Source: Geosiphon pyriformis uo1
Lineage: Eukaryota; Fungi; Glomeromycota
Length of the DNA stretch: 64,000 nt
Assembly: GCA_016748015.1 (NCBI GenBank)
Contig: JAAOMT010000003.1
Coordinates: 624,373 to 688,372 of the forward strand
Reading direction: 5' to 3'
The notes under the pieces: generated by a model
The model's input: only the letters and a program-made list of their open reading frames with translations
Told to the model about the DNA's origin: nothing
Database searches by the model: none
Translations under genes and position numbers: made by a program
Part shown: piece after piece, positions 1 to 64,000 of the stretch
How the letters are laid out: the number at the start of each line of letters is the position of its first letter
Numbering within the stretch: the first letter of the stretch is position 1

Positions 1-3000
1 ATGTTTTTTGACTTTTCTCTATATGACTAACAGATTCTTTTTTAAAATAGTCTGATGAATATGTTCCTTTTTGATCCAGCACTTACAGTGAAAATTAGGA
101 CCAAACATACCCATATTGAATTTATACATATCTAGTGATATCTAACTGTCTGTAAACAGAGTAACAGTATTAGAAACAAGTATACACTTCAATACCAAAG
201 TAAAGAACAGTAAACTAAGAACTTTCATGCTAATATTCATGTCAGCTTTTGAAAAATAAGCTGTAGTATTACCACAGACATTAATAGACCCTAAATTTTT
301 GACAGAACCATCAGTATAAACATCAATAGAGCCATGTTTAAAAGCAAATAAATGCTCAGAAACAAAACCAACATTACAAAGAAAGTCAGTGAGAGTAAGA
401 TGAAACACCATAGTCACACTATTACTCAAGCCACTATTTATGACAAAATCAGTAATAGAAACAAACCAGGCAAGAATTGGACCTCTAAGGTCAAGCCTCT
501 TTCATCTGTAAAAAGTATTCCAAGTAAAGCATTTGTCATAATAATCCAGGAGTTGGTTAGCAAAAATAAGACCAAATTTTTTAAAAAAAGTCCTCACATC
601 CAGATAACTACTTAGACCCAGCATGTCTAAGATTGGCACACTAGTTCTAGCCCAAAAAACATTAAAAAAAACACCATCCAAGGAAGTATTGCACAAAGCA
701 AAAGTATGTGTAGCACTAGCCAGAAAACAATTTATAGGATTAATAAATAACTTAACCAGAAAACAGAAAGGATGCTGAGGCATTCAGCTAGTCATCTGCA
801 AATTTATTGCTCTATAATTAAAAAATCTGTTAAGAATTCTACCAGCATTGCTAAAATTGACCAGATTGGCTATCAAATTCTCAGTAAACATCTGCTTAAA
901 AAACTTTAGACCATATAACTCAAGATAATGCAGTGCTTTACTAGAAAAGTTTTTAGACAAATTTGTCTTGAATTTAAGCCCCTTTCTCAACAATTTGTTC
1001 TATTTCTCACAAATATTCTTAGAGACAAAGCTAAATTAAAGTCTGTAATTAACAATAGGCTGCAAAACAGCAAAAACCAAATACAAAAATTGCTTCTTAG
1101 TAATGGCCTTCCTTAAAACCACATTCGAAAAAAATTTAACATTGATATAAGTCTTGGCTAAATTTGGCTTGGACAAGCCATCAGTTAACAAAAAAATTCC
1201 CAAATACTGATGAAACTTGCTTCTTTCTGTCACCAAAATTCTTGAACCACTAATAGACAGTGCAGCTTCTCAAACATCTTGATTGATAGAAATAGCAACT
1301 GTTTTTTTAGTGTTTATTAAAATGTTATTAATAGAAAAAAATTTACTGGCTATGTCTAAAATGTTCTGTATTATTATTAAGCAGTTTTCAATCCAGATTG
1401 TGTTATTCACAAAGGCTCTGCAGCAAAAAATAAAGTCATATTATTACTCAGGTCAGATTTGCCAAACTTTGTGTAGAACTTTGAACACATTCTGTAACCA
1501 TACAATTGTTTATGTTTTTTGACCTCACAGAGTAACAGGTCATAGAAAATTTGTCATAGTAATGATAAGAAAATCTCTTCTTAATCTGGATCATCATGTA
1601 CAACATAACTATTAAACAGACCAAAATCTATCATAATCTAATTGAACCTATTATTGTGTATACTACCAAAAAAGTTAATAAAATGGGAACATATTTTGAT
1701 TCTGACTAAACTATTGAGCAAATGAGACCATTCAAAAGAATCATAAACTTTGTGCATATTCTGAAGAACTAACCACAATTCTTTGTTTTTCTCCAAGGCA
1801 TCCTCAATAATTGAGCCAACAGCAAAAATTGGGGTTTGTGTAGAAGTGCTCTTTAATACTAAAAAATTGTTATCATGCAAAATGTCAAACTTGTTGCAAG
1901 CCAAAAAAATTTTGTCTGAAAAAATTTTAGACAAAATTTTTCATGTAGTCTCAATTAGCACTATTGGCCTAGTATTGGTAAAAGTACTCTTTCTATTGTA
2001 TAGTTTAGGAATCATGGAAACCCAGAACTTCTTTTATTGTACAGAAACTCTTTTTAATTTTAAATACTTATTGAAAATACTTAAAAGGTCATTAAAAACT
2101 AGAAAATTACTATGTTTTCAAAGTTTATTAAGAATACTAGAAAGCCCAGCAGTTTTCTCATTAGACAAGTTCTTAACAATCTACAAAAGTTTATCTATAT
2201 TAATATTATACATAATCTCTAAGAATGTTTCATCATTGATGTAATCTAAGGAAGCATATTAATCAGACTAACAACTTGACAGAACACCAGAAACTAAGCA
2301 CTTCTTTATCCAATTCTTCATTATTGTATCAATTAAAAACTTAACAGCCTGAGACTTTAGAATAAACTTATTATTAACAATCAAATAATCAAGAACCACT
2401 TTTCTAAAAAGCCAGTTTAGAATGCTTTTTATCATACTCTTCTTATTCAAACAAAAATTTTTCATGCATTTTTCCACAGCCTTTCTGATAGAATTATCTC
2501 TGACAATCTTAGATTTGTAATACTTAGACTTATAATAATCTTTCTTAACAACCAAGATGTGATGCAAAATATCCTCAACTCTGGCACTTTTATTGATTAT
2601 TAGACAAACTTTGGACACTTTTTTTTTATCCATGCCTACCTAAATACCTACAAGACAGTTAATTTCCAAGCTTAGATCTGAATTTACACTATTAACAGTT
2701 TTGGACATCAGTAACTTCAACCTATAAAATTTTAAAGATAGCTTATTCCTTGCATAATTAAACTTACTGAACCAGAGTTTGAAAAAAATTTCATCAGCAG
2801 AATCAACCATCATCTTTTTAAGAATTTTTCATATTATGTTCAAATTACTACTGTGTTTTGCAGCATGAAATTCAACTAACTTCCTCAAAAATTTGCCTAA
2901 AAAACACTCCATAAAACATTTCTATTCATTAATATTCATGTCTTTTAATTTGAATTTTCATTGATCTTTATTAGCATATTTGTGTATGCCACCTAATTGA

Positions 3001-3634
3001 ACATTCAAAAAACCACCTAAGTCTACCAAAATTAAAACAGCTTTGTGATCAGTATCAAAAAACTCAGACATGGATCTAATTTTATAATTGGTCACAGCCA
3101 AGATTAGGCCTTTACTAACAAAAACATAATCAATAACTTTTTTAATGTTTCTTGAGTTGCTTTATGTAGAAGCTTCACCAAAAAAATTGACCAAATTCAA
3201 ACCCAAACAGAATTCAAAACTTGCATTCTTTCTAGATCTGTTTTCATTAAAATCACTACTCAAAACAACAAAGTTACTGGAATTAACCATTCGAACTATG
3301 AAAGAATTTATATCTGAAATCTGGCCAAATCTGTTACCAGAAGAAACACTAGTATATAAACCAATAATTGAAACCAAAACATTGTTTTTAAAAAGAAAAT
3401 GCACTGAAACAATGTAACCAGGAACCTCTTCTATCTTGAAGACATGCTGAGCTAAAGAATTATTCATGATTATTGCTATTTCAGCCCCAAGAAAACCATT
3501 ATCCTCAATTTTGTTTCTGTAACAATAAATACCATATTTCTCAAATCTTTGTGCCAACAAACAATGTCTTTCTGTTTTGTAGAAACATTGATATCTTGAA
3601 CATTGCACATAGCAAATTTCTATATCAGATCTAT
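1..3634 (-). pseudogene. LINE ORF2 remnant (APE endonuclease, reverse transcriptase, RNase H)
   Basis: Motifs as above, broken by stops and frameshifts. A short deletion near 3500-3510 removes part of the endonuclease N-terminus relative to the other copies. Confidence 0.9.
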
Positions 3635-5477
3635 TAATGAGAAGTATAAAAGGTAGGAGCCAAACCAGCATTGTTTATTTTGGCTAACAAATTCATGACT
3701 ATAACTGATAAACTGTTTACTGTGTTTTTCAACTTTGTTATAACAGAAAGATCAAAAACCACCACTTTTACAATAGTCTTACCATTAGTGATCACACCTG
3801 AATCCTCACTTATTATTATATCTGCTTTTTAATTCTGTAATAAAGAGGTTACCAATGGCTGATATCTAAGGTTAGGCTAAAAAACTGCTGGTTCAGATGT
3901 GTCTAATCTCTTAGCCAACTTGTCAATGTATTTCACAAGACTGGCAAGACTACACTTAAGAGCAGCAAACCTATTATTCAATTCTATAGACAACAGTAGA
4001 GTAGATTTCATTTCTGAAGAAAAACCAAAGTCAACCAAGTTATTTTATACAGAAAAAGAAGAAAAGAAAAACCCACCAACAATCTTGATCCAAGAAACAC
4101 CACCAAAAAAAACAGGACAGACAATTGGTGCTAAACATTTAGCATAAATAGATACCAGTCTGCTTTTATTCATTTTCAACAACACTTTGCAAAATAGGCC
4201 ACCAGAAAAAATTTTTTCATTTACAGAACAGTCCAATATATGACCCAATTTATTACATTTTGCATACTTAGCAGAATCCAGATAAGACCAGTGCAAATTA
4301 ACACCCCTTAAAACAGGTATGGTTCCCATAACAGCATCTAATGATTTAGTCAAGTTAAAACAAACAACAATACATCTGGCTTGGGCATATGTAACAAAGT
4401 AACAATTAATAACACATGTTTTCTTATCTATAGAACCAATAAAGTTTCAAATATTATGAGCATTGGTACTTGTTGGCAGTGTATGGAGCAGTGTATGGAG
4501 CAGTGTCTTATGTTGATCTCTTGAATCCTATGTTTCTTTGTCCAAATTAGCCTTAGCTGCTCATACAGCATCTTTCCTAATTAAGATAAACCATCCAGAG
4601 ACAACCAAATTAACTTGATCAATCTGCTCAAATTTTACCACAGTCTTTTGCCAAAGACCAACTAACTGCATTTTAATCAACACAATAATACCAAATTCAG
4701 ATAGTACAGCATGTACAGTCTCAGTCAATATTCCAATAGGAATCTTCTTTAACACCACAATCCAATCTGAATGCACAAAAAATTTTTTCAGATCAGTGTT
4801 TACCAGTATATTTGCAGCTCTTGTCTTTTCCATAGCCTGTGCCAAACTCAATTCAGAAGTAAAGAAGACATAGATGATTCCAACAAATTTTAAGGGAGTA
4901 AAGACCTTCTCTCAAAACCATTAACTTTCGAAAATAATTTTCTAACTACCACTAGCTTCTCATGAGAAAATTTTCCAACCACTTTGTTCAAGCCAATATC
5001 TAAAATGAATGATTTTCTAATCAAAACATCAACCAAAATCTTCAAAAAAGGAGGGAAAACCAGAGAGGCATCCAATAAGATATTATTATTATTACTATTA
5101 CTCAAAAAATTAATTTTGCTCAAAGACTTTTTTAGAGCTTTTTTGGTCTTAATACATGAACTCTTTGGCATTTGGTCAGTATCTTTGCCATCAATAGTGG
5201 CCTTATTACTATAGTCAAAGCTAGTTTCTTCAATTAGACACTTCTCTTCCATGTTAACACTGTCAGATTTAATAGTATCATTAGCTTCCAAATCTTAAGA
5301 ATAACTACCCACCACTTTGACATGAACTTCTTTAGCATTAATGTTATTTTTCAAAGCACCACTTCTTCTCTTTTTCCTTAGAAACACAGATTTGAAACCA
5401 TTACTTAAACCAGAATTTTTAATAGCCTTCTTCATAATAGAAATATTAGGGCCAACAGTAGTCTTGTAATCAAGCAA
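3634..5477 (-). pseudogene. LINE ORF1 remnant (RRM-like segments, CCHC-type knuckle, coiled coil), type A
   Basis: Fragments 5295-5477, 4890-5291, 4561-4851 and 4045-4353 align with ORF1 of LINE copy 2 (..LDY(K/E)T(T/I)VG.., VVRKLFSK(V/I)NGF, AKCNKLGH). Confidence 0.88.
4476..4506. repeat. 12-bp tandem duplication (GCAGTGTATGGA x2.5) inside LINE ORF1
   Basis: Read directly. The homologous site in LINE copy 2 (~21050) has a single unit. Confidence 0.85.
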
Positions 5478-6664
5478 AAATGGTTTTGATTTATTATACT
5501 AAATAATAAAAAACTTTTTTCAAAAAACTTTTTGACTTTTTTTGGGAATTTTGAGATGAAAAAGAGAAAGAAATTTTTATTTTTATTTTTATTTTTTTTT
5601 AAATTTAATAAGTTCTGAATAATTAAATTTAAATAATTAAATCTTAAATTGTTTTTAAAATTTAAATTATAATAAATTTTAAGATTAGATTTTTTTGAAA
5701 TTTTTGAAATTTTTGTTTTTTTCTAAATTAATATATTTTTAGTTGTTAATTAAGCTATAATATGATAATAGTAATAAAAATCAAAAAAATAAAGATATAA
5801 ATAATTGTAATTTAAAATTTTCAATAAATTAGTGCTTTTAAAGTTAGTTTAAAATAGAAATTATATGTTTTTTGACTTTGTAATAAACAATAACAATGTT
5901 TTTTTTGTTGAAATTTGAATTGTATATAATAGTATAAAAGATTTACTAATAAGATAATTTTTAGTTTTTTTTAACTAAGTAATTAATTTTTTTTTAAAAT
6001 AATTACAAAAATTTATAATTTGTTTTTTTTTGTTTTTAAAGTTATTAAAATTTTTTTTTAAGTATATAATTTAATTTTATAATTTATTTTTACAATTATT
6101 AATGCAAAATTGTAGTTTTAAAAAAAATTAATATGTTATAATAATTTTTTTGGTGTTTTTGGATTTTTTGTTTTTTTTTAAAAATATATAATCTTTTTGT
6201 TAATATAAAAATTAAAAGCTAATTTAGTTAAAAAACTGTTATTAATTAAATTTTAAATATTTTTAATAGTATTATAATAAAATTTTTAAATAATTTGTTT
6301 TTGTAATATTTAATTTTATTACTTTTACTTTTTTATAAATTTTTTTTTACAAAAAACACTAAATATTATAAGTAATTAAATAATATATTAATTTATAAAT
6401 AACTATTATAAGTTTATTAAGTAATTTAAAAATTTTGGTATTTAAAAGTTTTAATTAATTGAGTTTTTTATATAATAAAAAAAATTTTTAATAATAGTTA
6501 ACAATATTTAATATATAAATTTATTTTAGTGTTTTTAATTTTTTTAAAAAATAATTTAATAAAATAATTTTATATTTATTTTTGTATTTTTTACCAAACA
6601 ATTATTAATATTATAATTTTTGTGTTTTTTAATTAATTAATAAAACAACACAAAACAAACACAA

Positions 6665-6693
6665 AATAAATAAATAAATAAATAATAAATAAA
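6665..6693. repeat. (TAAA)n microsatellite
   Basis: aataaataaataaataaataataaataaa. Confidence 0.7.
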
Positions 6694-7616
6694 AATTAAT
6701 ATTTTATTAATAATTATAATTAAAAGCTTAAATAAAAAACTATTAACAAAATAAGTTATTATTTTAGTATTATAATTTTAAATAAATATTATTAGTATTA
6801 AATTTCTAACTGCTAAAATTATTTAATAAAAATCTAATAAAAAAATTTTTTTTTTGGAATTTTTATTATTATATTATCTAATAATTTCTAATAGATAATT
6901 GGTTAATTTATACAATATTTAATTATTAATTATTTCTTTATATTTACTTTATAAATAATAATGCTTTTATAAATATAAATAGACATAAATTTTTTTTCTT
7001 ATATTAAAACAAGTCTTTACTTTAACTTTGTTTATATTTAAACTATTAACAAAAAAGTTTATTAAGTTTATTACTATAAATAAAAGTATATCAAAATTTT
7101 TTTACAAAAAAAACAAAATAAAAAAAAAAATTTTTCAAGTTTTTTTGGTTTTTATTATAATTAGTAATTAATAAATAAAAAAGTTTTTTATTAATTAATA
7201 AAAGTATTTAAATATAAATAATTAAATTTGGTTTTAATCTTTTAAATAAATTAATATTAATTACAAAATAATTAATAATTTTATTTTTTTATTTTTTTGA
7301 ATTTACAATTTTAATAATTAGTAATATTATTTTTTTTAAAAAATTGTTTTTTTTATTTTTTTGGTTATTTAAACAAAAATAATAAAATAGCTTAACTATT
7401 ATTAAAATTAAATTTTCAACTTTTTATAATAATATTATTATTATTAAAACTGGTTTAATTAGTTACTTAAAAGTAACTTTAAATGTAATTGTATTAAGAA
7501 AAACTATAAAAATAGAATTTGCTTTTTTTTTGTTTTTTTATTAGTAAAACAGCTAAACAAAAAATTGTAAAAACATTTTTCTTAAATAATTACTTTTTAA
7601 ATGGTCCAAAAAAAAA

Positions 7617-9894
7617 GCTCTTTGTCTCCTTAATTTTATGACCACAACCAGAGCAAAGAGTAAAAAAGCTGTACTTGATATCTGTCCTGAGATATCTAAT
7701 AAAATTTCAACCAGAGAAGCTCTCTCTGTTGTAGAAACAACTAGGCAAAATGTTTTAGAAGTCTTCTCTTTACCCAGTAATCGTGATAAGCTGCCTTTAG
7801 TAGCCACTAAAGCAATTTTCTCATCTTTGGCTGGTTTCTCATCAGTCAAAGTTCCCTCAAAGAAACACACTTGGGTTAGTCTCAGTATTGCCTCCATTCC
7901 GACTAAGAGCCCAAAAGTTTTTAATAATAGACCAGTAAATAAGCTGGTTTTCCCCTCCATAGATTCAACACTTGGTGCTGTTAGCACTATCTCTTCAAAA
8001 AAAATGATCAAAAAGACCAAAAGTTTAGAAAAGTGGGAGCAGTCACTTGTCTCTGTTATTGTTACACCAAACCCCTTTGTGGTTCCCAATGAAATCTTAG
8101 ATGAGATTTCCATAGCATCATTCAGCACATTGTCCAAAATGGGCCAAGATTAACCACTGGCTGTGTTGCCAAATGTGGTGTTTTCCAGCAGATCATCACC
8201 AGTTTTAGAAGCAAATCAATCTTCTCCTGTTGGGTCACTTGTTCTTGGGAACTGGGCTGATCAAATGGAAACTGAATCATCTTCTTCTCTAGTTTCTGGT
8301 ACTCCTTCTGGTAGTACTTGGGAAACTATTACTAGTCATCAAAAGTTTGCTGAGTAGGTGGCCTCTATTCTGGTGTTTGATGCTACTTTTAAGATCAAAT
8401 TGGCTTATGTTAAGGCTGTTTTTCAGTCTGTACATGGTTTCTTAGGTGCTAAATCTGTTTTAAAAGACAATATGAAGCTTTTCTGTATGGAGTTTGCTTC
8501 TCAACAATCTTTGAAAGCTGTATTTCTGGTTGAGTTTACAAGCTCTGTTCATTTGACCACTTTCAAAATTGCCAAGTCTTTGGTGGTTTCTGAATCTATT
8601 TCTCTTTCTGCTGCTGTTGTACTGTAAAATGTGCTCTTGGGTGTGTCTACTGCTAACATTAAGACAGCTCTCAGTATGTTTGGTAGTGTTGCTCATGTTG
8701 TGCTGAAGCCTGCTGGCATTTGGCAGTATGTAGTGGTTTATTTTGAAAAGTTGGACTCTGCTGTGTCTGTTTCGAATTATTGGTCAGTTTTGATGGGCAA
8801 GGATAGTGTTAGAATCTTCCCTTTGGTGAATCAAAATAAGACTATTTTGTCTTGTGATATGTTTAAAGCCAAGTTGGTCAATCTCCCTTCTGGTTGTACT
8901 GCCTTTGAGATTAGTGATATGATCTCTTAGATTGGTGGCTGGACATGTTTTATTCTTCATTTACCCGATTCTGGTCATCATTCCCAGTTTGCTCTGGTTA
9001 CGTTTGGTTCCCGAGTTGATTTGGATTCTGCAATCATTAAAACTGGTATCTTAAGAAAATGCCGTATTTGGTAGGAAACTCCTGATTGTCGGCAATGCTT
9101 CAGGTGTCAAAAAGTGGGCCATTTGGCTGTTGATTGCAAAGTTTCTCTGCCTCTCCTTCCTAAGGCTCCCAAGATGTTCAAACCACATTTTGTTGGTTTT
9201 TTGTCTTATGCTAAGACATCTGCTTTTTCTGTTATGTCTGAATTTTTTCCTTTGGTGGCTTTCGTCCCTTTTGTGGCTGTTGTTGATCCTACTGTTGGGT
9301 CCAGATTAGACTCTTTGGAAAAGCAAATTTCAGATTTGGCTGCCTTGGTAAAATCTATTATTGAGCCTATTGGCTCTTTGGTTGCCTTGATATCTCGTCT
9401 CTTTGATAATAATGTTGTTAAGACTGTGCAGTTAGAAAAAGATCTCCTTTCTATAAAATATGCTTCTAACAATTTTGTCAATCTTCTGGTTGGTGTGTCT
9501 AAAGACATTGTTTGTCTTAGATCTGAAGTTGACTTTGGTGGCATGAATTATGATGATATACAGGCCACCAAACCTTCTTTTTTGAGTGAAAACACTGTTG
9601 AGCATGTTGTTGCTTTGTGGCAGATGTCAGGTGCTAAGGTTAGGAGTAGTATTAAATTTACTAGATTGTTTCTTAATGAGTTTATTTTTGATTCTAGGAA
9701 TCTGAATGATATTATTGAAAAAATTCATGGGTTGGAGTTATTCTCACCTCCTATTGTTTCAGCGTAGTGTGTTCTTAACTGGTCCGAGTGGCTGATTACA
9801 TGTAGAAAACGCATGATTAGCACTTAATTTAGATTGATTCTTTGATGTATTGTTTTAGGTAGCTTTTGGGCCTCACTCGTTAAAAATAAAAAAA
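7617..9894 (+). mobile_element. ORF1-only non-autonomous LINE derivative (HAL1-like), copy 1
   Basis: About 21 nt of 5' leader, one 2130-nt ORF1 frame, then directly the LINE-type 3' UTR (tgtgttcttaactggtccgagtggctgattacatgtag...cctcactcgtt) and an A-rich tail. Near-TSD ggtc(c/a)aaaaaaa at 7603 and 9895. Confidence 0.88.
7638..9767 (+). pseudogene. ORF1-type protein (about 709 aa; three RRM-like segments, CX2CX4HX4C knuckle CFRCQKVGHLAVDC, coiled-coil C-terminus) with in-frame stops
   Basis: ORF pieces starting at 7638, 8163, 8358, 8631 and 9114 are all in one frame. The interruptions are point-mutation stops, mostly explicable as CAR/TGG transitions. Confidence 0.88.
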
Positions 9895-10356
9895 GGTCAA
9901 AAAAAACAATTATTAACATTAATAATTATAGCAACAGCAAAAATTTTTAAATTTTTAAAAAAAGTTTTTCTTTTAACAACAGTTCTGTTTTTTTTTGAAT
10001 GATTATTTATTTTAAAAAAGAATATTATAATACCAAATATGCTATATAAAGGAATTTTGAATTTCAATGTTGGCCAATAAGATTTCATTTTTTGTCAATT
10101 GATTCTAAGGAGCTACAAAACAGAAATTTAAGAAAAATGCCACAATATATTAGCCCTTGACTCCCCTTTTCAGCCTAAGCTTAAGCAAAACGACTTGTAT
10201 CTCCTAGGTATACTTGTTAAAAATCAAAGCATTGCAGTTAAAGAAAGCTTTTACTTTATGTGATTTAGAAGAACTCTCAAATAGAAAAAGCCAATACTTT
10301 TCTTTCAAGGCCTGAACAGGTTTATTACTTTAGAAAGTCAGTGAGGAAACTTAAAG

Positions 10357-10905
10357 ATGCGTATTTCTTTGGTACTTGCACCGCTTTTGCTTTTACTCGC
10401 TCCACTCATACTGGTTGTGATGGCTTCGTTTACAACCTTCGCAGTTGTTACCTCTCTCTTAGCCCTGACTGTTGTTTCGGTTCGTCTCGGTTTTTTTGCC
10501 GTTGAATTCTCGGGTGGTGTGTTACTGTATGTCATCAGGTGGAGCTTGCGAAAGTCTGCAAAACCGGAAGAGAAATTTACCGTAAATCATGACAAAGGTT
10601 TAAATAACATCAATTCTAGTCTTCACAAACGAGAACCAAATCAAAAGCAACACAATCAATCTTCAAAAAAATATTCTCAGCACGTTTCCTACCCTCAAAA
10701 GCAACAACAACAGCGTAAAAATAGTCAATTATATCGTGCCGCAGCTACTAAGGTCAACATGTGGGATGCCAATAATTTTTCGGGAAATTTTGATTTAGAT
10801 CAAAATATTAGAGATGAACTGGCTATGGGGGAAGACTATTTTATGCTTACCGATGGGATCAACACAAAACGTCCGTTTAGTAGAAGGTCAAGGAGCTATG
10901 TTTGA
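10357..10905 (+). CDS. Host hypothetical membrane protein (long N-terminal hydrophobic segment, basic/Gln-rich disordered tail), 182 aa
   Basis: Intact ATG-TGA ORF with normal CpG content, unlike the flanking repeats. Residues ~3-62 are hydrophobic. It resembles a fungal family of small uncharacterised membrane proteins (from recollection, not searched). Confidence 0.75.
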   Translation: MRISLVLAPLLLLLAPLILVVMASFTTFAVVTSLLALTVVSVRLGFFAVEFSGGVLLYVIRWSLRKSAKPEEKFTVNHDKGLNNINSSLHKREPNQKQHNQSSKKYSQHVSYPQKQQQQRKNSQLYRAAATKVNMWDANNFSGNFDLDQNIRDELAMGEDYFMLTDGINTKRPFSRRSRSYV

Positions 10906-11361
10906 TTGAGCTAGACTGCATACATATACATACATTCATTTCTTTCTTCACCTGGCGTGTGGCGCTTAGTTTACAACTGAGAAACATTCCCAAGTTTGGA
11001 TGAATGATTAAATAATATTTAATGAAAGACACTTATTACTTTGCATTTTGCATATTTCTTTTTTAATGATGAAAGCGGCAAGTTATTCACTTTGCAATGC
11101 TTTTTATAGACCTTCATACAACAGAACAATATAACGTTCTTCAATCATCATTCATAAGCAAGAGAATCTTCCGAGGAATTTGCTCTATTACAAATCGGTT
11201 AAATAAATCTAATATCCTAGTGTTATTGTGGAAGTATTATAAAATATATATTTTATGAGACCACTTAACATATAGAGAAAGCAAAACCGTGACGTCATTC
11301 CATCTTTTTTGAAGATCACTGTAAAAGACTAAGCGAAAATAAATACACCTGACTTCTCAAA

Positions 11362-11730
11362 ATGTTAATACTATCATCTTCACAATTTCTGCTACCAAGA
11401 AAGGTTACTTCTATGCCTGTGTCTAGCGCAAAACAAAAAGAGGATCTCAAGCAACAAAAACAAATCTCAATTTTTTTTCAACCTATGAATTCTTCAGTGA
11501 TAACGGGTCAGGTATTAATATCAAATGATTGGAAACAAAAAAGCTGCAGAATGGTAAAAATTGTTTTTATCTATCATGTTAGACTTTGTCAATTTGCCTT
11601 TGACTTCTTTTAAAATGTCTTTTTTCTTTATTCTGTTGATAAGCATTAACATAATTTTGTCATTAATACAGGTTGTATTTGTTGTATGCTAGAAGAAAAG
11701 CTGCATATTATCAATGAAAATATTAAAACA
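11362..11730 (+). other. Possible first exon(s) of a host gene or gene remnant truncated by the repeat desert
   Basis: Non-degenerate composition. ATG at 11362, possible donor cag|gtatta at ~11511, acceptor ..aatacag at ~11671, donor cag|gtaaag at ~11731. The second exon hits a stop in the obvious frame. Confidence 0.25.
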
Positions 11731-13626
11731 GGTAAAGAGCTTTTTAAGTCAAAAATTAATTAAGCTTTTTTATATATTGTTTTCTTTGCGAGTTTTAAGC
11801 TAAACTAGATATTAAAAATCAAAATCATTAAAACTAATATTTTTTTGTGTAATTAAAGTTTTTTATTTAAAATTTGTAAAGGTTTTAATATTAAAATAAT
11901 AATATATATTGTAACTTTAAAAATTCAAATTTTTAATTATATTTTGAACAATTTCAAAATTTTTTAACTGTTACTAATCATTATAAGTAACTTAAAATTT
12001 TTTAATTTTAAAATTAATTTTTAAAAAGTAATAATAAACAAATTTAAAATATATTTTATAATTTATTTATATTTAAAACAAATAATATTTAATATTTTTA
12101 ATAATTAAAAACCAATAATTAAGCAAATAATTTTTTTAAAAAAAACTTAAAACAAATTTTGATTATTATTAAATATTTTTTAAAGTTTTTACAAACAGCT
12201 TAAAAATATAATTAATAACATATATATGCTAATAAATAAATAATTTTTTTTTGCTAATTAAATTTTGTTTACAGTTATATTAAATTTACTTAAAAACTAT
12301 TTTTTGTAATTTTGTATTTGGTTTAACAAATTATATTTTATATATTTAAATAACAATTTAATAATTTTTTTTATTGTTTTAATAAAGTGTAATTTTTTTA
12401 TTAACGATATTATTTTTTTTAAAATTATTATAAATATAAAACATGTATTTTTAATATGTAATTAGTTATTTAAATTTAAGTTAATAAATACAAAATTGTT
12501 ATAAATTATAAAAAAAAAATTTTGTTATTTTTATAATTATAGCCAAAGCAAAAAATAATAAATTATATTTTCTCTATTATTTGAAACAACTAATAGTATT
12601 TTTATTAGTAAAATATTAACAGTTATTAAATTACTTATTAATATTTTATAAAAACATTTTTTTTAAATAAATAGTTATAAACTAACTTTTTATTAGTTTT
12701 ATTTAAAAGATTTAAAAAACTATTTTTGTTATTATTACTTTTTTTATTTTAACTCATATGATTAAAATAGCCAAAAAAACAATTACTTCTTTTTTTTAAG
12801 TAACTAACTTTTTTAAGATTCTTAAAAATGTTTTTTTTTATGTTTTTTAGCATAATATTAATATTTTGAAACTTTGTTTTTTTTGTAAAAAATAAAATAT
12901 TAATTTTATTTAATTTTTTTAATAATTATACTAATTTTATAGTAATTACATTAATTAAAGTGTTGTTATAATTTAAAAATTTAATAAAAGTTATAAAATA
13001 ATATAAATTATTTAATTATAATATAACATAATAATAATCTTAAAAAAGTAATAATTAATATAAGCAATAATTATCAAATAATATTAACAGTAAATATTAT
13101 CTTGTAAGAGTAATAAATACTATATTAAAATATTAAAAATAAAGTATATATTATAAATTATAAATATATATATATACAATAATTTTAATATTAAAAAAAA
13201 AAATTTTATTTTTAAAAATTTTTGGTTTTTATTATCTATTTTTTACAGTAATTAATCTTTAACAATTACTTTAAAATAAATATTCAAAATAAATTTTTAA
13301 TAAAAAAAAATAAGAAATAATAATTAATTATTACAATAAAAATATTAGAAAAACTTATTTGTACTATTTATTAAATAAAACTGTTATTTATTAACTAAGT
13401 CTTTTAAAAAATAATTTTTAATTAAAATTATTTATATTATTAATAAAAATACTAAAAAATTATTAATATTTTGTATTTTTAAATTAAAAAAACACTTTAG
13501 ATAATTACAAAAATAGCTTTAAAAAAAAATCTTAACAATAGTAAATGAATTTCAAATTAGTCTTTAAAAAAACACACTAATATACAATAACAATTAAAAT
13601 TTAAGAAAAAGTTTATATTATAATAT

Positions 13627-14292
13627 TGTTACAGTTGAAACCCATACTTTTTATTAGTTATTATATATATTAACCATTAATATTATATAATTAGTTATCC
13701 TATTTTTAGATAGTAATCATTGACCTAATTAATAACTTTACTTTTGATCTGATTATTGATTATTTTTAATAACTATATAAGTAATGAATCTCTTAACTAT
13801 AGAAAAAAAAGTAAGAATCAAAGAAAGCAAAAAAATAAAATAACAATTTCATCTTAATTCTTCTTTTCTTACTAATTTTTCTTTTTTTACCTTTAAGTAT
13901 CTAAATATCTTGAGATAAAAAATTACTTGTTGGTATTTACCTACTCTTTTCTTGACTTGAATAATTGTAGCATTTGAAGATCATTGAATAAAATATGACT
14001 AAAAAGCATATTTAATACTTGATATTAAATTCTAAGAGTGTTAATGTAAGGCATAGAATTATACTAGTGTGTTATTATTTGTTAAAAGTATGAACTATCC
14101 CTCTATTTTCAAATTTTCCAATTATTTTTTGAAAAAAATAGTGACTAAAATATTTTATGAAACTGATCTTGCACATTAAATCCATATTCATTCAATTTGC
14201 TTATTAAAGTTAAATCTTCTTTGATTAATTCTATTATCTGATAATTCTGTTCTTTTTTGTTATTTGTTAGTTTATTACTCTAACCCATAACA
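13627..14292. mobile_element. Solo LTR (or LTR-like non-autonomous element), 666 bp, family distinct from the other LTRs here
   Basis: Begins TGTTACAG and ends CCATAACA, matching the TGTTACGG...CCGTAACA termini of the Gypsy LTRs after CpG decay. Flanked by 4-bp ATAT on both sides. Less AT-rich than its surroundings. Confidence 0.7.
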
Positions 14293-14519
14293 ATATTAAT
14301 ATTATTATATCAAAAAATAATTTTATTACAGTATCTAAACTAAATTTAATTATAAACAATAGTTTTTTTTTTAAATAATAATAATAATAATAATAATATA
14401 TTTATTAAAACTAACTTTAATTAATTTTTGATTATTTATTAATATTTAATAGATTTTATCAGTTTTAAAAACAAAATAAAACACATTTATATATGTATTT
14501 TTATTTAATTAAATAAAAA

Positions 14520-15030
14520 TTAAATTATTTTTTGTTGTTTTTTAATATTGTTTTTAATAGTACTTAAAAAACAATTACTAATTATTTAAAATTTGTTAAA
14601 TAAGTAATTTTTATTTTAATATTTGGTGTTATTTTAAAATTAAATTGGTTTTTATTAAATTTTTATTTTAATTATTATCAAATTATATTAATTTCAAATT
14701 AATTTTAAAAAAAATATTAAGTTGGTTTATATAAATTTTATTTTTTAAGTTTTTTTAAATACTGTTGTTAAAACTATTATTAATAATTTTATTTTTTTGA
14801 TTACTTTTTAAAAAGTTTTTTATAATAGTTTTTGTTTTTTTTCTGTTGTTTTTTATAATATTTTTGTTAAATTAAAGCCTATTAACTTGTAAAAATATGT
14901 TATTATTTATTTTAAGAATTTTTTTTCTGTTATTATTATTTATATTTATTAGTTTATATTAATAAAAAAACAATATTAGAATTTTTTTTGTTTAATTATA
15001 AAGAAATTATTGTCTTAAAAAATAAAAAAT
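14520..15030 (+). pseudogene. Hypermutated ghost of the ORF1-only element ORF
   Basis: Aligns codon by codon with 8290-8850 when mostly G>A and C>T changes are allowed, e.g. agt act taa aaa aca att act aat tat vs agt act tgg gaa act att act agt cat. Confidence 0.75.
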
Positions 15031-15504
15031 TTTTTTTATAAATCTTTCTATTACAATAAAAATACTGACAAAAAAACCAAAAAGCTTAGTATAGTTACTA
15101 TTATAATTAACATTTTTGTTAACTTTTTAAATTTTTGTACTTTAAAAGATAATAAACATATTTTATTTAGATTATAAAAAAGCAAAGTAAACAATTAAGT
15201 AGACAGTACAAATAATGCTTTAAAAATTAATAGATTAGACAATTTAATTATTGAAAAAAACTTGTTATACTAATTCAAATAACTTGAAAAATAACAAAAA
15301 CATAGATAATATTATATTATATTATATTTAAACTACTATATATAATTTAATAAAATTACTGTATCTTTTTTATTATTATTATTAATGTTTAATAAGTGAA
15401 GTCCAAATGCTATCTAGTGCAATACATTATTCAAATGATCTAAACTAGGCACGAATCATGCTCTTACTACACATAACCAGCTACTCAGACCAGTCAAGAC
15501 TACA

Positions 15505-18500
15505 CTAGACACCTATATGAACCAAAACCTTGTCACAAGTACCAGAAAAAAACAAACAGGACTTATAAAACCTAAAACTGATGCCAAACGCTTTAGCAAC
15601 TCCCAACAACCTAACAATACTAAACAAAAACCACTCAAAAAAACCAAAAACAGAGACAGGAATGGAGCCATCACGTGGAATTAGCCTGTTTTTTTCCATA
15701 ACAGCATGGTGTTTCACATGGACCAGCCAAATATCATCCTGGAATGCAATACAAAAATTGCACACAAAGTTCACCACATTAGTAGCCACCACTTTAGGGT
15801 CTTTAAAAGTGGAAACAGATTCCTGATACCAATCTCTGAAAACAAAACCCTTGCACAGAGCTGCACCAGTCACAACATCAGATGTACAAGTAGACAACAA
15901 CTGTGAAACACAAAAGAAAGAACGAGATAAACCAGAACAGGTCTTTCAAATTATGGCAAAAGTATTCATCAAACAAGAATGACCAGCTGCATCAAAGGAG
16001 CAGGAAAAGACATGATCAGAAACCTTGACATCACCACAGAATAAACATGTCATGCTGGGATAATGTCTATCATACAGACACTTATGCATAACCACAGGAA
16101 GTTGGTGGTGCAAAGTCTTTATAAAGTAAGTCTAAAGGCCAGCCATTTGTGCACTAGTGGAACCAGCAGCCATGTGGGAATCAGAGTATCACACCAAAAA
16201 AAATCTAGACCAATTGATATCACCACGTAAACCACCAACCACAACCTGAAAACCAGAGCCAACCTCCCAATATATTCAGTTAACAGACCGAAAAACATCA
16301 TGAACAAAGTGTCTCAAATTACCAAAAACCACAGAATCACTACTTCTTAAAAAACACTCACCAATCCTATGAGATAGCCATCAAGAAGAGGAAGCTGCTG
16401 CCTTAGCAAGTGCATCAGCTTACTTATTGCCTAAGACACCTGAATGACCCTTAATTTTGACCCAATTCATATTCAAATTCTTATTTTGAATAACATCAGT
16501 AATGTGGCAATGCTCGATCCAGCACTGATTCCTGAAATCAGGATGAATCAACAAAGACTCAGACTTACATGCATTCAAAGCTGCTTGGCTGTCTGAGAAT
16601 AAGTCAACCGAACAAAAAAGAGGAATACACTCAAGTGCCAAAGCAATGGCCTGTAATTCTGCCAGTGTTGAGGAAACTATGCCAGACACCCTTATACCCA
16701 AACCCAAATGAATGTCCTCGAAAAAAGCAGCAGTACCAGTCTTTATACTTACAGTACCCAAACTACTTAAAGACCTATCTGTATACACAGATAGACTAAC
16801 AGCAGCATTAGTGTTCAGCAGAACATCACAAACAACACCAAAATTGTGTGATTAAAGAACATCAAAAAGAGCATAACCATTCATAGAGGGAAAACAAACA
16901 GAAAAAGAAGAAACAATACCACCAAGAAATTGTATAGAGAGATCAAACCAGAGAGGAACTGGGCCATAGGAGTTCAGTCTTTTCCAGCACTTGAAGATAT
17001 TCCAACTAAAAACAGCACTGGCCCGGTCACATAACTGCTCCATGAAAGCAACACTGTAAAGGCAGAGTGAGGAAACATACTTGAAAAAACAATGCTTACC
17101 AAGAACAAGAGACATAAGAGAACCACCACAAAAATGAAAAGTGCTAGGAAAAGAACCACCAAGAGACAAATCACATCCAGAAAGGATATGGACCACCCCA
17201 GCCAAAAAATTGTTTGTAGGACAGACCTTAATACAAACTGAAAATTGCAAAGAATGATGAGAATATCAACTGAGAATCTGAAAGTTATAAGATCTGTAAG
17301 AGAATAAGCAACCCAATAACCCAACAGAATTCACAAAGAAAACAACAGAAGCCGATTTGCTCTTAGCCTGAATTTGTTTGAAAGTTCTCAAACCATACAA
17401 AGAGGGATGATGGAGTGCATCATTGGGAAAGTTGAGCAGAAGGCCAGCCTTAGACTTCAAGCCTTTGCAAATCATGGCATCCCACTTATTATACACATTC
17501 AAAAGAACATAACTGAACTGCATCCTGTAGCAGACAATCAAAAAGAGTACAGCAGACACCAAATATGCAAACTGTTTATCTGAAACCACTTTTTTCAAAA
17601 CAAGATTAGCAAAAAACCAAACATCTGAGTAAACTTTGACCAGACTAGGCCTCGACAATCTCTCAGTTGACAAAAAAATACCCAAATAATGATGACATTC
17701 CCCTTTTTTGACAATGGAAATAGGTGAGCCATTGATAGTCAGATAAGAGTTCACAATCTGGCAGTTGATAGAAATGGCCACCATCTTGTCATTATTTATT
17801 GAAATATCATTAAACCTGAAAAACTCACTAGCAATATCAAGGATGTATTGTATAGCAGCCTGGCTGTTACCAACCCAAATTGTATCATTGACAAAAACAC
17901 CGGTGGCAAAAAATAATGTCAATTTGGCCTGAGGATCCGCTTAGCCAGTTTTGGATATAAAATGGAAATTCAATCTGTATCTACACATACTCTCCTGTCT
18001 CTTGACTTCACACAAAAGCAAATCATAGAAGATGCATCAAAGAAGAGGTGAGAAAACTTCTCCTTGGTCCAATCCATTATGAACATGATACCCATCAGTT
18101 AAGCCAAAATCAGTCATCACCCTATTGATGCACCCATTGTAAATACTACCAAAAAATCTTATAAACTTGTTACACATTTTAATTCTAACCAAACTTCTCC
18201 TGAGATGTTCCCAACCAACTAAGTCATAAGCCTTGTGCATGTTCTGCAAAACCAACCAGAGTTTTCAGTTCTTCTTTAAGACATCTTCAACAACAGAACC
18301 AATGGTGAAAATGTGGGACTGTGTTGTCATACCTTTTAGAACAGAAAAATTGTCCTTACGAAGAACATCAAACGTACTGCAAGCTGAGGAAATCCTATCC
18401 AAAAAGACCTTGGAAAGAATCTTGTAGACCGTTTCAATCAAAGCAATAGGATGGGTGTTTGTAAGAACTCCCTCTCATTCATAAGGTTTCAGAATCATCA

Positions 18501-20199
18501 AGACCTAAGCTTTCCTCCAAGATCCAGGAACCAATTCACCAACCAAGCAAAAGTTCAAAAGCACTAGAAGCATATCCAAAACTGACTTGTCACATCATTT
18601 CTACAATTCATTAGAGATGCCAGAAAGTCCAGTAGTTTTCTTATCAGGAAGCTCCTTGACAATGGCAGACATCTTATCAAAACTAACAGAACACATAACC
18701 CCAGAAAAAACACTATTAAACACATAATCTAAAGACTGATATTAGTGGGCCCAATTGTCGAAAACATCAGATACCATTCTGCATTTTTTGGTCCACCCTT
18801 CCATGATCTTATCTATCTTAGGCTTGACCAAATCAGATTCCAAAATCAACTTATTCTTCACAACAAGATAATCTAAGACCACTTTGCAGAAGGGATGCTC
18901 CAACACACCCTTGATGGTGTGGCCTTTGTCCAGCTCAAAACTCTCCATCCTTTTATTAATGACTTGCTTGATAGATGATTCCTCAGTGCGTTTGGATTCC
19001 AATAACTTAGAAGAGCAATACAACTTTCTTGCTTTAGCCAGTGCAGAGTGAATGACATCAAAATTAGAACCTAAAAGTAAAAGGGACTTTACTGCCAATG
19101 CACCAATGGAATCGAGTCTGTCCCATATCTCGAGCAAAAAAACAAAATCATCACTAAAAACCAAACATAAAGCCCTAACCAATTTAGATACCAGCAATTC
19201 CAGCTTATGAAATCTGAATGATATCTTGGTAAAAACACTATTAAAACTCTTAAACCACTTTTTTTTGAATGTTCCATCTGCTGAAAGAACCATAATCTTG
19301 TGAATAATGTTCTACATAGCATTCAAATCCGAAAATTTACTGGCCGAAGAGAACTCATTCAAAAACATTGCAGCATTGACCACTGTAAACACTCAAAACT
19401 CACACCATTTAGTATCATTCGCATTTTTGACATTGAATTTCCAACAATCTTTATTTGCTTGTTTGCACAACGAAATCAGATGAACATCAAGCAAGCCACC
19501 CAAATCCACAGAGACAGAAACAGCCTTGTGGTCAGTATCAAAATGGTCCATAACATCAGCCACACCATGATCCACAATTGTATTAACCAGATTTAAAGAA
19601 ACGAACAAATAATTATTTGTTTTTAATACATCATGAGAATTACTCTAAGTAGATGTCTTCACAACAGGACTCCCATTTAGAGAATTCACCAAACCCAAAT
19701 CAAAGCATTTTTTATAATTAGCACACCTACGAGACCTGTCCTCATTAAAATTACTGCCAAGAATAACGAAGGATGAATCATTCATGGCCTTAGCAATTAG
19801 AGAGTTGATGTCACCAGCTTGAAAAAACCTGACCACCAAAGAGGCACCAGCATAAAGCCCCAAAATCAAAACTGAAAGCTTGTTTTTGAAAAGCAGCCTG
19901 ATAAAGATGAGCTGGCCAGGCACCTCAGAAATCTTGCAAACATGCTTCACCAAAGAATTGGTCATAACAACAGCCACACCAGCACCCAGATAACCAGAAT
20001 CCAGACCAGAAATACACACTCACACACCATCAAATCTATTGGCAATCCAGGGGCGAATCTTCCCTTTTAATTTTGATTCAGTAAAAATAGAAATCAAATT
20101 GTCCATGTTTTTGTGCCAACAAATAACATCATCCTGCTTGGCAAGATTGTTCATCCTGTAAATATTACACATGGCAATCTTCCAAACAAAATCTGTTAT
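15505..20199 (-). pseudogene. LINE ORF2: APE endonuclease, RT, RNase H, C-terminal CCHC finger
   Basis: ILGSNFNE (EN); LQNMHKAYD, GLDQGEVFSPLL, FVNDTIW (RT, decayed VDD); YTDRSL, ELQAIALAL, FSDSQAAL, WVKIKGHSG (RNase H); CLFCGDVKVSDHVFSC (~16000-16050). Confidence 0.93.
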
Positions 20200-22080
20200 T
20201 AAGAAAGGGGTTTGAGAAGCACACCACTAGTCAGAATTGAATCATCAAACCTTGCTGTTAGACTTAAAACTGAAGCAGAAAGTTCTTCCAACATATTTTC
20301 CAACCTTTTTACCTTAAAAGAGGCAGAAGAAACCAAAATTGCAGCAGTATTACCACTAGTGGCCCCACCCAAGCCCTCTCCCATCACTACATCATCCACT
20401 TGATCCTGTGATAAGGGGGTTACCGACAGCTGACATCCAAGGCTAGGCTGAGAAACTGCTAGCACGAATAAGTCCAACCTTTTAGCCAACTCACCAATTT
20501 GCCTCACAAAGTTGGCAATACTGCTTTCCAGAACTGCAAATCTTATTTCCAAATTATTCATAACAAAAAGAGTAGGCTTCATCTCCAAAAAGGAGCCAGC
20601 ATTTACCAAACCATTTCGAACAGGGGAAGGAGGAAAAGAAGACCCACCAACAATCTTGGCCCACAAAACTCCACCAAAAGAGACAGAATGAGCAACAGAT
20701 GCTGAACACTTGGCGTAAATGGCCGCCAATCTGTCTTTATCTGCATCTGACAAAATTCAATGTGGCAAGCCACTAGAAAAAAATTTTCCACCTGAAACAC
20801 AGTCCAGAGATATATGACCCAGTTTCTCACACTTTGTACACATAGCAAAGCCAAGATAGAACCAACAAAATGAGTATCTTCTAACACAGATGTGGTTCTT
20901 ATGATGGCATCTAATAATTCAGCTGACTCAAAACAAACAATGGCACATTTGGCCCAGGCATATGTAACCAGATGGTGATCAATCACACAAGTTTTTTCAC
21001 CCACAGAACCAATGAAGTCTTAAACATCGTGAGCATTTGTTTTCACTGAAAGAGTGTAGAGCAGCACTTTATAATGATCTCTCATATCTCATGTCAATTT
21101 GTTTAAATCTGATCTGGCAACATGTACCACATCTTTCCCAATTAAGATGGACCACCTAGCCACCAAAAGATCTGCTTGATTCCACTCCTCAAATTTCACA
21201 ATCACTTTTTACTACAGCCTTACCAACTGTATCTTGATTGACTTAATCATACCAAATTCAGATAGCACAGTGTGCACAGTCTCAGCTGATGTTCTCACTG
21301 GAATTTTTTTTAGCACCACAGTCTAATCTGAGTGACCAGTCAATTTTTTGAGATTGGTGTTCACCAAGATTTTCACATCAGCAGCCAATTTGGTAGTTTT
21401 CATTAAACTAGATTCAGAAATGAATGTCACCCAGATGATCCCAGAAAATTTTGAGGAGGTAGAGGCCCCTCCAAAACCATTGATTTTTGAAAATAATTTC
21501 CTGACCACAGCTAGCTTGTCCTGAGCAGATTTTCCAGAAATATTAATCAGATCAATATCCAAAGCAAAAGACTTTCTAGCAGACACATTGACTAATTTTT
21601 TGAAAGGGAGGGAAGCACCACAGATTCATCCAGGAAAATGTTATCATTATCATCGTTGCCCAGAAAGTTAATTTTGCCCAAAGGCTTGCCCAAAGCCTGC
21701 TTGGCAACCAATCTCGAACTCTTTGGCATTTGGTTACTGTCTATTTCTTCAAGAACATCTCTCTCTCCATAATCCACACTAGTTTTCTTAATCAAGAACT
21801 TCCCCTCTATATCTATACTGTCTGATTCAGTAGTATCACCAGCTTCAGACCCCCAAGAACCACCAACTGGTTGATCAGATAAAATCATTCCATGAACAAC
21901 ACTATCTTTTAGAACACCCCCTTTTCTTTTTTTTTTAGAGGCAACATCTTTGCTAACAGTATTCTTACTAAAGTCTTTGACAGACTTCTTCATTGCAGCC
22001 ATACTGAGACCAACAATGGTTTCATAGTCAAGCAGAAATGGTTTTGATTTATTGTACTGAATTGTAAAAACTTCTTTCAA
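20199..22080 (-). pseudogene. LINE ORF1, type A
   Basis: Fragments 21592-22080, 21323-21586, 20603-21004 and 20199-20753; RRM-like segments, CTKCEKLGH knuckle, coiled coil. Confidence 0.9.
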
Positions 22081-22493
22081 AAAACTTTTGACTCTTTTTT
22101 AGAAATTTGGAATGAAGAAGAGAAAGAAGTTTTTTCCAATAAAATTCCTGTATCTTTTTGTAATTATTATATAAATATATTAGTTATTTTTGGAAAAAAT
22201 TTAAGTAATAAATTAAAAATTTTTATTTTATTAAATAAATAATTTTAAAAAGCTTTAATTTCTTTAAAATTTTATAAGATTATTTAATTAATGTTTGTTT
22301 TTAAAATTAATCTTAATTAAACTAAAAATTTAGCTATTAATAAAAAATTTTTGATTAATGTTAATTTTTTTTATTAGTTTAATAAGTGAAGCCCAATCAC
22401 TATCTAATACAATACAATTATCTAAATTTCTAAATTAAATGTGATTCATGCTTTTGCTACATGTGACTAACCATTCAGCCAATTAAGACTACA

Positions 22494-25400
22494 CTATACA
22501 ACTATATTCACTATAACTCTGCTAGCAGCACCAATGAAAAACAAATGGCCAATACTCAGGCCAAAGTTGGTGGCATAATCTTTCTCAATTCTTAACAAAT
22601 AAGCAACACTACCTGAAATCATAGCAAAAAAATCTTAAATGATATCATACAAAAACTCATTCACACATAGCAACTCATAATACTCCATTTTAGCTTAAAG
22701 TTTTGAATTAGGCACCCAAATTTGCTCCCTATGGCCAGCAACCATACTCCAAACAAATTCGACCAGATTAGACATTATAAGCTTAGTATCCACAAAAAAT
22801 ACTTTAGCATCTGTCAATCAATCTTCAAACACAAAACTCTTGCACAAAATTGTATAAAGACTAACATCAGAAACAGAAGAGGTCAAAGACTGTAGAACTG
22901 CAAACGATGACAAGGTTGCCTTAATAAGAGATTCCAAAGAGAAGAATGCTCACTTAATAAGCTTTGATGTATTGAAAAGTCCAAGTCACAAACAAAATTA
23001 TGATCTGAGAAATCTACTTCTTCGCAATATACACATAACATACTAGGATAACTTCAATCATATAAGTAATAGCCACAAACAGTCTTCCGTGTAAAGCTTT
23101 CATCAAATATATGCACAAACTAACAGTGGTTTTGCTTGTATATTTTGCAGACATGTGAGAGTCAGGATACCAAACTGAGACAATATAAACCCAATTTATG
23201 TTGCCAACCCATGAAGGATCCACAATGCTCAAGCCAGGTCCAAATTTCCATTGAAAACATCTAACAGTATCATTTGTAGTTCTAATAAAGTGGTGTGCAT
23301 TGCCAGAAATCATCTTACAATTCATTATTAAGATTTTTTTTTGATGTTTACTAAAAAAATAAGCCTTAATAATGTGGCCAGATTATCCAAACAATCAGCA
23401 TGCTCATTGTCTAACACACCAGAGTGATCTTTCACCTTCATTCAAGTGACAGAAATGTTTTTATATTTGACCAAATTGCTAATATAATGGTGTTCTATCC
23501 AGCACTTATTGCAAAAATCAGGAACCACCAATCTCAACTCAGCCTGACAAGCATCCAAGAAAGCCTGACTGTTAGAAAAAACTGTAATATTTGAGAAAGC
23601 TGGAATGCACTTGAGAACCAGTACAACAGTCTGCATTTTAGCTAGAGTAGACAATAGCAAACCATAGATCTTCACACCTATGTGCAAACCCAGATCAAAA
23701 AAATAGGCAGCAGTCCTTCTAACAGCATTAAAAGTACCAAAGCCTTTAACAGAACCATTAGTATAAACTGAAATCATCAGCAAAAAGGCATCTTTCAAAC
23801 TAAAATAGATAAAACCAAAGCTGTCTGTATTAGAAACATCCAACTTGAAAGGGAATTCAAAAGTGGGAGAGGAACTTTTAACCAAACCACCACTCTTGAT
23901 AAAATCTGAAACCAGTATAAACCATAATGGAACTAGACCTCTGGGATCCATTTGTTTCCAATGGTGAAAATCCTTTCAATTAAAACATTCTCCATGACTA
24001 TTCAATAATTAGTCTGCAAAAATGATCCCAAAATGCTTTAGTGATCTGCAAATCTGGAGATACAGCATCTGGCCCAAAACATTCAAAACAGAAAAACCAT
24101 GCTTGAGATGAAAAGCATTGGGCAAGCTATTAGCTAAAAAAATCTCATTATGCAAAAAAATTTTAGTAATACCAGCCAGAAAATTGTTCATCAGATTGAC
24201 CATTAACTTAACAGGAAATTAAAGAGAGTTTTGAAGTATCCAGCCCAAAACCTGCAAATCCATTGACCTATGCCTAAACAGTTGACTTATTAACTCTTTA
24301 TTATTAGCAAACTGTAACACTGATGAGACTTTTGCCTCTGTCTGAATCTGTTCAAAGAACTTCAAATTGTACAAAGAAGGATGGTGCACCACTTCATTAA
24401 AAAAATCTCTAGGCAAACCAGCCTTAGATTTCAACCTCTTCCTAATTATATGGTCTTATTTTTCACATGTGCTTTTATTGATGAAGCTAAATTGAGTTCT
24501 ATATTCTACTATGGACTGTAAAACAGTTGATACCAAATAAGAGAACTGCTTATTCATGATAGCTTTGTGCAAAACCATGAATGAAAAAAACTTGACATCT
24601 GAATTTACCTTCTTTAAACTCAGACCAGAAAGATCTTTATTTAACAGAAAAATACCCAAATACTGATAAGTCTTACCAGCCTTTGTGATTGAAATTGAAG
24701 ACCCACTTACTTCTAAGAAAATATTTCTGGTTCTTGGGTTGATAAGAATGGCAACTGTTTTTTTTGTGTTAATCGATATATTCATTAATTCAAAGAACTT
24801 ATTAGCAATGTTCAAAATGTTTTGTGTCACTGTATAACAATTGTCAACCCAAATGGTATTATCCATGAAAGCACCAGCAGCCAAATAAGAAATCAAACTA
24901 GTATTTGACTTAATTCTGCCCATTCTGGCCACAAATTTGAAATTGACCTGATACCTGAAAAATGACTTATGCTTTTTCATCTTGTACAACAGAGGATTAT
25001 AAAAAATTCTCCACAGAAGAGAAGAAAAAACTTCCCTTTGGTCCAGACTATTGTGAACTTTATAATCCTTGAACAAACCAAAGTCTATTATAACTCTATT
25101 CATGCAGTCATTGTAAATACTACCAAAAAACCTGACAAACTTTTTACACCTTTTGATTCTCTCCAAACTACTTTTCAAATGTAACCAGTCCACTAAATCA
25201 TAAGCTTTGCACATGTCCTGAAGTACCAGCAAAGTTCCCTGCTCTTTTTTAAAGCATTTTCCACAACAGACTTTATAACAAAGATAGGGGACTAAGTAGA
25301 AGTGCCTTTCAACACCAAAAAGTTGTTTTCACACAAAATATTGTGTGTGCTATAAGCTTTTGAAATACAATCAGACAGAATCTTTGAGAGAATTTTCCTA

Positions 25401-27172
25401 GAAGTTTCAATAAGAGCAATAAGTCTGGTGTTTGTTAGAACTCCTTCTTACTTATAAGGTTTTGGAATCATGGATATCCAGGCTTTTTTCTATACATCCA
25501 GAACAGATTCACATACCAAACACAAGTTAAGCAGACACAAAAGAAGGATCAAGACAAACTTATCACAATGTTTCTATATTTCATTAGAGATACTAGACAA
25601 ACCAGCAGCTTTGCCATCAAAAAGATCTTTGACCACTGATGAAAACTCATCAAAATTAATATGCTTTATCATACCAGAAAATGCACTATTATCAACATAA
25701 TTGAGATGAGAAAATTGTTCTTGCCAATGGGAAGGAACAGAAGATTTGACTGTGTATTTCCTAGTCCAATTTTCCATAATTGAATCCACTTTGCTCTTAA
25801 CCAAATTGGGATCTAAAACCAAATCTCCATTATTAACCAGATAATTCAATATAACTTTTTTGAAAGGCTTCTCCAATACACTCTTAATCATTTGATCTTT
25901 GTTGTCTGCAAAAGCTTCTATGTACTTAGCAATGGATGCTCAGATTCATGAATTCTTAGTAGCCTTAAAGTCCAAAAACTTGTGAGACCTATACAATTTT
26001 CTAAAACAAGCCAGTAATTGTTCAATCAACATTTTGTTATGACTATTGCCCAAAGAGCTCTTAAACTCCACAGCTTGATCGAAGTTCAAGTCAACTTATT
26101 TATTAACTAAAGCCTAAAATCTTTCCAAATTTTCTGACTTATATGCATTCAAAATTTTTGCCACCAAAAGTTTTAACTTGTAAAATCTAGAAGATGTAGC
26201 AATTCTGATTAATCTGCTATTTCTGGACCATGTTTTTACAAAAGTAGCTTCTGCTGTAGAGCATACCACTTGACAAAGCAATATTCACATTCCATTAATA
26301 TTATCTTTAGTTCTGTGATATTCAAAATCATCAGCAGTCTTTGAAGCAGCAGCCAATAATGTGTTTCCAAATTTTTTCTAAATCTTATTACCAATGTCAC
26401 TGACTTTGTATCTCCATTTTTTTTTTGTAGTCTGTTTGCATATCAAAGTAAGCTGAAAATTGAGAAGGCCTCCCAAACCAATGTCCACTGACATGACCAA
26501 ATGGTCAGAATCAAAAAATTCATCTGAACAGTAAACTCTTTGGTTAAAAGAAGAACTGCAAAGACCATCACTAACTAAAATAAAGTCTATACACTTCTGA
26601 ACACTCCTCGAATTGGACTATGTGAGACACCTGTGCAAAAAAAAACCATGTAAAGAATCAAGCAAACCCAGATCCAAACATTTCTTGAAGCTTACACTGT
26701 GACCAGAATTATTTTCATTAAAGTCACCACCAAAAACAACAAATATACTGCTATTTAAGGCCTTAACCACCATTGAATTGATAATATGTGAGTAAGCCAG
26801 CCTTTTCTCCAAAGTAGCCCCTACATACAAGCCCAAAACTATCACTGAAAGTTTGTTCTTGAAAAGCAACTTTACAGAAATAAGTTGACCAGACACCTCA
26901 GAAACTCCACACATGTGCTTCGCTAAAAAAGCATCCATGATTATGGCAACACCTAAACCCAAATAACCAAAATCTAAACCAGAGATGAACACTCGAACAC
27001 CATTAAATTTATTTATAATCTATAGACAAACTTTGCCTTTCAACTTTGTTTTAGTAGCCACAAAGATTACATTGCCTATATTTTTGTATTATTGAATGAT
27101 ATATTCCTGTTTGGCAGAATTGTTCATGCCTCTAACATTATATGTAGCCACTTTCCACACCAAACCACTCAT
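22494..27172 (-). pseudogene. LINE ORF2 (APE, RT, RNase H, CCHC)
   Basis: MSGLVWKVAT start; FGGDFNEN; LQDMCKAYD; AFMDNTIW; YLGIFL; VYTNGSV; FSNSQAFL. Confidence 0.92.
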
Positions 27173-29060
27173 TGAGATAAAAAAAGAGCTAAAAAACCCA
27201 AACCAGAATACAGATGATTCAATCTTTCCAAAACTGAACCGATTAAGACCTCAAAAGCTACTATTTTTGATTCTAATTTGCCCACCTTGAAGGTCAGAAC
27301 CTTAGAAAAACTTGAGCTAGAGTCATAGACCACATTAACACTAGCTGAAAAAGAAGGAGCAGATGTTAATGTCACATTATCCAAAGCCATATCCACATCT
27401 AAATGTGACACCAAAGAGGTAGGAATGGCTGAAGGAGGAACACTAAAAAGAAGTACTGTTGGTACCAGTTCTATGCAACTTAACTTTTCCAATATGTCGA
27501 ACACCTAATCTATTAAGAGTTTCAAGAAGCATTCTAAAGAGACCAGATGAACACTTAAGGAAGAGTTGTTAGCTGAAGCAAGAGAGGAATTACTGTTTGA
27601 ATTTAAGACACCAGAAAAAGAGAGTCCAGAACTGGAACCAGAACTGAAATGAGAACCACCAGAAAGACCAGCAAATAAGACCACCTGGGTCCAAGTTTTG
27701 CTGTCAAAGAAAGCAGATCAAAAAATCAGAACACTTTTTTTCTTATACAATCTTGCCAACTGAAAACAATACATATCAGAAGCATTTTTTTTAAAGTTTT
27801 TTTCAGAAAGAACAGATACCAGAGTGTCAGAAACATTACATTCTAAAGCTAAGTGTCTAAACTTCCCACACCTTTCACACTGAACCAAGTCTAATCTAGC
27901 CCAAGAAAGTTTCACATTACCAAAAATTGGCTTAATGCAAAATGCAGATTCAAGCTCATTTTCAGATTCAAAACCAACAACGGCACAGTAAGTCCAGTTG
28001 TCAATCTCTAGAGAACAATTGATCACACAAGTTTTCTCACCAGCCTCTTCCAAAAGAATACCAAGATCATGCGCAAATGTTCTCACTGGCAAAGTAAACA
28101 AAAATGCCCTAAAGCAATCTTTAGACATCTAAGTATCCTAATCTCTCATGGCTATAGCCATATATACTGAATTCTTTCCAATAAGGAATAACCATCTTGA
28201 TATCAGTTGCTTTGCCTGCTCCAATTTGGTGAATTTTATCACAGCCTTCTATTACATTCCAATTAGTTGAATCTTAATTGACTTGATATTACCAAACTCA
28301 GAAACTGTGGTAACAATCATCTCCTTAGGCATATCTATGGGAATTTCTTTAATTACTACGGCCCAATCTGAGCAAATTCCTTGTTTTTTGAGATTGCTGT
28401 TTATGTTGATCTCCTTTTCCCTGGCCAATAAAGTGGTTTTATTCATGTTCTCTTTAAAAGTAAAAGTAGATTGGATGATCCCTTCAAATTTTGAGAGGGT
28501 AGTAGCCTTCTCAAAACCATTGATTGTTGAAAAAATCTTTCTAACAAGCTGAGTTTTTGCTGTGACAGATTTGCCTTCTACTGCCAAAAAATTAATATCC
28601 AAAGCAAATAATTTTTTGACTGACACTTCCACTGGAGTCTTAATAATCTTCAGGTTTATTCACTTTTTGTCTAGAAAGATGAGCAAGTGAAGAGGGAGCA
28701 CAATTTCATCATCATCTATATTATAATTGAGGAAACCAAGAGGGGATCCTAGAACAACACCAGTGTTCACTCTTTTTGCCTTGGAAGTATTAGCTGCTGA
28801 GCCCAAAAAAGACCTACTGTCTATACCTTTTATGACAATATTGTCTTCTCCACTACTGAATTCACTTTCCAAATTCAAATACATACTACCAGGACCAGGT
28901 TTGCACAAAAAAACGTCTTTCTTATCACCTAAGTGCTCAATATTGCCTAAAACCACTCTCTTTTTCTGAGAAAAAAAGCCACCAGCAGGACCATAAAAAG
29001 CACTTTTGGGCATCATTTTTTTAGACATATCACCACCCAAAGCAGTCTTTAAATCTACAA
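27169..29060 (-). pseudogene. LINE ORF1, type B (MSKKMMPKSAFYGPAGGFFSQKK...)
   Basis: Fragments 28660-29060, 28252-28632, 27718-28128 (CERCGKFRHLALEC knuckle) and 27169-27504. Confidence 0.9.
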
Positions 29061-29939
29061 TGTTATGGGATAATTTTCTTGTTATATTTAATTGCTGATA
29101 TCCCATTTTAATTGCAATCAGTCTTTCATGAGTTTCTCAATTCTATTTGTGTGATAATGTCACTGTTATACTGAAGGCTTTCTTTTTTACTGTTGCGATA
29201 TAAGTTATTCTTCAATTCTTGATTGTTGTGTGTGTTTATGTACTCCTTTTCAGAGGCTGAACTGAAATCTACCCACTGTTTGGGGTCTTCTCTGAGGCTA
29301 TCCTTGCAATTGCCTGATGTGTTTCTCTAATCTAGAAACACAGAATGTTAATGGTCTTTAGTGCTTTTTTAATTCTTACAATAAAGCTTTTATCAATTAG
29401 TAACAACGTGAATAATCTTGATCAAGGATTATTCTTCCAAGGGATTCAGTTGATGAATAATAGTTTCATTCAATAAATAATACAAGTAAGTTTTTTAATA
29501 CTTTGGGTTGTGATAGTTCAGTTTTAAATATTCTTTTTTATTTCTTTTTGATTTTAAAGGTTTCTTGGGATATTTAATTTGAAAGTATGATTTAAAATGG
29601 AGTTTGTTGGATAAAATTGGATCTATTGCTTGATAAGTTATGATTTTTATTACTTGATTGATTATTTCCCAATATTAAAACTACTGTATATATACATGTT
29701 TGTAGTTCTACGAGAAAACACATTGTAATACTTTCTTTTTTTGATATTTCAACCTGGTGTTTGCTGCTATCACCAGTTGGTGTTGGCTGCTATTGTGAAC
29801 TGGTGCTTGCCACTATCGTGAGATGGTGTTTGCTACTATGTTAATCATTACCTTTCTAAGATTATTACTGTACTATATTATGATTGAATAGTTTGTATTA
29901 TTTTTATGATTCTTTTTGCTAAATTCTTAAACTATAACA
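29061..29939 (-). repeat. 3' LTR of Gypsy A
   Basis: TGTTA...TAACA; about 97.4% identical to 37891-38769 (23 mismatches by manual count, no indels). Confidence 0.97.
29752..29843. repeat. 23-bp tandem repeat (x4) in the U3 part of the LTR (also at 38582-38673; x6 in the solo LTR at 44258-44395)
   Basis: Units acctggtgtttgctgctatcacc / agttggtgttggctgctattgtg / aactggtgcttgccactatcgtg / agatggtgtttgctactatgtta. Confidence 0.85.
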
Positions 29940-29943
29940 TTAG

Positions 29944-29954
29944 CCCCTCTTTTT
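29944..29954 (-). other. Polypurine tract of Gypsy A
   Basis: Minus strand reads AAAAAGAGGGG just before the 3' LTR. Confidence 0.9.
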
Positions 29955-30621
29955 AAGATTGAACTCTGTCAAAATCGAAGTTAATTTCTTCATTAAATTC
30001 TAAGTTACTATAGTGGTTCAATACTGTGTTATTAATTTGTTGTTGTAATTCTTGAAATTGTGAGTTGGTAAGTCGTCCAATACTGTTGGTTGTTATTATG
30101 TTCATGGTTGAGTCCAACAATAATTTGTGACAGTTTTCAAATGCTTTGAAAATTCTGTAAACTGTTTTTGAATGGAATGTAGTGTTGGTTTTTCCAATGA
30201 AAGGTTCTAATAGTTGGATAGTTGTTTTGTCAAACACTTTAGTTGAGTCTTTTGAGTATAATGTTTGTATGTTCAAGTGCTTTTCTAGTTGATAATAACA
30301 GTAATTAATTGGAAATTTCGTTTTTAAGTTGCTAAATGTGTCTGGTGTTAATTCACTTATTTTTATTTCTTCTATTATTAATGTATTGCCCAATGCTATC
30401 TCTAATTTTTCAATAACTTTGCTAATAAATTTGTTGTTATATTTGGCAATATTATATGGTTCGAAATTATGTTCTTTTCTTGTTTTTGGATTTTTTATTG
30501 TTCTTTTTATGTATGTTATTTTGGAGCTATTAACTGTGATTTCTAGATCAGATTTTAATTGTTGTAAGCTTTCAACTAATTGTTGAGTTATATTGTTGAT
30601 GTTTTCTGGAATAAGTATCAT
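29953..30621 (-). CDS. Gypsy A ORF3, uncharacterised 222-aa protein in the env position
   Basis: Intact ORF with aaaacaATG start, ending at the PPT. A decayed homolog occupies the same position in Gypsy C. Confidence 0.8.
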   Translation of the reverse strand: MILIPENINNITQQLVESLQQLKSDLEITVNSSKITYIKRTIKNPKTRKEHNFEPYNIAKYNNKFISKVIEKLEIALGNTLIIEEIKISELTPDTFSNLKTKFPINYCYYQLEKHLNIQTLYSKDSTKVFDKTTIQLLEPFIGKTNTTFHSKTVYRIFKAFENCHKLLLDSTMNIITTNSIGRLTNSQFQELQQQINNTVLNHYSNLEFNEEINFDFDRVQS

Positions 30622-30705
30622 TGTTTTAATTTTGACTGCTATTTTGGAATCTTTTGCATGCGTTTTTATGGTTGTTAAATCATTTTTACTGTAATCTAAG
30701 ATTAA

Positions 30706-32075
30706 TTATCTTTTCAAATAATGTTCAATTAAAACTATTGGTTCTAAATCTTGTGGAATTTGTTCTGGTAGAATTAAAGATAATTGTGTTCCAATTCTGG
30801 GTGTTTTTGTTGTTATTACTGGTTTACTGTAATAGAATTTCAGCCGGTTACCATGTGCTGCTTTTTTTAATATTTTATCATCTAGTCTTAGCTTGTATGC
30901 TCTATTTCCAAGTATTTCATGAATATAAAATGGTCCATCCCACTTGTGATCAAATTTTCCACTCCACTGTTTTTCCATTTTTGTACGATGCAACAATACT
31001 TTATCTCCAATTTTGTAGCTAATTATATTATCTGGTAACTGGTTATCATGTCTCACTTTTTGTTGTTCTTAATATTTTGTGCTGCTTTTCTTCTTTTGTT
31101 TTCTAAAGTTCCCATTAATCCGTATGTTCTTCTAAGTAGTGTTTCCTAGAATGTTGCTTCCATGATAGTGTCACTTGGATAAGTTGGGATAGTAAGTTCA
31201 ACTGGTAATGTGGCTTTTCTTCCATAAACTAGTTCAAATGGTGTGAATTGTGTAATATCTTGTTTTACTGTTCTATATGCTAGTAGTACTGCTGGTATGA
31301 ACAAATCCTATTCTTTTTCATGTTCGTTACTAATTTTTGCCAGTGATTTGCATAATATGTGATTAAATTTTTCAACTAATCCATTTGTTTGAGAGTGGTA
31401 TGATGATGACCGTGGTCGCTTGATTCCAAATTTTTGGTTAAGTTCTTTTAAGGTGCTGTTTATGAAGTGTGTGCCTTGATCTGATAGCAATTTTTGTGGA
31501 CATCCATGTCAGCAAATTAAGTCTTTATGTACAAATTGAGCTATGGAAATAGCATCAGCTGTTTTAATAGCTCTAGCTTCTGGCCATTTGGTGAGATAGT
31601 TCATGGCTACTGCAATATAATGGTTGTTTCTTGTTGTTATTGGTAAGGGTCCAACTAAATCAATTCTGATTCTGTCAAATGGCTGTCCAACTTTTATTGG
31701 TCTTAATAATTCTGTTGTTTTTGCTCCTTCTCTTCATTGGCATGGGTCACAATTTTTTATGTATTGGATTATGTCTGAACTTATTTTTGGCCAATAGTAA
31801 TGGCTAGTTGCATGTTGGATGGTTGCTGTTTTTCCAAAGTGGCCTGAATAAATATCTGAGTGCATGTTAAATAAGATAGTTTCTTTTTCATCCATGGTTA
31901 TAATTCTTAATGGATTATCTGGATTTTGTCGATTCTAGTAATAAAGTATGTGATTTTGGATGAAATAGTGTTTTGCTAATTTTTGGAGCTTAATTAGCTC
32001 TTTTACTGACATTTCTTTGTCTATTTGTAGTGTTTCCAAGTATTGGCTGAGGTTTTTGTAAAGGTGGTTGTTTAT
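30706..32075 (-). pseudogene. Gypsy A integrase, separate ORF (HHCC, DDE core, GPF motif, no chromodomain)
   Basis: MHSDIYSGHFG..CDPCQ; RIRIDLVGPLP; LLSDQGTHF; QTNGLVEKFN; WDGPFYI. A few stops and one frameshift near 31070. Confidence 0.93.
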
Positions 32076-32104
32076 TGTTGTTGTGATGGATGGGTTGGTG
32101 ATTT

Positions 32105-33532
32105 TTATGTGTGTCTCATTCTTGACAAACAGTCCACATTAGCATTTTTGGTACCTTCTTTGTATTTGATAATATAATTATATGGTGCTAACGTTTGTGA
32201 CTATCTGGCGTATTTTCCTTTTAGTGCTTTCTTGTTATTTAACCAGACCAGACCTCTATAATCTGTTGTAATCTCAAAGGGTTGGTACCATAAATATGTG
32301 TCAAAGTGAATACAACTCCAGACTACTGCTAAGCATTCAAGTTCATGTGCTGCGTAGTTTTGTTCTGCCGTACTGAAACTTCTGCTGGCATAAGCGATTA
32401 CACGTTCTCTTCCATTATCATCTTTTTGTGACAGAATGGCTCCAAGTCCAGTTCCAGAGGCATCTGTGGCCAAAATGAATTTCTTGTTGAAATTCGGATA
32501 GATCATTATTGGTGATTCAATGAGCTTTTGTCTAAGGTACTCAAAAGCTTTTTGTTGTGCTTCAGTCCATTCAAACTTCACATTTTTAGATAGTAGGTAA
32601 TTAAGGGGTTTGGCGATGTTTGAAAAGTTTTCTACAAAGCGGTGGTAGTAAGATGCGAGTCCTAAAAAGCTTCTAACTTCTGAAACGTTTCGAGGTACTG
32701 GAAAATTTTTCACTTTGTCTATTTTTGATAGATCTGGTTTTATTCCATCTTTTCCAACTACGTGTCCTAAAAATGCTAGCTCATTTTTCCCAAAAAAACA
32801 TTTTTCTAGATTTAGTTTAAGTCCAGTGTGTCTTAATCTTTCAAAAACTTGTTGTAAATATTGGAGATGATCCATGAATTTTGACGAGAAAACATTTGTA
32901 TCATCCAAGTAGACAACAATGGATTGCCACAAAATTCTGAAGTAAATTACGTTCATTAGTCTTTGGAATGTCGCGGGAGCGTTTGTTAATCCAAATGGCA
33001 TTACATTGAACTCATAATTGCCATTTTGTGTTGTAAATGCTGTTTTATGCCTGTCCTTTGGGTCCATTTCCACTTGCCAGTACTCACTGGTCAAGTCCAG
33101 TGTAGAAAACCATTTTGCTCCTTCAAAAACGTCAAAGATTTTGTCAATTAACAATATTGGGTATGAGTCTTTGGTTGTTTTGCTGTTTAGTTTGTGATAG
33201 TCAATGCAAAATCTAATTTTTCTATTCTTTTTCCTTACTAAAACAACTGGTGAGAACCATGGGCTTATTGATGGTTGTATTATTCCTTTTTCCAACATGC
33301 TTTGGAATTTTTCTCTGATAAAATTATGCTCCATTAGTGGAACACAGTAAGCGCATTGTTTTTCAGGTCTGGCATCTCCAGTGGAGATTTGGTGTTGAAC
33401 CAAGTTGGTTCTTCCAAATTCACCATTTCTTGAAAATATATCAGAGTATTTTAAAATTAATGCTTTTAATTGTCGCTGTTGGTCAGGATTCATTGTTTCA
33501 ATGTTTAATTTGGCCAATTCTTCTGGCGTAAA
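32105..33532 (-). pseudogene. Gypsy A reverse transcriptase and RNase H
   Basis: SPVVLV, RFCIDY, VMPFGLTNAPATFQR, VYLDDT, LATDASGTGLGAIL, ELECLAVVW. One TGG>TAG stop at 32201; the frame ends at SRMRHT* (32105). Confidence 0.96.
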
Positions 33533-36500
33533 TTAATAGCATTCTAATAATTGTTGCCAATTTATTGAAGTGAGTTCACAGTAGAGGGCAATTTCTGAGA
33601 AATTTAGAATTTCTTGTGGTGTTGACGCATTTTCTAGCTCCGTTCCAAGGTATCCAATGATGGTATCTTCCAGAATGTAGACGGGTTCTTCTGTGGTGTT
33701 TGCGATAGGAATTTTTATCCATTGAGCTTTATCAGCTGGAATAAAAAGGTTAGTAAGTCCTATGAGAAACTGTTGGCAAGTTTCTGGGTAGGGCTCAAAT
33801 ATTAGGTCTTTTTCTTTAATTGTTCTTTTTATTCTTATTTCTGATTTTCCATATGGTAGGAGTGTGATGGACCGCTCATTTTTAATTACTTCGCCTTTTT
33901 CCTCTATTGTTTCAGTGAAATTCACTTCAATTCTTTTTTCTGTCGATCCGAAACCAAAAGTTCCTCTCGTTGTTTGTGACAATTCCTCACGATTTTCTAC
34001 TGGCACGAATTTCCCAATTTTTACCAATGGTAGGAAAATTGCTTGTGCAATCTTTTCCTTAGATTCAATGGTATAAGGCTTTTCTGAATTGTTCTGTAGC
34101 AAAACCATCAAATTTCTAGTGTATTTGGAGTCAATTACTCCTCCTTGAATGCTTATTTCTTTTTTCACGAGACTTGATCGCAATGCTATTTGAACTATTA
34201 TTCCTGGTGGAATTTTAACTGCTATTTTTAGGTCGATTTTGATGATGCTCCTGGGTGGTAATGTTGTGGATTGGTCTTCCGGATAATGTAGATCGAATCC
34301 AGCGTCGGTTGGATGGGCTCTTTTGAGTATTATTTCTAAGTGCCTGTTGTCGAAGTATCGGATGTCGGTCATCTGTTCTAAGTTGGTATAGGCTACAAAT
34401 TTTTCTGACTCGAGACCGTCAGGTGAGTCTTGTTGATTTATTGATTGATTTTGAGACTGCTGATTCTTAATTTCCATTTTTCTTTCTAAGTCCCTTTCGT
34501 CTTGACACTTTTCACAGCATTGATTTTGGATGAGACAGTTTTTGCAGAGGTAAGTGTTGATTTGGGCGAAGTATTGTTCTTGCTTTTGTCGAATGAGGCA
34601 TAGTTGTTGATAGTAGTCCTGGAATTTGTCCACTGGGTCGAACATGTTGTAACTGGCAACTTCGTCAGCTACTTCGGCTGACTCTTTCCAATGTTGTATT
34701 TCTTCGGCGGTTCTTCCTCTTACTTTGGCTTGTGTGGTGTTGTACAGCTCATTCTTGTCGTGTGGGTAGTGCTGTAGTCTTTTTAACGCTCTGTTGAATG
34801 CTGCTTCGAATGGCGTTCCTCCTCTTACCCAGTCACAGATGAGGATTGTGTATTGGCAAGTTGCGTCACACGTTCCTCCTCTGTCTGGTATGTCATTCCA
34901 GTTGCACCCTCTTGGTAACGGTTCTCCACAAGCGAGGCATGGTTCCTTGTTCCATTTTCTATGTCTTTTTGGGTAACCGTATTTTTCTTTGTTACAACGG
35001 TTACAATAGTAGTGGGTGGGATTTCTTGGGTCTTTGTCCAGTGCACTGCACGCAGTCATAGACGAGAGTTTCTTCTTGCAAACCAAGCATTTTAGCTTTG
35101 GTCTGCATCGCTGGTGGTTTTTTTGTGAACTTATCTGGTTCCATTTGGATCTTTCTTCGCTGGTCCACATTGGTATGGCTGGTAGTCCTGTTTTTTGGTC
35201 ATCAGCCCAAGAGAGCTGATAGGTTTTGATGGCTGGTAGTGCTGAATTTTCCTCAAATTCGAAGGTAGGTCTTTGGTTGGCGCTGGGTTTTTGGAAGTGG
35301 CCACAGGTGGCTGGAATTTTGGCCTGGTGGCCATTATAATTGATTAGAAGCTCTTGGGTGGTCCAGTTTAGGGTGGCATTGGCTTTTGTTAGCCAGTTAT
35401 TCCCTACTAATGCTTGATATTGTGTAGTGTCCATTACTAATACTTTTGTAGATATTACTATGCTGTTAATTTTGAAAGAGAATGAGTCAATTTCGCCATG
35501 AGGCAGCTTTGTACTTCCATCAGCTATTATGATTTGGGACGTCGCAGCACGATCAACTTTGAAACCCAGTTGGTTTACTAATTGAAGCGTTATGATGCTT
35601 CCAGCGGATTTGCTGTCTAAGATAAGTTTGATTGGGGTATTGTTTACAGTGGCTTCCATATACATAGCAGTAATTGGGCATTTTTCGTCCAATGCTGCTC
35701 CACTGAACATAGTCTTGTTTTTCTCTAATTTAAAAGGAAAAATAGCTGCGAGGCTGCTATCTTCGGTGGCAACTGCTGGTAGTATTGTCTGGCTCAATTT
35801 GGAGAAATTCTTGGTTCTGTTTATGTTTCTACTATCATTGTTTCCGATAATCAGGTTTTCCAGTATATTAAGGTAAGTTTGTTGATAATTTTGGTAGTTT
35901 GGATTGATTTGCTGATTGGTTCCAGCGCAGTTTGGATTCCTCTGAACCAATGCGTTCTGGTTCCACATGAGCTGATTTCGGGCCTCAGGACGCCAATTCG
36001 GGTTGGCTATCATAAGCTGTTGCTGATAAGCTCCTTGATTTTGATATGTGGTGGGATATTGGTGTGGTATTGGCATGTACTGGTTTCTGGGCATTTGAGG
36101 TGGTGCATAGTAATTATTTTTGCATGCTTCCTGCATCATTTGCATTCGACATTGACTAATCAAATGTCCTACACATTTGCAAAAATGGCAGGCACGCATT
36201 TCTGTTCTGAATTCCTGATGCAACGAGTGATTATTTCGACTGTTGCTGACTTCCTGGCTGCGTCTTTGGGGTGGTTGGTATGTATTTTTTTTCAGATCCA
36301 GGATGAGGTAACTTTCTATTTTTTTAGAGAGTTCTTCTCCTAATCGCATTACTCTTTTCTTTAATGTTTCTGTCTTATTTTCCTCCATTACCATGTTAAC
36401 CATTTGACTATAGTTAGCTTCTTTCTCAGCCAATTCAAAGGCTCTGGCGAGTGTAATGGCTTCTGGTAAAGAATTAGGGTGGGCAGAGCATACTCTTCCT

Positions 36501-37807
36501 AAAATGCTGCTTTTTAATCTTCTAATAAACTGATTTAAAACCTGAGAATCAGTGTAGTATCTTTGTTCAATTGCTTCAATCTGATGGCAAATTCGATTGA
36601 ATCGAGCAAGGTATTGGGTGACAGTTTCACCAGTATTTTGCTTGATAGTATTGAATTTGTTCTGTAGTTGGATTATAGTGTTTGGATCGCTAAAATACTC
36701 TAGGAGTGCATTTTTAAATTCGGCGAAGCTCATGGGTTTTGTTTCTAGACTTTGATACCACGAGTTGTCTGTGCCTTTCAGGAAGAAAGGTAATGTTTGA
36801 ATTGCTCTTTGGTCATTCCAGTTATTTGCCTGGATGGCTTTTTGTGCTTCTCTGAGCCATGTGTGCACGTCTATTTCTTCTTCCTCTCTTGAGAAATCTG
36901 TTAGTCTTGCAATGTATGATGTGATCATTTCGTTGCCGTTTTCTGCTGGTGGGTTTATTGGTCTAAGAGGAGGTGAGATGATATTTTCTTGAGCATTTCT
37001 AAAGGTGGCTTCCCTTATATCCAGTTCTTTCTCTTGATCACGAGTTTCTTGGTTTCTGGACTGGCTGCTTGTTCCAGTGACTGGTTTTGTAATTGTTTTT
37101 TCACTGGTTTCTTTTTCAGATTCCGATTCAGACTCCTCTTCACAGTTTTCAAATCCTGTTCTAAATTTTGGCTGAAAAAGAGGGTTTTGGAATAGTGATG
37201 AATATCCTTCTGTAATTGGTATGTCTCCCCAGTTACGTTGTTTAATTTTATCAGTATAACTAGGAGTTTTTGGCATTTGTGGAGTTGATGTTGATGATAA
37301 TGCAGCTCCTAATGGAATTTGTATCTTATTTTCTGGTAAAAAATGGTATGATTTATCTTCTGGTGAATAAATACATTGTTTTTTTATTGATTGAGTGACA
37401 GTTTTCTTTGGCATTTGAGCTGGTGTTCCTAGTTTTTGCTGGTTACTTTCCTGATTAGTTTCTAAATTTTCTTTGGTTTTGTTGGCACGTTCCCTAGTGT
37501 TTCCTGTGGATATTGAAAAATTTTTGTTGGCATATTGCTCAATTTTTTGATGGATTTTGACAATAGTTGTGGCTATTACTGCTACTTCTTTTGTAGTGTA
37601 TTGTGATAATTCTCTATACAATCCAAGTTTTGTGTCGTGTGGTTTTTCTTCCTTTTCTATATGATAATTTATTCTGGCATTGATATAATAAGTGAGGGCA
37701 GATTCTGCTGAACAACACCCTTCTGGTAATCTAAGATCACTTTGATTTTGTGTGTAAATAGCACGGCAGAATTCAAGAACAGTAAGATTAGGGGTTTTTG
37801 TCACCAC
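33533..37807 (-). CDS. Gypsy A gag-protease-Cys-rich domain-dUTPase polyprotein (1424 aa open; in frame with RT across a single TAA)
   Basis: Capsid-like segment (DVHTWLREAQKAI..FFLKGTDNSWY); CHFCKCVGHLISQC knuckle (~36150-36195); protease LILDS(G>K)SAGSII (~35610); dUTPase motifs AGFDL, RSSL, GVIDSKY, IAQ, RGTFGFGST (33941-34330). Confidence 0.93.
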   Translation of the reverse strand: MVTKTPNLTVLEFCRAIYTQNQSDLRLPEGCCSAESALTYYINARINYHIEKEEKPHDTKLGLYRELSQYTTKEVAVIATTIVKIHQKIEQYANKNFSISTGNTRERANKTKENLETNQESNQQKLGTPAQMPKKTVTQSIKKQCIYSPEDKSYHFLPENKIQIPLGAALSSTSTPQMPKTPSYTDKIKQRNWGDIPITEGYSSLFQNPLFQPKFRTGFENCEEESESESEKETSEKTITKPVTGTSSQSRNQETRDQEKELDIREATFRNAQENIISPPLRPINPPAENGNEMITSYIARLTDFSREEEEIDVHTWLREAQKAIQANNWNDQRAIQTLPFFLKGTDNSWYQSLETKPMSFAEFKNALLEYFSDPNTIIQLQNKFNTIKQNTGETVTQYLARFNRICHQIEAIEQRYYTDSQVLNQFIRRLKSSILGRVCSAHPNSLPEAITLARAFELAEKEANYSQMVNMVMEENKTETLKKRVMRLGEELSKKIESYLILDLKKNTYQPPQRRSQEVSNSRNNHSLHQEFRTEMRACHFCKCVGHLISQCRMQMMQEACKNNYYAPPQMPRNQYMPIPHQYPTTYQNQGAYQQQLMIANPNWRPEARNQLMWNQNALVQRNPNCAGTNQQINPNYQNYQQTYLNILENLIIGNNDSRNINRTKNFSKLSQTILPAVATEDSSLAAIFPFKLEKNKTMFSGAALDEKCPITAMYMEATVNNTPIKLILDSKSAGSIITLQLVNQLGFKVDRAATSQIIIADGSTKLPHGEIDSFSFKINSIVISTKVLVMDTTQYQALVGNNWLTKANATLNWTTQELLINYNGHQAKIPATCGHFQKPSANQRPTFEFEENSALPAIKTYQLSWADDQKTGLPAIPMWTSEERSKWNQISSQKNHQRCRPKLKCLVCKKKLSSMTACSALDKDPRNPTHYYCNRCNKEKYGYPKRHRKWNKEPCLACGEPLPRGCNWNDIPDRGGTCDATCQYTILICDWVRGGTPFEAAFNRALKRLQHYPHDKNELYNTTQAKVRGRTAEEIQHWKESAEVADEVASYNMFDPVDKFQDYYQQLCLIRQKQEQYFAQINTYLCKNCLIQNQCCEKCQDERDLERKMEIKNQQSQNQSINQQDSPDGLESEKFVAYTNLEQMTDIRYFDNRHLEIILKRAHPTDAGFDLHYPEDQSTTLPPRSIIKIDLKIAVKIPPGIIVQIALRSSLVKKEISIQGGVIDSKYTRNLMVLLQNNSEKPYTIESKEKIAQAIFLPLVKIGKFVPVENREELSQTTRGTFGFGSTEKRIEVNFTETIEEKGEVIKNERSITLLPYGKSEIRIKRTIKEKDLIFEPYPETCQQFLIGLTNLFIPADKAQWIKIPIANTTEEPVYILEDTIIGYLGTELENASTPQEILNFSEIALYCELTSINWQQLLECY

Positions 37808-37870
37808 TTTTGTCTCTTCTTTTTTAGCAATGAATTATTGCTAATTATTATTTCCTTTTTTGATTTTCTT

Positions 37871-37888
37871 TCCTCATAGGGTTCACCA
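37871..37888 (-). other. Primer-binding site of Gypsy A (TGGTGAACCCTATGAGGA), probably tRNA-Trp
   Basis: Starts with TGG 2 nt after the 5' LTR. TGGTGAACCC is complementary to tRNAs ending GGGUUCACCA, as in plant-type tRNA-Trp; the tRNA assignment is inference. Confidence 0.75.
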
Positions 37889-37890
37889 AA

Positions 37891-38769
37891 TATTACAAGA
37901 TGATTTTCTTGTTATATTTAATTGCTGATATCCCATTTTAATTGCAATCAGTCTTTCGTGAGTTTCTCAATTCTATTTGTGTGATAATATCACTGTTATA
38001 CTGAAGGCTTTCTTTTTTACTGTTGTAATATAAGTTATTCTTCAATTCTTGATTGTTGTGTGTGTTTATGTACTCCTTCTCAAAGGCTGAACTGAAATCT
38101 ACCCACTGTTTGGGGTCTTCTCTGAGGCTATTCTTGCAATTGCCTGATGTGTTTCTCTAATCTAGAAACACAGAATGTTAATGGTCTTTAGTGCTTTTTT
38201 AATTCTTACAATAAAGCTTTTATCAATTAGTAACAACGTGAATAATCTTGATCAAGGATTATTCTTCCAAGGGATTCAGTTGATGAATAATAGTTTCATT
38301 CAATAAATAATACAAGTAAGTTTTTTAATACTTTGGGTTGTGATAGTTCAGTTTTAAATATTCTTTTTTATTTCTTTTTGATTTTAAAGGTTTCTTGGGA
38401 TATTTAATTTGAAAGTATGATTTAAAGTGGAGTTTGTTGGATAAAATTGGATTTATTGCTTGATAAGTTATGATTTTTATTATTTGATTGATTATTTCCC
38501 AATATTAAAACTACTGTATATATACATGTTTGTAGTTCTACGAGAAAACACATTGTAATACTTTCTTTTTTTGATATTTCAACCTGGTGTTTGCTGCTAT
38601 TACCAGTTGGTGTTGGCTGCTATTGTGAACTGGTGCTTGCCACTATCGCGAAATGGTGTTTACTACTATGTTAATCATTACCTTTCTAAGATTATTACTG
38701 TGCTATATTATGATTGAATAGTTTGTATTATTTTTATGATTCTTTTTGCTAAATTCTTAAATCGTAACA
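37891..38769 (-). repeat. 5' LTR of Gypsy A
   Basis: Direct repeat of 29061-29939; adjacent to the PBS. Confidence 0.97.
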
Positions 38770-39169
38770 ATGACAAAAGAGTTGTTATTTAAAAAAATGT
38801 CAAAAAACTAATAAAAAAAAATAAAAAAACTTCTTTTTCAGAAAATGCACTTTTTGAGAATTTTTGGAGATAAGAGAGAAAAAAGTTTGTTAATTTTAGA
38901 TAAATTAATATTAAATCAAATTAAAAATTAATTATCAAAAAAATTTTAGTTAATTTTTTTAAATTAACAGTAACATTAACATTTACCAAATTTAATAAAA
39001 TAAAAACAATAAAGCTATAATTAATTGGTTTTTATCAAAAAACACTAGTTAAATTTAAGAACATTAAAATTATTAATTTGATTGTTTTTAAATAGTTAAT
39101 TTTGTTAAATAAAAACTTTGTACAAGTAACCAAAACAGTTATTAACAAATAAACATAGAACTTTAAAAA

Positions 39170-42100
39170 TTAATATTGTGTTTTTTTTACATGTTTTTAA
39201 TTAATACTATTGTTTATAATCTGTTGAATTTATTTATATTATATAATAAAAAAATTTGTATTATAATTTATAATTCAGTTATTTACATACAAATTTATTG
39301 TACTGTGGTGTGTTTTAACTTGATTACTTTTAAAAATATTGTTATTTACTTAATTTTAATTTTTAAAAATATAAACTTGTGTTAAACTGGTTTAATATTG
39401 TTTTTATATATTATTTGTTAACAATTTAGTCATGTTTTAAGTAGTTATATACTTGGTAAAAAATTGTTTAGTCATAATAAAAAAACTTTTTTCAATTTTA
39501 ACAAATAGTATTTTATATATATATATATATAAAAACAAGTTCTAATTTTTTGTTTAGTTTTTTAATAATAAAATATAAATATTAGTAATTAATAATATAA
39601 ATTTTTACTTTACATTAAATTCTCTTTTATAATTTTTTTACAGCAAATAATAATTTTAATATTTTGAATTATAATATTATAATTATGATTTTAAATTTTT
39701 ATTTGAATATTTTATAATATTTTTTGATACTTTTTGCTAATTAAATGTTTAAAATTTTATACAAATTGAATTTTTTTTTATTTGCCAAATACTAAAAAAT
39801 GTATTTATAAAAAAAAGTCAATTTTAGTTTATTTCTATTTATAAATGGTTTTATTTTAGTTATAACATTAATAAAATATTATTAATTTACTAAGTTGTAT
39901 TTGTTATAATAGATAATTTAAAAGTATTGATATTTAAAATTAGTGATTTTAAATAAATAATAAAAACAATTTTAAAAAAGATAAATTTGTTTTATATGAA
40001 TAATAATATAATACTTTTTTTTTTTTTAATAAATAATTTAATTTAAAAAATAGCTAATTATAATATAAAAATATAAATATCCTTGCTAAACAAAATAATA
40101 ATATTAAAATTTATATGTATTTACTTTTTTTGTCTTCTTAATTTTATGACTACAATCAGAGCAAAGAGTAAAAAAGCTGTACTTGATATTTTTCTTGGGA
40201 TATCTAATAAAATTTCAATCAGAGGAGCTTTTTCTGTTGTAGAAGCAACTAGACAGAATGTTTTAAAAGTTTTTTCTTTATCTGGTAATTGTGAAAAGCT
40301 GTTTTTAGTAGCCACTGAAGCAACTTTCTTATTTTTGGCTGGTCTTTTACTAGTTAAAGTTCTTTTAAAGAAACACACTTGAGTTAGTCCCAGTGTTGCT
40401 TTTATCTTTTCAAAGAGCCCAAAAATTTTTAATAACAAACTAGTTAACAAGCTAGTTTTTCCTTCTATAGCTTCAACACCAGGTGCTGTCAACATCTCTT
40501 CTTAAAAAAAAATGGTTAAAAAAACCAAAAGTTCAAAAAAGTGGAAACAATTGCTTGCCTCTGCTATTGTTACACCGAATCTCTTTGTGGTTTCAACTGA
40601 GATCTTAGATGAGATCTCTACTGTTTTATTCAGTACATTATTTAAGATAAGCCAAGATCAATCACTGGCTGTATTGCCAAATATGATGCTTTTTGGCAGA
40701 TCCTTGCTAGTTTTAGAAGCAAAGCAATTATCTCCTATAGTGTTACCTCTTTTTAAGAACTGGACTGACCAAATAAAAACTGAATCATTTTCTCTTCTGG
40801 TTTCTGGTGCTGCTGCTGATAATACTTGGAAAACTATTACTAGTCATTAAAAGTTTGCTGAATAGATGGTCTTCATTTTGATGTCTGATACTACTTTCAA
40901 GATCAAATTGGCTCATGTTAAGGCTGTTTTTCAGTCTGTGCATGGTTTTTTGGGTGTAAAGTCAGTTGTAAAAGATAGTGTAAAGCTCTTTTGTATGAAG
41001 TTTGCTTTCCAAAACTATTTGAATACTGTATTTTTAGTTGAGCTTACAAGCTCTGTTTGCTTTGTCACTTTTAAAATTGCCAAGTTTTTGGTGAGTTCTG
41101 AGTCTGGCTTCTCTTTTGCTGCTGTTGTGTTGTGTAATGTGTCTTTAAATGTGTTTGCTACTGACATTAAGATAGCTCTCAATGCTTTTGGTATGGTTAC
41201 TTGTGTTGTGCTAAAGCCTACTGGCATTTGACAATATGTGGTAATTTATTTTAAGAGATTAAACTCTGCTGTGTCTGCTTTGAATTATTGATCAGTCTTG
41301 GTAGACAAGAATAGTGTTAGAATCTTTTTCTTGGTAAATCAAAATGAGACTATTCTGTTTCATAATAGATTTAAAGCCAAATTGGTCAATTTTTTTTCTA
41401 GTTGTACTGTTTTTGAAATTAGTAATTTGATTTTTCAAGTTGGTAATCAGACATGTTTTATTTCTTACTCTTCTAATTCTGGTTGTCATTCCCAGTTTGC
41501 TCTAATTACATTCAATTCCCAGATAAATCTAAATGTTACTGTACTTAAAATTAATATGCTGAAGAAATGTTATATCTGGTAGAAAACTTTTGGAAATAGG
41601 CATTGTTTTTAGTGCCAAGATTTGGATTATCTGGCTTTAAATTGTAAGGTGTCTCTACTTTTTTCTGTTAAAATTCCTAAAACTTTCATTCCTTATGTTG
41701 TTGGTGACAAGTCTTATGCCAATTCTACTGCTTCTGTGTCTTCTGTGGTCTCTTGTTCTCCTGTTGGTTTGGTCTTATCTGCTAATATATTTGCTAATGA
41801 TTCTGTGATTTCTTTTCAGTTGTTCTCTCTAAAATCTGAGTTAATCAAGCTTTCTGATTTGATCAACTCTATTGTTAAGCCTGTTGGTTCTATGGTCAAA
41901 TTATTTGAACAATTTGTTAATAGAGATTTGGTTTCAAGTAGTGCCCTCAGTCTTAGAATCAATAAAGTTTTAATACACATAAGTACTTTTAGCAAAACTA
42001 TTGATAAGCTGGAGCAAGAGGTAGTTGCTTTGAAAACTAAATGTGATTATAAAAACATTAATATGTCTGGTCTTCATATAAGTTTGTTTTCTGTTAATAA

Positions 42101-43300
42101 TAATATGTTTTCTAACTTGATGTCATTTTGGAAACATGAATCTGCTGTTGTAAAGACTGATGCTTTTAAAACAGCTGAGTAACTGGTTGGATTGGTTAGT
42201 AATAGTGTTATATTGTTTGAAATTGTTCAAAAAATGTCTTTTTTAGGTAAGTTTTCTTTTAAAACTTCAGTATAATGTGTTTTTGATTGGTCTAAGTAAC
42301 TAGTTACATATAGAAAGCACATAATTAGTGCTTAGTTTAGATTACTTAGTTTGATGTATTGTATTAAATGGCTTTTAGACTACATTTATTAAGCAATAAA
42401 AAAAATATTATTATTATTAAATAACATAAAAAATTAAAAAATAAAATTTTAATTCTTACAGAAATTAAGCTTTATTTTATTGTTAAATCATAAATTTTTA
42501 ATAAATTTAATAATATAAAAATATTTATTTTTGGTCTAAATTCAGATATTTTAAGTATTAAAGTTATAATAATTATAAATAATTGCTTAATTAAACACAT
42601 TTTTAAGGTTTTTAAGATTCTTGATAGGTTTTTATCAATTTAATTATTATTTAAAAATAAAAAATCTATAATAGTTTTAAGTTTATATGTTAAAAACTAT
42701 TTTGAAAAAAAAGCTTAAAACAGACTTATAATATAAATTTTATGACAGTTAATATATTAAACACAAATATTTTTGTAGTTTTAAAAAAAGATTTTAATAA
42801 AAATAATTCTAATCATAATATTAGTTTTAAAAAATTCTTGGATCTAAGTTTGTTTAATTTGTTTAATAGTTTTAGTTTGCATAAAATACCAATATAATTT
42901 AATTCTAAGAGTGTTAAAAAATATATAGACTTTATTTTAGTTAATAATAGATTACAAAAATTGATTTTTAATTAATAAATTTATAACTCAAATGAATTTT
43001 TTACCATAAATTATTTGATATTATTAATAGATATTAAATTAAAAGTTTTTTGAACTCTTAAATTAGTTTTGTATACAAATAAATTAATAAAAATAAATAG
43101 AAGTATAAAATTATAAATATTAATAAAAAGACATAAAAAAGTTTAACAGTTTATTTTTAAATACTGTTTTGTAAATTATAAATAGTTTTGAAATTAATAA
43201 AAATTTTTGGATTTCAATAATATGTAAGTAGTTTTTAACAAAATTTTATATAATATAATAAATATTATATTGTTAAAAACATAGTTTTATAACAAAAATT
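39170..43300 (+). mobile_element. Highly decayed plus-strand LINE ghost, interrupted by ORF1-only element copy 2
   Basis: 39176-39440 reads as ORF1 (KICII..CTVVCF..NLC). About 40030-40110 reads INNLI*KIANYNIKNINILAKQ (ORF2 start). 42450-42960 reads TEIKL..FGLNSD..LLFKNK..KDFNKN..IDFILV (endonuclease). Confidence 0.7.
40123..42405 (+). mobile_element. ORF1-only non-autonomous LINE derivative (HAL1-like), copy 2
   Basis: Same leader (..tgtcttcttaattttATGactaca); one frame 40146-42275 (2130 nt); LINE 3' UTR at 42276-42390 and an A tail. Confidence 0.87.
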
Positions 43301-43553
43301 TTGTCAATAATATTGTGTTTTTTAAACTTTATAAATTAAAGCTATTTGTTTCTATGATTTTAAAAATATATAAATTAAATGATTAAAAAAGATTTAGAAT
43401 TTTTTTCTCCTTGAATAGTAAATGCTGTTTTAAAATAATTTTTAGAGTTTATTTTAACTTGTCAGTACCTGTTTTCTAAGTTTAAAGTTGAAAAAAACTT
43501 GGCTTTTTTCAGAGCATTTAGTATATTATTAATTCTTGATAGTTAATAGGCAT

Positions 43554-44479
43554 TTTTATAAGATGGTTTTCTTGGTATATTTAATTGTCAATATTCTGTT
43601 TTAATTGCAATCAGTCTTTTATAAGTTCTTTAATTCTATTTGTGTGATAATATTACTGTTATACTGAAAAGTTTTTTTTTAATGTTATAATGTAAGTTAT
43701 TTTTCAATTTCTTATTTTTGTATATGTTTATGTATTCTTTTCCAAAGGCTGAACTGAAATTTACTTACTGTTTGAAGTTTTCTTTGAACCTATCTTTGCA
43801 ATTGTCTTATGTGTTTTTCTAATTTAGAAATATTGAATATTAATAGTCTTTAGTGCTTTTTTTAATTTTCACAATAAAGCTTTTATCAATTAATAACAAT
43901 GTGAATAATTTTGATCAGAAATTATTCTTTCAAAGAATTCAGCTAATAAATGATAGTTTCATTCAATAAATAATACAAATAAGTTTCTTAATACTTTAGA
44001 TTGTAATCATTTAGTTTTCAATATTTTTTTTCATTTTTTTTTAATTAAAGATTTTTGTGGATATTTATTTTAAAAGTAAAGACTAGAAGGTAATTAAAAT
44101 GGAACTGTTGGCTGAATTGTTTGATAACTTGTTTTTATGATTTGTTTTATAATCTTGTTGAATAATAATATTTTTTTCAATATTAAAATTATTATATATA
44201 TATATGTTTATAGTTTTACAAGAAAACACATTATAATACTTTCTTTTTGGTATCTTAACCTGGTGTTTGCTGCTATTATCAGTTGGTGTTGGCCACTATT
44301 ACCAGTTAGTGTTGGCCATTATTACCAGTTGGTGTTAACTGCTATTATAAGCTAGTGCTTGCCATTATTGTGAGATAATGCTTGCTATTATTATTTTTTT
44401 AGAATTATTACTATGCTATATTATAATTGAATAATTTATATTATTTTATAATTTTTTGCTAAATTTTTAAATCATAATA
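43554..44479 (-). mobile_element. Solo LTR of the Gypsy A family inserted into the RT of Gypsy B
   Basis: Collinear with 29061-29939. Perfect 4-bp TSD GCAT at 43550-43553 and 44480-44483. Removing it rejoins the RT segment at ..IIKDAY... Confidence 0.92.
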
Positions 44480-47400
44480 GCATCTTTAATTATAACATTA
44501 TTCAGTTGTTAATAGTCTACACAAAATTTGAATTTGTTTTTTTTTTTTACAAAGACCACTAATGAAATCCAAAAACTTTTTAATAGTTGGATAAGACTAT
44601 TATTGAGCATTTATTAAACTTTTTCTTTAATAAATTGGTGGCTAGTAAATAGAACTTGGTAGATTTGTTAATATTTTGGTAAAGCATCCCCTGTATGGAT
44701 CTGGTACTATATAGTATTAGTTTTTTTAAGATTATTATTATTTTTGGCAAATATATTAGCATATTTAGCAATCAACTGTTTTAATTGTTTTTGTTATTAG
44801 AATTCTAAGAAACTTATATTGATTTAAAAAAGTTTTTCTTCTAAAATATGGTAGTTTTCAGTAGTAAGAGTGATGTTTGGATTTAAAAATAAGATATGTT
44901 TCACAATTTTAATGAAATTAAAAACAATCTAAGAGATTTTATCTTGGAAAATGTTGCTATATATGATTCTAATTTCTAATTTATTTAATAAAATAATGGG
45001 GTAATTGTTGAAATTGTAAAATATAACTTGAATTTTTTTATTTCTTGTAGAATATAAATATTTAAAATTGTAATTTCATCCTTTAAACAAATTTGTTTAT
45101 TTAATTCAAAGATTTGTTGGGTAGTAGTAGGCTTTAGACAAGTGTAAATTTTATAATGTTTTTTAAAAAGTAAAATGGTAATTGATTAAAACAGTTGAAA
45201 AATCCGATAAAATTTATTTTGTGCATTAAGAACTATATTTACTAGAACTGTAAATTGTCCAGTTAAACCAAAATTTTGGGTTTTTTTTCACTTTTTTCTA
45301 ATTGTTTTCTGTTGTTGACTGATTGTAAATCCAAAATTTTGATTAAAAGTAGGTAGATTGCTTAAACAATTTTTTTAGCATGCTTAATTTTGAATAATTT
45401 ATCAGTTTTATTTTGTATCAAGATTGTAATGTTTTTGGTGTATCCTGTATCTATGATTCCTCTTTTGATGCTAATTTTTTTGCTTGTCAATAATAATTGG
45501 AATGCAATTTAAATCATTGCTTTTGGTGAAATTTCAAAAGCAATTTTTAAGTTGATTTTTGTCAAAAATTTTGGTTAGGAGACCAAAGTGTTTTTTTTTG
45601 AGTATTATAGATCATATTCAGCATTTATTTTGTGGGCTTTTTTTGGTCTTATTTTTTGTCTATTGTTGTTGAAATATTGGAGTTGTATAATAGGCTGATT
45701 TTCTATAAAATAGATTGAAATTGTTGTAATTTTTTCTTTTGGTTTAGGTTTTTCAAATTCAATTTTATATTTATTATTTTTATTGAACAAGAAAATACTA
45801 ATTACATAGTATTTTAAACACTATTAGTTATTACAAAACATAGTATATTCTTTGCATAATTGAATGTTCATTTGCTTTAATTGTTGAATTTGAGCTTTTT
45901 TGGTTAGATAGGCATAACTTGTAATCTGATAGTATGTTTTTACTTCATTTTTGTAATCAAATTCAGCTATTTATTGTATATTTAATGTATTCTGTTTTTT
46001 TCATCTGACATATATCTTCTTGGGTTTCTCTATTGATTAAAACTATGGCCAATTCATAGATTATTTTAGTATTATGTGGATAATAATAGAGTTTATTAAG
46101 GATGTTATTATATGTTGCATTGAAAAAAGTTCTTTTTTTTACTTTTTTGCAATTAAAAATGCATATTAACAGGTTGATTACAGACTCTTTTTTTTATTGC
46201 AACATCAATCTAGTTGTATTTTTTTAATAACATTTTTTTATATATAAAACAAAGAATATTATTTTATTTTCCACTTTGTTTAGAATATCTGAATCGTTTT
46301 TTATAGCATGTCTTACAAAATAATAGATACATGTTTTATATTTTTCTTTTGGAGATATGTATACTCTCATAGACAAAAGCTTTTTGTTGCAATTTTTGCA
46401 TGTTAAGTAGAATATAAGATGGTTGTTTTTATGGTTTTGGTATAAAATATTAAACAACATTCCATTTTCTGGTTTTTTTAAAAATTTTTTGCTTTGTTTT
46501 CTTAGCTCAATTGGATGTTAATCCAAAAGCCATGTATGTTTTAATAATTGGCATTTTTTTTTTAAATTTAAACACCAAGACTTTTTCAGATTGTTTGTTA
46601 AAAGTACCACAGATAATAGATACTTGGATATATTGTCCTTGATATAAAATTTTTAATTCTTGTGTTTTTCAGTTTAAGTTTGCATTGGCTTTAAGAAATC
46701 AATTATTTCTGATAAAAGCTTAGTATTAGAGTATATCTATGACAAAAACTTTAATTGAAATAGTAATTCTATTAATAGTAAAAAGAAAGTTGTTAATTTT
46801 TCTTACTGAGGTCTTTTTTATACTATCTGTAATAACAATAATTGTTTTGGCAGATCTGTCAACAGTTTGTTGAAACTGTTGTATTAATTGATAGATAATA
46901 ATACTACCAGTAGATTCATTGTTTAAAATTAATTGAATTGGTTTTTTTTCAACTTTAGCTTCAGTATATATTGCTGTGATTGCTTTTTGTTTATTAACTA
47001 CTATATTACTAAGTAAAAATAGTAATTTGTTGTCCTTAAATTAAATAAAAATATATCTGAAAAATTAGCATTTTGTGTAATTTGGGTCGATAGAATAGTA
47101 TTATTGAAAAGATTTGATTTTGATGCTGTAGCTTTATCTTCAGAAAGTACAGTTTATTAAAAATTCGACTTTTTTAATATTGTAAGATAATTGAGTTAAG
47201 TATGGTAATATACAGGTTTTTGCTAAACTGGGTTTTGGAGAACTAATTAATTGTTGAGATTGAATTAATTATTGTTAGAAAACCAATTTTGTAATATAAA
47301 TTGGTTTTGTTGGCTTGATTGTTAAACAGATATTTGATATTATTAAACAAGTGATTATTGATATTGTTTTTGAATAGATTGTAGAGCAAATTGATAGTAA

Positions 47401-49029
47401 TTATTCTAATATTAAGGTCTTAATAAATAATAAGCTAGTGGTGGAAATTGGTAATGAGATTGTTGAGATTGAAAATAATGTTGATTATTTCTTTGTTGTT
47501 GATCTTGTTGCATTTTTTGACAATCTTGTTTCCAGTATTCAGAAATTCCACAATAGTAATAACTTTAAGATTGATTGTTTAGTGATGATATGTAGTTATT
47601 TTAATTATATTATTGGAGTGATTAATATCTTTGTTGTTGCTATTATTGTTAGTTAATAAAGTAATTTTCAACTTTCTTGGTTAATTGATCAATCATTTTT
47701 TTAGCTGTTAAGCTGGTTTCTTTAATTGTGAAATTCACAAGTTTGGTGCAGTTAACTTCTTTTATTGTCATTTTATAAGCCTTAGCATGTTAAATAACAG
47801 TGACTAGATTTGCTAAAGCATATGGTCAAACTTTTTTAATGAGTTTGTTTTTTAATCTCACAATAAACTAATCTAAAATCTGGACATTAAAATAGTAGTC
47901 ATTGGTTTTCAATTGTCAAATTTATTGAAAAAATTTGTTAAACCTCCTAAAATAAGTTATAACAGTTTTGGATAATTTTTGTTTGATATTATAAAAATGG
48001 TTTTGAAGAGTAATAAAAATGTTGTTGTTAGTAAATTGTTCCAAAAAAGCATCTTTAAATGCTTGACAGTTTTCAAAAAGTTCAGTCAAGTTTTTAAACC
48101 ATTTTTCTACTGTTTTTTGAAGAAAATATGGAATTGTTTTTAATATTCTTATTGTATTCTATCTATTTACATCTTTTGCTTTTTGGATTTTATTAAGCTA
48201 TTTTTGTAGACTAATGTTAACATTTTCTTTAGTAAATTCAGTAATTTTTGTAATATAAGCAGTTGCTATGTTTTTTGTATTCTTGTTTTCAGTAATTTTT
48301 TTTGTAGATTCAAAAATACTTTTATTGTTATTGAAATAATTGCTTTGGTTTTTTGCTAAAAAATTGAGAAGATTGGTGCTGATAAAAATTTGTTCAGACT
48401 GTTATATTGGGCTTTTTGGTAATGTAAAATTTTCTGGTCTTAAAAAACAAATTAATAATAAATTGGGTGTTTGTGGTTAAACAAGTAAAATTGAGAATGG
48501 TGTGATTAAAAGTGGTAATTTGATACTAGTTTTTTGTTTAAGTGTTTGTAGATATTTGGCAATTACTCTTAATGTATTATATACAATATGACTAGTTTAT
48601 GGTGTTTTTATTTTCTGCTTTCTTTTATTGCTATTTTCGAATTCTAATTCAAAGTTGAAAGAGTATTTAGACTATACTAGATATTTTTCCTTACAATATT
48701 GAATAATATTAAAATTAAGTTTTTTAAAATAAGTGTTAAGTATTTTACTGTTAAAGTTTTCAGTTTCTAAGCAAAAATAGTATATTAGATTTTTGTAAAG
48801 ACTTTTTTTGATTTCTGAAATATTATAGTTTCCAAAAAAATAATTGTTAATACAATTTTTAATATATTAGTATAGTGATTTTTTAAAAATTTCAATTCCG
48901 TCTGGAATATTAAATTTTTGCTTGCAGTAATTGTAAATTAACTAATAATATTTTAGAGTTGTTGTGTCTAATTTAATTACTATTTTGAAGTTGTTATTGC
49001 TGTGTTATTTTTGTAAAAAGAGCACTAAA

Positions 49030-49930
49030 GATTATCAGAGGTTTTTGGTCTTTTTTTTAAAATTATGTTAATGCCTATTTGCTATAAATTCATGTTTATT
49101 GAAAATTATTGAATCTCTGATAACTGAATTTATTTTCAAATTATTTCCTATAATCTGAACTGTTGAGTTTATATATGGAATAACCAATTCTGTACCAGTT
49201 ACTATATGTAGTTATTTTATAGTAAAAGTTAACTTTTTCTTAGAAATTGCTTATCTGGAAGTTCACTAAAATGTGTAGTTATTTTGCTGTAAAAGTCAAT
49301 TCTTTTATAAAAATCTTATTTGTAGACTATTCTAATGATTATAACAAAAAAATAAAGAGAAATAAAAAAAATATAAAAAAAATAGAATTTTGTTTAAGGA
49401 AATTATTTTTTGGTTTAGATCTGAAATTACTAACAGATTACTGAAATTTGGTTTTCAAGTATTTGACGTTTTTATTACTTTTTGTAAAGTTAATTAATTT
49501 GAATTAAAATAATTCTGGATAAGATACATTTTTTCAAAAAAAGAAGTTTTTCTTTTATACAATTTGTTATAGTACTAGTCTATAAACTTGAACTTTCTTT
49601 TTTGCTATAATTTCAATAAACTAAAAGATATATTTCGACAAACTACAAGTTATTTCAATAAACTATTAACTTTTTTGGTGTATTATTCATTATTTTGGTG
49701 AATTTCTACAAATTTGGCAAATTTTTGAATGTTATATAGTTTAGAATATTGTGTAATTTAATCATTCTAATTTCTATTATATAAATTAGATTATTAATTA
49801 AATAATAATATTTGATAGTTTGGTTAAATGATAAGTAATAATTTGAGATTATATTAATATATGCTAATTAATAATAAGAATTATAAAGGTAATTTCATGC
49901 TAATTAATAGTTAAAATTCTACTGATAATA
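49030..49930 (-). repeat. 5' LTR of Gypsy B
   Basis: Reverse-complement homolog of 56587-57539. Confidence 0.88.
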
Positions 49931-50128
49931 TTGTTTATTTTTTGATAATTGCATTAATTGTAAATTTGACTTTATATGGCTTTTGAATCAACTTATTATT
50001 AACCACCAAGTAGTCAAATACCACCTTTTAAAATAGTTAATTCAATACATTTCTAATTATTTTTCCCTTATTAAAACAAAAACTTTTTATATGTCTGTCT
50101 ATAGCTTTTTTGATAAGATTATTTCTGG
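49931..50128 (-). pseudogene. LINE ORF2 fragment (post-endonuclease linker), probably the continuation of LINE copy 5
   Basis: Reads NNLIKKAIDRHIKSFCFNKGKIIRNVL..KVVFDYLVVNNKLI, homologous to 2330-2510. Confidence 0.8.
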
Positions 50129-50360
50129 TGTTACAGGTGATTCTTTGAGGTGTTGAGTGAATAACAAACCCATAACTTGGTGCTCAAAGTGATTGGTAAT
50201 GATGATAATCTGAAGGTATTTTATCTGAAGATTTTCTAATTGAGTTCTTTGTATAATGAACAGAGATTCAATAGTAACAGTTTATCAGTAGTTTTTTGAA
50301 ACCGTAGTTTCGTTGATGGCTTGCTCAGCTTGATGGTTGATAATTCTCCTGGTATGATAT
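50129..50360. mobile_element. Fragment of another LTR-like end
   Basis: Starts TGTTACAGG exactly where LINE homology stops. No partner end found in the window. Confidence 0.45.
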
Positions 50361-53300
50361 GTATTAACAACCATCAACTTAACAATACCAAACATCTGTC
50401 CAAAGATTAATTTAACAAAACTAATTTACACCACAAAATCAGTTTTTTAACAATAATTGATTCAATTCTAACAACTATTTAGTTTTTCGAAATTTGGCTT
50501 AATAAAAGCCCATATATTATCATACTTAACTCAATTATCTCACAATATTAGAAGAATCATATTTTTAACAAACTGCTCTTTTTGAAGATAAAGTTATAGT
50601 ATCAAGATCAAATTCTTTCAACAATACCATCTTATCAATCCAAATTGCCCAAAATACTAATTTCTTAGATATTTTCTTATTTAAATTTAAAGCCAATGAA
50701 TTATAGTAATATAACAATCAATAAGCAAAAAGCAATTACAGTAATATATATTAAAGCAAAAGTTAAAGAAAAACCAATTTGACTAATTCTAAATAGTGAA
50801 TTTACTAGTAGTATCATCATCTACTAACTAATACAACAGCTTTAATAAACTATTAACAAATCTGCCCAAACAATTATTGTTACAGCCAATAATATGAAAA
50901 AAACTCCAATAAGAAAAATTGACAACTTTTTCTTTATTATTAATGAAATTACCATCTAATTAAAGTTCTTGTCATAAATGCACCTCAATACCAAGTTCTT
51001 ATTAGAAATAATTAATTTCTTAAAGCCAATACAAACCTAGATTAGAAAACACAAGAATTAAAAATTTTATACTAAAGACAATATACATAAATATCTGCTA
51101 TATGTAGTATATTTAATAAACAATTTAAAAAAACCCCAGTATTTGAATTTAAAGAAAAAAAAAATGCCAATTATTGAAACATATATGGCTTTTGAATTAA
51201 CATCTAATTGGACTGAGGAAACAGAACAAAAAATTTTTAAAGAAACCAGAGAATAAAATGTTGCTCAATATTTTATACCAGAATTATAAAAACAACTATC
51301 TTATATCCTATTTAAATACAAAAACTGCAACAAAAAACTTTTATCAATAAGAGCATACATATTTTTAAAAGAGAAATATAAAACATGCATCTGTTATTTT
51401 TGCAAGACATGCCATAGGAAACAATTCAGATACTCCAAATAAAATAGAAAATAAGACAATATTTTTTGTTTTATATGTGAAGAAATATTACCAAAAGAAT
51501 ACAACTGAATTGATGTTACAATAAAAAAAAAAATCTGTAATCAAATCTGTCAATATGCATTTTTAATTACAAAGAAAGTAAAAAGAAAAACTCTTTTCAA
51601 TGCAACATATAACAGCATTCTTAACAAACTTTACTATTATCCACATAATACTGAAATAATTTACAAACTGACTATAGTTTTAATCAATAAAAAAACCCAA
51701 TAAGATGTATGCCAAATGAAAAAAACAGAGTACATTGAGTCTACAATAGAATTAGCTGAATTAGATTATAAAAATAAAGTAGAAACATACTACTAGATTA
51801 CAAATTATGCCTACTTAATTAAAGAAGCTTAAATTCAACAATTAGAACAAATAAATATTCAATTATATAAAGAATATACCATGTTTTGTAATAACCAATA
51901 ATGTTTAGAATGCTATGCAATTAGATTTTTTTGTTTAGTAAAAATAATGAATACAAAATCAAATTTGAAAAACCTGAACCAAAAAAAAAATTACAACAAC
52001 CCTAATTTACCTTATTAAAAATCAGTCTGTTATAAAACTCAAATATTTTAACAACAATGAATAAGAAATAAAACCAGAAAAAGCTCATAAAATTGATGCT
52101 AAATATAATTTACAATATCCAAAAAAAAACACTTTGGTTTTTTAACCAAAACCTTTGACAAAAATCAATCAAAAATTGCTTTTAAAATCTTATCAAAAAC
52201 AATGATTCAAATTGCTTCCCAATTATTGTTGGCAAGCAAAAAAATTAATGTTAGAGGAAAAGTCATAGATGCAAAATACACTAGAGACATCACAATCTTG
52301 TTACAAAATAAAACTGACAAATCATTCAAAATCAAACATATTGAAAAAATTGTTTAAGCAATCTATTTACCCTTAATCAACATTTTAGATTTACAATTGG
52401 TTAGCAACAAAAAACAATTAAAAAAAAGTGAAAGAAGAACCCAAAGTTTTGGTTTAACTGGACAATTCACAATTCCAGTAAATATAATTCTTAATACACA
52501 AAACAAATCTTACCAGATTCTTTGATTTCCCCAACCAATTACTATTTTATCTTTTGGAAAACATTACAAAATTTACACTTGTCCAAAGCCTATTACCACT
52601 TAACAAATCTTTGAATCCAATAAACAAATCTGTTTAAAGCATAAAATCTTAATTCTAAAAAAAATGAAAAAATTTGGAATTATCTTTTATAATTCTAACA
52701 ATTATCTTAATATTTTATTAAATAAAGTAGAAATTGGAATTATATATAACAACATTTTTCAAAATAAAATCTCTTAGATTGTCTTTAATTTCATTAAAAT
52801 TGTGAAATATATCTTATTTCCAAATTTAAACATTATTTTCACTACTAAAAACTACCATATTTTAGAAAAAAAACTCTTTTAAATCAACATGAATTTTTTA
52901 GAACCTCAACAATAAAGACAACTAAAACAGTTAATTGCTAAATATATTAATATATTTGTGAAAGACAATAACAATCTGGAAAAAACTGATATTGTTTAAC
53001 ATTAAATCTATACAGAAGATGCTCTACTAAAATGATAATAAACTTACTAAGTTCTATTTGCCAGCCACCAATTCATCAGAGAAAAATACAGTGAATACTT
53101 AACAATAAACTTATACAACTATCAAAAAGCTCTTGGGCTTCATCAGTAGTCCTTATTAAAAAGAAAAATTACAAAATCAAATTTTGTGTAGACTATTGAC
53201 AACTAAATAATATTATAATTGAAAATATCTATACACTACCAAAAATTGACAACATGCTAAATGCTTTAAGAAAAGCCAAGTTTTTTTCAACTTTAACTTA

Positions 53301-56300
53301 GAAAGTAAATACTGACAAGTTGAAATAGATCCCAAAGATTAACCAAAAACAGTATTTACTACATAAGAAGAAAATTACAAATTCAATATTATGTCTTTTG
53401 GATTTTTTAATATACCAACAATATTTCAGTAACTTATAGGTATTATTTACAAAAAACTCCTATGGTAATTAGTAGTTATTTATTTAAATAATATTAATGT
53501 ATACTTTTCAAGTTTTGAAGCTTATTTAATCCATTTGTGAAAAGTTTTTTAATAATTATGAAAAACAGAATTAAAGTTAAACATTGAAAAATGTTACTTT
53601 AAAAAAACAAGTTTAATTTTCCTTGAATATATTGTCAGCAAAGATAGAGTCCAACCCAATCCAGGAACAATTAATGCTATTAAAAATTTCAAAATTCTTT
53701 AAAACACAACAGAACTAAGAAAATTTGTAGAATTAACATCTTATTACCAAAAATTCATCAAAAAATTCTCTAAAATCACTAAACTACTCAACTACTTGAC
53801 CAACAAAGATGTAAAATATCAATAGATATAAGCTTAACAATAAGTATTTGACACTCTCAAAAAAAACTTATCACAGCTCTAATTCTTACATATTTAGATT
53901 TCAGTAAAAAGTTTCAGTTAACTATTAATGCTTCATACATAGCTTTTGACATTATCTTATCACAATTAAATAACAATAGCAATAAATAAGTAATTGTTTA
54001 TGCCAATAAAATATTCAAGCCAACAGAACTCAAGTATAGCTCAATAGAATTAAAAGCAGCAGCTGTTATCTAAATTCTTAAACATTTTTAACAGTACCTC
54101 CAAAACAGCTCTGAATTTGACATTATAATTAACAAAATTGGTCTCAAATGGCTCAACAAAAAAAGTTCTGAACTTAGTGCCAAACAATTCTTATAAACTA
54201 ATTTTCTCACTAATTACAAATTTATTGTTTATTACAAACTAGGCAGACTATATATAACCATTGACAGTTTCTTAAGAATGAGACAAAATTAATATTAACA
54301 CAACTTTATTACAACTTATCAACTTAACAACAAACAACAAATTAGTAAACAATAGATCTTAAAAACTACAACAACATCAAAAACGATTTAAAAATTTTTA
54401 CTATATCAGAAAACTGGTTTTCAGTTAAAAAACACCAATTACAACACCAATTTAAACAATATTTTATCTATTATAACAAAATTTACTATTAAAATTGCAG
54501 AAATTTATTCAACTTATTTAGATTAGTACAAGAGAATAAAAAGAAAACAATATTATACAACATATATACAGATCTATTATTAACACATCTAAAAAAAAAT
54601 GGAACAATTTAGAGAATACTTGAACACTATTTTTGGTCTTATATGCAAAAAGACATTCAACAATACATAGAATTTTGTAATAGTTGTTAAAAAAAAGAGA
54701 TATTTGTCCCACAAAACTATTAAATCCAATCAAAATTGGACAACCTTTTAACAGAGTTGGTATCAATTTAGTTGAACCACTACTTATTACAAAACAAAAA
54801 AACTATTATATTGCAGTTGTAATAGACTATCTCATCAAATGATCTAAAGCCAAAGTTATCTAAAAAGCAGATGCAAAATCAATAGCAAATTTCATTTATA
54901 AAGACATTTTTATATACATAAATGCTCAATTAAACTCTTATTTGATCAAAAATACACTTTGTAAACAACTTGATACAAGAAATTTGTAAACAGTTTAATA
55001 TTAAATGACTTTTATCTTTACTATATTATTTATAAACAAATGGATTAATGAAATGTTTTAACAGAACACTGTATAAATCATTAGCCAAAATCTTAACTAA
55101 TTTTGAATAGAAATAAGATATCTTTATTTCATCAGTATTATTAACATACAAAACACTAAAACAAGATACAATAAAACACACATTATTTGATTTAACATAT
55201 AAAAAAACAACAATATTACTAATCAATTTTATAGTAGAAACATATTCAATACAACCAATTACTGAAAAAAACTTCCAAAAAATATTTTAACAAAAAGCCT
55301 ACATCCTTTTCAATATATTAGAAGGAAAATAACAAATAACAGCAATTCATATTAAATATTCTTAAGCTTAATAAAAAGAATAGCATAACAACAAACTGTT
55401 ATTAGTTAGCAATAAATTCAAAGTTGGAAATAAAGTTTTTTTATATAAAACTAAGAGTAAAAAACAGTAAAGTGGAAAAAATAAACATAAATAAGATAAA
55501 CTATTCTATATTTACAAAGTTTTAGACAATAAATTATACAAATTAAAACTTAATAACAAAGTTTTAGCAAAAGTTGCATATAAAAATTAATTGAAACACT
55601 ATCACTCCAGAACAAATTCTGAACCATTAATTTCACAAATTGATACATATTTCTTTTTAATTAATCTCAAAGATATTCCCTAAAACTTGGAACTAATAGT
55701 TATAATAAAACAACAATCAAACTTAAATACTTAATTTAATATTATAAATCTTTTAATAATACACAAACATAAAACAAAAATAGTAAATAATTACAAAAAA
55801 TACTTAAATCCAAAAACATATAAAACTCTTATATTCAAAAATAATTTCTTTATTCTTTTCAAATTTTTTTTAAAATTTCTATTCTTAGTTGGTTACTTTT
55901 ATTATGATTATTCTCTAAAACATTTAACAAATATCCTAAAAATTAATGTTAGTATTGAAAACACTTTTTGATTTATCCATAACAATTAATGAAAGTTAAA
56001 TTAGTTATATTCAAAAAAAACTACAACATTAGTAGTACTTAATTTACAGAATTATTATTTCTATAAAAGAAAAACAAGAAGTTGTTTTGAAAATCAATTA
56101 CCAGAACTTTTAAAACAAGTCTTAAAAAAATCTTTAATTGTCTTTATTAATATTTTATCAAATGCTACAATCTAATAAAAACTTCTACTATTTTTTAATG
56201 AACAAAACAATAAACATATCTTTATCTATAAATATTTTTATATTGCAAAAACACTTTATGAATAAAAACTAAAACTTGAAGCAACAAATCTTACTTTTAA

Positions 56301-57539
56301 AGCTATACAAAAACAAATTTACAATGAATTCAAGACAATAGCTAAACCAACAAATATTCACTACAAATTTAGAATAGCATTTAGACTCTATAATTTATTC
56401 AATATTTGTGAAAATGTCCTACAAAATTCAATATTCTAACCAATAAAAATACAATATATTGGCAAATTGACAAAGCTAAAATTTCACCAATTTTCAAACC
56501 AAATCACCATAATTATTTTGGACCACTATCTTAATTTTACAGATAGTACTTGGATTTCATAGAGCTCAGTCTTAAGAAAGAGATTATATTATTAGTAGAA
56601 TTTTAATTAGTAATTAACATAAAATTACTCTTATAATTCCTATTATTAATTAACATATATTATTATTATTTCAATTATTACTTATTAGTTAGTTAAATTA
56701 TTAAATATCATCATTTAATTAATAATCTGATTTGTATTATTAAAATTAAGATGATCAAATTACATAATATTCTGAACTATTTAATATTTAAAAATTTGCT
56801 GAAATAATTAATAATTCATTAAAATAATCAATAGTTTGTAGAAATAACTTGTAGTTTGTTAAAATATATTTTTAATTTATTGAAACAATAGCAAAAAAAA
56901 GTGTAAGTTTAAAGACTAGTACTACAACAAATTATATAAAAGAAGAGCTTTTCTTTTTGAGAAAATATATCTTACTTTAGATATCTTAATTAGAATAAAT
57001 CATCTCTTATACACTTTTACAAAATTTAAATAAAATCATATATTTGAAAACCCAAATCTTTAATTATTATACTTGAATTTTTCCAAAACCCAACTAATAT
57101 TTTGAAATTAATTAGCTGCCAATTTTAATAATTTGTTAATAACTTTAGGTCTGGATAGAAAATGATTTTTTTGACAAAATTCTATTTCTTTTATATTTCT
57201 TTTATTTTTTTTACTTTTTTTTATTATAATCATTAAAATAGTCTACAAATAAGATTTCTGTAGAAAAGTTGACTTTTACAACAAAGTAATTACACATTTT
57301 TAGTAAGCTTTTAGATAAAAAATTCCTAAAAAAGAGTTAACTTTTACTACAAAGTAATTATATACAGTAATTAACATAGAAGTGGCTATTCTACTTGTAA
57401 GCTCAGCAATTTAAATTATAAAAAATGATTTGAAAATAAATTCAGTTATCAGAGATTCACTTGCTTTCAAAAAACATGAATTTACAACAAACAAATATTA
57501 ATAATATTCAAAAAAAGAGACCAAAAACTTTTAGTAACA
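50360..57539 (+). mobile_element. Gypsy C (same family as B), 5'-deleted, heavily decayed: PR, Cys-rich domain, dUTPase, RT, RH, separate IN, ORF3, PPT, 3' LTR
   Basis: Inverted homology to B over 50360-53390. RT/RH run to a stop at 54290; integrase ~54352-55735 (LVEPL, TNGLMKCFNRTL); ORF3 ~55780-56575; PPT ~56574-56584; LTR 56587-57539 ending GTAACA. Confidence 0.9.
56587..57539 (+). repeat. 3' LTR of Gypsy C
   Basis: Follows the purine tract, ends TAACA, and is homologous to 49030-49930. Confidence 0.88.
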
Positions 57540-60090
57540 ATGGTTCTAGAATTATTTTAAGTAGGAGTTTTGGCTAATAAATGTCTATTAAATGAATTGA
57601 TTAAGCCTAAATTTACACAAAACTTAAAACTTACACTTTTTTTTAAGCTATTTTTATTGAAATCTCTGTTTAATACCACAAAAGTACTGGAGTTAACAGC
57701 TTTAACAATAAAAAAATTGATCTTTGATGCTTAATCAAACTTAGTTTCAACAGAAATATCTATATATAAGTCTAAAATTATAACTAATAATTTGTTTTTA
57801 AACAAAAACTATACTGAAATAATTTGACCAGGAATTTTTTTTATCTTTAAAACATGATAAACCAAAAAATTGTTTATAATAATTACTATATTAGCATCAA
57901 AAAAGTTTTTGTTTAAACCAGATATAAAAATTCTTATTTTATTAAACTTTTTTACTATTTATGGCTTAATAATAGACTTCAACTTTGTTTCTGTAATGAT
58001 AGAAATCATATTATCCAACTCAATATGCCAACAAACTACATTTTTTTGTTTAGTAGAGATGTTAATATCATAAATGTTATATGTAGTAAATCTTCAAATC
58101 AAGTTAGTTATTAAGATAAAACAACTACAGATAAACTTAAGCCAATATACAACTGATTTAATCTTGCCAATACTAAATTAACTGAAACTTTAAAAGCCAC
58201 CATTTTTGATTTCAAGCCACTTATTTTGGTGGCTAAAATTTTTGAATTATTCAAACCTAAATCCAAAGTCTTTTTATTTACAACTAAAAAAAGAAAAACA
58301 AATAATACAGATAAATTATTTAAAACCATATTTAAATCCAAATTCGAATTTAATAGTACTAAACATAATAAAAAAAAGATTAAAAGATAGATACCAAGAA
58401 TACCAAATTTACAAAGCTTAATTTACATATAATACTAAATACTTGATCTGCCAAAAACTCCAAGAAGCATTTTAAAAAGACCAAATAAGTATTTAAAAAA
58501 AAGTCATTTAGTAAGATAAAAGAAAACTTTCTATTAGAACCTAAAGCACTAAGAAAAAGAGAGCCAGAATCAAAATTAGAGAACAACTTGTTAGGAACAA
58601 AAGCTGCTAAAACTATTTAAACTCAGAATTTGCCATCAAAAATAGCAGAATAAAAGATAAAAACATACTTTTTGGTATAAAACTTAACCAGCTGAAGGCA
58701 ATTTTCATTTGAAACAAACTTTTTAAATATTCTCAAAAATAGAAAAATAAAAGAACCAAAAGCATTACATTTCAAAGCAGAATGATCAAAATGGCTATAT
58801 TTCTCACATTAAACTAAATTTATTCTAATTTAAAAAAGTTTTACATCACCAAAAATCAGTTTTATGTGAAAGATAAATTCTAGCTTTTTATCTAATTTAA
58901 AACCAATTATAGTACAACAAACTCTGTTGCCAGTTTCAAATGACCAATTTATAATACAAGTTTTTCCATTAACTTTTTCTAATAGAACATTAAAATTATA
59001 AGCAGTTGTTCTTATAAACAAAATAAACAAAAGCATCTTAAACCAATTTTTTAACATCCAGACTTTATGATCTTCTACAGTTTTTGCTACATATACTGAA
59101 TTTTTTCAATAAAAAATAACTATTTTGCTACCAATTAATCAGCCTAACTTAATTTAGTAAATTTTACTACAGCCTTCTGCTACAGCCCAATTAGTTGTAA
59201 TTAAATTAATACTACTTGACCAAACTCAAAAAAAGGTAAGACAATTATTTTTTTTGGCATATTTATAGAAATTTTCTTGATAACTATGGTCTAATCTGAA
59301 CAAATTTTTGTTTCTTAACATTTTTGTTTATGATAATTCTTTTATATTCAGCCAATAATACAGCTTTTTTCATATTTTCTTTGAATCTAAACATTAATTA
59401 GATGATTTCTTTAAATTTTAAAAGAGTAGTGACCCTCCTAAAACTATTGATTATTGAAAATTTTTTTCTAATAGCCTAAGTTTTTGCTGTGGCTAATTTA
59501 TTTTTTACAGCTAAAAAATTAATATTCAAAACAAAAAAATTTTTAATGAGTACTTCAACTTGAGTTTTTACAATTTTTGGGTCAATTTATTTTTTGTCTA
59601 AAGAAATATTAAGAAAAAAAGAGAAAAGTTCTTTTTTTATTCATGTTATAGTCAATTAAGCCAATAAGAAAATCACATATTAGACCAGTATTTTTTTTTT
59701 TTAACTTTAGAAGTATTTACTGCTAAGCCAAGAAAAAAATTACTATTATCCTTATTATTACCAAATTCACTGTTTATATTAGAATATATACCATTACTAA
59801 TACCAGATTTAACCAAAAAATTATTTTTTTCATTATTAGAATGTTTAATATTACTAACAGAAATCTTCTTTTTTTGGGAAAAAGAACTTTCAACAAGATT
59901 ATAAAAAGCTTTCTTGAATGCTTTTTTTTTAGACATAATACTACCTAAAGCAGCCACCAGGTTTACCATAAAGAAATTATTTGCTTAAGAAATGTTTACA
60001 AGAAAATAACAAGAAAAATAAAAATAAAAAACTTTTTTTTTAAAATATGCTCTTTGGAGAATTTGAGATGTAGGAGAGAAAAAAGTTTTT
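57540..60090 (-). mobile_element. LINE copy 5: 5' end, type-B ORF1 and endonuclease, cut by Gypsy C
   Basis: MVNLVAALGSIMSKKKAF..SFSQKKK (59673-59969); ORF1 fragments to 58111; EN (CWHIELDNMISIITETKLK..RDFNK) at 57540-58110; 5' motif at 60050-60090. Confidence 0.88.
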
Positions 60091-61035
60091 AATTATTTAA
60101 ATTGTTTAAAAAATAAAAAATTTAAATATAAATTTTATCCTAAAAGATTTGTATATTATTTTTAATTAAAATTTAATATAAAAAACTTAAAAACTTTTTT
60201 GTAAATTTAGTCAAAACAAAATTTAAAATAATAAAATTAGTAATATTTTTTGTAAATAAATATTAAAAATTAATATAAAATCCGATTAATTAAATCTTAA
60301 GCTAAGATAAAAATCTATAATTATTAAAAATATGAACTTATTTTAATAAATTAAACATTTGAATACTATAAATTTTTTAGAATTGTTTTTAATTAAATTT
60401 GTTTTTTAAAATTAATGTTTTTGCTTAAATAATCAATTTTAAAATTTTGTTGTATATTAATTTTTTGTTTTAAGTTACAATATTTAAATGTAAAAAATCT
60501 GTGGTTTATATTTGTTTTAATAAATTGTAAAAAATTATACTTGTTAAAGCATAATAATTTTAATATAATTTTGAACAATTTAATTCATAATCAAAAATCG
60601 AAAAAAGTTTTTATTGCAATAATCAGTTGTATATTTTTGTTGACACTTATATTAAATTTTTCTTAATTTAACAAAAGAACACAGTAATTAATAAGATTAA
60701 TAAAAAATTAATTCAACAATCTTATATAAATAATAATAAAATATAATATAAAATTCTAATTCTCTAAATGCACTCATAACTGATCCTCGAGCGCACTTAA
60801 GGTTTATTAACTATTTATTTTAAAATTTACGCAATATTCTTAATTTAACATGTTTTAAAGAATTCACATTTTCTTTGATAAAAAGTATCGACTCCTGTCA
60901 AACAGATTGAAAAAATATGTCGGTATTATAAATCTATCTTTTTAAGTTGTAGTCTGGAGCACATTAATTCCAATTTGAATTTCTACAATTATCATAGGCA
61001 AACAAAATGAATTATCATTGTTCAAATTCAATATT

Positions 61036-62279
61036 TTATTCAGGTTGTAGTAAGCATCCACTTGCAACACGCTCACGAAAAGCATCAACATACGCCGCCA
61101 AATTCTCGGCATCATCTAAACGTACTCCAGAAGATCGCACAGTCGGCCCAATCTCACGCTCCAATTGTAACAAAGCAATACGAATCTGGGCAACTTTTTG
61201 AGTGATTTCATCAGTGGTTAATTCTATTTCTCGAGATGCAGTCAGTTTCGCGTCAGAATCAGACCGAAGTATATGAACTCGAGCCCGAAGTGATTCAATC
61301 TTGCGAGAGGTGACTTGATTTTCCTGAGCGAGCTGAATACGTTCTCTTTCTTGATCTAATAATATCAAAAATAAATGGAAAGAATATATAAAAAGAATCG
61401 ACAGCATATTTTTACAAAAACATTAATAGGGCCATTTAACCCATTTACCTTTATGATATGCCAAAAATCTTTGGTTAAAGGCTGAAAACCCAAGTTCTAA
61501 ATCACTGGGTGCTTCATCAATCTCTTCATCTAATGGTTTTAAAATAAATAAAACAAACAAGGGAATTTTGTAAAAGGATATAATTCCAATCCGAAATTTT
61601 CTAGGAATATTACCCGATGAAACTCTAGGATCGGATAACTCAGACTCATCCGGACTGTGAGAATTCTAAAAAGGTATTTTATCTTGTGAGTCGTTCTCTA
61701 ACGTAATTATAATTAAAAAAGTAAATATATACTTGATCACGTGAGTCTTGTCGTTCCTGGCCCTCCATTGTTACCAAGCCTAGGCAATTATTGTCGTATT
61801 CTCTTTGGAAAGTAGCTCTTTGACTTTGATCCTTATCTTTCTCATCGTCGCCACCTTCATCTGATGATGAAAAAGTTGATGAAGATTCATGGTAATTCAC
61901 TACTTTGATCGGACGTCTGGTAGTTCTTCTTTGATCATGATGTGAATTATTAGTATTTTGGTTGTTTCTTACACGCTGAGTAGCCTTCTTTGAAGTAGGA
62001 CGATGGTTAGTATGAATTGTCGTTGGAATCACAGGTAAATTCATTGTCGCAGAGGATGACGTCGAATCTCCTGTATTCGATAAAGCTTCAACGTTCATCC
62101 CTAATGACCTTGGATTTTTCAAGTTAAGTAGACCTTTATCGTGATTTTCCAAGCACTTCAAGTGATTTGAAATGACAATTTCCCACTTGGTTTTTCGAGT
62201 GCAAATCTCCAGATTAAATTCCTTATCCGGAGTCTTACCTATTCATCGAGCGTGCTCTTTGGGCTCGCGTGAGAGTCAT
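61036..62279 (-). CDS. Host spliced gene, hypothetical protein (Ser/Thr/Arg-rich disordered N-half, acidic patch, C-terminal coiled coil); about 5 exons
   Basis: Proposed exons ~62279-62239, 62108-61733, 61665-61614, 61529-61449 and 61355-61036, with GT..AG junctions that keep the frame (MTLTRAQRARSMNRSLGMNVE...DQERERIQLAQEN...LQPE*). CpG-rich. The first exon is the least certain. Confidence 0.72.
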
Positions 62280-62800
62280 CCCCTTCTGGCAGAGGTCAAA
62301 AGCTAAGATAACAGAACAATCAAGGCTTTTCTTCCCAGAAAAGATGATTTATATTTTTCTATAAAATGAGGCGTTGGCCTTTTATATATCATGCATCTTT
62401 GGGTATCAAACCATTTTAAAATGAAGTTGATGATGAGTCTGATAGTTTTGCCGCCATTTTAATATTATCTATCGACATACGATTGATCATTATAAATGTC
62501 TAATGTCTCTCTTCTTTATTGTTAATTAGAGGACCAGTAATTATCACGATCTCTTTTCCCACCATTGTTTTTATTGCTGCAGTAATAGTTTACTGCCTGA
62601 TAGAGCCAAAATGCCATTATGCCATAGTGATTCTTCACCCAAGAGTAAATTTGAGTATATCATATTGTCACACAAAAATACACAAAAACTAGTATAACCC
62701 GATCAAAAGCTTTAAAAATTAAAAAAATATATTTTTAAGGATTATCAAATTTTCCCTTTTGGAAAATAATAAGCCAAAGCTCGAATTTATCTTTGTAGTG
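62280..62800. promoter_or_regulatory. Putative bidirectional promoter between the two divergent host genes
   Basis: About 520 bp between head-to-head start codons; TATA-like stretches at ~62360 and ~62380. Confidence 0.5.
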
Positions 62801-64000
62801 ATGAATCGTACACCAACAGCTCTCATTAGAACAAAAGGCCGTTCGTACTTTCGAATAGTATACTCGCGTTTTTACGCTAGTCTATCGTATAATAGTCTTA
62901 AAAACTCTCAAACAATTGACATCTCAACTACTAAAAGACCAACAGAGGAGGTAAAGAAAGAAGACAAAGAAGTGAAGCTTCAAGCCGAAAGCGTTATTAC
63001 TTCTATTTCTGCAGGTTAGTTATCCTATCGCTCAAAATTCCGCTCTGCTCTTGGAGCAGGTGTGCTTTTCACTTTTAGGTTTAACTTTGACCTGTTTTGA
63101 TAAAAGGAATCAATAATGCTTCATGGATCACGCATCCTCCTACTATCTCAGATCCTATATTTGAAATTATGGCTCCAGGAAGTTTAGGGGCCATGCTCTT
63201 GGTAAAGCTGCCTCCAAAATCAGAGATTTACACGACCCCTGGGACCGCCGTTGTCGTCTCAAGCAAAGTGTGATTTTTTTATATTCGCCTTCATTTCGAT
63301 CAATCCTGTTCAAATAGGTAAATCATTGATTTGATTGGTCGTTCTGCTGTTGACGTAATCCAAGGTAATAGCAGAACGCACGACAGATGGAAATATTGTG
63401 ATCGCAATTGGTCGCAAGCTGGCGGGTGGTCAACTCGTTTATCATAAGGTAAGTATTTATTTTATTGGAGTTAAATGGTTTTCTTGGTGATTTACCTCAG
63501 TTGGGATTAGGTACTTGTGAGCCAATCAAAAAAGTTAATATAAATGGTGTAGTTTACTACCCAATCAGATTCTGGTGATGTTTTAATTAGCCCGAGTTCG
63601 TTGTCTGACATTGTGGCTATTCACATGGATGGAAGGTCAGAATATTATGTAAAAAAAGGTTCTTTTTTAGCAAGAGGCCCACGAGTTACGCTTAGAATTG
63701 GTGGTGTATCGGGAATGGTATGACTTGAAAGTGATTGGATATTTTTGCTACACCATAACTAACAAGACATTCCATATCTTGACAGGGTGTGCTGAAATCA
63801 TTTGCGTATCGCGTCACTGGTAGAGGAACCTTAGTAATCTCAAATTATGGAGCCATTCATCGACTAGTACTAAATGCCGGAGATGAATATTTAGTAAATC
63901 CCAAGTATTTATTGGGGCTTTGATCAGGCTTACATTTAAATTTAAACGTTTCACCGTGAAATATGCATCTAGGCACCTTATCGCCTGGGACGCTCTTACC
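62801..64000 (+). CDS. AIM24: AIM24-family mitochondrial protein (multi-exon, runs off the right edge)
   Basis: Arg-rich presequence-like N-terminus. Spliced exons give DPIFEIMAPGSLGAMLLVKLPPKSEIYTTPG..GDVLISPSSLSDIVAIHMDGRSEYYVKKGSFLA..YRVTGRGTLVISNYGAIHRLVLNAGDEYLVNPKHLIAWD, typical AIM24 motifs. Confidence 0.9.

Follow-up and report, generated by a model that had tools for sequence, protein, structure and literature searches.

LINEs that encode only an ORF1 protein are already known from mammals, insects and Dictyostelium. In a passage on bipartite elements, HeT-A (Jockey clade), HAL1 and Ag-Sponge (CR1 clade) are classed as non-autonomous LINEs in which ORF1 is present (PMC5786205), and HAL1 (half-L1) of mammals is described as non-autonomous and as encoding only ORF1p (PMC5753468, PMC3627910, PMC5786205). 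TRE5-A.2 of Dictyostelium is reported to be mobilised in trans by the ORF2 of its partner, with an essential 3' module (PMC3159450). For mouse L1, an account of ORF1 evolution describes recombination of ORF1 between families and an unstable coiled-coil region (PMC3600994). In fungi, the Tad, L1 and CRE clades are named (PMC3956500). The main text of a survey of transposable elements in these fungi (PMC11952901) contains neither 'nonautonomous' nor 'non-autonomous', and its supplementary TE libraries could contain the family described here; another paper (PMC4494074) holds HAL1 in its reference list only. No report of an ORF1-only LINE from any fungus, or from Geosiphon, was found in the literature within reach, which left out subscription papers and Repbase.

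The window considered here is a stretch of 64,000 nucleotides of the Geosiphon pyriformis genome. It contains two element copies (H1 and H2) and a ghost. All three very probably belong, in decayed form, to a large family of non-autonomous LINEs that encode ORF1 alone, end in the 3' UTR found on the resident LINEs and are likely copied in trans by the ORF2 protein of those LINEs. Like HAL1 as described, the family is ORF1p-only and non-autonomous, with long-kept coding capacity and retained LINE ends. HAL1 is derived from L1 itself, whereas the ORF1 of the Geosiphon family falls outside the clade formed by the ORF1s of its partners; the family differs further in its RRM-CCHC architecture, its extra C-terminal module and its fungal host. 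With HeT-A and Ag-Sponge, going by their published classification, it has in common ORF1-only coding and probably the need for an autonomous counterpart; head-to-tail neighbours also occur in the Geosiphon family. HeT-A is telomeric and has a long UTR, whereas the Geosiphon copies lie on many long contigs with nothing indicating telomeres, and their UTR is ~120 nt. The combination of ORF1 with a short 3' module recalls the published description of TRE5-A.2, in which trans-mobilisation is established and not, as here, inferred. However, TRE5-A.2 arose from TRE5-A.1 by deletion, has kept its ORF1 and targets tRNA genes, while the Geosiphon ORF1 is only ~25% identical to that of its partners and is found without any ORF2 remnant. 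Parts of ORF1 appear to be exchanged between subfamilies, and the coiled-coil region in the C-terminal module to be unstable, much as reported between families of mouse L1, although the mouse families are autonomous, the Geosiphon lineage is not, and the exchanged parts are only 22–28% identical. The family would work like HAL1, HeT-A or TRE5-A.2; strict membership in HAL1 appears to fail on derivation from the partner.

Across the window, decayed retroelements of 30–42% GC form a mosaic set within spacers of 8–20% GC. The larger elements around the two copies are the following.

Up to 5704, minus strand: LINE L1.
15385–22129, minus strand: LINE L2, decayed autonomous element and candidate partner type, with ORF1 and an ORF2 with endonuclease, RT and RNase H (domains called on relatives).
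22381–29060, minus strand: LINE L3, decayed autonomous element, UTR at 22381–22496.
29061–38769: LTR element, LTRs at 29063–29937 and 37893–38769, 97.8% identical.
~56600–60085, minus strand: LINE L4.

L2 is bounded by a TSD of ~23–30 bp (15324–15384 and 22130–22169), and none of 3000 random spacer pairs scores equally high. The LTR element carries minus-strand ORFs of 1293 and 430 aa and is inserted at the start of the L3 ORF1. Its 4-bp flanks are mismatched at two positions, which is compatible with CpG decay of one TSD. The L3 leader, recognised by a looser pattern match, lies near 38886 on the far side of this insertion, and an autonomous-type ORF1 remnant (38890–39563, plus strand) adjoins the L3 5' end. 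Elsewhere there is an inverted pair of 2.9 kb at 80.5% identity (43403–47346 and 50379–53374) and a third, older LTR-like copy at 43556–44477. GC-richer stretches resembling host genes with introns occur at 10357–10905 (plus strand) and 61000–64000 (minus strand). The spacers of 8–13% GC at 5800–7600 and 11500–15360 appear to be, at least in part, wholly eroded elements. A scan of 7500–23000 against Rfam gave no match.

Both copies lie on the plus strand, and their parts are as follows.

7599–7617, plus strand: 5' copy of the H1 TSD, with a T-run just before it; 14 of 16 aligned bases equal those of 9891–9906.
7617–7637, plus strand: pyrimidine-rich leader of H1, resembling the 5' ends of L1, L2 and L4.
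7638–9767, plus strand: ORF1 frame of H1, 709 codons, 2130 nt with the stop codon, five in-frame stops; C-terminal type A, sub-type A2.
7638–8312, plus strand: family-specific N-terminal ~225 residues of H1, predicted disordered.
8313–9140, plus strand: conserved ORF1 core of H1, with a further domain, RRMs (Pfam RRM_1 at 415–467) and a CCHC knuckle (485–501).
9198–9764, plus strand: C-terminal module of H1, predicted to form two long and three short helices and differing among subfamilies.
9765–9882, plus strand: stop codon and 3' UTR of H1, common to LINEs L2 and L3.
9883–9907, plus strand: A tail and 3' TSD copy of H1; in other copies A tails follow 9884 and 9894.
40125–40145, plus strand: leader of H2.
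40146–42275, plus strand: ORF1 frame of H2, 2130 nt with the stop codon, nine in-frame stops; C-terminal type B.
42273–42405, plus strand: stop codon, shared 3' UTR (to ~42392) and A tail of H2.

The layout consists of a leader, ORF1, a stop codon, the shared 120-nt UTR, an A tail and, in H1 only, a TSD. An initial annotation made from the letters alone had presented two complete copies with an ORF1 of 2130 nt; the length of the frame is right for both, but the frame is open in neither. The leader pattern has eight matches in the window against 1.62 expected, a number that none of 100 shuffles attains, and five of the eight are element 5' ends (H1, H2, L1, L2 and L4), in a test that is lenient in that the pattern had been derived from those very ends. 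The 3' UTR (~120 nt) matches those of L2 (15385–15507, minus strand) and L3 (22381–22496, minus strand) at 72–76% identity (E 1e-11 to 1e-16), the same level at which L2 matches L3. In all four elements this homology starts at a stop codon, that of ORF1 in H1 and H2 and that of ORF2 in L2 and L3. The H1 TSD (7599–7617 and 9891–9907) exceeds chance, with 21 and 0 of 3000 random spacer pairs scoring as high, whereas no TSD above chance was found for H2 (250 and 372 of 3000). Neither H1 nor H2 contains any trace of ORF2. The LINE-like leader on both copies, the LINE 3' UTR beginning at the stop codon with an A-rich tail after it, the near-TSD of the first copy and the lack of an ORF2 trace in both had all been proposed initially, and each is borne out.

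Two further pieces of the element are preserved in the window.

14394–15053, plus strand: ghost copy corresponding to H1 bases 507–1276 (z 27–45 against eight shuffles).
12519–12689, plus strand: second ghost piece, from the element 5' end (H1 bases 8–182; z 14–18).

The first had been noticed at 14520–15030; it is real, but longer than was thought. Relative to H1 it is eroded by 87 C>T and 92 G>A changes. The differences between H1 and H2 comprise 238 transitions and 38 transversions, at a rate that is highest at CpG. Repeat-induced point mutation specific to CpA was considered and rejected, since changes affect 19 of 22 CpG, 69 of 206 CpA, 68 of 128 CpC and 71 of 197 CpT sites. The C>T decay is present in all contexts and strongest at CpG.

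The shared 3' sequence suggests that the partner RT may recognise this end stringently and that the partner ORF2 would mobilise the element in trans. The initial annotation had proposed both, with a conserved stem-loop to be sought by folding the UTR; the shared sequence stands, but no such stem-loop was found. Folding of single UTR strands is no better than that of shuffles (z -0.04 to -1.62). For the alignment of four decayed sequences, 43 of 300 shuffles fold as well, a decay-aware version gives z -0.87, and changes on both sides are seen in one of 25 pairs. Pairing between leader and UTR was also rejected, with 261, 156 and 90 of 300 shuffles as good.

The first 225 residues of the ORF1 protein are predicted to be disordered (pLDDT under 35, no secondary structure). 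Residues 1–230 have no tblastn match in the autonomous ORF1s, in agreement with the earlier view that the N-terminal part is unlike them, and residues 231–503 match the ORF1s of L1–L3 at 24–27%. Within the core (residues 226–503), RRM_1 is detected in 28 of 55 members and zf-CCHC in 34 of 55. The model of the C-terminal module (pLDDT 68) shows two long helices and three short ones and has no match in the PDB. The possibility that this module is a piece of ORF2 or of the partner ORF1 was rejected, as its profile matches neither. A full-length AlphaFold model (pLDDT 41) gave weak RRM matches in Foldseek, none with E <= 0.001.

The dN/dS check suggested with the initial annotation indicates purifying selection. 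Over codons 1–440, pN/pS between H1 and H2 is 0.53; simulations of neutral decay through C>T and G>A give 0.78 +/- 0.08, and none of the 300 falls as low. The raw dN/dS of 0.45 was accepted only after this control for C>T bias, and the C-terminal dN/dS (~1.2) is unusable, the alignment there being ~20% identical. Agreement between subfamilies A/B and D is more frequent at the columns that are conserved in outside ORF1s (65 of 83) than at the others (51 of 98; p = 0.0003). The ORF1 protein was thus under purifying selection in the elements that gave rise to these copies. The copies in evidence are all broken sequences or gene models.

The treatment of H1 and H2 as like copies holds for only part of their length. 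DNA identity is 77% up to 9225, drops to 34–56% over the last ~180 codons and is 74% in the UTR. Family proteins fall into C-terminal types A (109), B (39), C (8) and D (24), with six unassigned, and H1 and H2 are, on their sequences, members of different subfamilies. Types A and B are 76–77% identical over residues 1–520, like copies within one type, and 22% identical over 545–708; the fixed differences of B from A number nine in the first 500 residues and ~100 after. Type D differs along the whole length (52, 48 and 28%), and type C leaves A at ~residue 350. These patterns point to swaps of a 3' module between subfamilies, probably by template switching. The same element might instead have acquired its C-terminal types through very fast arms-race divergence, which is unlikely. 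The types do remain homologous (E 1e-9 to 1e-19 between types), and the tests of tree incongruence are borderline, with p-AU 0.052 against the A+B grouping in the C-terminal tree and no grouping rejected in the N-terminal tree. However, divergence alone fits poorly with the step at ~residue 521 in type B, where even the disordered N-terminus is ~93% alike at majority level, and with the separate departure point of type C. Furthermore, the B C-terminus is as distant from A as that of D, though D differs everywhere (48–52% over the earlier parts).

The nearest outside relative of the family ORF1 is P0241, at 32% identity over 273 core columns, against 24% for a partner ORF1. On metagenome contig L001, P0241 is the ORF1 in front of an intact endonuclease-RT ORF2, so the family ORF1 is a true LINE ORF1. 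That LINE (L001:2–5972) has an open ORF2 of 1397 codons with endonuclease, RT and an RNase H-like end, and its ORF1 has one in-frame stop within the contig. Its ORF2 scores nearly equally against human L1 ORF2p (69.5 bits) and R2 (67.7 bits), figures that describe a relative and not the partners themselves. In a tree of the core, the family ORF1 (15 rows) and the partner ORF1 (12–13 rows) form separate clades on long stems, each with support of 100; L4 was excluded from the tree tests as a long branch. Nesting of the family within partners of the L1/L2 type or the L3 type is rejected (p-AU 0.002 and 0.00009) in tests that took in two of three partner subclades; the data are compatible with family and partner ORF1s being deep sisters (p-AU 0.44). 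Because nesting is rejected and the clades are separate, the family would be older than the radiation of its partners or foreign to them, and not the product of a recent deletion. As far as these trees go, the element cannot simply be derived from the LINEs with which it has its ends in common.

The family is multi-copy and spreads as a unit, as seen from the number of homologues, the tailed contigs, the joints and the types. A protein search at near length found 277 homologues among 7996 candidates scored, and the 120 listed are all hypothetical proteins of Geosiphon pyriformis, none with an RT domain. A search of longer proteins, covering the 7978 candidates that share most words, found nine homologues among those scored. 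A profile search returned 732 representatives, of which the best 150 were listed. The family count rests on gene models and on short contigs from one sample. Summed depth relative to the flank is ~950x over the 5' part and 128x over the C-terminal part; this is not a copy number, and it was taken only to mean hundreds of copies or more.

In contigs of run X1, A tails follow the UTR at 9884 (15 contigs) and at 9894 (11 contigs, with a median loose length of 184). Three non-self contigs, among eight listed, bridge the stop codon with at least 31 letters on each side. Other coding ends join the UTR near 9765–9780, and no loose end behind the stop codon occurs among the six of 81 shown. The UTR was directly observed for sub-types A2 and B and not for the main A, C and D. 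The head-to-tail joints 9885>7621 and 9923>7619 each run from a 3' end into a following 5' end. Among gene models, P0138, P0146, P0206, P0123 and P0144 show that family copies often have another family copy or a LINE as a head-to-tail neighbour, in material where only same-strand pairs can be joined.

The C-terminal module is present in 210 of 274 family proteins examined, and its last helix is reached in 179. Past that helix, 155 of these proteins stop within 40 residues and 24 continue; in none of the 179 does an endonuclease follow within 120 residues. As a control, the autonomous-type ORF1 leads directly into the endonuclease in seven models (eight junctions), and five others stop before it. 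The long models are family ORFs fused by the gene caller to a neighbour, which is a whole LINE with its own ORF1, a family copy or a host gene. P0219, a candidate for a family ORF1 followed by ORF2, was rejected; it consists of a family fragment and, after it, a LINE of a third type that has an ORF1 of its own. This third autonomous type, found in Geosiphon pyriformis in P0270 and P0219, has a different ORF1 followed by endonuclease, and it groups with metagenome ORF1s in the tree.

The case against a separate family, namely that most copies are followed by ORF2 and that H1 and H2 are independent deletions with different breakpoints, had been named at the outset; it was looked for among gene models and contigs and not found. 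A related explanation is that the copies stem from an unseen autonomous LINE with the same ORF1, through repeated internal deletions or through spliced or template-jumped ORF1 RNA. Some observations fit: the distant relative P0241 precedes an intact endonuclease-RT ORF2, and in P0126 (at mid-RT) and P0156 (after RNase H) the family C-terminus runs into a late part of ORF2. In P0262 an N-terminal piece is joined to RNase H. Truncated neighbouring LINEs may explain these three models. However, not one of the 179 models continues into an endonuclease, and the junction falls at the stop codon in two subfamilies with C-termini only 22% alike. There is neither a splice or deletion scar nor an ORF2 remnant, and the C-terminal module matches neither ORF2 nor the autonomous ORF1. 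An unseen parent LINE is therefore improbable. The proposal of an independently propagating family without ORF2 is upheld by the models that lack an endonuclease, the tailed contigs and the purifying selection on ORF1. A further possibility is a host gene family that has expanded, or an ORF1 that was domesticated for a cellular role and then multiplied as retrocopies. It would suit the annotation as hypothetical genes and the selection on the protein, but is very hard to credit: both window copies carry a leader and a UTR of LINE type and an A tail, H1 has a TSD, tandem joints and ghost copies exist, both window copies are broken, and copies differ by decay-type changes.

For the ORF1-only LINE family, a putative cycle can be outlined. 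A source copy would be transcribed from its own leader, and its ORF1 protein would coat the element RNA, the RRMs and the CCHC knuckle binding RNA while the long helices oligomerise. The endonuclease-RT-RNase H protein of an L1-, L2- or L3-type LINE would then bind the shared 3' end, nick a T-run/A-run target, reverse-transcribe from the A tail and leave a TSD of ~19 bp. Such a target resembles the site of the L1 endonuclease. Template switches between related RNAs may swap the 3' third of ORF1, and in new copies C>T and G>A decay would put stops into the frame.

A more far-reaching reading is possible but doubtful. On this reading the ORF1-only lineage would be old, its gene would have come from another LINE lineage, and it would have taken on both the 5' and the 3' ends of the residents. 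The lineage would ride on several partner families, outnumber them and keep exchanging a C-terminal module that would recruit partner ORF2 or escape restriction by host or partner. This would amount to a hyperparasite arms race, in the first such element in a fungus.

At least 200 annotated 'hypothetical proteins' of the Geosiphon pyriformis genome represent copies of this element instead of genes. The family is relevant to how a non-autonomous RNA evades the cis preference of ORF2p, and to the question of why such an element retains an ORF1p of its own. Its four naturally occurring C-terminal variants, all attached to one RNA-binding core, offer ready material for swap tests, as does the 120-nt end common to elements whose ORF1s are 25% alike.

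Follow-up and report, generated by a model that had tools for sequence, protein, structure and literature searches.

C-to-T changes accumulate in the repeats of Geosiphon pyriformis after insertion and independently in each copy, with CpG changed about 4–5 times as often as CpH and a twofold preference for a 5' pyrimidine. The outcome is RIP-like but lacks the CpA preference and the burst pattern of RIP. The favored explanation, with moderate confidence, is a gradual process of mutation linked to the action of DNA methyltransferases on the repeats. The analysis started from a Ty3/Gypsy element in a 64,000-nucleotide stretch of contig JAAOMT010000003.1 (the window), in which islands of host DNA appear spared, as judged by composition and by one host protein.

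A decaying Ty3/Gypsy element and its relics

The element has the Ty3/Gypsy order of LTRs, gag, protease, RT, RNase H and then integrase (Table 1), and the longer proteins returned by a homolog search with its RT were generic Ty3 proteins at 34–54% identity. The two target-site copies probably go back to a 4-bp duplication with a CpG at its centre, and each acquired one mutation after insertion. The terminal TG of the right LTR is eroded, reading TA on the + strand. Within the gag-protease-dUTPase frame, 134 of the 1385 covered residues differ from the family majority, nearly all via C>T or G>A.

The initial annotation had pointed to a protease motif changed from DSG to DSK and to TGG and CAA codons turned into stops, and both observations are confirmed. 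The motif change lies at residue 742 (codon AAA), where 41 of 63 paralogs have G. In the element and in the relics at 44.5–46.7 and 52–55 kb, TAG, TGA and TAA stand opposite conserved Trp, and TGA, TAA and TAG also stand opposite Arg and Gln. Stops opposite W, Q or R account for 55 of 97 in the relic pairs at 0.9–28.9 kb. The inverted relics at 44482..47346 and 50379–53226 differ by 463 transitions and 43 transversions, and CpG observed/expected (o/e) is 0.03 in the latter. The AT tracts of 9–14% GC are likely the end state of this erosion; the predicted equilibrium of the repeat spectrum is about 2% GC.

Many of the "hypothetical proteins" annotated in the Geosiphon genome are mutated transposon fragments.

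Table 1. Positions of the element, relics, AT tracts and host islands in the window.
Feature	Position	Strand	Basis or remark
AT tract, GC 8.7%, CpG 0	5900..7400	.	
Probable host island flanked by relics, GC 34%, CpG o/e 0.71	10060..11760	.	control
AT tracts, 12–14% GC	11800-15200, 38800-40000, 42200-43400, 60000-60740		
Left target-site copy ACAA	29057..29060	.	sequence
3' LTR (left copy), 879 bp	29061..29939	-	A/T state at 9/23 LTR differences
Likely polypurine tract adjoining 3' LTR	29942..29955	-	sequence; inferred from position
Integrase and SH3 region, frames other than that of RT; Trp (31310) and Arg (31511) replaced by stops	30784..32063	-	
Reverse transcriptase-RNase H frame, interrupted at a conserved Trp by TAG (32203)	32201..33532	-	
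Gag-protease-dUTPase frame, 1433 aa between stops	33533..37834	-	family comparison
Likely primer-binding site, starting TGG just inside 5' LTR	37872..37888	-	sequence; inferred from position
5' LTR (right copy), 879 bp	37891..38769	-	A/T state at 14/23 LTR differences
Right target-site copy ATGA	38770..38773	.	sequence
Older LTR of this family (76% identity), GC 21%, CpG 0	43556..44477	.	
Heavily mutated Ty3 relic	44482..47346	-	inverted partner 50379-53226
Heavily mutated Ty3 relic, many stops at W, R, Q	50379..55200	+	partner of 44482-47346
Host-gene island, GC 36%, CpG o/e 0.94	60760..64000	.	control; holds G9A89_023238

Ungapped comparison of the two LTRs (29061-29939 with 37891-38769) gave 23 mismatches in 879 bases, 13 G/A and 10 C/T, with no transversions or indels, in agreement with the earlier count. 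The probability that all 23 would be transitions by chance is 9e-7 at a Ts/Tv of 1.2, 9e-5 at 2 and 0.006 at 4. With C/G taken as the ancestral state, changes were found at 8/16 CpG, 6/115 CpA, 3/40 CpC and 6/94 CpT sites. The initial annotation was therefore right that all dinucleotide contexts are affected, but its heading concealed a per-site rate at CpG about eightfold that of other contexts. Its statement that fewer than half of the differences lie at CpG holds for the minimal reconstruction (8/23) and not otherwise: of the six CpA cases, five may be former CpG sites at which both LTRs have lost the partner base, which places the CpG share between 8 and 13 of 23 and leaves at least 10 of 23 outside CpG. 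The polarity is supported, as all 5 sites with A/T only in the left LTR, among the matches listed, have G/C in most other copies.

Ages estimated from LTR pairs are pulled in two opposite directions. The C>T process inflates divergence relative to a neutral clock, and to this extent the earlier expectation of overestimated ages stands. However, the pair shows 23 differences versus approximately 43 expected from the internal mutation load of the element, about half, so a second effect lowers the age estimate. Kimura landscapes reported to show no recent burst in Geosiphonaceae (PMC11952901) may likewise overstate ages because the divergence between copies is nearly all C>T.

Mutation spectrum, sequence context and controls

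The family was compared at the protein level using 120 paralogous proteins (30,728 residues read in the 1120 columns where the window carries the majority residue). These are predicted proteins, hence stop-free and clustered at 90%; windows below 70% identity were dropped, and 118 ambiguous and 79 multi-step cases were set aside. Rare C:G>T:A variants were found at 1386 of 22,007 opportunities (6.3%), compared to 55/36,074 (0.15%) for T:A>C:G and 84/147,575 (0.06% per transversion) for transversions. C:G>T:A thus makes up 91% of the classifiable rare variants (1386/1525). Shared derived states numbered 3813 versus 3775 expected over 1555 pairs, as for copies that mutated independently.

The same pattern was seen at the DNA level. 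Sequencing run X1, which may be the assembly's own sample, showed transitions at 918 of 956 variable places (Ts/Tv 24). Among 232 differences between the window and X3 contigs, the window had A/T and the contig G/C at 211, with the opposite at 13, and the same polarity was found in X2, a different sample (187/209). High Ts/Tv is not peculiar to Geosiphon repeats: 79 unrelated metagenome loci, which serve only as a loose background, gave pairwise Ts/Tv of about 1 to 11, with pairs up to 196:27, 44:6, 17:2 and 11:1. None of these loci is near the element's family, the best DNA match being 67% over 480 bp.

Context was counted twice for each dinucleotide, at sites whose context is fixed inside codons. 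CpG was mutated in 215/504 and 257/722 cases (36–43% of copies), CpA in 67/555 and 88/1008 (9–12%), CpC in 193/2299 and 177/1492 (8–12%) and CpT in 59/871 and 238/2297 (7–10%). The codon-internal CpA, CpC and CpT sites can never be hidden CpG, and their 7–12% is some 50–80 times the reverse transition. The initial annotation had asked whether the changes would prove to be almost all CpG; they did not, and CpG decay alone is insufficient because non-CpG change lies far above the other mutation classes. The non-CpG rate was 0.116 after a 5' pyrimidine and 0.055 after a 5' purine (692 sites, both strands, P 2e-24), a preference seen again in the DNA of two relic pairs (89/136 versus 61/135 and 59/112 versus 41/142). 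Cytosines flanked by purines on both sides also mutate (Cys>Tyr, 21/494). Rates at CpG trinucleotides were 0.38 for ACG, 0.32 for TCG, 0.29 for CCG and 0.26 for GCG; TpCpG specificity is unsupported, TCG lying below ACG.

On the coding strand, non-CpG changes occurred at 0.069 for C>T and 0.098 for G>A. In the 111 copies used for per-copy tests (10 of 121 were excluded for too few sites), CpG and non-CpG loads co-vary (rho 0.71), with loads grading smoothly from 2.5 to 22.5%. No strand bias of individual copies was found in these 111, the strand share being homogeneous (chi2 83, 110 df), and no spatial clustering was found in family copies (1690 close pairs versus 1676 +/- 10.5). No excess of non-CpG changes beside CpG was seen in the same copies, which leaves spread from CpG sites unsupported. 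Neighboring non-CpG changes did show a weak same-strand excess (0.573 versus 0.552 +/- 0.012), with a P of 0.037 under the better null and of 0.001 under a null that ignores local composition.

Host DNA in the window differs sharply from the repeats. Host islands have 26–36% GC and retain CpG, as the initial annotation had stated for host genes (Table 1); non-coding host DNA has 26–32% GC and a CpG o/e of 0.6–1.2, with repeat borders sharp to about 200–400 bp, and fourfold sites of the one host gene compared have about 30% GC. On the question, raised by the initial annotation, of whether unique neutral DNA shares the repeat spectrum, the evidence is indirect, from composition and one host protein, and both point to sparing. 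G9A89_023238 is an AIM24-family gene (100% identical over 83% of the queried exon); the ORF in the 10060..11760 island had no Pfam match. Comparison of the host protein with 10 orthologs gave 5 C>T-type, 9 reverse and 21 transversion-type replacements, in one gene that is under selection. Forward, reverse and transversion changes stood at 682:40:71 in Geosiphon and at 186:88:85 in related Rhizophagus Ty3 clusters, whose copies are younger, come from several strains and are possibly under selection; the 14 least mutated Geosiphon copies gave 109:5:7. The related Rhizophagus elements have an ordinary spectrum, without the C>T skew.

Possible mechanisms

Repeat copies have gained C-to-T changes independently after integration, with both strands affected and none of the four dinucleotide contexts exempt. 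Under the favored explanation, the repeats would be marked by cytosine methyltransferases, a CpG enzyme together with a predicted DIM-2- or RID-type enzyme for other cytosines, probably targeted through methylated heterochromatin. The methyltransferase itself may be the mutagen, through unrepaired deamination of 5mC or of enzyme-bound cytosine, and conversion to T would be slow and spread across many cell generations rather than confined to a premeiotic stage. In Zymoseptoria repeats, mitotic C>T is reported to depend on Dim2 (PMC8016269), and LTR elements of Phycomyces are reported to carry CG and CHH methylation (PMC11258239). DNMT1, DNMT5, DIM-2 and RID are said to occur in the AMF clade (PMC8298701); this conflicts, for RID, with the table of a 2026 review that places it in Ascomycota only. 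In methylated H3K9me3 domains of Neurospora, mitotic mutation is described as having a Ts/Tv of 0.93, with a C>T flood only in meiosis (bioRxiv 2022.03.13.484164). Passive decay of non-CpG methylation is thus insufficient there, which leaves room for a sexual-stage process.

That meiotic spectrum favors a relaxed-context but bona fide RIP, with RID-type homology sensing at a premeiotic or nuclear-pairing stage, many light rounds and ordinary CpG decay in addition. The Ts/Tv of 24 from X1 lies at the top of the range given for RIP-positive fungi (2 to 25.7; PMC4352252), and both the RID reported for the AMF clade and the weak same-strand coordination point the same way. Many light rounds would be indistinguishable from gradual change and would also hide strand coordination. 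However, the CpA preference is absent, copies show neither strand bias nor clustering, loads are tied to the CpG clock, and LTR elements are still given as 41% of the Geosiphon genome (PMC11952901). This mechanism is unlikely, though it carries some weight, and it is equally doubtful that Geosiphon has a true homology-sensing, RIP-type defence with a signature of its own (CpG plus pyrimidine-C). The initial annotation had proposed a repeat-directed, RIP-like process. Broad-context C:G>T:A change on repeats, after insertion and in a Glomeromycotina, stands; a RIP-like mechanism is not borne out because CpG rather than CpA is the main target and because of the absence of per-copy strand bias and clustering.

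The doubling of the non-CpG rate after a pyrimidine, on both strands and again at the DNA level in two relic pairs, would also fit a separate TC/CC-preferring cytosine deaminase acting on silenced repeat DNA, with CpG lost independently through CpG methylation. Methyltransferases likewise have flanking-base preferences, which counts against this alternative, as do the lack of clustering and of any candidate gene seen; it is improbable. Editing of cDNA is unsupported: APOBEC-type editing leaves coding-strand G>A only, the same in both LTRs, whereas in Geosiphon mutations lie on both strands and the two LTRs are not alike.

A genome-wide C>T excess, from lost uracil or T:G repair or from UV at the soil surface, with host sparing only apparent through selection or biased gene conversion, is quite improbable. 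The whole genome is AT-rich and pyrimidine neighbors raise the rate as UV would, but non-coding host DNA keeps its GC and CpG up to sharp borders, fourfold sites of the host gene stay at about 30% GC and the host replacements lack a C>T excess. UV as the sole cause was unsupported by test, purine-flanked C being mutated as well. Ordinary CpG-methylation decay with mis-assigned contexts, or an amplification or assembly artefact, is very improbable indeed: CpG may account for as many as 13 of the 23 LTR differences and X1 may not be independent of the assembly, but codon-internal CpA, CpC and CpT mutate, the independent sample X2 has the same polarity and host genes appear untouched.

These results describe a Glomeromycotina genome whose C>T excess, apparently limited to repeats, equals that of RIP in strength and takes a form missed by CpA-based indices. 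A literature search found no report of RIP for the group of Geosiphon, which is related to the fungi that form mycorrhizas with plant roots; a remark in the Geosiphon genome or metagenome papers or in Bewick 2019 is possible. PMC8647823, citing Venice 2020, states that neither Gigaspora nor Mucoromycotina yielded detectable RIP signatures. RIP-like signatures are stated in PMC12543289 to be confined to Ascomycota; Geosiphon is absent from the text of that paper and its 19 supplementary files. If methyltransferase-linked mutagenesis is tied to DIM-2 or RID, methyltransferase-driven genome defence moves to the base of terrestrial fungi, and if it is premeiotic it bears on the long-standing question of sex in AM fungi. 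A true homology-sensing RIP would date RIP to before Dikarya, and its traces in the genome would record a stage of sex or nuclear pairing in the AMF lineage.

Comparison with known systems

As in RIP of Neurospora crassa and other Pezizomycotina (RID, DIM-2), C:G>T:A in Geosiphon repeats swamps other changes, kills coding frames, apparently spares neighboring genes and probably leaves very AT-rich tracts. Neurospora-type RIP is burst-like and strand-coordinated within a copy. Geosiphon copies, from a host in the Glomeromycotina, have neither strand bias nor clustering, and their top target is CpG, with CpA having no edge over CpC or CpT. The usual RIP index (TpA/ApT minus (CpA+TpG)/(ApC+GpT)) takes negative values across the element and in most of the relics, so screens based on it would miss the Geosiphon process.

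The RIP-like signal of Entomophthorales (PMC11105155) is also a claim outside Dikarya, but it consists of dinucleotide indices with the authors' caveats, whereas the Geosiphon evidence is polarised changes in one family from a different phylum. CpG-methylation decay of transposons shares with Geosiphon the fastest loss at CpG and CpG-depleted repeats, and Rhizophagus TEs are reported to carry mCG (PMC8647823); unlike such decay, non-CpG C>T in Geosiphon is far above background (7–12% versus 0.15% and 0.06%). The TpCpG hypermutation of Pucciniomycotina (PMC3318451) is likewise hottest at CpG-containing sites of transposon copies outside Ascomycota, but in Geosiphon TpCpG is not preferred and non-CpG sites are strongly mutated. 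Among cases of CpG-methylation decay, transposons of Tuber melanosporum are reported to have a CpG plus CpA signature (PMC4352252).

The Dim2 mitotic mutator of Zymoseptoria tritici (PMC8016269) is, as described, repeat-confined and mostly C>T, and in the methyltransferase reading favored here the Geosiphon process would also be gradual and methyltransferase-tied. The 91% C>T measured at the protein level (1386/1525) is close to, and not above, the more than 95% of Zymoseptoria. The targets differ: in Zymoseptoria more than 98% of the changes fall at CpA, with CpG left alone, whereas in Geosiphon CpG leads and all contexts are mutated.

The Ty3/Gypsy element and its LTR pair

The C>T process in Geosiphon is real, strong and repeat-associated. 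Between the two LTRs of the Ty3/Gypsy element, 23 of 879 positions are mismatched; every mismatch is a transition, there is no indel, and our recount is identical to the tally of the initial annotation. With C/G taken as older, the differences fall at 8/16 CpG, 6/115 CpA, 3/40 CpC and 6/94 CpT sites. Five of the CpA cases may be hidden CpG, which leaves a non-CpG share of 10–15 of the 23. With C/G restored, the LTR ends form an 8-bp inverted repeat without mismatch, and the flanks ACAA (29057-29060) and ATGA (38770-38773) become a 4-bp target duplication with a central CpG; this supports the polarity. The eight C:G sites of the terminal repeats, four of them CpG, hold 7/23 LTR differences.

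Features of the window, with positions and strand where assigned
Feature	Position	Strand	Remarks
Complete Ty3/Gypsy retrotransposon	29061-38769	-	Two 879-bp LTRs, gag, protease, dUTPase, RT, RNase H, broken integrase
Integrase	30784-32200		Different frame, after RNase H
In-frame TAA	33533-33535		Separates dUTPase region from RT; no consistent residue in homologs; natural stop or mutation
G>A surplus	33533-37834		Coding-strand non-CpG G>A 10-45% commoner than C>T, every 5' context
LTR stretch without difference	29303-29596		295 bp (P 0.007)
X2/X3 contigs with joints	33565-37782; 29485-29560
GT..AG joints	34028-34099; 34886-35009; 36276-36417; 36787-36903; 37344-37497	+
LINE-like reverse-transcriptase copies	890-28900; 57500-59950		Several, decayed, 64-69% alike; CpG o/e mostly <0.3
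9-14% GC tracts	5900-7400; 11800-15200; 38800-40000; 42200-43400; 60000-60740		Alike in places; flank host islands
Host islands	10060-11760 (likely); 60760-64000
Older LTR copy, same family	43556-44477

Because the divergence is nearly all C>T, ages from a neutral clock come out too high, as the initial annotation had argued; for this pair, however, the differences are fewer than predicted. The internal load (share of sites mutated) of the window copy, 39% at CpG and 7.8% at non-CpG, predicts about 43 LTR differences. Of 140 sites that are still G/C in the older LTR copy, 19 are A/T in both LTRs, and one stretch is free of differences (table). Gene conversion between the LTRs, or an already mutated donor, would explain the deficit; the star-like family mildly favours conversion.

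The listed gag-protease-dUTPase homologs (120 of 235 found) are all annotated Geosiphon pyriformis proteins, the best of those listed having 83–89% identity. The gene island at 61 kb contains an exon that matches G. pyriformis G9A89_023238 with 100% identity; orthologs of this gene occur in Ambispora, Gigaspora and Rhizophagus, among others. The host is a Glomeromycotina fungus. Contigs with GT..AG joints from the public runs X2 and X3 resemble a spliced transcript that runs antisense to gag-pol, with run type guessed and strand not taken directly from the contigs; their source looks like a much less mutated copy than the window element.

Direction, context and accumulation of the changes

Contigs from four public runs (two samples) were placed on 29061-37890. 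In run X1, 918 of 956 variable places were transitions (Ts/Tv 24). The window had A/T and the contig G/C at 211 of 232 differences in X3, with the opposite at 13, and at 187 of 209 in X2, another sample, with the opposite at 11. Mutation contexts were taken from paralog proteins, not from run contigs: 120 paralogs were aligned to the window frame, gapped stretches and local identity <70% were dropped, and 1120 columns were scored. A rare-variant test on this alignment, which makes no assumption on direction, gave 0.063 per opportunity for C:G>T:A, 0.0015 for T:A>C:G and 0.0006 for transversions. At codon-internal sites, where no hidden CpG is possible, 36–43% of copies were mutated at CpG and 7–12% at CpA/CpC/CpT on both strands (rates of ~0.40 versus ~0.09). 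The non-CpG rate was 0.116 after C/T and 0.055 after A/G, a twofold difference (692 sites) also seen at the DNA level, and 0.12 with T two bases downstream versus 0.06–0.08 otherwise. The coding-strand G>A surplus may come from antisense-strand transcription or gene-prediction bias.

Derived states common to copy pairs numbered 3813, against 3775 expected by chance; sharing is thus not above chance, and each copy mutated independently after insertion. Per-copy tests had enough sites in 111 of 121 copies; among these, non-CpG load ranged from 2.5 to 22.5% and was correlated with CpG load (rho 0.71), and the strand share of mutations did not vary. No clustering of mutations was found within copies; same-strand neighbours slightly exceeded expectation (P 0.037). 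A process acting steadily, or in numerous light rounds, fits this pattern; one or two heavy RIP passages do not.

Relic repeat pairs in the window had 463 transitions and 43 transversions (44.5/50.4 kb) or 296 and 68 (7.6/40.1 kb), and Ts/Tv was ~1–2 in the oldest, saturated pairs. Stops in window repeats sit at Trp, Arg and Gln codons, which bears out the stop-creating changes (TGG>TAG/TGA/TAA, CAA>TAA) reported initially. Pairs among 79 metagenome loci had Ts/Tv from about 1 to 11; the retroelement pairs L062/L071, L052/L064 and L070 showed Ts/Tv of 7–11 and low CpG.

Related Ty3 proteins of Rhizophagus irregularis and R. clarus, grouped in five clusters (56 distinct sequences in four sets), had 186 forward (C:G>T:A), 88 reverse and 85 transversion changes, with non-CpG-diagnostic pairs at 57 versus 36. 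The same test in Geosiphon gave 682, 40 and 71, and 250 versus 13; its 14 least mutated copies gave 109, 5 and 7, and 23 versus 0 (Fisher P 3e-15, 8e-5). By this protein test the C>T skew would not be general in AM fungi, Rhizophagus being an imperfect control with young copies that span strains.

Candidate processes

The reading we favour, with modest confidence, is mutagenesis tied to repeat-marking methyltransferases, for which we infer enzyme, methylation and timing alike. It is favoured because CpG mutates fastest and other cytosines at ~1/5 of the CpG rate, with one clock for both. Methyltransferases marking repeats would lead to C>T mutation at CpG and, more slowly, at every other cytosine. 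The AMF clade is reported to encode DNMT1, DNMT5, DIM-2 and RID (PMC8298701), DIM-2 methylates in all CpN contexts (PMC13297926), and in Zymoseptoria the mitotic C>T change of repeats depends on Dim2 (PMC8016269). Non-CpG C>T is ~60x the reverse change, and Neurospora heterochromatin has no such mitotic excess (bioRxiv 2022.03.13.484164), which suggests that the mutagenic event is enzyme-assisted or left unrepaired rather than plain decay. That Neurospora observation also keeps alive a premeiotic RIP with relaxed context, which we consider unlikely.

A deaminase preferring TC is quite improbable.

Still less probable is a genome-wide mutator, itself graded unlikely, or UV. Neutral DNA under the repeat spectrum would reach a computed equilibrium of ~2% GC. 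Tracts between relics, possibly fully eroded repeats, have 9–14% GC and almost no CpG. Host islands have sharp borders, 34–36% GC (non-coding parts 26–32%) and CpG o/e of 0.6–1.2, in agreement with the earlier statement that host genes keep CpG; host gene fourfold sites are at ~30% GC, an approximate value from alignments of which one spans an intron. One host protein, compared with the consensus of 10 orthologs over 111 columns, had 5 forward, 9 reverse, 21 transversion-type and 9 multi-step changes. Composition and this protein indirectly indicate that the process is limited to repeats. CpG decay or artefact is the least credible account, and paralog sites adjacent to CpG had no extra non-CpG mutation.

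Published record and known systems

In the literature searched, neither RIP nor hypermutation of repeats is described for Geosiphon; novelty is provisional, as two Geosiphon genome papers, Bewick 2019 and Venice 2020 lie outside that coverage. According to PMC8647823, RIP is not detected in Gigaspora or Mucoromycotina, and Rhizophagus TEs have high mCG. RIP-like signal is limited to Ascomycota in PMC12543289, which sampled Gigaspora and Rhizophagus; Geosiphon does not appear in its text or in any of its 19 supplementary files. An index-based RIP signal, with caveats attached, is described for Zoophthora (PMC11105155).

The Zymoseptoria Dim2 mutator and TpCpG hypermutation (PMC3318451) each have a context unlike that in Geosiphon. 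Neurospora-type RIP also differs in context, and identity as RIP is not claimed, but its outcome is like that seen in Geosiphon repeats.

Follow-up and report, generated by a model that had tools for sequence, protein, structure and literature searches.

In Ty3/Gypsy elements (Metaviridae), direct LTRs that start with TG, a PBS-like site and a polypurine tract (PPT) accompany the order protease (PR), reverse transcriptase (RT), RNase H (RH) and integrase (IN), and the integrase, with its HHCC, DDE and GPY/F motifs, lies inside Pol in canonical members. The accepted view for retroviruses and LTR retrotransposons is that integrase reaches the particle because it is made as part of Gag-Pol. In Gmr1-type Gypsy elements IN is placed before RT, and in DIRS-type elements the integrating enzyme, a tyrosine recombinase, is separate from RT-RH. 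Errantivirus-type, env-bearing Gypsy elements carry a membrane glycoprotein with a TM segment as their ORF3, and many Gypsy elements make their third ORF from spliced RNA. A separate ORF for the integrating enzyme of DIRS-type elements is described in bioRxiv 10.64898/2026.05.21.726589. The free Gypsy-like integrase of Ginger1, of about 400 aa, is found between terminal inverted repeats with TGT termini and a 4-bp TSD, with no reverse transcriptase, and the step by which it became a free gene is called unclear by Bao et al. (2010, PMC2836005), who also describe a YPYY-motif group of Gypsy elements including Athila/Tat, DGLT-A and Gypsy-1-I_RO. A dUTPase between PR and RT is described for Tmt1 of Tuber and PosPlaTy3-5 of Postia (PMC2864245) and for Burro of planarians (PMC6431247); the captures are judged independent, and the passages on the fungal elements report one or two ORFs and no free integrase (PMC2864245).

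The window analysed here, a 64,000-nt stretch of DNA, contains a Gypsy-type LTR retrotransposon, element A, whose host is likely Geosiphon pyriformis, a fungus in which LTR elements make up 41.2% of the genome (PMC11952901). We consider it about 75% probable that element A is a decayed Gypsy-type LTR copy, probably from a mycorrhizal-type fungus, in which integrase has a gene and a start codon to itself, is likely translated by fresh initiation near its AUG and not released from a polyprotein, and has a small conserved third gene behind it. What is observed directly, in the family and in metagenomic relatives, is the LTRs, the TSD, the domain order, a stop after RH, an integrase that starts at Met, and a third ORF. 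Element A shares the Ty3/Gypsy features listed above and is nearest to the YPYY-motif group; since its integrase is encoded outside the Pol polyprotein, starts at a Met of its own and has a conserved non-env ORF3 behind it, we class it as a Gypsy-derived variant and not as a canonical member. Its integrase is not upstream of RT as in Gmr1-type elements, which are also unusual in integrase placement; like DIRS-type elements it encodes the integrating enzyme in a separate ORF, but this is a DDE integrase accompanied by a protease and direct LTRs. It has the same integrase motif set, TGT termini and 4-bp TSD as Ginger1, yet its integrase lies within an LTR element that has gag and an RT and lacks terminal inverted repeats, and IN trees with proxy sequences tend not to place this integrase as sister to Ginger1. 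It also differs from the dUTPase-bearing fungal elements in its free integrase, Tmt1 being compared by its published description. A search of published papers, as distinct from the Repbase, GyDB and REXdb catalogues, returned no description of this layout.

Structure of element A and its family

The features of element A and of the related copies in the window are as follows.

38769-29061, minus strand: element A, Gypsy-type LTR retrotransposon, 879-bp LTRs, 4-bp TSD
37891-38769, minus: 5' LTR, 879 bp, TGTTAC start, end decayed (LTR comparison)
37872-37888, minus: PBS-like stretch beginning TGG, 2 nt past the LTR (sequence; putative tRNA primer)
32105-37834, minus: ORF1 frame, gag to RNase H, two decay stops, candidate start (Pfam, motifs, coordinates)
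36910-36422, minus: gag domain in ORF1 (Pfam)
Between gag and protease in ORF1, minus: CCHC knuckle (Pfam/motifs)
35656-35387, minus: protease in ORF1 (Pfam/motifs)
34490-35092, minus: Cys-rich insert, about 200 aa, no family match (sequence, low-confidence model)
33941-34330, minus: dUTPase domain between PR and RT (PF00692, E=1e-21)
33238-32759, minus: RT in ORF1 (Pfam)
32569-32120, minus: RNase H in ORF1 (Pfam)
32076-32104, minus: 29-nt spacer from the RNase H stop to the integrase start (sequence)
30706-32075, minus: stand-alone integrase with HHCC, DDE and SH3/GPY-F tail, 459 aa inferred for the family (Pfam, motifs, read depth)
29953-30621, minus: ORF3, 222 aa, ATG at 30621; predicted soluble and helical, no known family
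29940-29954, minus: PPT (sequence)
29061-29939, minus: 3' LTR (LTR comparison, sequence)
29057-29060, unstranded: one copy of the 4-bp TSD, the other at 38770-38773 (empty-site joint, flanks)
43554-44479, minus: A-type solo LTR within copy B, flanked by an exact 4-bp TSD (LTR comparison, flanks)
43403-49930, minus: copy B, truncated, with 5' LTR, gag, PR, Cys-rich insert, dUTPase and RT start (motifs, sequence)
50379-57539, plus: copy C, with PR to RH, separate integrase, ORF3 homologue, PPT and 3' LTR (motifs, sequence)
54290 and 54352, plus: RH stop and decayed integrase start of copy C
56065-56554, 56574 and 56587-57539, plus: ORF3 homologue, PPT and 3' LTR of copy C

Pfam analysis finds RVT_1 and a Ty3-type RNase H in a PR-RT-RH-IN order and confirms the single gag-PR-Cys-rich-dUTPase-RT-RH frame proposed in the initial annotation; the separately framed integrase (frame -1, downstream of the stop that ends RH) and the third ORF reaching the PPT were likewise recovered. 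Direct LTRs with TG...CA ends, the PBS-like site and the PPT are all present, with ends partly decayed, and the LTR ends agree with the TGTTAC-type termini given there; the arrangement of LTR end and TGG also occurs in loci L003, L006, L010 and L020. The two LTRs are 97.8% identical, and transitions account for 22 of their 23 differences. An empty-site joint in sequencing run X1, from 29056 to 38770, skips 9713 nt, that is, the element (9709) plus 4, which, together with the exact duplication at the solo LTR, establishes the proposed 4-bp TSD; the TSD of element A itself is inexact (TCAT versus TTGT) and is compatible only with a CpG-centred site that has decayed.

Copy A is dead. Its long frame has two stops (33535, 32203) and its integrase five, the integrase start has decayed to ATA, the protease motif has also decayed, and the integrase carries a 10-nt deletion at 31070 that is missing from most of the family depth (10945/14876). 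The frame bearing ORF3 opens with the SH3/GPY-F tail of the integrase (Pfam PF24626), shifted by this deletion; thus the third frame of the initial annotation does contain a real ORF3, at 30621-29953, but its beginning is integrase sequence. In the family majority, defined by read depth over element A (run X1 depth, not copy number), the integrase start codon is ATG in 67801 of 71063 (95%), and neither the RH stop nor the IN stop shows a change at or above 55% of family depth, with the neighbouring positions 32090, 32136, 30693 and 30716 covered. An RH-IN fusion without a conserved ORF3, which according to the initial annotation would refute its reading, is not seen: the family majority keeps RH and IN unfused, and ORF3 is conserved. 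The layout of element A is real and no product of copy decay. Of copies B and C, both said in the initial annotation to repeat each element of the layout, only copy C has RH, IN and ORF3 as separate units, and it is without the 5' part of gag; copy B ends inside RT, at about 43403.

The dUTPase of element A contains five segments that we take to be the dUTPase motifs. The Cys-rich insert has 17 Cys in aa 915-1115, versus 3.1 per 200 aa elsewhere, and is about 30-40% conserved across subfamilies named G. pyriformis; its model (pLDDT 59) gave no fold match (best Z 5.9), and the Cys/His-rich tails that follow RH in L010 (P 1.9%) and L020 (P 0.5%) showed no homology to it. Both regions are almost wholly confined to one species (116/120 matches) and are absent from the four clade loci whose sequence covers PR through RT. 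The initial annotation had taken the full combination of features to define a distinct group; the free integrase and ORF3 are indeed conserved, but the dUTPase, like the Cys-rich insert, is almost a Geosiphon-only trait, so that the group is defined by free integrase plus ORF3 and not by the five-part combination, and the free-integrase lineage is wider than was supposed there. The dUTPase, probably acquired later, would serve to prevent uracil from entering the cDNA.

RNase H and integrase are split across the clade

The separation of RH and IN is clade-wide: the two are split in 10/10 metagenomic loci that group with element A in the RT tree and hold both the RH end and the IN start. RH-to-IN phases 0, 1 and 2 all occur among these loci, and the gaps, measured at nine of them, range from 30 to 727 nt; the presence of all three phases and the variable gaps exclude a single frameshift or read-through rule, and a stop-start overlap at the junction was rejected on the same gap lengths. 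Another relative within the clade, P0124, has RH and IN in frame. An in-frame stop lies 4-24 codons upstream of the IN start in 18/19 cases, the remaining one running off its contig, and a strong start context is found at 15/19 IN starts versus 22/109 internal ATGs, a count in which the +4 G is partly due to a conserved second residue. Among 120 IN homologues listed, from a search limited to proteins of 186-594 aa and from gene callers that start at Met, Met is first in 115 and the HHCC His lies 66-73 aa from the start in 91. Viral contigs searched for IN yielded two weak IN fragments only.

How such an integrase is made can be considered from these junctions. Gag-PR-(Cys-dUTPase)-RT-RH would be made from full-length RNA and build the particle as usual, and for integrase and ORF3 we incline slightly towards a shorter RNA or internal ribosome entry. 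A polycistronic alternative, in which every ORF is translated from full-length RNA by ribosomes that terminate behind RH and resume at the IN AUG and once more at ORF3, strikes us as doubtful. The gaps are mostly short (30-163 nt in 7/9 loci), with upstream ATGs absent from six of these seven spacers and from that of element A, the IN-to-ORF3 gaps run from -4 to 129 nt with one overlap, and in L020 gag-PR is separated from RT by another gap of 33 nt, all of which would suit restarting ribosomes; but the two long spacers, of 365 and 727 nt, contain 7 and 12 upstream ATGs, which argues against scanning from the RH stop, and eukaryotic restart after an ORF of more than 1400 codons is inefficient unless a special signal is present. 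Production of integrase from a spliced sense RNA would follow the general precedent of third ORFs in Gypsy elements, but we consider it unlikely: no sense-strand intron ends occur among the 13 X2/X3 joints listed, with 41 further joints outside that listing, and the spacers have no acceptor in common, the last AG lying at -7 to -58 and being absent in 2/9 loci and in element A. No sense-strand transcript or protein was observed.

In one sub-lineage, the fresh start that we favour would be set by a conserved RNA hairpin beside the AUG. This covarying hairpin lies immediately 5' of the IN ATG in 9/33 related loci, always in that position; both sides have changed in 7/10 pairs, and its covariation score was reached by 0/500 shuffles, the model having been trained on eight of its nine matches. 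RT-RH lies on the same contig only in L010. The hairpin is absent from the 64-kb window and from the other 24/33 loci, has no Rfam match above noise and no match in viral contigs, and its single-sequence folding z-scores are weak in 7/8; in prokaryotes the pattern gave 26 matches that pair only 2-4 of 6 stem positions.

ORF3, ancestry and significance of the free integrase

Among the 21 loci with more than 300 nt downstream of IN, ORF3 is present in 11 and absent from 10. Homology between the metagenomic ORF3s and the family in the window (hhalign P 87.7%, E 3.4e-6) was picked up only by this profile-profile comparison and a reverse HMM (5/42 proteins), an HMM of window-type ORF3 alone having missed them. 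ORF3 is a conserved family of predicted soluble, helical proteins of 119-234 aa; the largest 19-aa hydropathy is 0.34-1.29 (15 ORF3 proteins), with no TM segment of the kind found in env glycoproteins. It has no Pfam match, and its predicted fold has no Foldseek match at E 0.001 among PDB or viral models (best VIA Z 4.8), which is not proof of a new fold. We rejected a reading of ORF3 as a C-terminal extension of integrase because no majority change affects the stop at 30708 and because in relatives ORF3 has its own Met and occurs in all phases. A free integrase could not enter the particle as part of Gag-Pol and would need either recruitment in trans or an encounter with the cDNA inside the nucleus, and our best guess, a tentative one, is that ORF3 serves as its adaptor or targeting protein.

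The integrase of element A has HHCC, a DDE core and a GPY/F-SH3 tail, and the best solved-structure sequence match of its profile is Ty3 Gag-Pol (E 7e-50). No chromodomain, the mark of the integrase C-terminus in dUTPase-bearing chromoviruses of the PosPlaTy3 type, was matched by Pfam in this integrase or in the following frame, nor among the 120 free-IN homologues listed. In IN trees, two of which used reduced sequence sets, the free INs fall on one side of a branch (SH-aLRT 99; 94/98; 80/98), and in one tree the fused P0125 falls inside their clade. The RT-RH trees back the clade modestly, with SH-aLRT 90 in two of them and 73/9 in a third; the 73/9 tree leaves out the long branches L030, L064, L050 and L065, and one of the other two also the short L002 and L003. 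All trees were built from unnamed or organism-named matches, without curated Ty3/Gypsy clade references. The Gmr1-type loci L061 and L069 branch far from the clade.

These trees bear on whether the free integrase is instead a Ginger1 DNA-transposon transposase recruited into, or leaving, an LTR element as a Ginger1/Gypsy intermediate, an origin that we find quite improbable. The build of N-terminal extension, HHCC, DDE and GPY/F and the 4-bp TSD are as in Ginger1 (PMC2836005), RT-less INs with PHD or UCH tails rank directly behind the clade in the homologue search, and free, plant-type and Ginger-like INs share a branch (100/99). Against this, the free INs sit with Athila-like INs of the fused kind (94-96) and not with the Ginger-like ones, both labels being assigned by us from domain content and presumed motifs, and a clade of free plus Ginger-like INs gave AU p values of 0.125 (LG+G4) and 0.019 (mixture model), obtained with proxy sequences and not curated Ginger1. 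It is very improbable, and already contradicted, that decay by mutation or faulty assembly of an ordinary fused Gypsy element produced the split: copy A is heavy with transitions and has a real copy-specific frameshift, L032 and L046, scored as separate, resemble broken copies of fused families, and database gene models P0121 and P0122 look fused, but the family majority retains the RH stop and the ATG, the open, stop-free relatives L001, L010 and L020 are equally split, and the fused models lack both the end of RH and the start of IN, the pattern that a predicted intron would give.

A separate integrase gene, at variable spacing, would need another, undescribed way of making integrase and bringing it to the cDNA. 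The lineage makes it testable whether integrase must be in the particle, and it shows how a Gypsy integrase could turn into a free gene. It is possible, at what we judge to be somewhat less than even odds, that an undescribed LTR lineage across arbuscular-mycorrhizal-type fungi has abandoned polyprotein delivery of integrase, with an independent IN, a new structured RNA in one branch and a new ORF3 family that brings IN to the cDNA or target. The layout also misleads annotation: more than 100 G. pyriformis hypothetical proteins match the dUTPase region of element A, and in other fungi the gap is bridged by gene models that fuse RH with IN. As a separate observation, joints in sequencing runs point to a candidate multiply spliced antisense form of the element.

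Borders, reading frames and family support

The decayed Gypsy-type LTR retrotransposon referred to as element A (copy A) lies on the minus strand between two 879-bp LTRs sharing 97.8% identity, and transitions account for 22 of the 23 differences between them. Its features were assigned as follows, the element borders from the LTR pair and the empty site, and the sites adjoining the LTRs from the sequence:

38769-29061, minus strand: element A, LTR retrotransposon
after the 5' LTR: primer-binding-site-like sequence with TGG at its start
37834-32105, minus strand: ORF1 frame with gag, CCHC knuckle, protease (PR), Cys-rich insert, dUTPase, reverse transcriptase (RT) and RNase H (RH)
ATG at 30621 to the polypurine tract (PPT), minus strand: ORF3 proper, 222 aa
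directly before the 3' LTR: purine tract

The 4-bp target-site duplication proposed in the initial annotation is borne out twice: a contig of sequencing run X1 spans the empty site, skipping 9713 bases (the element plus 4), and a solo A-type LTR is flanked by an exact 4-bp duplication. The flanks of element A itself, TCAT and TTGT, are compatible with a decayed CpG-centred site. The insertion point coincides with the end of one copy of another, probably LINE-like, retroelement family, whose decayed minus-strand copies (890-5700, 15400-29045 and 57600-59950) give RT and RNase H matches and show no match to the proteins of element A. Transitions also make up 693 of the 715 differences versus element A in X1, and 52 sites span all dinucleotide contexts (CG 18, CA 13, CC 11, CT 10); this pattern would fit a methylation-driven or RIP-like decay extending beyond CpG.

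In copy A, the ORF1 frame is interrupted by two stops, one at 33535, where homologues have Gln, and one at 32203, inside the RNase H domain. Integrase (IN) comes next, in the -1 frame; it contains five stops, its start codon has become ATA through decay, and its SH3/GPY-F tail falls in a third frame because copy A lacks 10 bases at 31070 that are present in 10945 of 14876 depth in run X1. The third frame initially described is therefore a mixture of integrase tail and ORF3, whereas the ORF1 frame, the separate integrase and a third ORF at the PPT all stand. Between dUTPase and RT lies a conserved segment of ~130 aa (33937-33545), which may represent a second, degenerate dUTPase-like fold.

The separation of RH and IN holds for the family. 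Across 21,211 X1 contigs aligned to element A, taking 55% of depth as the cut-off for a majority change, the integrase start is ATG in 67801 of 71063 depth, and neither the RH stop nor the IN stop undergoes a majority change, though sites flanking each do. Four of the five stops within IN likewise show no majority change, and the unchanged RH and IN stops are weaker evidence than a recorded change. Copy C, a decayed relative in the window with LTRs unlike those of element A, reads RH up to a stop at 54290, has its decayed IN start, in the same phase, at 54352 and carries an ORF3 homologue (E 7.5e-29); copy B terminates inside RT, upstream of the RH/IN junction, and the layout thought to recur in both relatives is thus repeated by copy C only.

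Free integrase across the clade

An integrase homologue search confined to proteins of 186-594 aa gave 774 matches; among the best 120 listed, 115 have Met at the start, the HHCC His lies 66-73 residues into the protein in 91, and the five that are species-named are all Rhizophagus. Since the first search was limited in length, a second was run on longer proteins, in which 5 of the 120 matches listed scored above 330 bits. Three of these are gene models from fungi in which the IN start is missing at the junction, as is the RH end in the two with RH; of the other two proteins, P0124 and P0125, the former is a true in-frame RH-IN fusion, and the latter is fused with unstable tree placement.

From 534 metagenomic relatives, 80 loci were kept, and 22 carrying both RH and IN were examined: 13 have them separate and 9 fused. 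In the RT tree, ten of the 13 cluster with element A; one (L030) branches elsewhere, and two resemble broken copies of fused families. Within the clade, IN lies in phase 0, 1 or 2 relative to RH, at a gap of 30-727 nt. The free integrases form one side of a branch (SH-aLRT 99, 94/98 and 80/98 in three trees), and RT-RH trees recover the same group with lower support (90, 73/9 and 90). In L003, L006, L010 and L020 a TGG site comes after an LTR end, which shows that these loci are LTR elements and excludes DNA transposons. The layout, defined by free integrase and a new ORF3 family, is a genuine variant of Gypsy architecture that extends across the clade; the initial observation is partly confirmed and its interpretation partly supported.

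L020:505-9450 is a relative bounded by LTRs whose four ORFs encode gag-PR, RT-RH followed by a 580-aa tail, IN and ORF3; here RT is also separated from gag-PR. Long acidic Cys/His-rich extensions 3' of RNase H, with no Pfam match, occur at L010:3503-4438 and L020:4951-6702.

Of the five-part combination that had been taken to define the group, free integrase and ORF3 hold, while dUTPase and the Cys-rich insert are, as judged from their sequence distribution, later, lineage-restricted additions. Proteins named Geosiphon pyriformis make up 116 of 120 matches to the Cys-dUTPase piece, at up to 91% identity, and the other 4 are JGI proteins, which makes this fungus or a near relative the likely host; neither part was found in 82 loci, among which four clade members (L010, L014, L020, L021) cover PR to RT. 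A dUTPase between PR and RT is known, as previously noted for fungal Gypsy elements, in Postia and Tuber (PMC2864245), and also in planarian elements (PMC6431247).

In our trees, the free integrase is closer to fused plant-type integrases than to Ginger-like proteins (group labels that are our own), and constraining it with the latter gave p values of 0.125 and 0.019 under two models. It has the same motif set as described for Ginger1 and an Athila/Tat-related group (PMC2836005); we do not claim a direct Ginger link. Searches of openly available full text yielded no Gypsy group whose integrase occupies an ORF of its own, nor the structure of these fungal elements. The supplement of PMC11952901 does not mention integrase or dUTPase, and PMC3248453, PMC5911963, bioRxiv 10.1101/2021.03.30.436303 and bioRxiv 10.64898/2026.05.21.726589 were among the sources covered. 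We put at about one in four the chance that the layout already appears in Repbase, GyDB, REXdb, subscription journals, the papers on Tmt1 or on the G. pyriformis genome, or bioRxiv supplements.

Integrase synthesis and ORF3

The variable phase and spacing of IN exclude both read-through and a programmed frameshift. Of 19 integrase starts, 18 have a stop in their own frame 4-24 codons upstream, and the start context is strong at 15 of 19, compared with 22 of 109 ATGs at internal positions (p 1e-6, to which a conserved second residue contributes), arguing that translation is likely initiated afresh. Because spacers of 365 and 727 nt contain many upstream ATGs, a start near the IN AUG, on a shorter RNA or by internal entry, would be favoured over scanning from the RH stop. 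Immediately upstream of this AUG, at a distance of no more than ~12 nt, 9 of 33 loci carry a hairpin of 43 nt that has an 11-nt bulge and whose 8-nt loop is conserved:

L005:20-62, hairpin
L006:583-625, hairpin
L009:183-225, hairpin
L010:4461-4503, hairpin
L011:488-530, hairpin
L017:173-215, hairpin
L019:6-48, hairpin
L023:490-532, hairpin
L029:17-59, hairpin

Its covariation is strong: both partners vary in seven of the 10 pairs, and none of 500 shuffles equals its covariation score, in a lenient control with the structure derived from the same sequences. The hairpin has no Rfam match and was not found in the window.

Searching 1.84 billion representatives with ORF3 gave 41 matches, and the ten looked up comprise eight from G. 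pyriformis and two intact metagenomic proteins of 230-234 aa. An ORF of 119-230 aa follows IN in 11 of the 21 loci with >300 nt downstream, and the metagenomic ORF3 profile matches the window family (P 87.7%, E 3.4e-6). ORF3 has neither a Pfam match nor a transmembrane segment, ruling out env in agreement with the initial annotation; its predicted model is largely helical (pLDDT 79), and a fold search with it gave no convincing match. As it follows IN across the clade, ORF3 would be the obvious candidate for taking the free integrase to cDNA. ORF3 ends in two ways (29940-29975 and homologues), either shortly ahead of the PPT or, after crossing it, within the LTR, which suggests a DNA signal retained whatever the frame.

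Antisense joints

Contigs of runs X2 and X3, from two studies, share joints over short stretches, none of them skipped in X1:

29485-38017, plus strand (antisense to element A): antisense joints in X2 and X3 contigs

On the antisense strand, 8 of the 13 joints listed have canonical GT..AG intron ends (chance 0.004 each), these joints show donor and pyrimidine-tract signals, and no long frame is found on copy A's letters. The likely source is an antisense non-coding RNA, spliced several times and derived from a copy with few mutations, X2 and X3 being runs not on record as RNA. Contigs of both runs also join over ORF3, IN, RH and RT (30039-33565, 3525 nt) with non-canonical ends, possibly representing a deletion derivative that retains gag to dUTPase.

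What the first reader, a model, noticed from the sequence alone, without database searches (positions are those of the whole stretch)
34500..35105. Uncharacterised Cys-rich (multi-zinc-finger-like) domain between protease and dUTPase
Seen: CLVC..YYCNRC..PCLAC..C..TCDATC..(helical LQHYPHD segment)..LCKNC..CCEKC, about 200 aa. The same spacing survives in B (TCKNCNKKL, 46224-46460) and C (~51310-51915: YFCKTC, FCFICEE, ICNQICQY, LYYYPHN, QCLEC). I do not recognise it as a standard Gypsy domain such as PHD, chromo or knuckle. Inference: conservation across two families implies a function, for example nucleic-acid or chromatin binding, or a counter-silencing module.
Basis: partly seen in the sequence, partly recalled or inferred. 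Interest (0 to 1): 0.78.

Follow-up and report, generated by a model that had tools for sequence, protein, structure and literature searches.

The report
Unnamed triple zinc-finger retrotransposon module
A large family of jumping genes matching those of the fungus Geosiphon carries, between its protease and its dUTPase enzyme, a conserved 200-residue module with 13 fixed cysteines that matches no catalogued protein family; it likely binds zinc and may hold the dUTPase on the element's own RNA/DNA while it is being copied.

Summary
Window 34505-35089 (minus strand) encodes a 195-aa cysteine-rich module inside the single gag-pol frame of a dead Ty3/Gypsy element, between protease and dUTPase. 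All 138 word-search homologues are Geosiphon pyriformis proteins. One intact, unnamed metagenome protein (P0159) has the same order and 45% identity in the module. Thirteen cysteines are the commonest residue in all six subfamily groups (13 of 18 Cys, against 36 of 192 other positions). Transversions between copies A and C pile up at third codon positions (33/37/71). The module was therefore under purifying selection. Pfam, NCBIfam, PHROGs, PDB sequence, Foldseek and VIA searches gave no significant match. AlphaFold predicts two treble-clef-like fingers and a helical bundle, followed by an acidic helix and a five-Cys motif. Function is untested. My best guess (0.4) is a tether that keeps the dUTPase at the reverse-transcription complex, like betaretroviral NC-dUTPase. 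The module's net acidity argues against this and for a protein adaptor. Side finding: two probable RNA runs hold the same multi-intron transcript, likely antisense, across the element. Verdict: a new variant of a known kind, of moderate interest.

The parts
34505..35089 (-). Cys-rich module, aa 916-1110 of gag-pol (copy A); a basic leader extends to about 35131
   Evidence: conservation
34994..35089 (-). Finger 1, C-x2-C-x24-C-x2-C; predicted treble-clef-like (knuckle, beta-hairpin, helix); basic
34856..34939 (-). Finger 2, C-x2-C-x19-C-x3-C (TRASH/FCS-like spacing, recalled pattern); runs into the helical bundle
34682..34864 (-). Predicted three-helix bundle (aa about 991-1051), includes the LQHYPHD loop
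   Evidence: pLDDT 71-93 in 10-residue blocks from model residue 81 to 140
34547..34681 (-). Acidic segment and long predicted helix (aa 1052-1096)
34505..34546 (-). Cluster 3: C-x2-C-x3-C-x4-C-x2-C in the family; copy A lacks the middle Cys
   Evidence: (table 4)
35387..35656 (-). Aspartic protease domain (aa 727-816)
   Evidence: Pfam PF13975 E 1.5e-7
33941..34330 (-). dUTPase domain (aa 1169-1298)
   Evidence: Pfam PF00692 E 7.8e-22
33533..37834 (-). Gag-pol ORF, first part: N-terminal extension, capsid (aa 309-471), one CX2CX4HX4C knuckle (aa 549-562), protease, module, dUTPase; ends in a premature stop where relatives read on into RT
32201..33532 (-). RT and RNase H in the same frame, ending in a stop
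29953..32200 (-). Broken integrase (HHCC, DDE and GPF motifs read by eye) and a 250-aa open frame at 29953-30705 with no Pfam match
37891..38769 (-). 5' LTR of element A
   Evidence: 97.8% identical to the 3' LTR; 19 differences, all transitions
29061..29939 (-). 3' LTR of element A, preceded by a polypurine tract
45806..46403 (-). Module in decayed, frameshifted copy B (second family)
51317..51916 (+). Module in decayed copy C (same family as B)

Best explanation
This is a conserved, uncatalogued accessory module of a Geosiphon-type Ty3/Gypsy gag-pol polyprotein that likely binds three zinc ions and most likely stays joined to the dUTPase, tethering it to the element's RNA/cDNA inside the particle. 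SHOWN: position between protease and dUTPase; 13 fixed Cys across six subfamily groups; purifying selection; co-inheritance with the protease; gag and pol in one frame; copy A is dead. PREDICTED: two tandem treble-clef-like fingers and a helical bundle. INFERRED, untested: zinc binding; release by the protease as a module-dUTPase fusion; nucleic-acid contact through the basic leader and finger 1; local removal of dUTP during reverse transcription, as proposed for betaretroviral NC-dUTPase. The acidic C-terminal half would act as a spacer or protein contact. That the module is real and functional is about 0.95; the confidence below is for the tether mechanism.
For: Order: among 258 module-bearing proteins, the protease precedes the module in 95 of 95 that have one and the dUTPase follows in 66 of 66. 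Conservation: 13 of 18 Cys positions against 36 of 192 others are identical in all six groups, Fisher p 5e-6. Against intact P0159, identity is 45% in the module, 63% in protease, 57% in dUTPase and 17-18% in the flanking linkers. A versus C transversions by codon position are 33/37/71 over 195 codons, p 9e-5. Protease and module trees of the same 20 rows give the same three main clades. The model of aa 908-1052 has pLDDT 74.8; its best Foldseek rows are small treble-clef fingers (RIM2, 38 columns, rmsd 1.5, prob 0.99, but E 0.2). In P0159 the leader plus finger 1 has pI 9.25 and the dUTPase pI 8.84. Betaretroviral dUTPases fused to NC have pI 8.2-9.0 against 4.2-6.1 for the others listed (PMC1802613, section 12 read). 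Precedent: an extra Zn knuckle follows the PR-RT dUTPase in rotifer Juno elements (PMC5408684, passages).
Against: The whole module is acidic (P0159: 28 K/R against 38 D/E, pI 4.9), and its last 60 residues have 1-3 basic against 14-17 acidic residues in every group. That is unlike a nucleocapsid. The element already has a Gag knuckle. The dUTPase pI rests on a net charge of +2 in a window I chose; it leaves out an acidic linker (1 K/R, 9 D/E) and has no control from module-less Gypsy dUTPases. The linker to the dUTPase is variable and could be cut. LIM- and RIM-type fingers usually bind proteins (own knowledge). The Cys pairing was not checked in coordinates: pairs 2 and 3 also fit GATA-like spacing, and finger 2 has pLDDT only 56-80. 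No sense transcript or protein was seen.
Confidence: 0.4

Rival explanations
1. The module is a protein-interaction adaptor (LIM/TRASH-like fingers plus an acidic helix) that organises the polyprotein or particle, or binds a host protein needed for assembly or nuclear entry, independently of the dUTPase.
For: Net acidic. The best structural neighbours are protein-binding fingers: LIM ISL1 E 0.094 and RIM2 E 0.2. Pfam LIM gave E 0.51 on one homologue. Conserved surface-type Trp and Pro residues.
Against: All these matches are non-significant and a shared small fold shows no function. No partner was identified.
Confidence: 0.3
2. The module is a counter-defence factor: it binds or blocks a host silencing, deamination or uracil-repair protein (Vpr-, Vif- or Ugi-like logic), or binds chromatin.
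For: The host decays these elements by C-to-T changes, yet LTR elements cover 41.2% of the G. pyriformis genome (PMC11952901, passage). The module is acidic and sits beside a uracil-avoidance enzyme. HIV-1 recruits UNG2 through Vpr or IN (PMC4531489, passages).
Against: No sequence or fold match to any such factor. The copies examined are decayed, so silencing was not escaped in the end. The position far from integrase argues against integration targeting.
Confidence: 0.15
3. The module is a captured host or viral gene fragment or a catalytic domain (for example a nuclease or ligase accessory, or an Fe-S carrier) whose relatives are too distant to detect.
For: 245 of the 395 representative hits were not displayed. 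Five TnpB/Cas12f/Cas12m/Fanzor-type rows sit among the VIA ties at Z 5.2-5.7. The top viral row is an HNH-type protein at E 0.013. The five-Cys cluster has one ligand more than a single Zn needs.
Against: No conserved His or acidic catalytic set apart from three Asp. Z under 8 for a helical bundle is background. No homologue outside these elements was found.
Confidence: 0.1
4. The segment is a neutral linker; its apparent conservation comes from recent common ancestry or from the overlapping antisense transcript.
For: Within a family, differences are almost all transitions. Most homologues come from one genome.
Against: Cys-specific conservation across groups that are only 40-67% alike, third-position bias in the sense frame, and identity about 2.5 times that of the flanking linkers.
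Confidence: 0.03

Closest known systems
dUTPase-carrying fungal Ty3/Gypsy elements (PosPlaTy3-5 of Postia placenta; PMC2864245, passages read)
   Same: dUTPase between protease and RT in a fungal Gypsy pol.
   Different: The passages read mention no Cys-rich module. Those elements were surveyed as chromoviruses; no chromodomain was seen here (by eye; Pfam blank on the terminal frame). The supplementary .DOC table of structures was not read.
Juno LTR retrotransposons of bdelloid rotifers (PMC5408684, passages read)
   Same: A zinc-binding motif next to a dUTPase that lies between PR and RT.
   Different: Juno has one knuckle AFTER the dUTPase. Here a 195-aa, 13-Cys, non-knuckle module lies BEFORE it.
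Betaretroviral NC-dUTPase fusion (M-PMV, MMTV; PMC1802613 abstract and section 12, PMC4531489 passages)
   Same: A zinc module N-terminal to a basic dUTPase; the working model for the proposed tether.
   Different: NC is the Gag CCHC knuckle protein joined by a frameshift upstream of the protease. This module is downstream of the protease, has no CCHC knuckle, is net acidic and shows no detectable homology.
Treble-clef zinc fingers (LIM halves, RIM/rabphilin, GATA, TRASH/FCS)
   Same: Cys spacing and the predicted knuckle-hairpin-helix topology of fingers 1 and 2.
   Different: No family profile or full-family spacing matches; the structural matches are about 40 residues and non-significant.

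Membership tests
Ty3/Gypsy LTR retrotransposon | Paired LTRs with TG...CA ends and a polypurine tract | tested here: met
   29061-29939 and 37891-38769, 97.8% identical; one end is decayed; PPT present; no matching target-site duplication seen
Ty3/Gypsy LTR retrotransposon | Domain order gag-PR-RT-RH-IN | tested here: met
   Pfam for gag, PR, RT, RH; integrase motifs read by eye downstream
Ty3/Gypsy LTR retrotransposon | RT closest to Ty3/Gypsy RTs | tested here: inconclusive
   Best PDB hits of the profile's RT part are 4ol8 and Ty3-G 7q5b, E about 1e-29; no RT tree was built
Chromovirus | Chromodomain after integrase | tested here: inconclusive
   None seen by eye in the broken frames; the terminal 250-aa frame has no Pfam hit; the broken region itself was not profile-scanned
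Betaretroviral NC-dUTPase | CCHC knuckle nucleocapsid fused to dUTPase | tested here: not met
   No CX2CX4HX4C in the module of four sequences; the Gag knuckle is 600 aa upstream
Betaretroviral NC-dUTPase | Basic dUTPase domain | tested here: inconclusive
   pI 8.84 in P0159 on a net charge of +2, boundary-dependent, no Gypsy control
Betaretroviral NC-dUTPase | Stable fusion that binds nucleic acid in the particle | not testable with these tools
   needs biochemistry
PHD / RING / FYVE / MYND fingers | Family Cys/His spacing and Pfam profile | tested here: not met
   Recalled spacing patterns absent in 4 of 4 sequences; no Pfam hit
LIM domain | C-x2-C-x16-23-H-x2-C-x2-C-x2-C-x16-21-C-x2-C/H/D and PF00412 above cut-off | tested here: not met
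   Pattern (recalled) absent; best PF00412 11.1 bits against a cut-off of 22.9, in 1 of 7 proteins
Treble-clef fold (half-LIM/RIM-like) for finger 1 | Knuckle, beta-hairpin, helix | tested here: inconclusive
   Predicted secondary structure fits; Foldseek prob up to 0.99 but E 0.2 or worse
TRASH / zf-FCS finger for finger 2 | C-x2-C-x19-24-C-x3-C spacing and profile match | tested here: inconclusive
   Spacing (recalled) present in 4 of 4; no Pfam hit; low pLDDT
GATA finger (Cys pairs 2 and 3) | C-x2-C-x17-20-C-x2-C and profile match | tested here: inconclusive
   Spacing present in 4 of 4; no Pfam GATA hit; the model's secondary structure suggests pairing 1+2 and 3+4 instead

The most novel reading that the evidence does not exclude
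The module is a retrotransposon-encoded counter-defence protein, a fungal analogue of Vpr, Vif or Ugi. With the adjacent dUTPase it would form an anti-uracil or anti-silencing cassette that binds and disables a host enzyme, and so helped LTR elements take over about 41% of the Geosiphon genome.
Probability: 0.1. Interest if true: 0.8.

Novelty: new variant of a known kind. Interest (0 to 1): 0.43.

Why it matters
It defines an uncatalogued, selected 200-aa domain present in hundreds of 'hypothetical proteins' of G. pyriformis (395 representative clusters at E <= 0.001; 19 of 20 looked up are from that genome). These can now be recognised as retrotransposon debris. If the tether model is right, zinc modules have been joined to dUTPase independently in betaretroviruses, rotifer Juno elements and fungal Gypsy elements. 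That would point to a general need to localise dUTPase at reverse transcription, and would bear on the role of dUTPase in LTR retrotransposons, which PMC2864245 calls unclear. The intact homologue P0159 gives a directly expressible test construct. The narrow known range and unknown function keep the interest moderate.

Tried and rejected
Profile libraries: Pfam on the module and homologues, NCBIfam and PHROGs gave nothing at a curated cut-off in the module. The best Pfam row was SF3A3, E 0.0042, in 1 of 18 members.

PDB by sequence: best E 0.29 and 0.16. One search was swamped by RT and dUTPase rows.

Folds: Foldseek PDB had 0 matches at E <= 0.001 for both models, as did BFVD. VIA best Z was 5.2 and 6.0, which is background; its rows barely tested finger 1. 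Cluster 3 was never folded alone and was modelled as helix. These blanks do not show that the fold is new.

DNA collections: IMG/VR gave 0 of 18 pattern matches confirmed; JGI metagenomes gave 0 of 96 and 0 of 158. These are single-pattern, weak tests.

Not available: the ESM Atlas gave no answer. No genome is held, so no genome-wide dN/dS was possible. The Geosiphon genome paper was not held.

Homotrimer prediction of the module: no verdict (score 0.00, alignment not used); no evidence either way.

Internal duplication of fingers 1 and 2: 13 of 48 identical, E 0.51, inconclusive.

Antisense ORF: window exons have stops in all three frames in 8 of 12 pieces, but the transcribed copy differs from the window, so this is not settled. 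No RNA holder is listed as such.

Literature: 10 searches. No paper holds both 'Geosiphon' and 'dUTPase', and no listing described this module. Subscription papers, Repbase/GyDB and supplements were not seen and could describe it.

Full report
Setting. The finding lies on the minus strand, in a 1433-aa open frame at 33533-37834. Pfam gives Ty3 capsid (aa 309-471), aspartic protease (727-816) and dUTPase (1169-1298); RT and RNase H follow in the same frame after a stop. A broken integrase follows (motifs read by eye). Two LTRs, 97.8% identical, bound the element. Relatives read through the stop into RT (P0022; P0159), so gag and pol form one frame and copy A is dead. CpG is strongly depleted over most of the window, and the 19 LTR differences are all transitions. 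All word-search homologues carry the name Geosiphon pyriformis: 25 of 25, 26 of 26 and 87 of 87, with up to 87% identity. I infer that the window comes from this fungus or a very close relative; no genome is held.

Observation. Every motif quoted is present at aa 916-1110. Cys density is 17 of 195 against 19 of 1238 elsewhere (p 8e-7), and 5 CxxC pairs are reached by 121 of 20000 shuffles. Copy C aligns at E 3e-22. Copy B spans 45806-46403 across frameshifts. B and C differ by 86 transitions and 5 transversions in 594 sites, so they are one decayed family; by eye it matches group F3 below.

Distribution. A profile of 18 sequences searched against 1.84 billion representatives found 395 proteins at E <= 0.001, 317 at 1e-10 and 117 at 1e-30; only the best 150 were shown. 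Of these, 121 were new ids. I looked up 20, chosen mainly for low identity to named proteins: 19 are G. pyriformis and one, P0159, is an unnamed ENA protein on a 19-kb contig. The other 101 new ids were not looked up and 245 weaker hits were not seen, so occurrence outside retroelements or outside this lineage is not excluded. P0159 is an uninterrupted PR-module-dUTPase-RT frame of 1064 aa; its organism is unknown. IMG/VR and JGI scans confirmed nothing.

Selection. I sorted 258 module-bearing proteins into six groups by BLAST to seeds of my choosing (F1 52, F2a 79, F2b 105, F2c 7, F3 14, F4 = P0159 alone). Rows with an envelope over 330 aa were left out of the column counts. Over 210 shared columns the groups' commonest residues agree at 40-67%. 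Thirteen Cys are commonest in all six groups: 13 of 18 F1 Cys positions against 36 of 192 others, p 5e-6. The groups are related and two are tiny, so the p-value is indicative only. The pattern is C-x2-C-x24-C-x2-C, C-x2-C-x19-C-x3-C and C-x2-C-x3-C-x4-C-x2-C; copy A lacks the middle Cys of the last cluster (table 4). Against P0159, identity is 63% (protease), 45% (module), 57% (dUTPase) and 17-18% (the two linkers). Between A and C, transversions fall 33/37/71 on codon positions 1/2/3 over 195 codons, p 9e-5; transversions avoid the deamination bias. The protease precedes the module in 95 of 95 and the dUTPase follows in 66 of 66 proteins that have them. Trees of 20 selected rows (of 32 eligible) give the same clades F1, F2 and F3+F4 for protease and module, with longer branches for the module. 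The module is thus an old, vertically inherited, selected part of this element clade.

Structure. No profile library or PDB sequence matches the module. AlphaFold2 gave pLDDT 65.1 for aa 902-1125 (23 rows) and 74.8 for aa 908-1052 (93 rows). The second model shows, twice, two beta-bridges, a hairpin and a helix, the second helix starting a three-helix bundle. Foldseek found nothing at E <= 0.001. The best rows are treble-clef fingers: RIM2 (38 columns, rmsd 1.5, prob 0.99, E 0.2), LIM and GATA. VIA best Z was 5.2 and 6.0. I could not inspect coordinates, so the pairing of Cys is inferred; pairs 2 and 3 also fit GATA spacing. Recalled RING, PHD, LIM, FYVE, MYND and knuckle spacings are absent in 4 of 4 sequences.

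Mechanism. Because gag and pol share a frame, the module would be made along with Gag and packaged in the particle (inference). It is always next to the dUTPase. In betaretroviruses a zinc-knuckle NC is fused to a dUTPase that has become basic, and the authors propose that this localises dUTPase at reverse transcription (PMC1802613, abstract and section 12; PMC4531489, passages). Rotifer Juno elements have a knuckle just after their PR-RT dUTPase (PMC5408684, passages). Fungal Gypsy elements with dUTPase between PR and RT are known, with the role called unclear (PMC2864245, passages; PMC6431247, passages). In P0159 the leader and finger 1 are basic (pI 9.25) and the dUTPase is basic (8.84), which fits a tether. 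Against it, the module overall is acidic (pI 4.9), its C-terminal part strongly so in all six groups, the pI test is weak and uncontrolled, and the element already has a Gag knuckle. I put the tether at 0.4, a protein adaptor at 0.3, counter-defence or chromatin binding at 0.15, a distant captured or catalytic domain at 0.1 and a neutral linker at 0.03. Two earlier AI notes of this scan report Cys/His modules between protease and dUTPase in Gypsy elements of other genomes. Sequence look-ups found no likeness to this module. They are unchecked leads and I did not test them.

Side finding. Run X1 laid 13206 contigs on 32200-37900; X2 and X3 (two studies) laid only 2 and 7. X2 and X3 share 13 listed joints over 29000-38800. 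The ten of these shown are absent from X1. Eight of the 13 read GT..AG on the + strand at one common shift, three more have GT and AG within two bases, one has GT only, and one fits the minus strand instead. The tool labels X2 'RNA? (probably DNA)' and X3 'DNA?', so their RNA nature and the strand are my inference from sparse cover and splice signals. The contigs come from a less decayed copy (differences mostly A>G and T>C). This looks like a multi-intron antisense RNA running from about 30015, next to the 3' LTR, across gag-PR-module-dUTPase into the LTR. One intron (34887-35008) removes part of fingers 1 and 2, so this RNA cannot encode the module. Multi-intron antisense RNAs are known for Drosophila TART (PMC1636488, abstract only).

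Novelty and verdict. The element is a Ty3/Gypsy LTR retrotransposon with dUTPase, a known kind. The module is uncatalogued in the libraries and the ten paper searches I ran; subscription literature, Repbase and supplements were not seen, and the Geosiphon genome paper was not held. LTR expansion in G. pyriformis (41.2% of the genome) is published (PMC11952901, passages), as is TE methylation in Rhizophagus (PMC8647823, passages). New variant of a known kind; real and selected; function untested; interest 0.43.

Noticed in passing
window 29485-37880, + strand (antisense to element A): Two probable RNA runs from two studies share contigs with 13 listed intron-like skips (68-173 nt, and one of 3525 nt), mostly GT..AG on the antisense strand; those shown are absent from the DNA-like run. 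This is likely a multi-intron antisense transcript of a family member, starting near 30015. It may deserve its own follow-up.
   Followed up: partly
window 29953-30705 (-): A 250-aa open frame after the integrase GPF motif, reaching the polypurine tract, with no Pfam or NCBIfam match; it takes the place where a chromodomain would be.
   Followed up: partly
window about 36910-37834 (-): About 300 aa N-terminal to the capsid, with a roughly 100-aa segment conserved in family F1 homologues and no significant Pfam or NCBIfam match.
   Followed up: partly
window about 33570-33940 (-): About 120 aa after the dUTPase, 31% identical to P0159; by eye it recalls a degenerate second dUTPase-like beta domain (own knowledge, not tested).
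   Followed up: no
P0159 (unnamed ENA protein, 19-kb contig): The only undecayed member seen: intact PR-module-dUTPase-RT with complete-looking dUTPase motifs; groups with F3 at 86-87% support.
   Followed up: partly
window 43550-44480: A third, more decayed LTR of A's family (about 76-79% identity) abutting the RT end of copy B.
   Followed up: no
window 29050-29061 and 38769-38775: No matching target-site duplication flanks element A, which may be a recombinant or have decayed flanks.
   Followed up: partly
window 10001-12000, 32001-36000 and 60001-64000: CpG observed/expected is 0.5-1.2 here against mostly under 0.25 elsewhere; 60-64 kb may hold unmethylated host sequence.
   Followed up: no
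window 24456-25328 (-) and 9075-9767 (+): Other retroelement remnants: RT (E 5e-5) and a zinc knuckle (E 3e-5); repeat families at 1529/18012/24986 and 21434/28474/59401.
   Followed up: no
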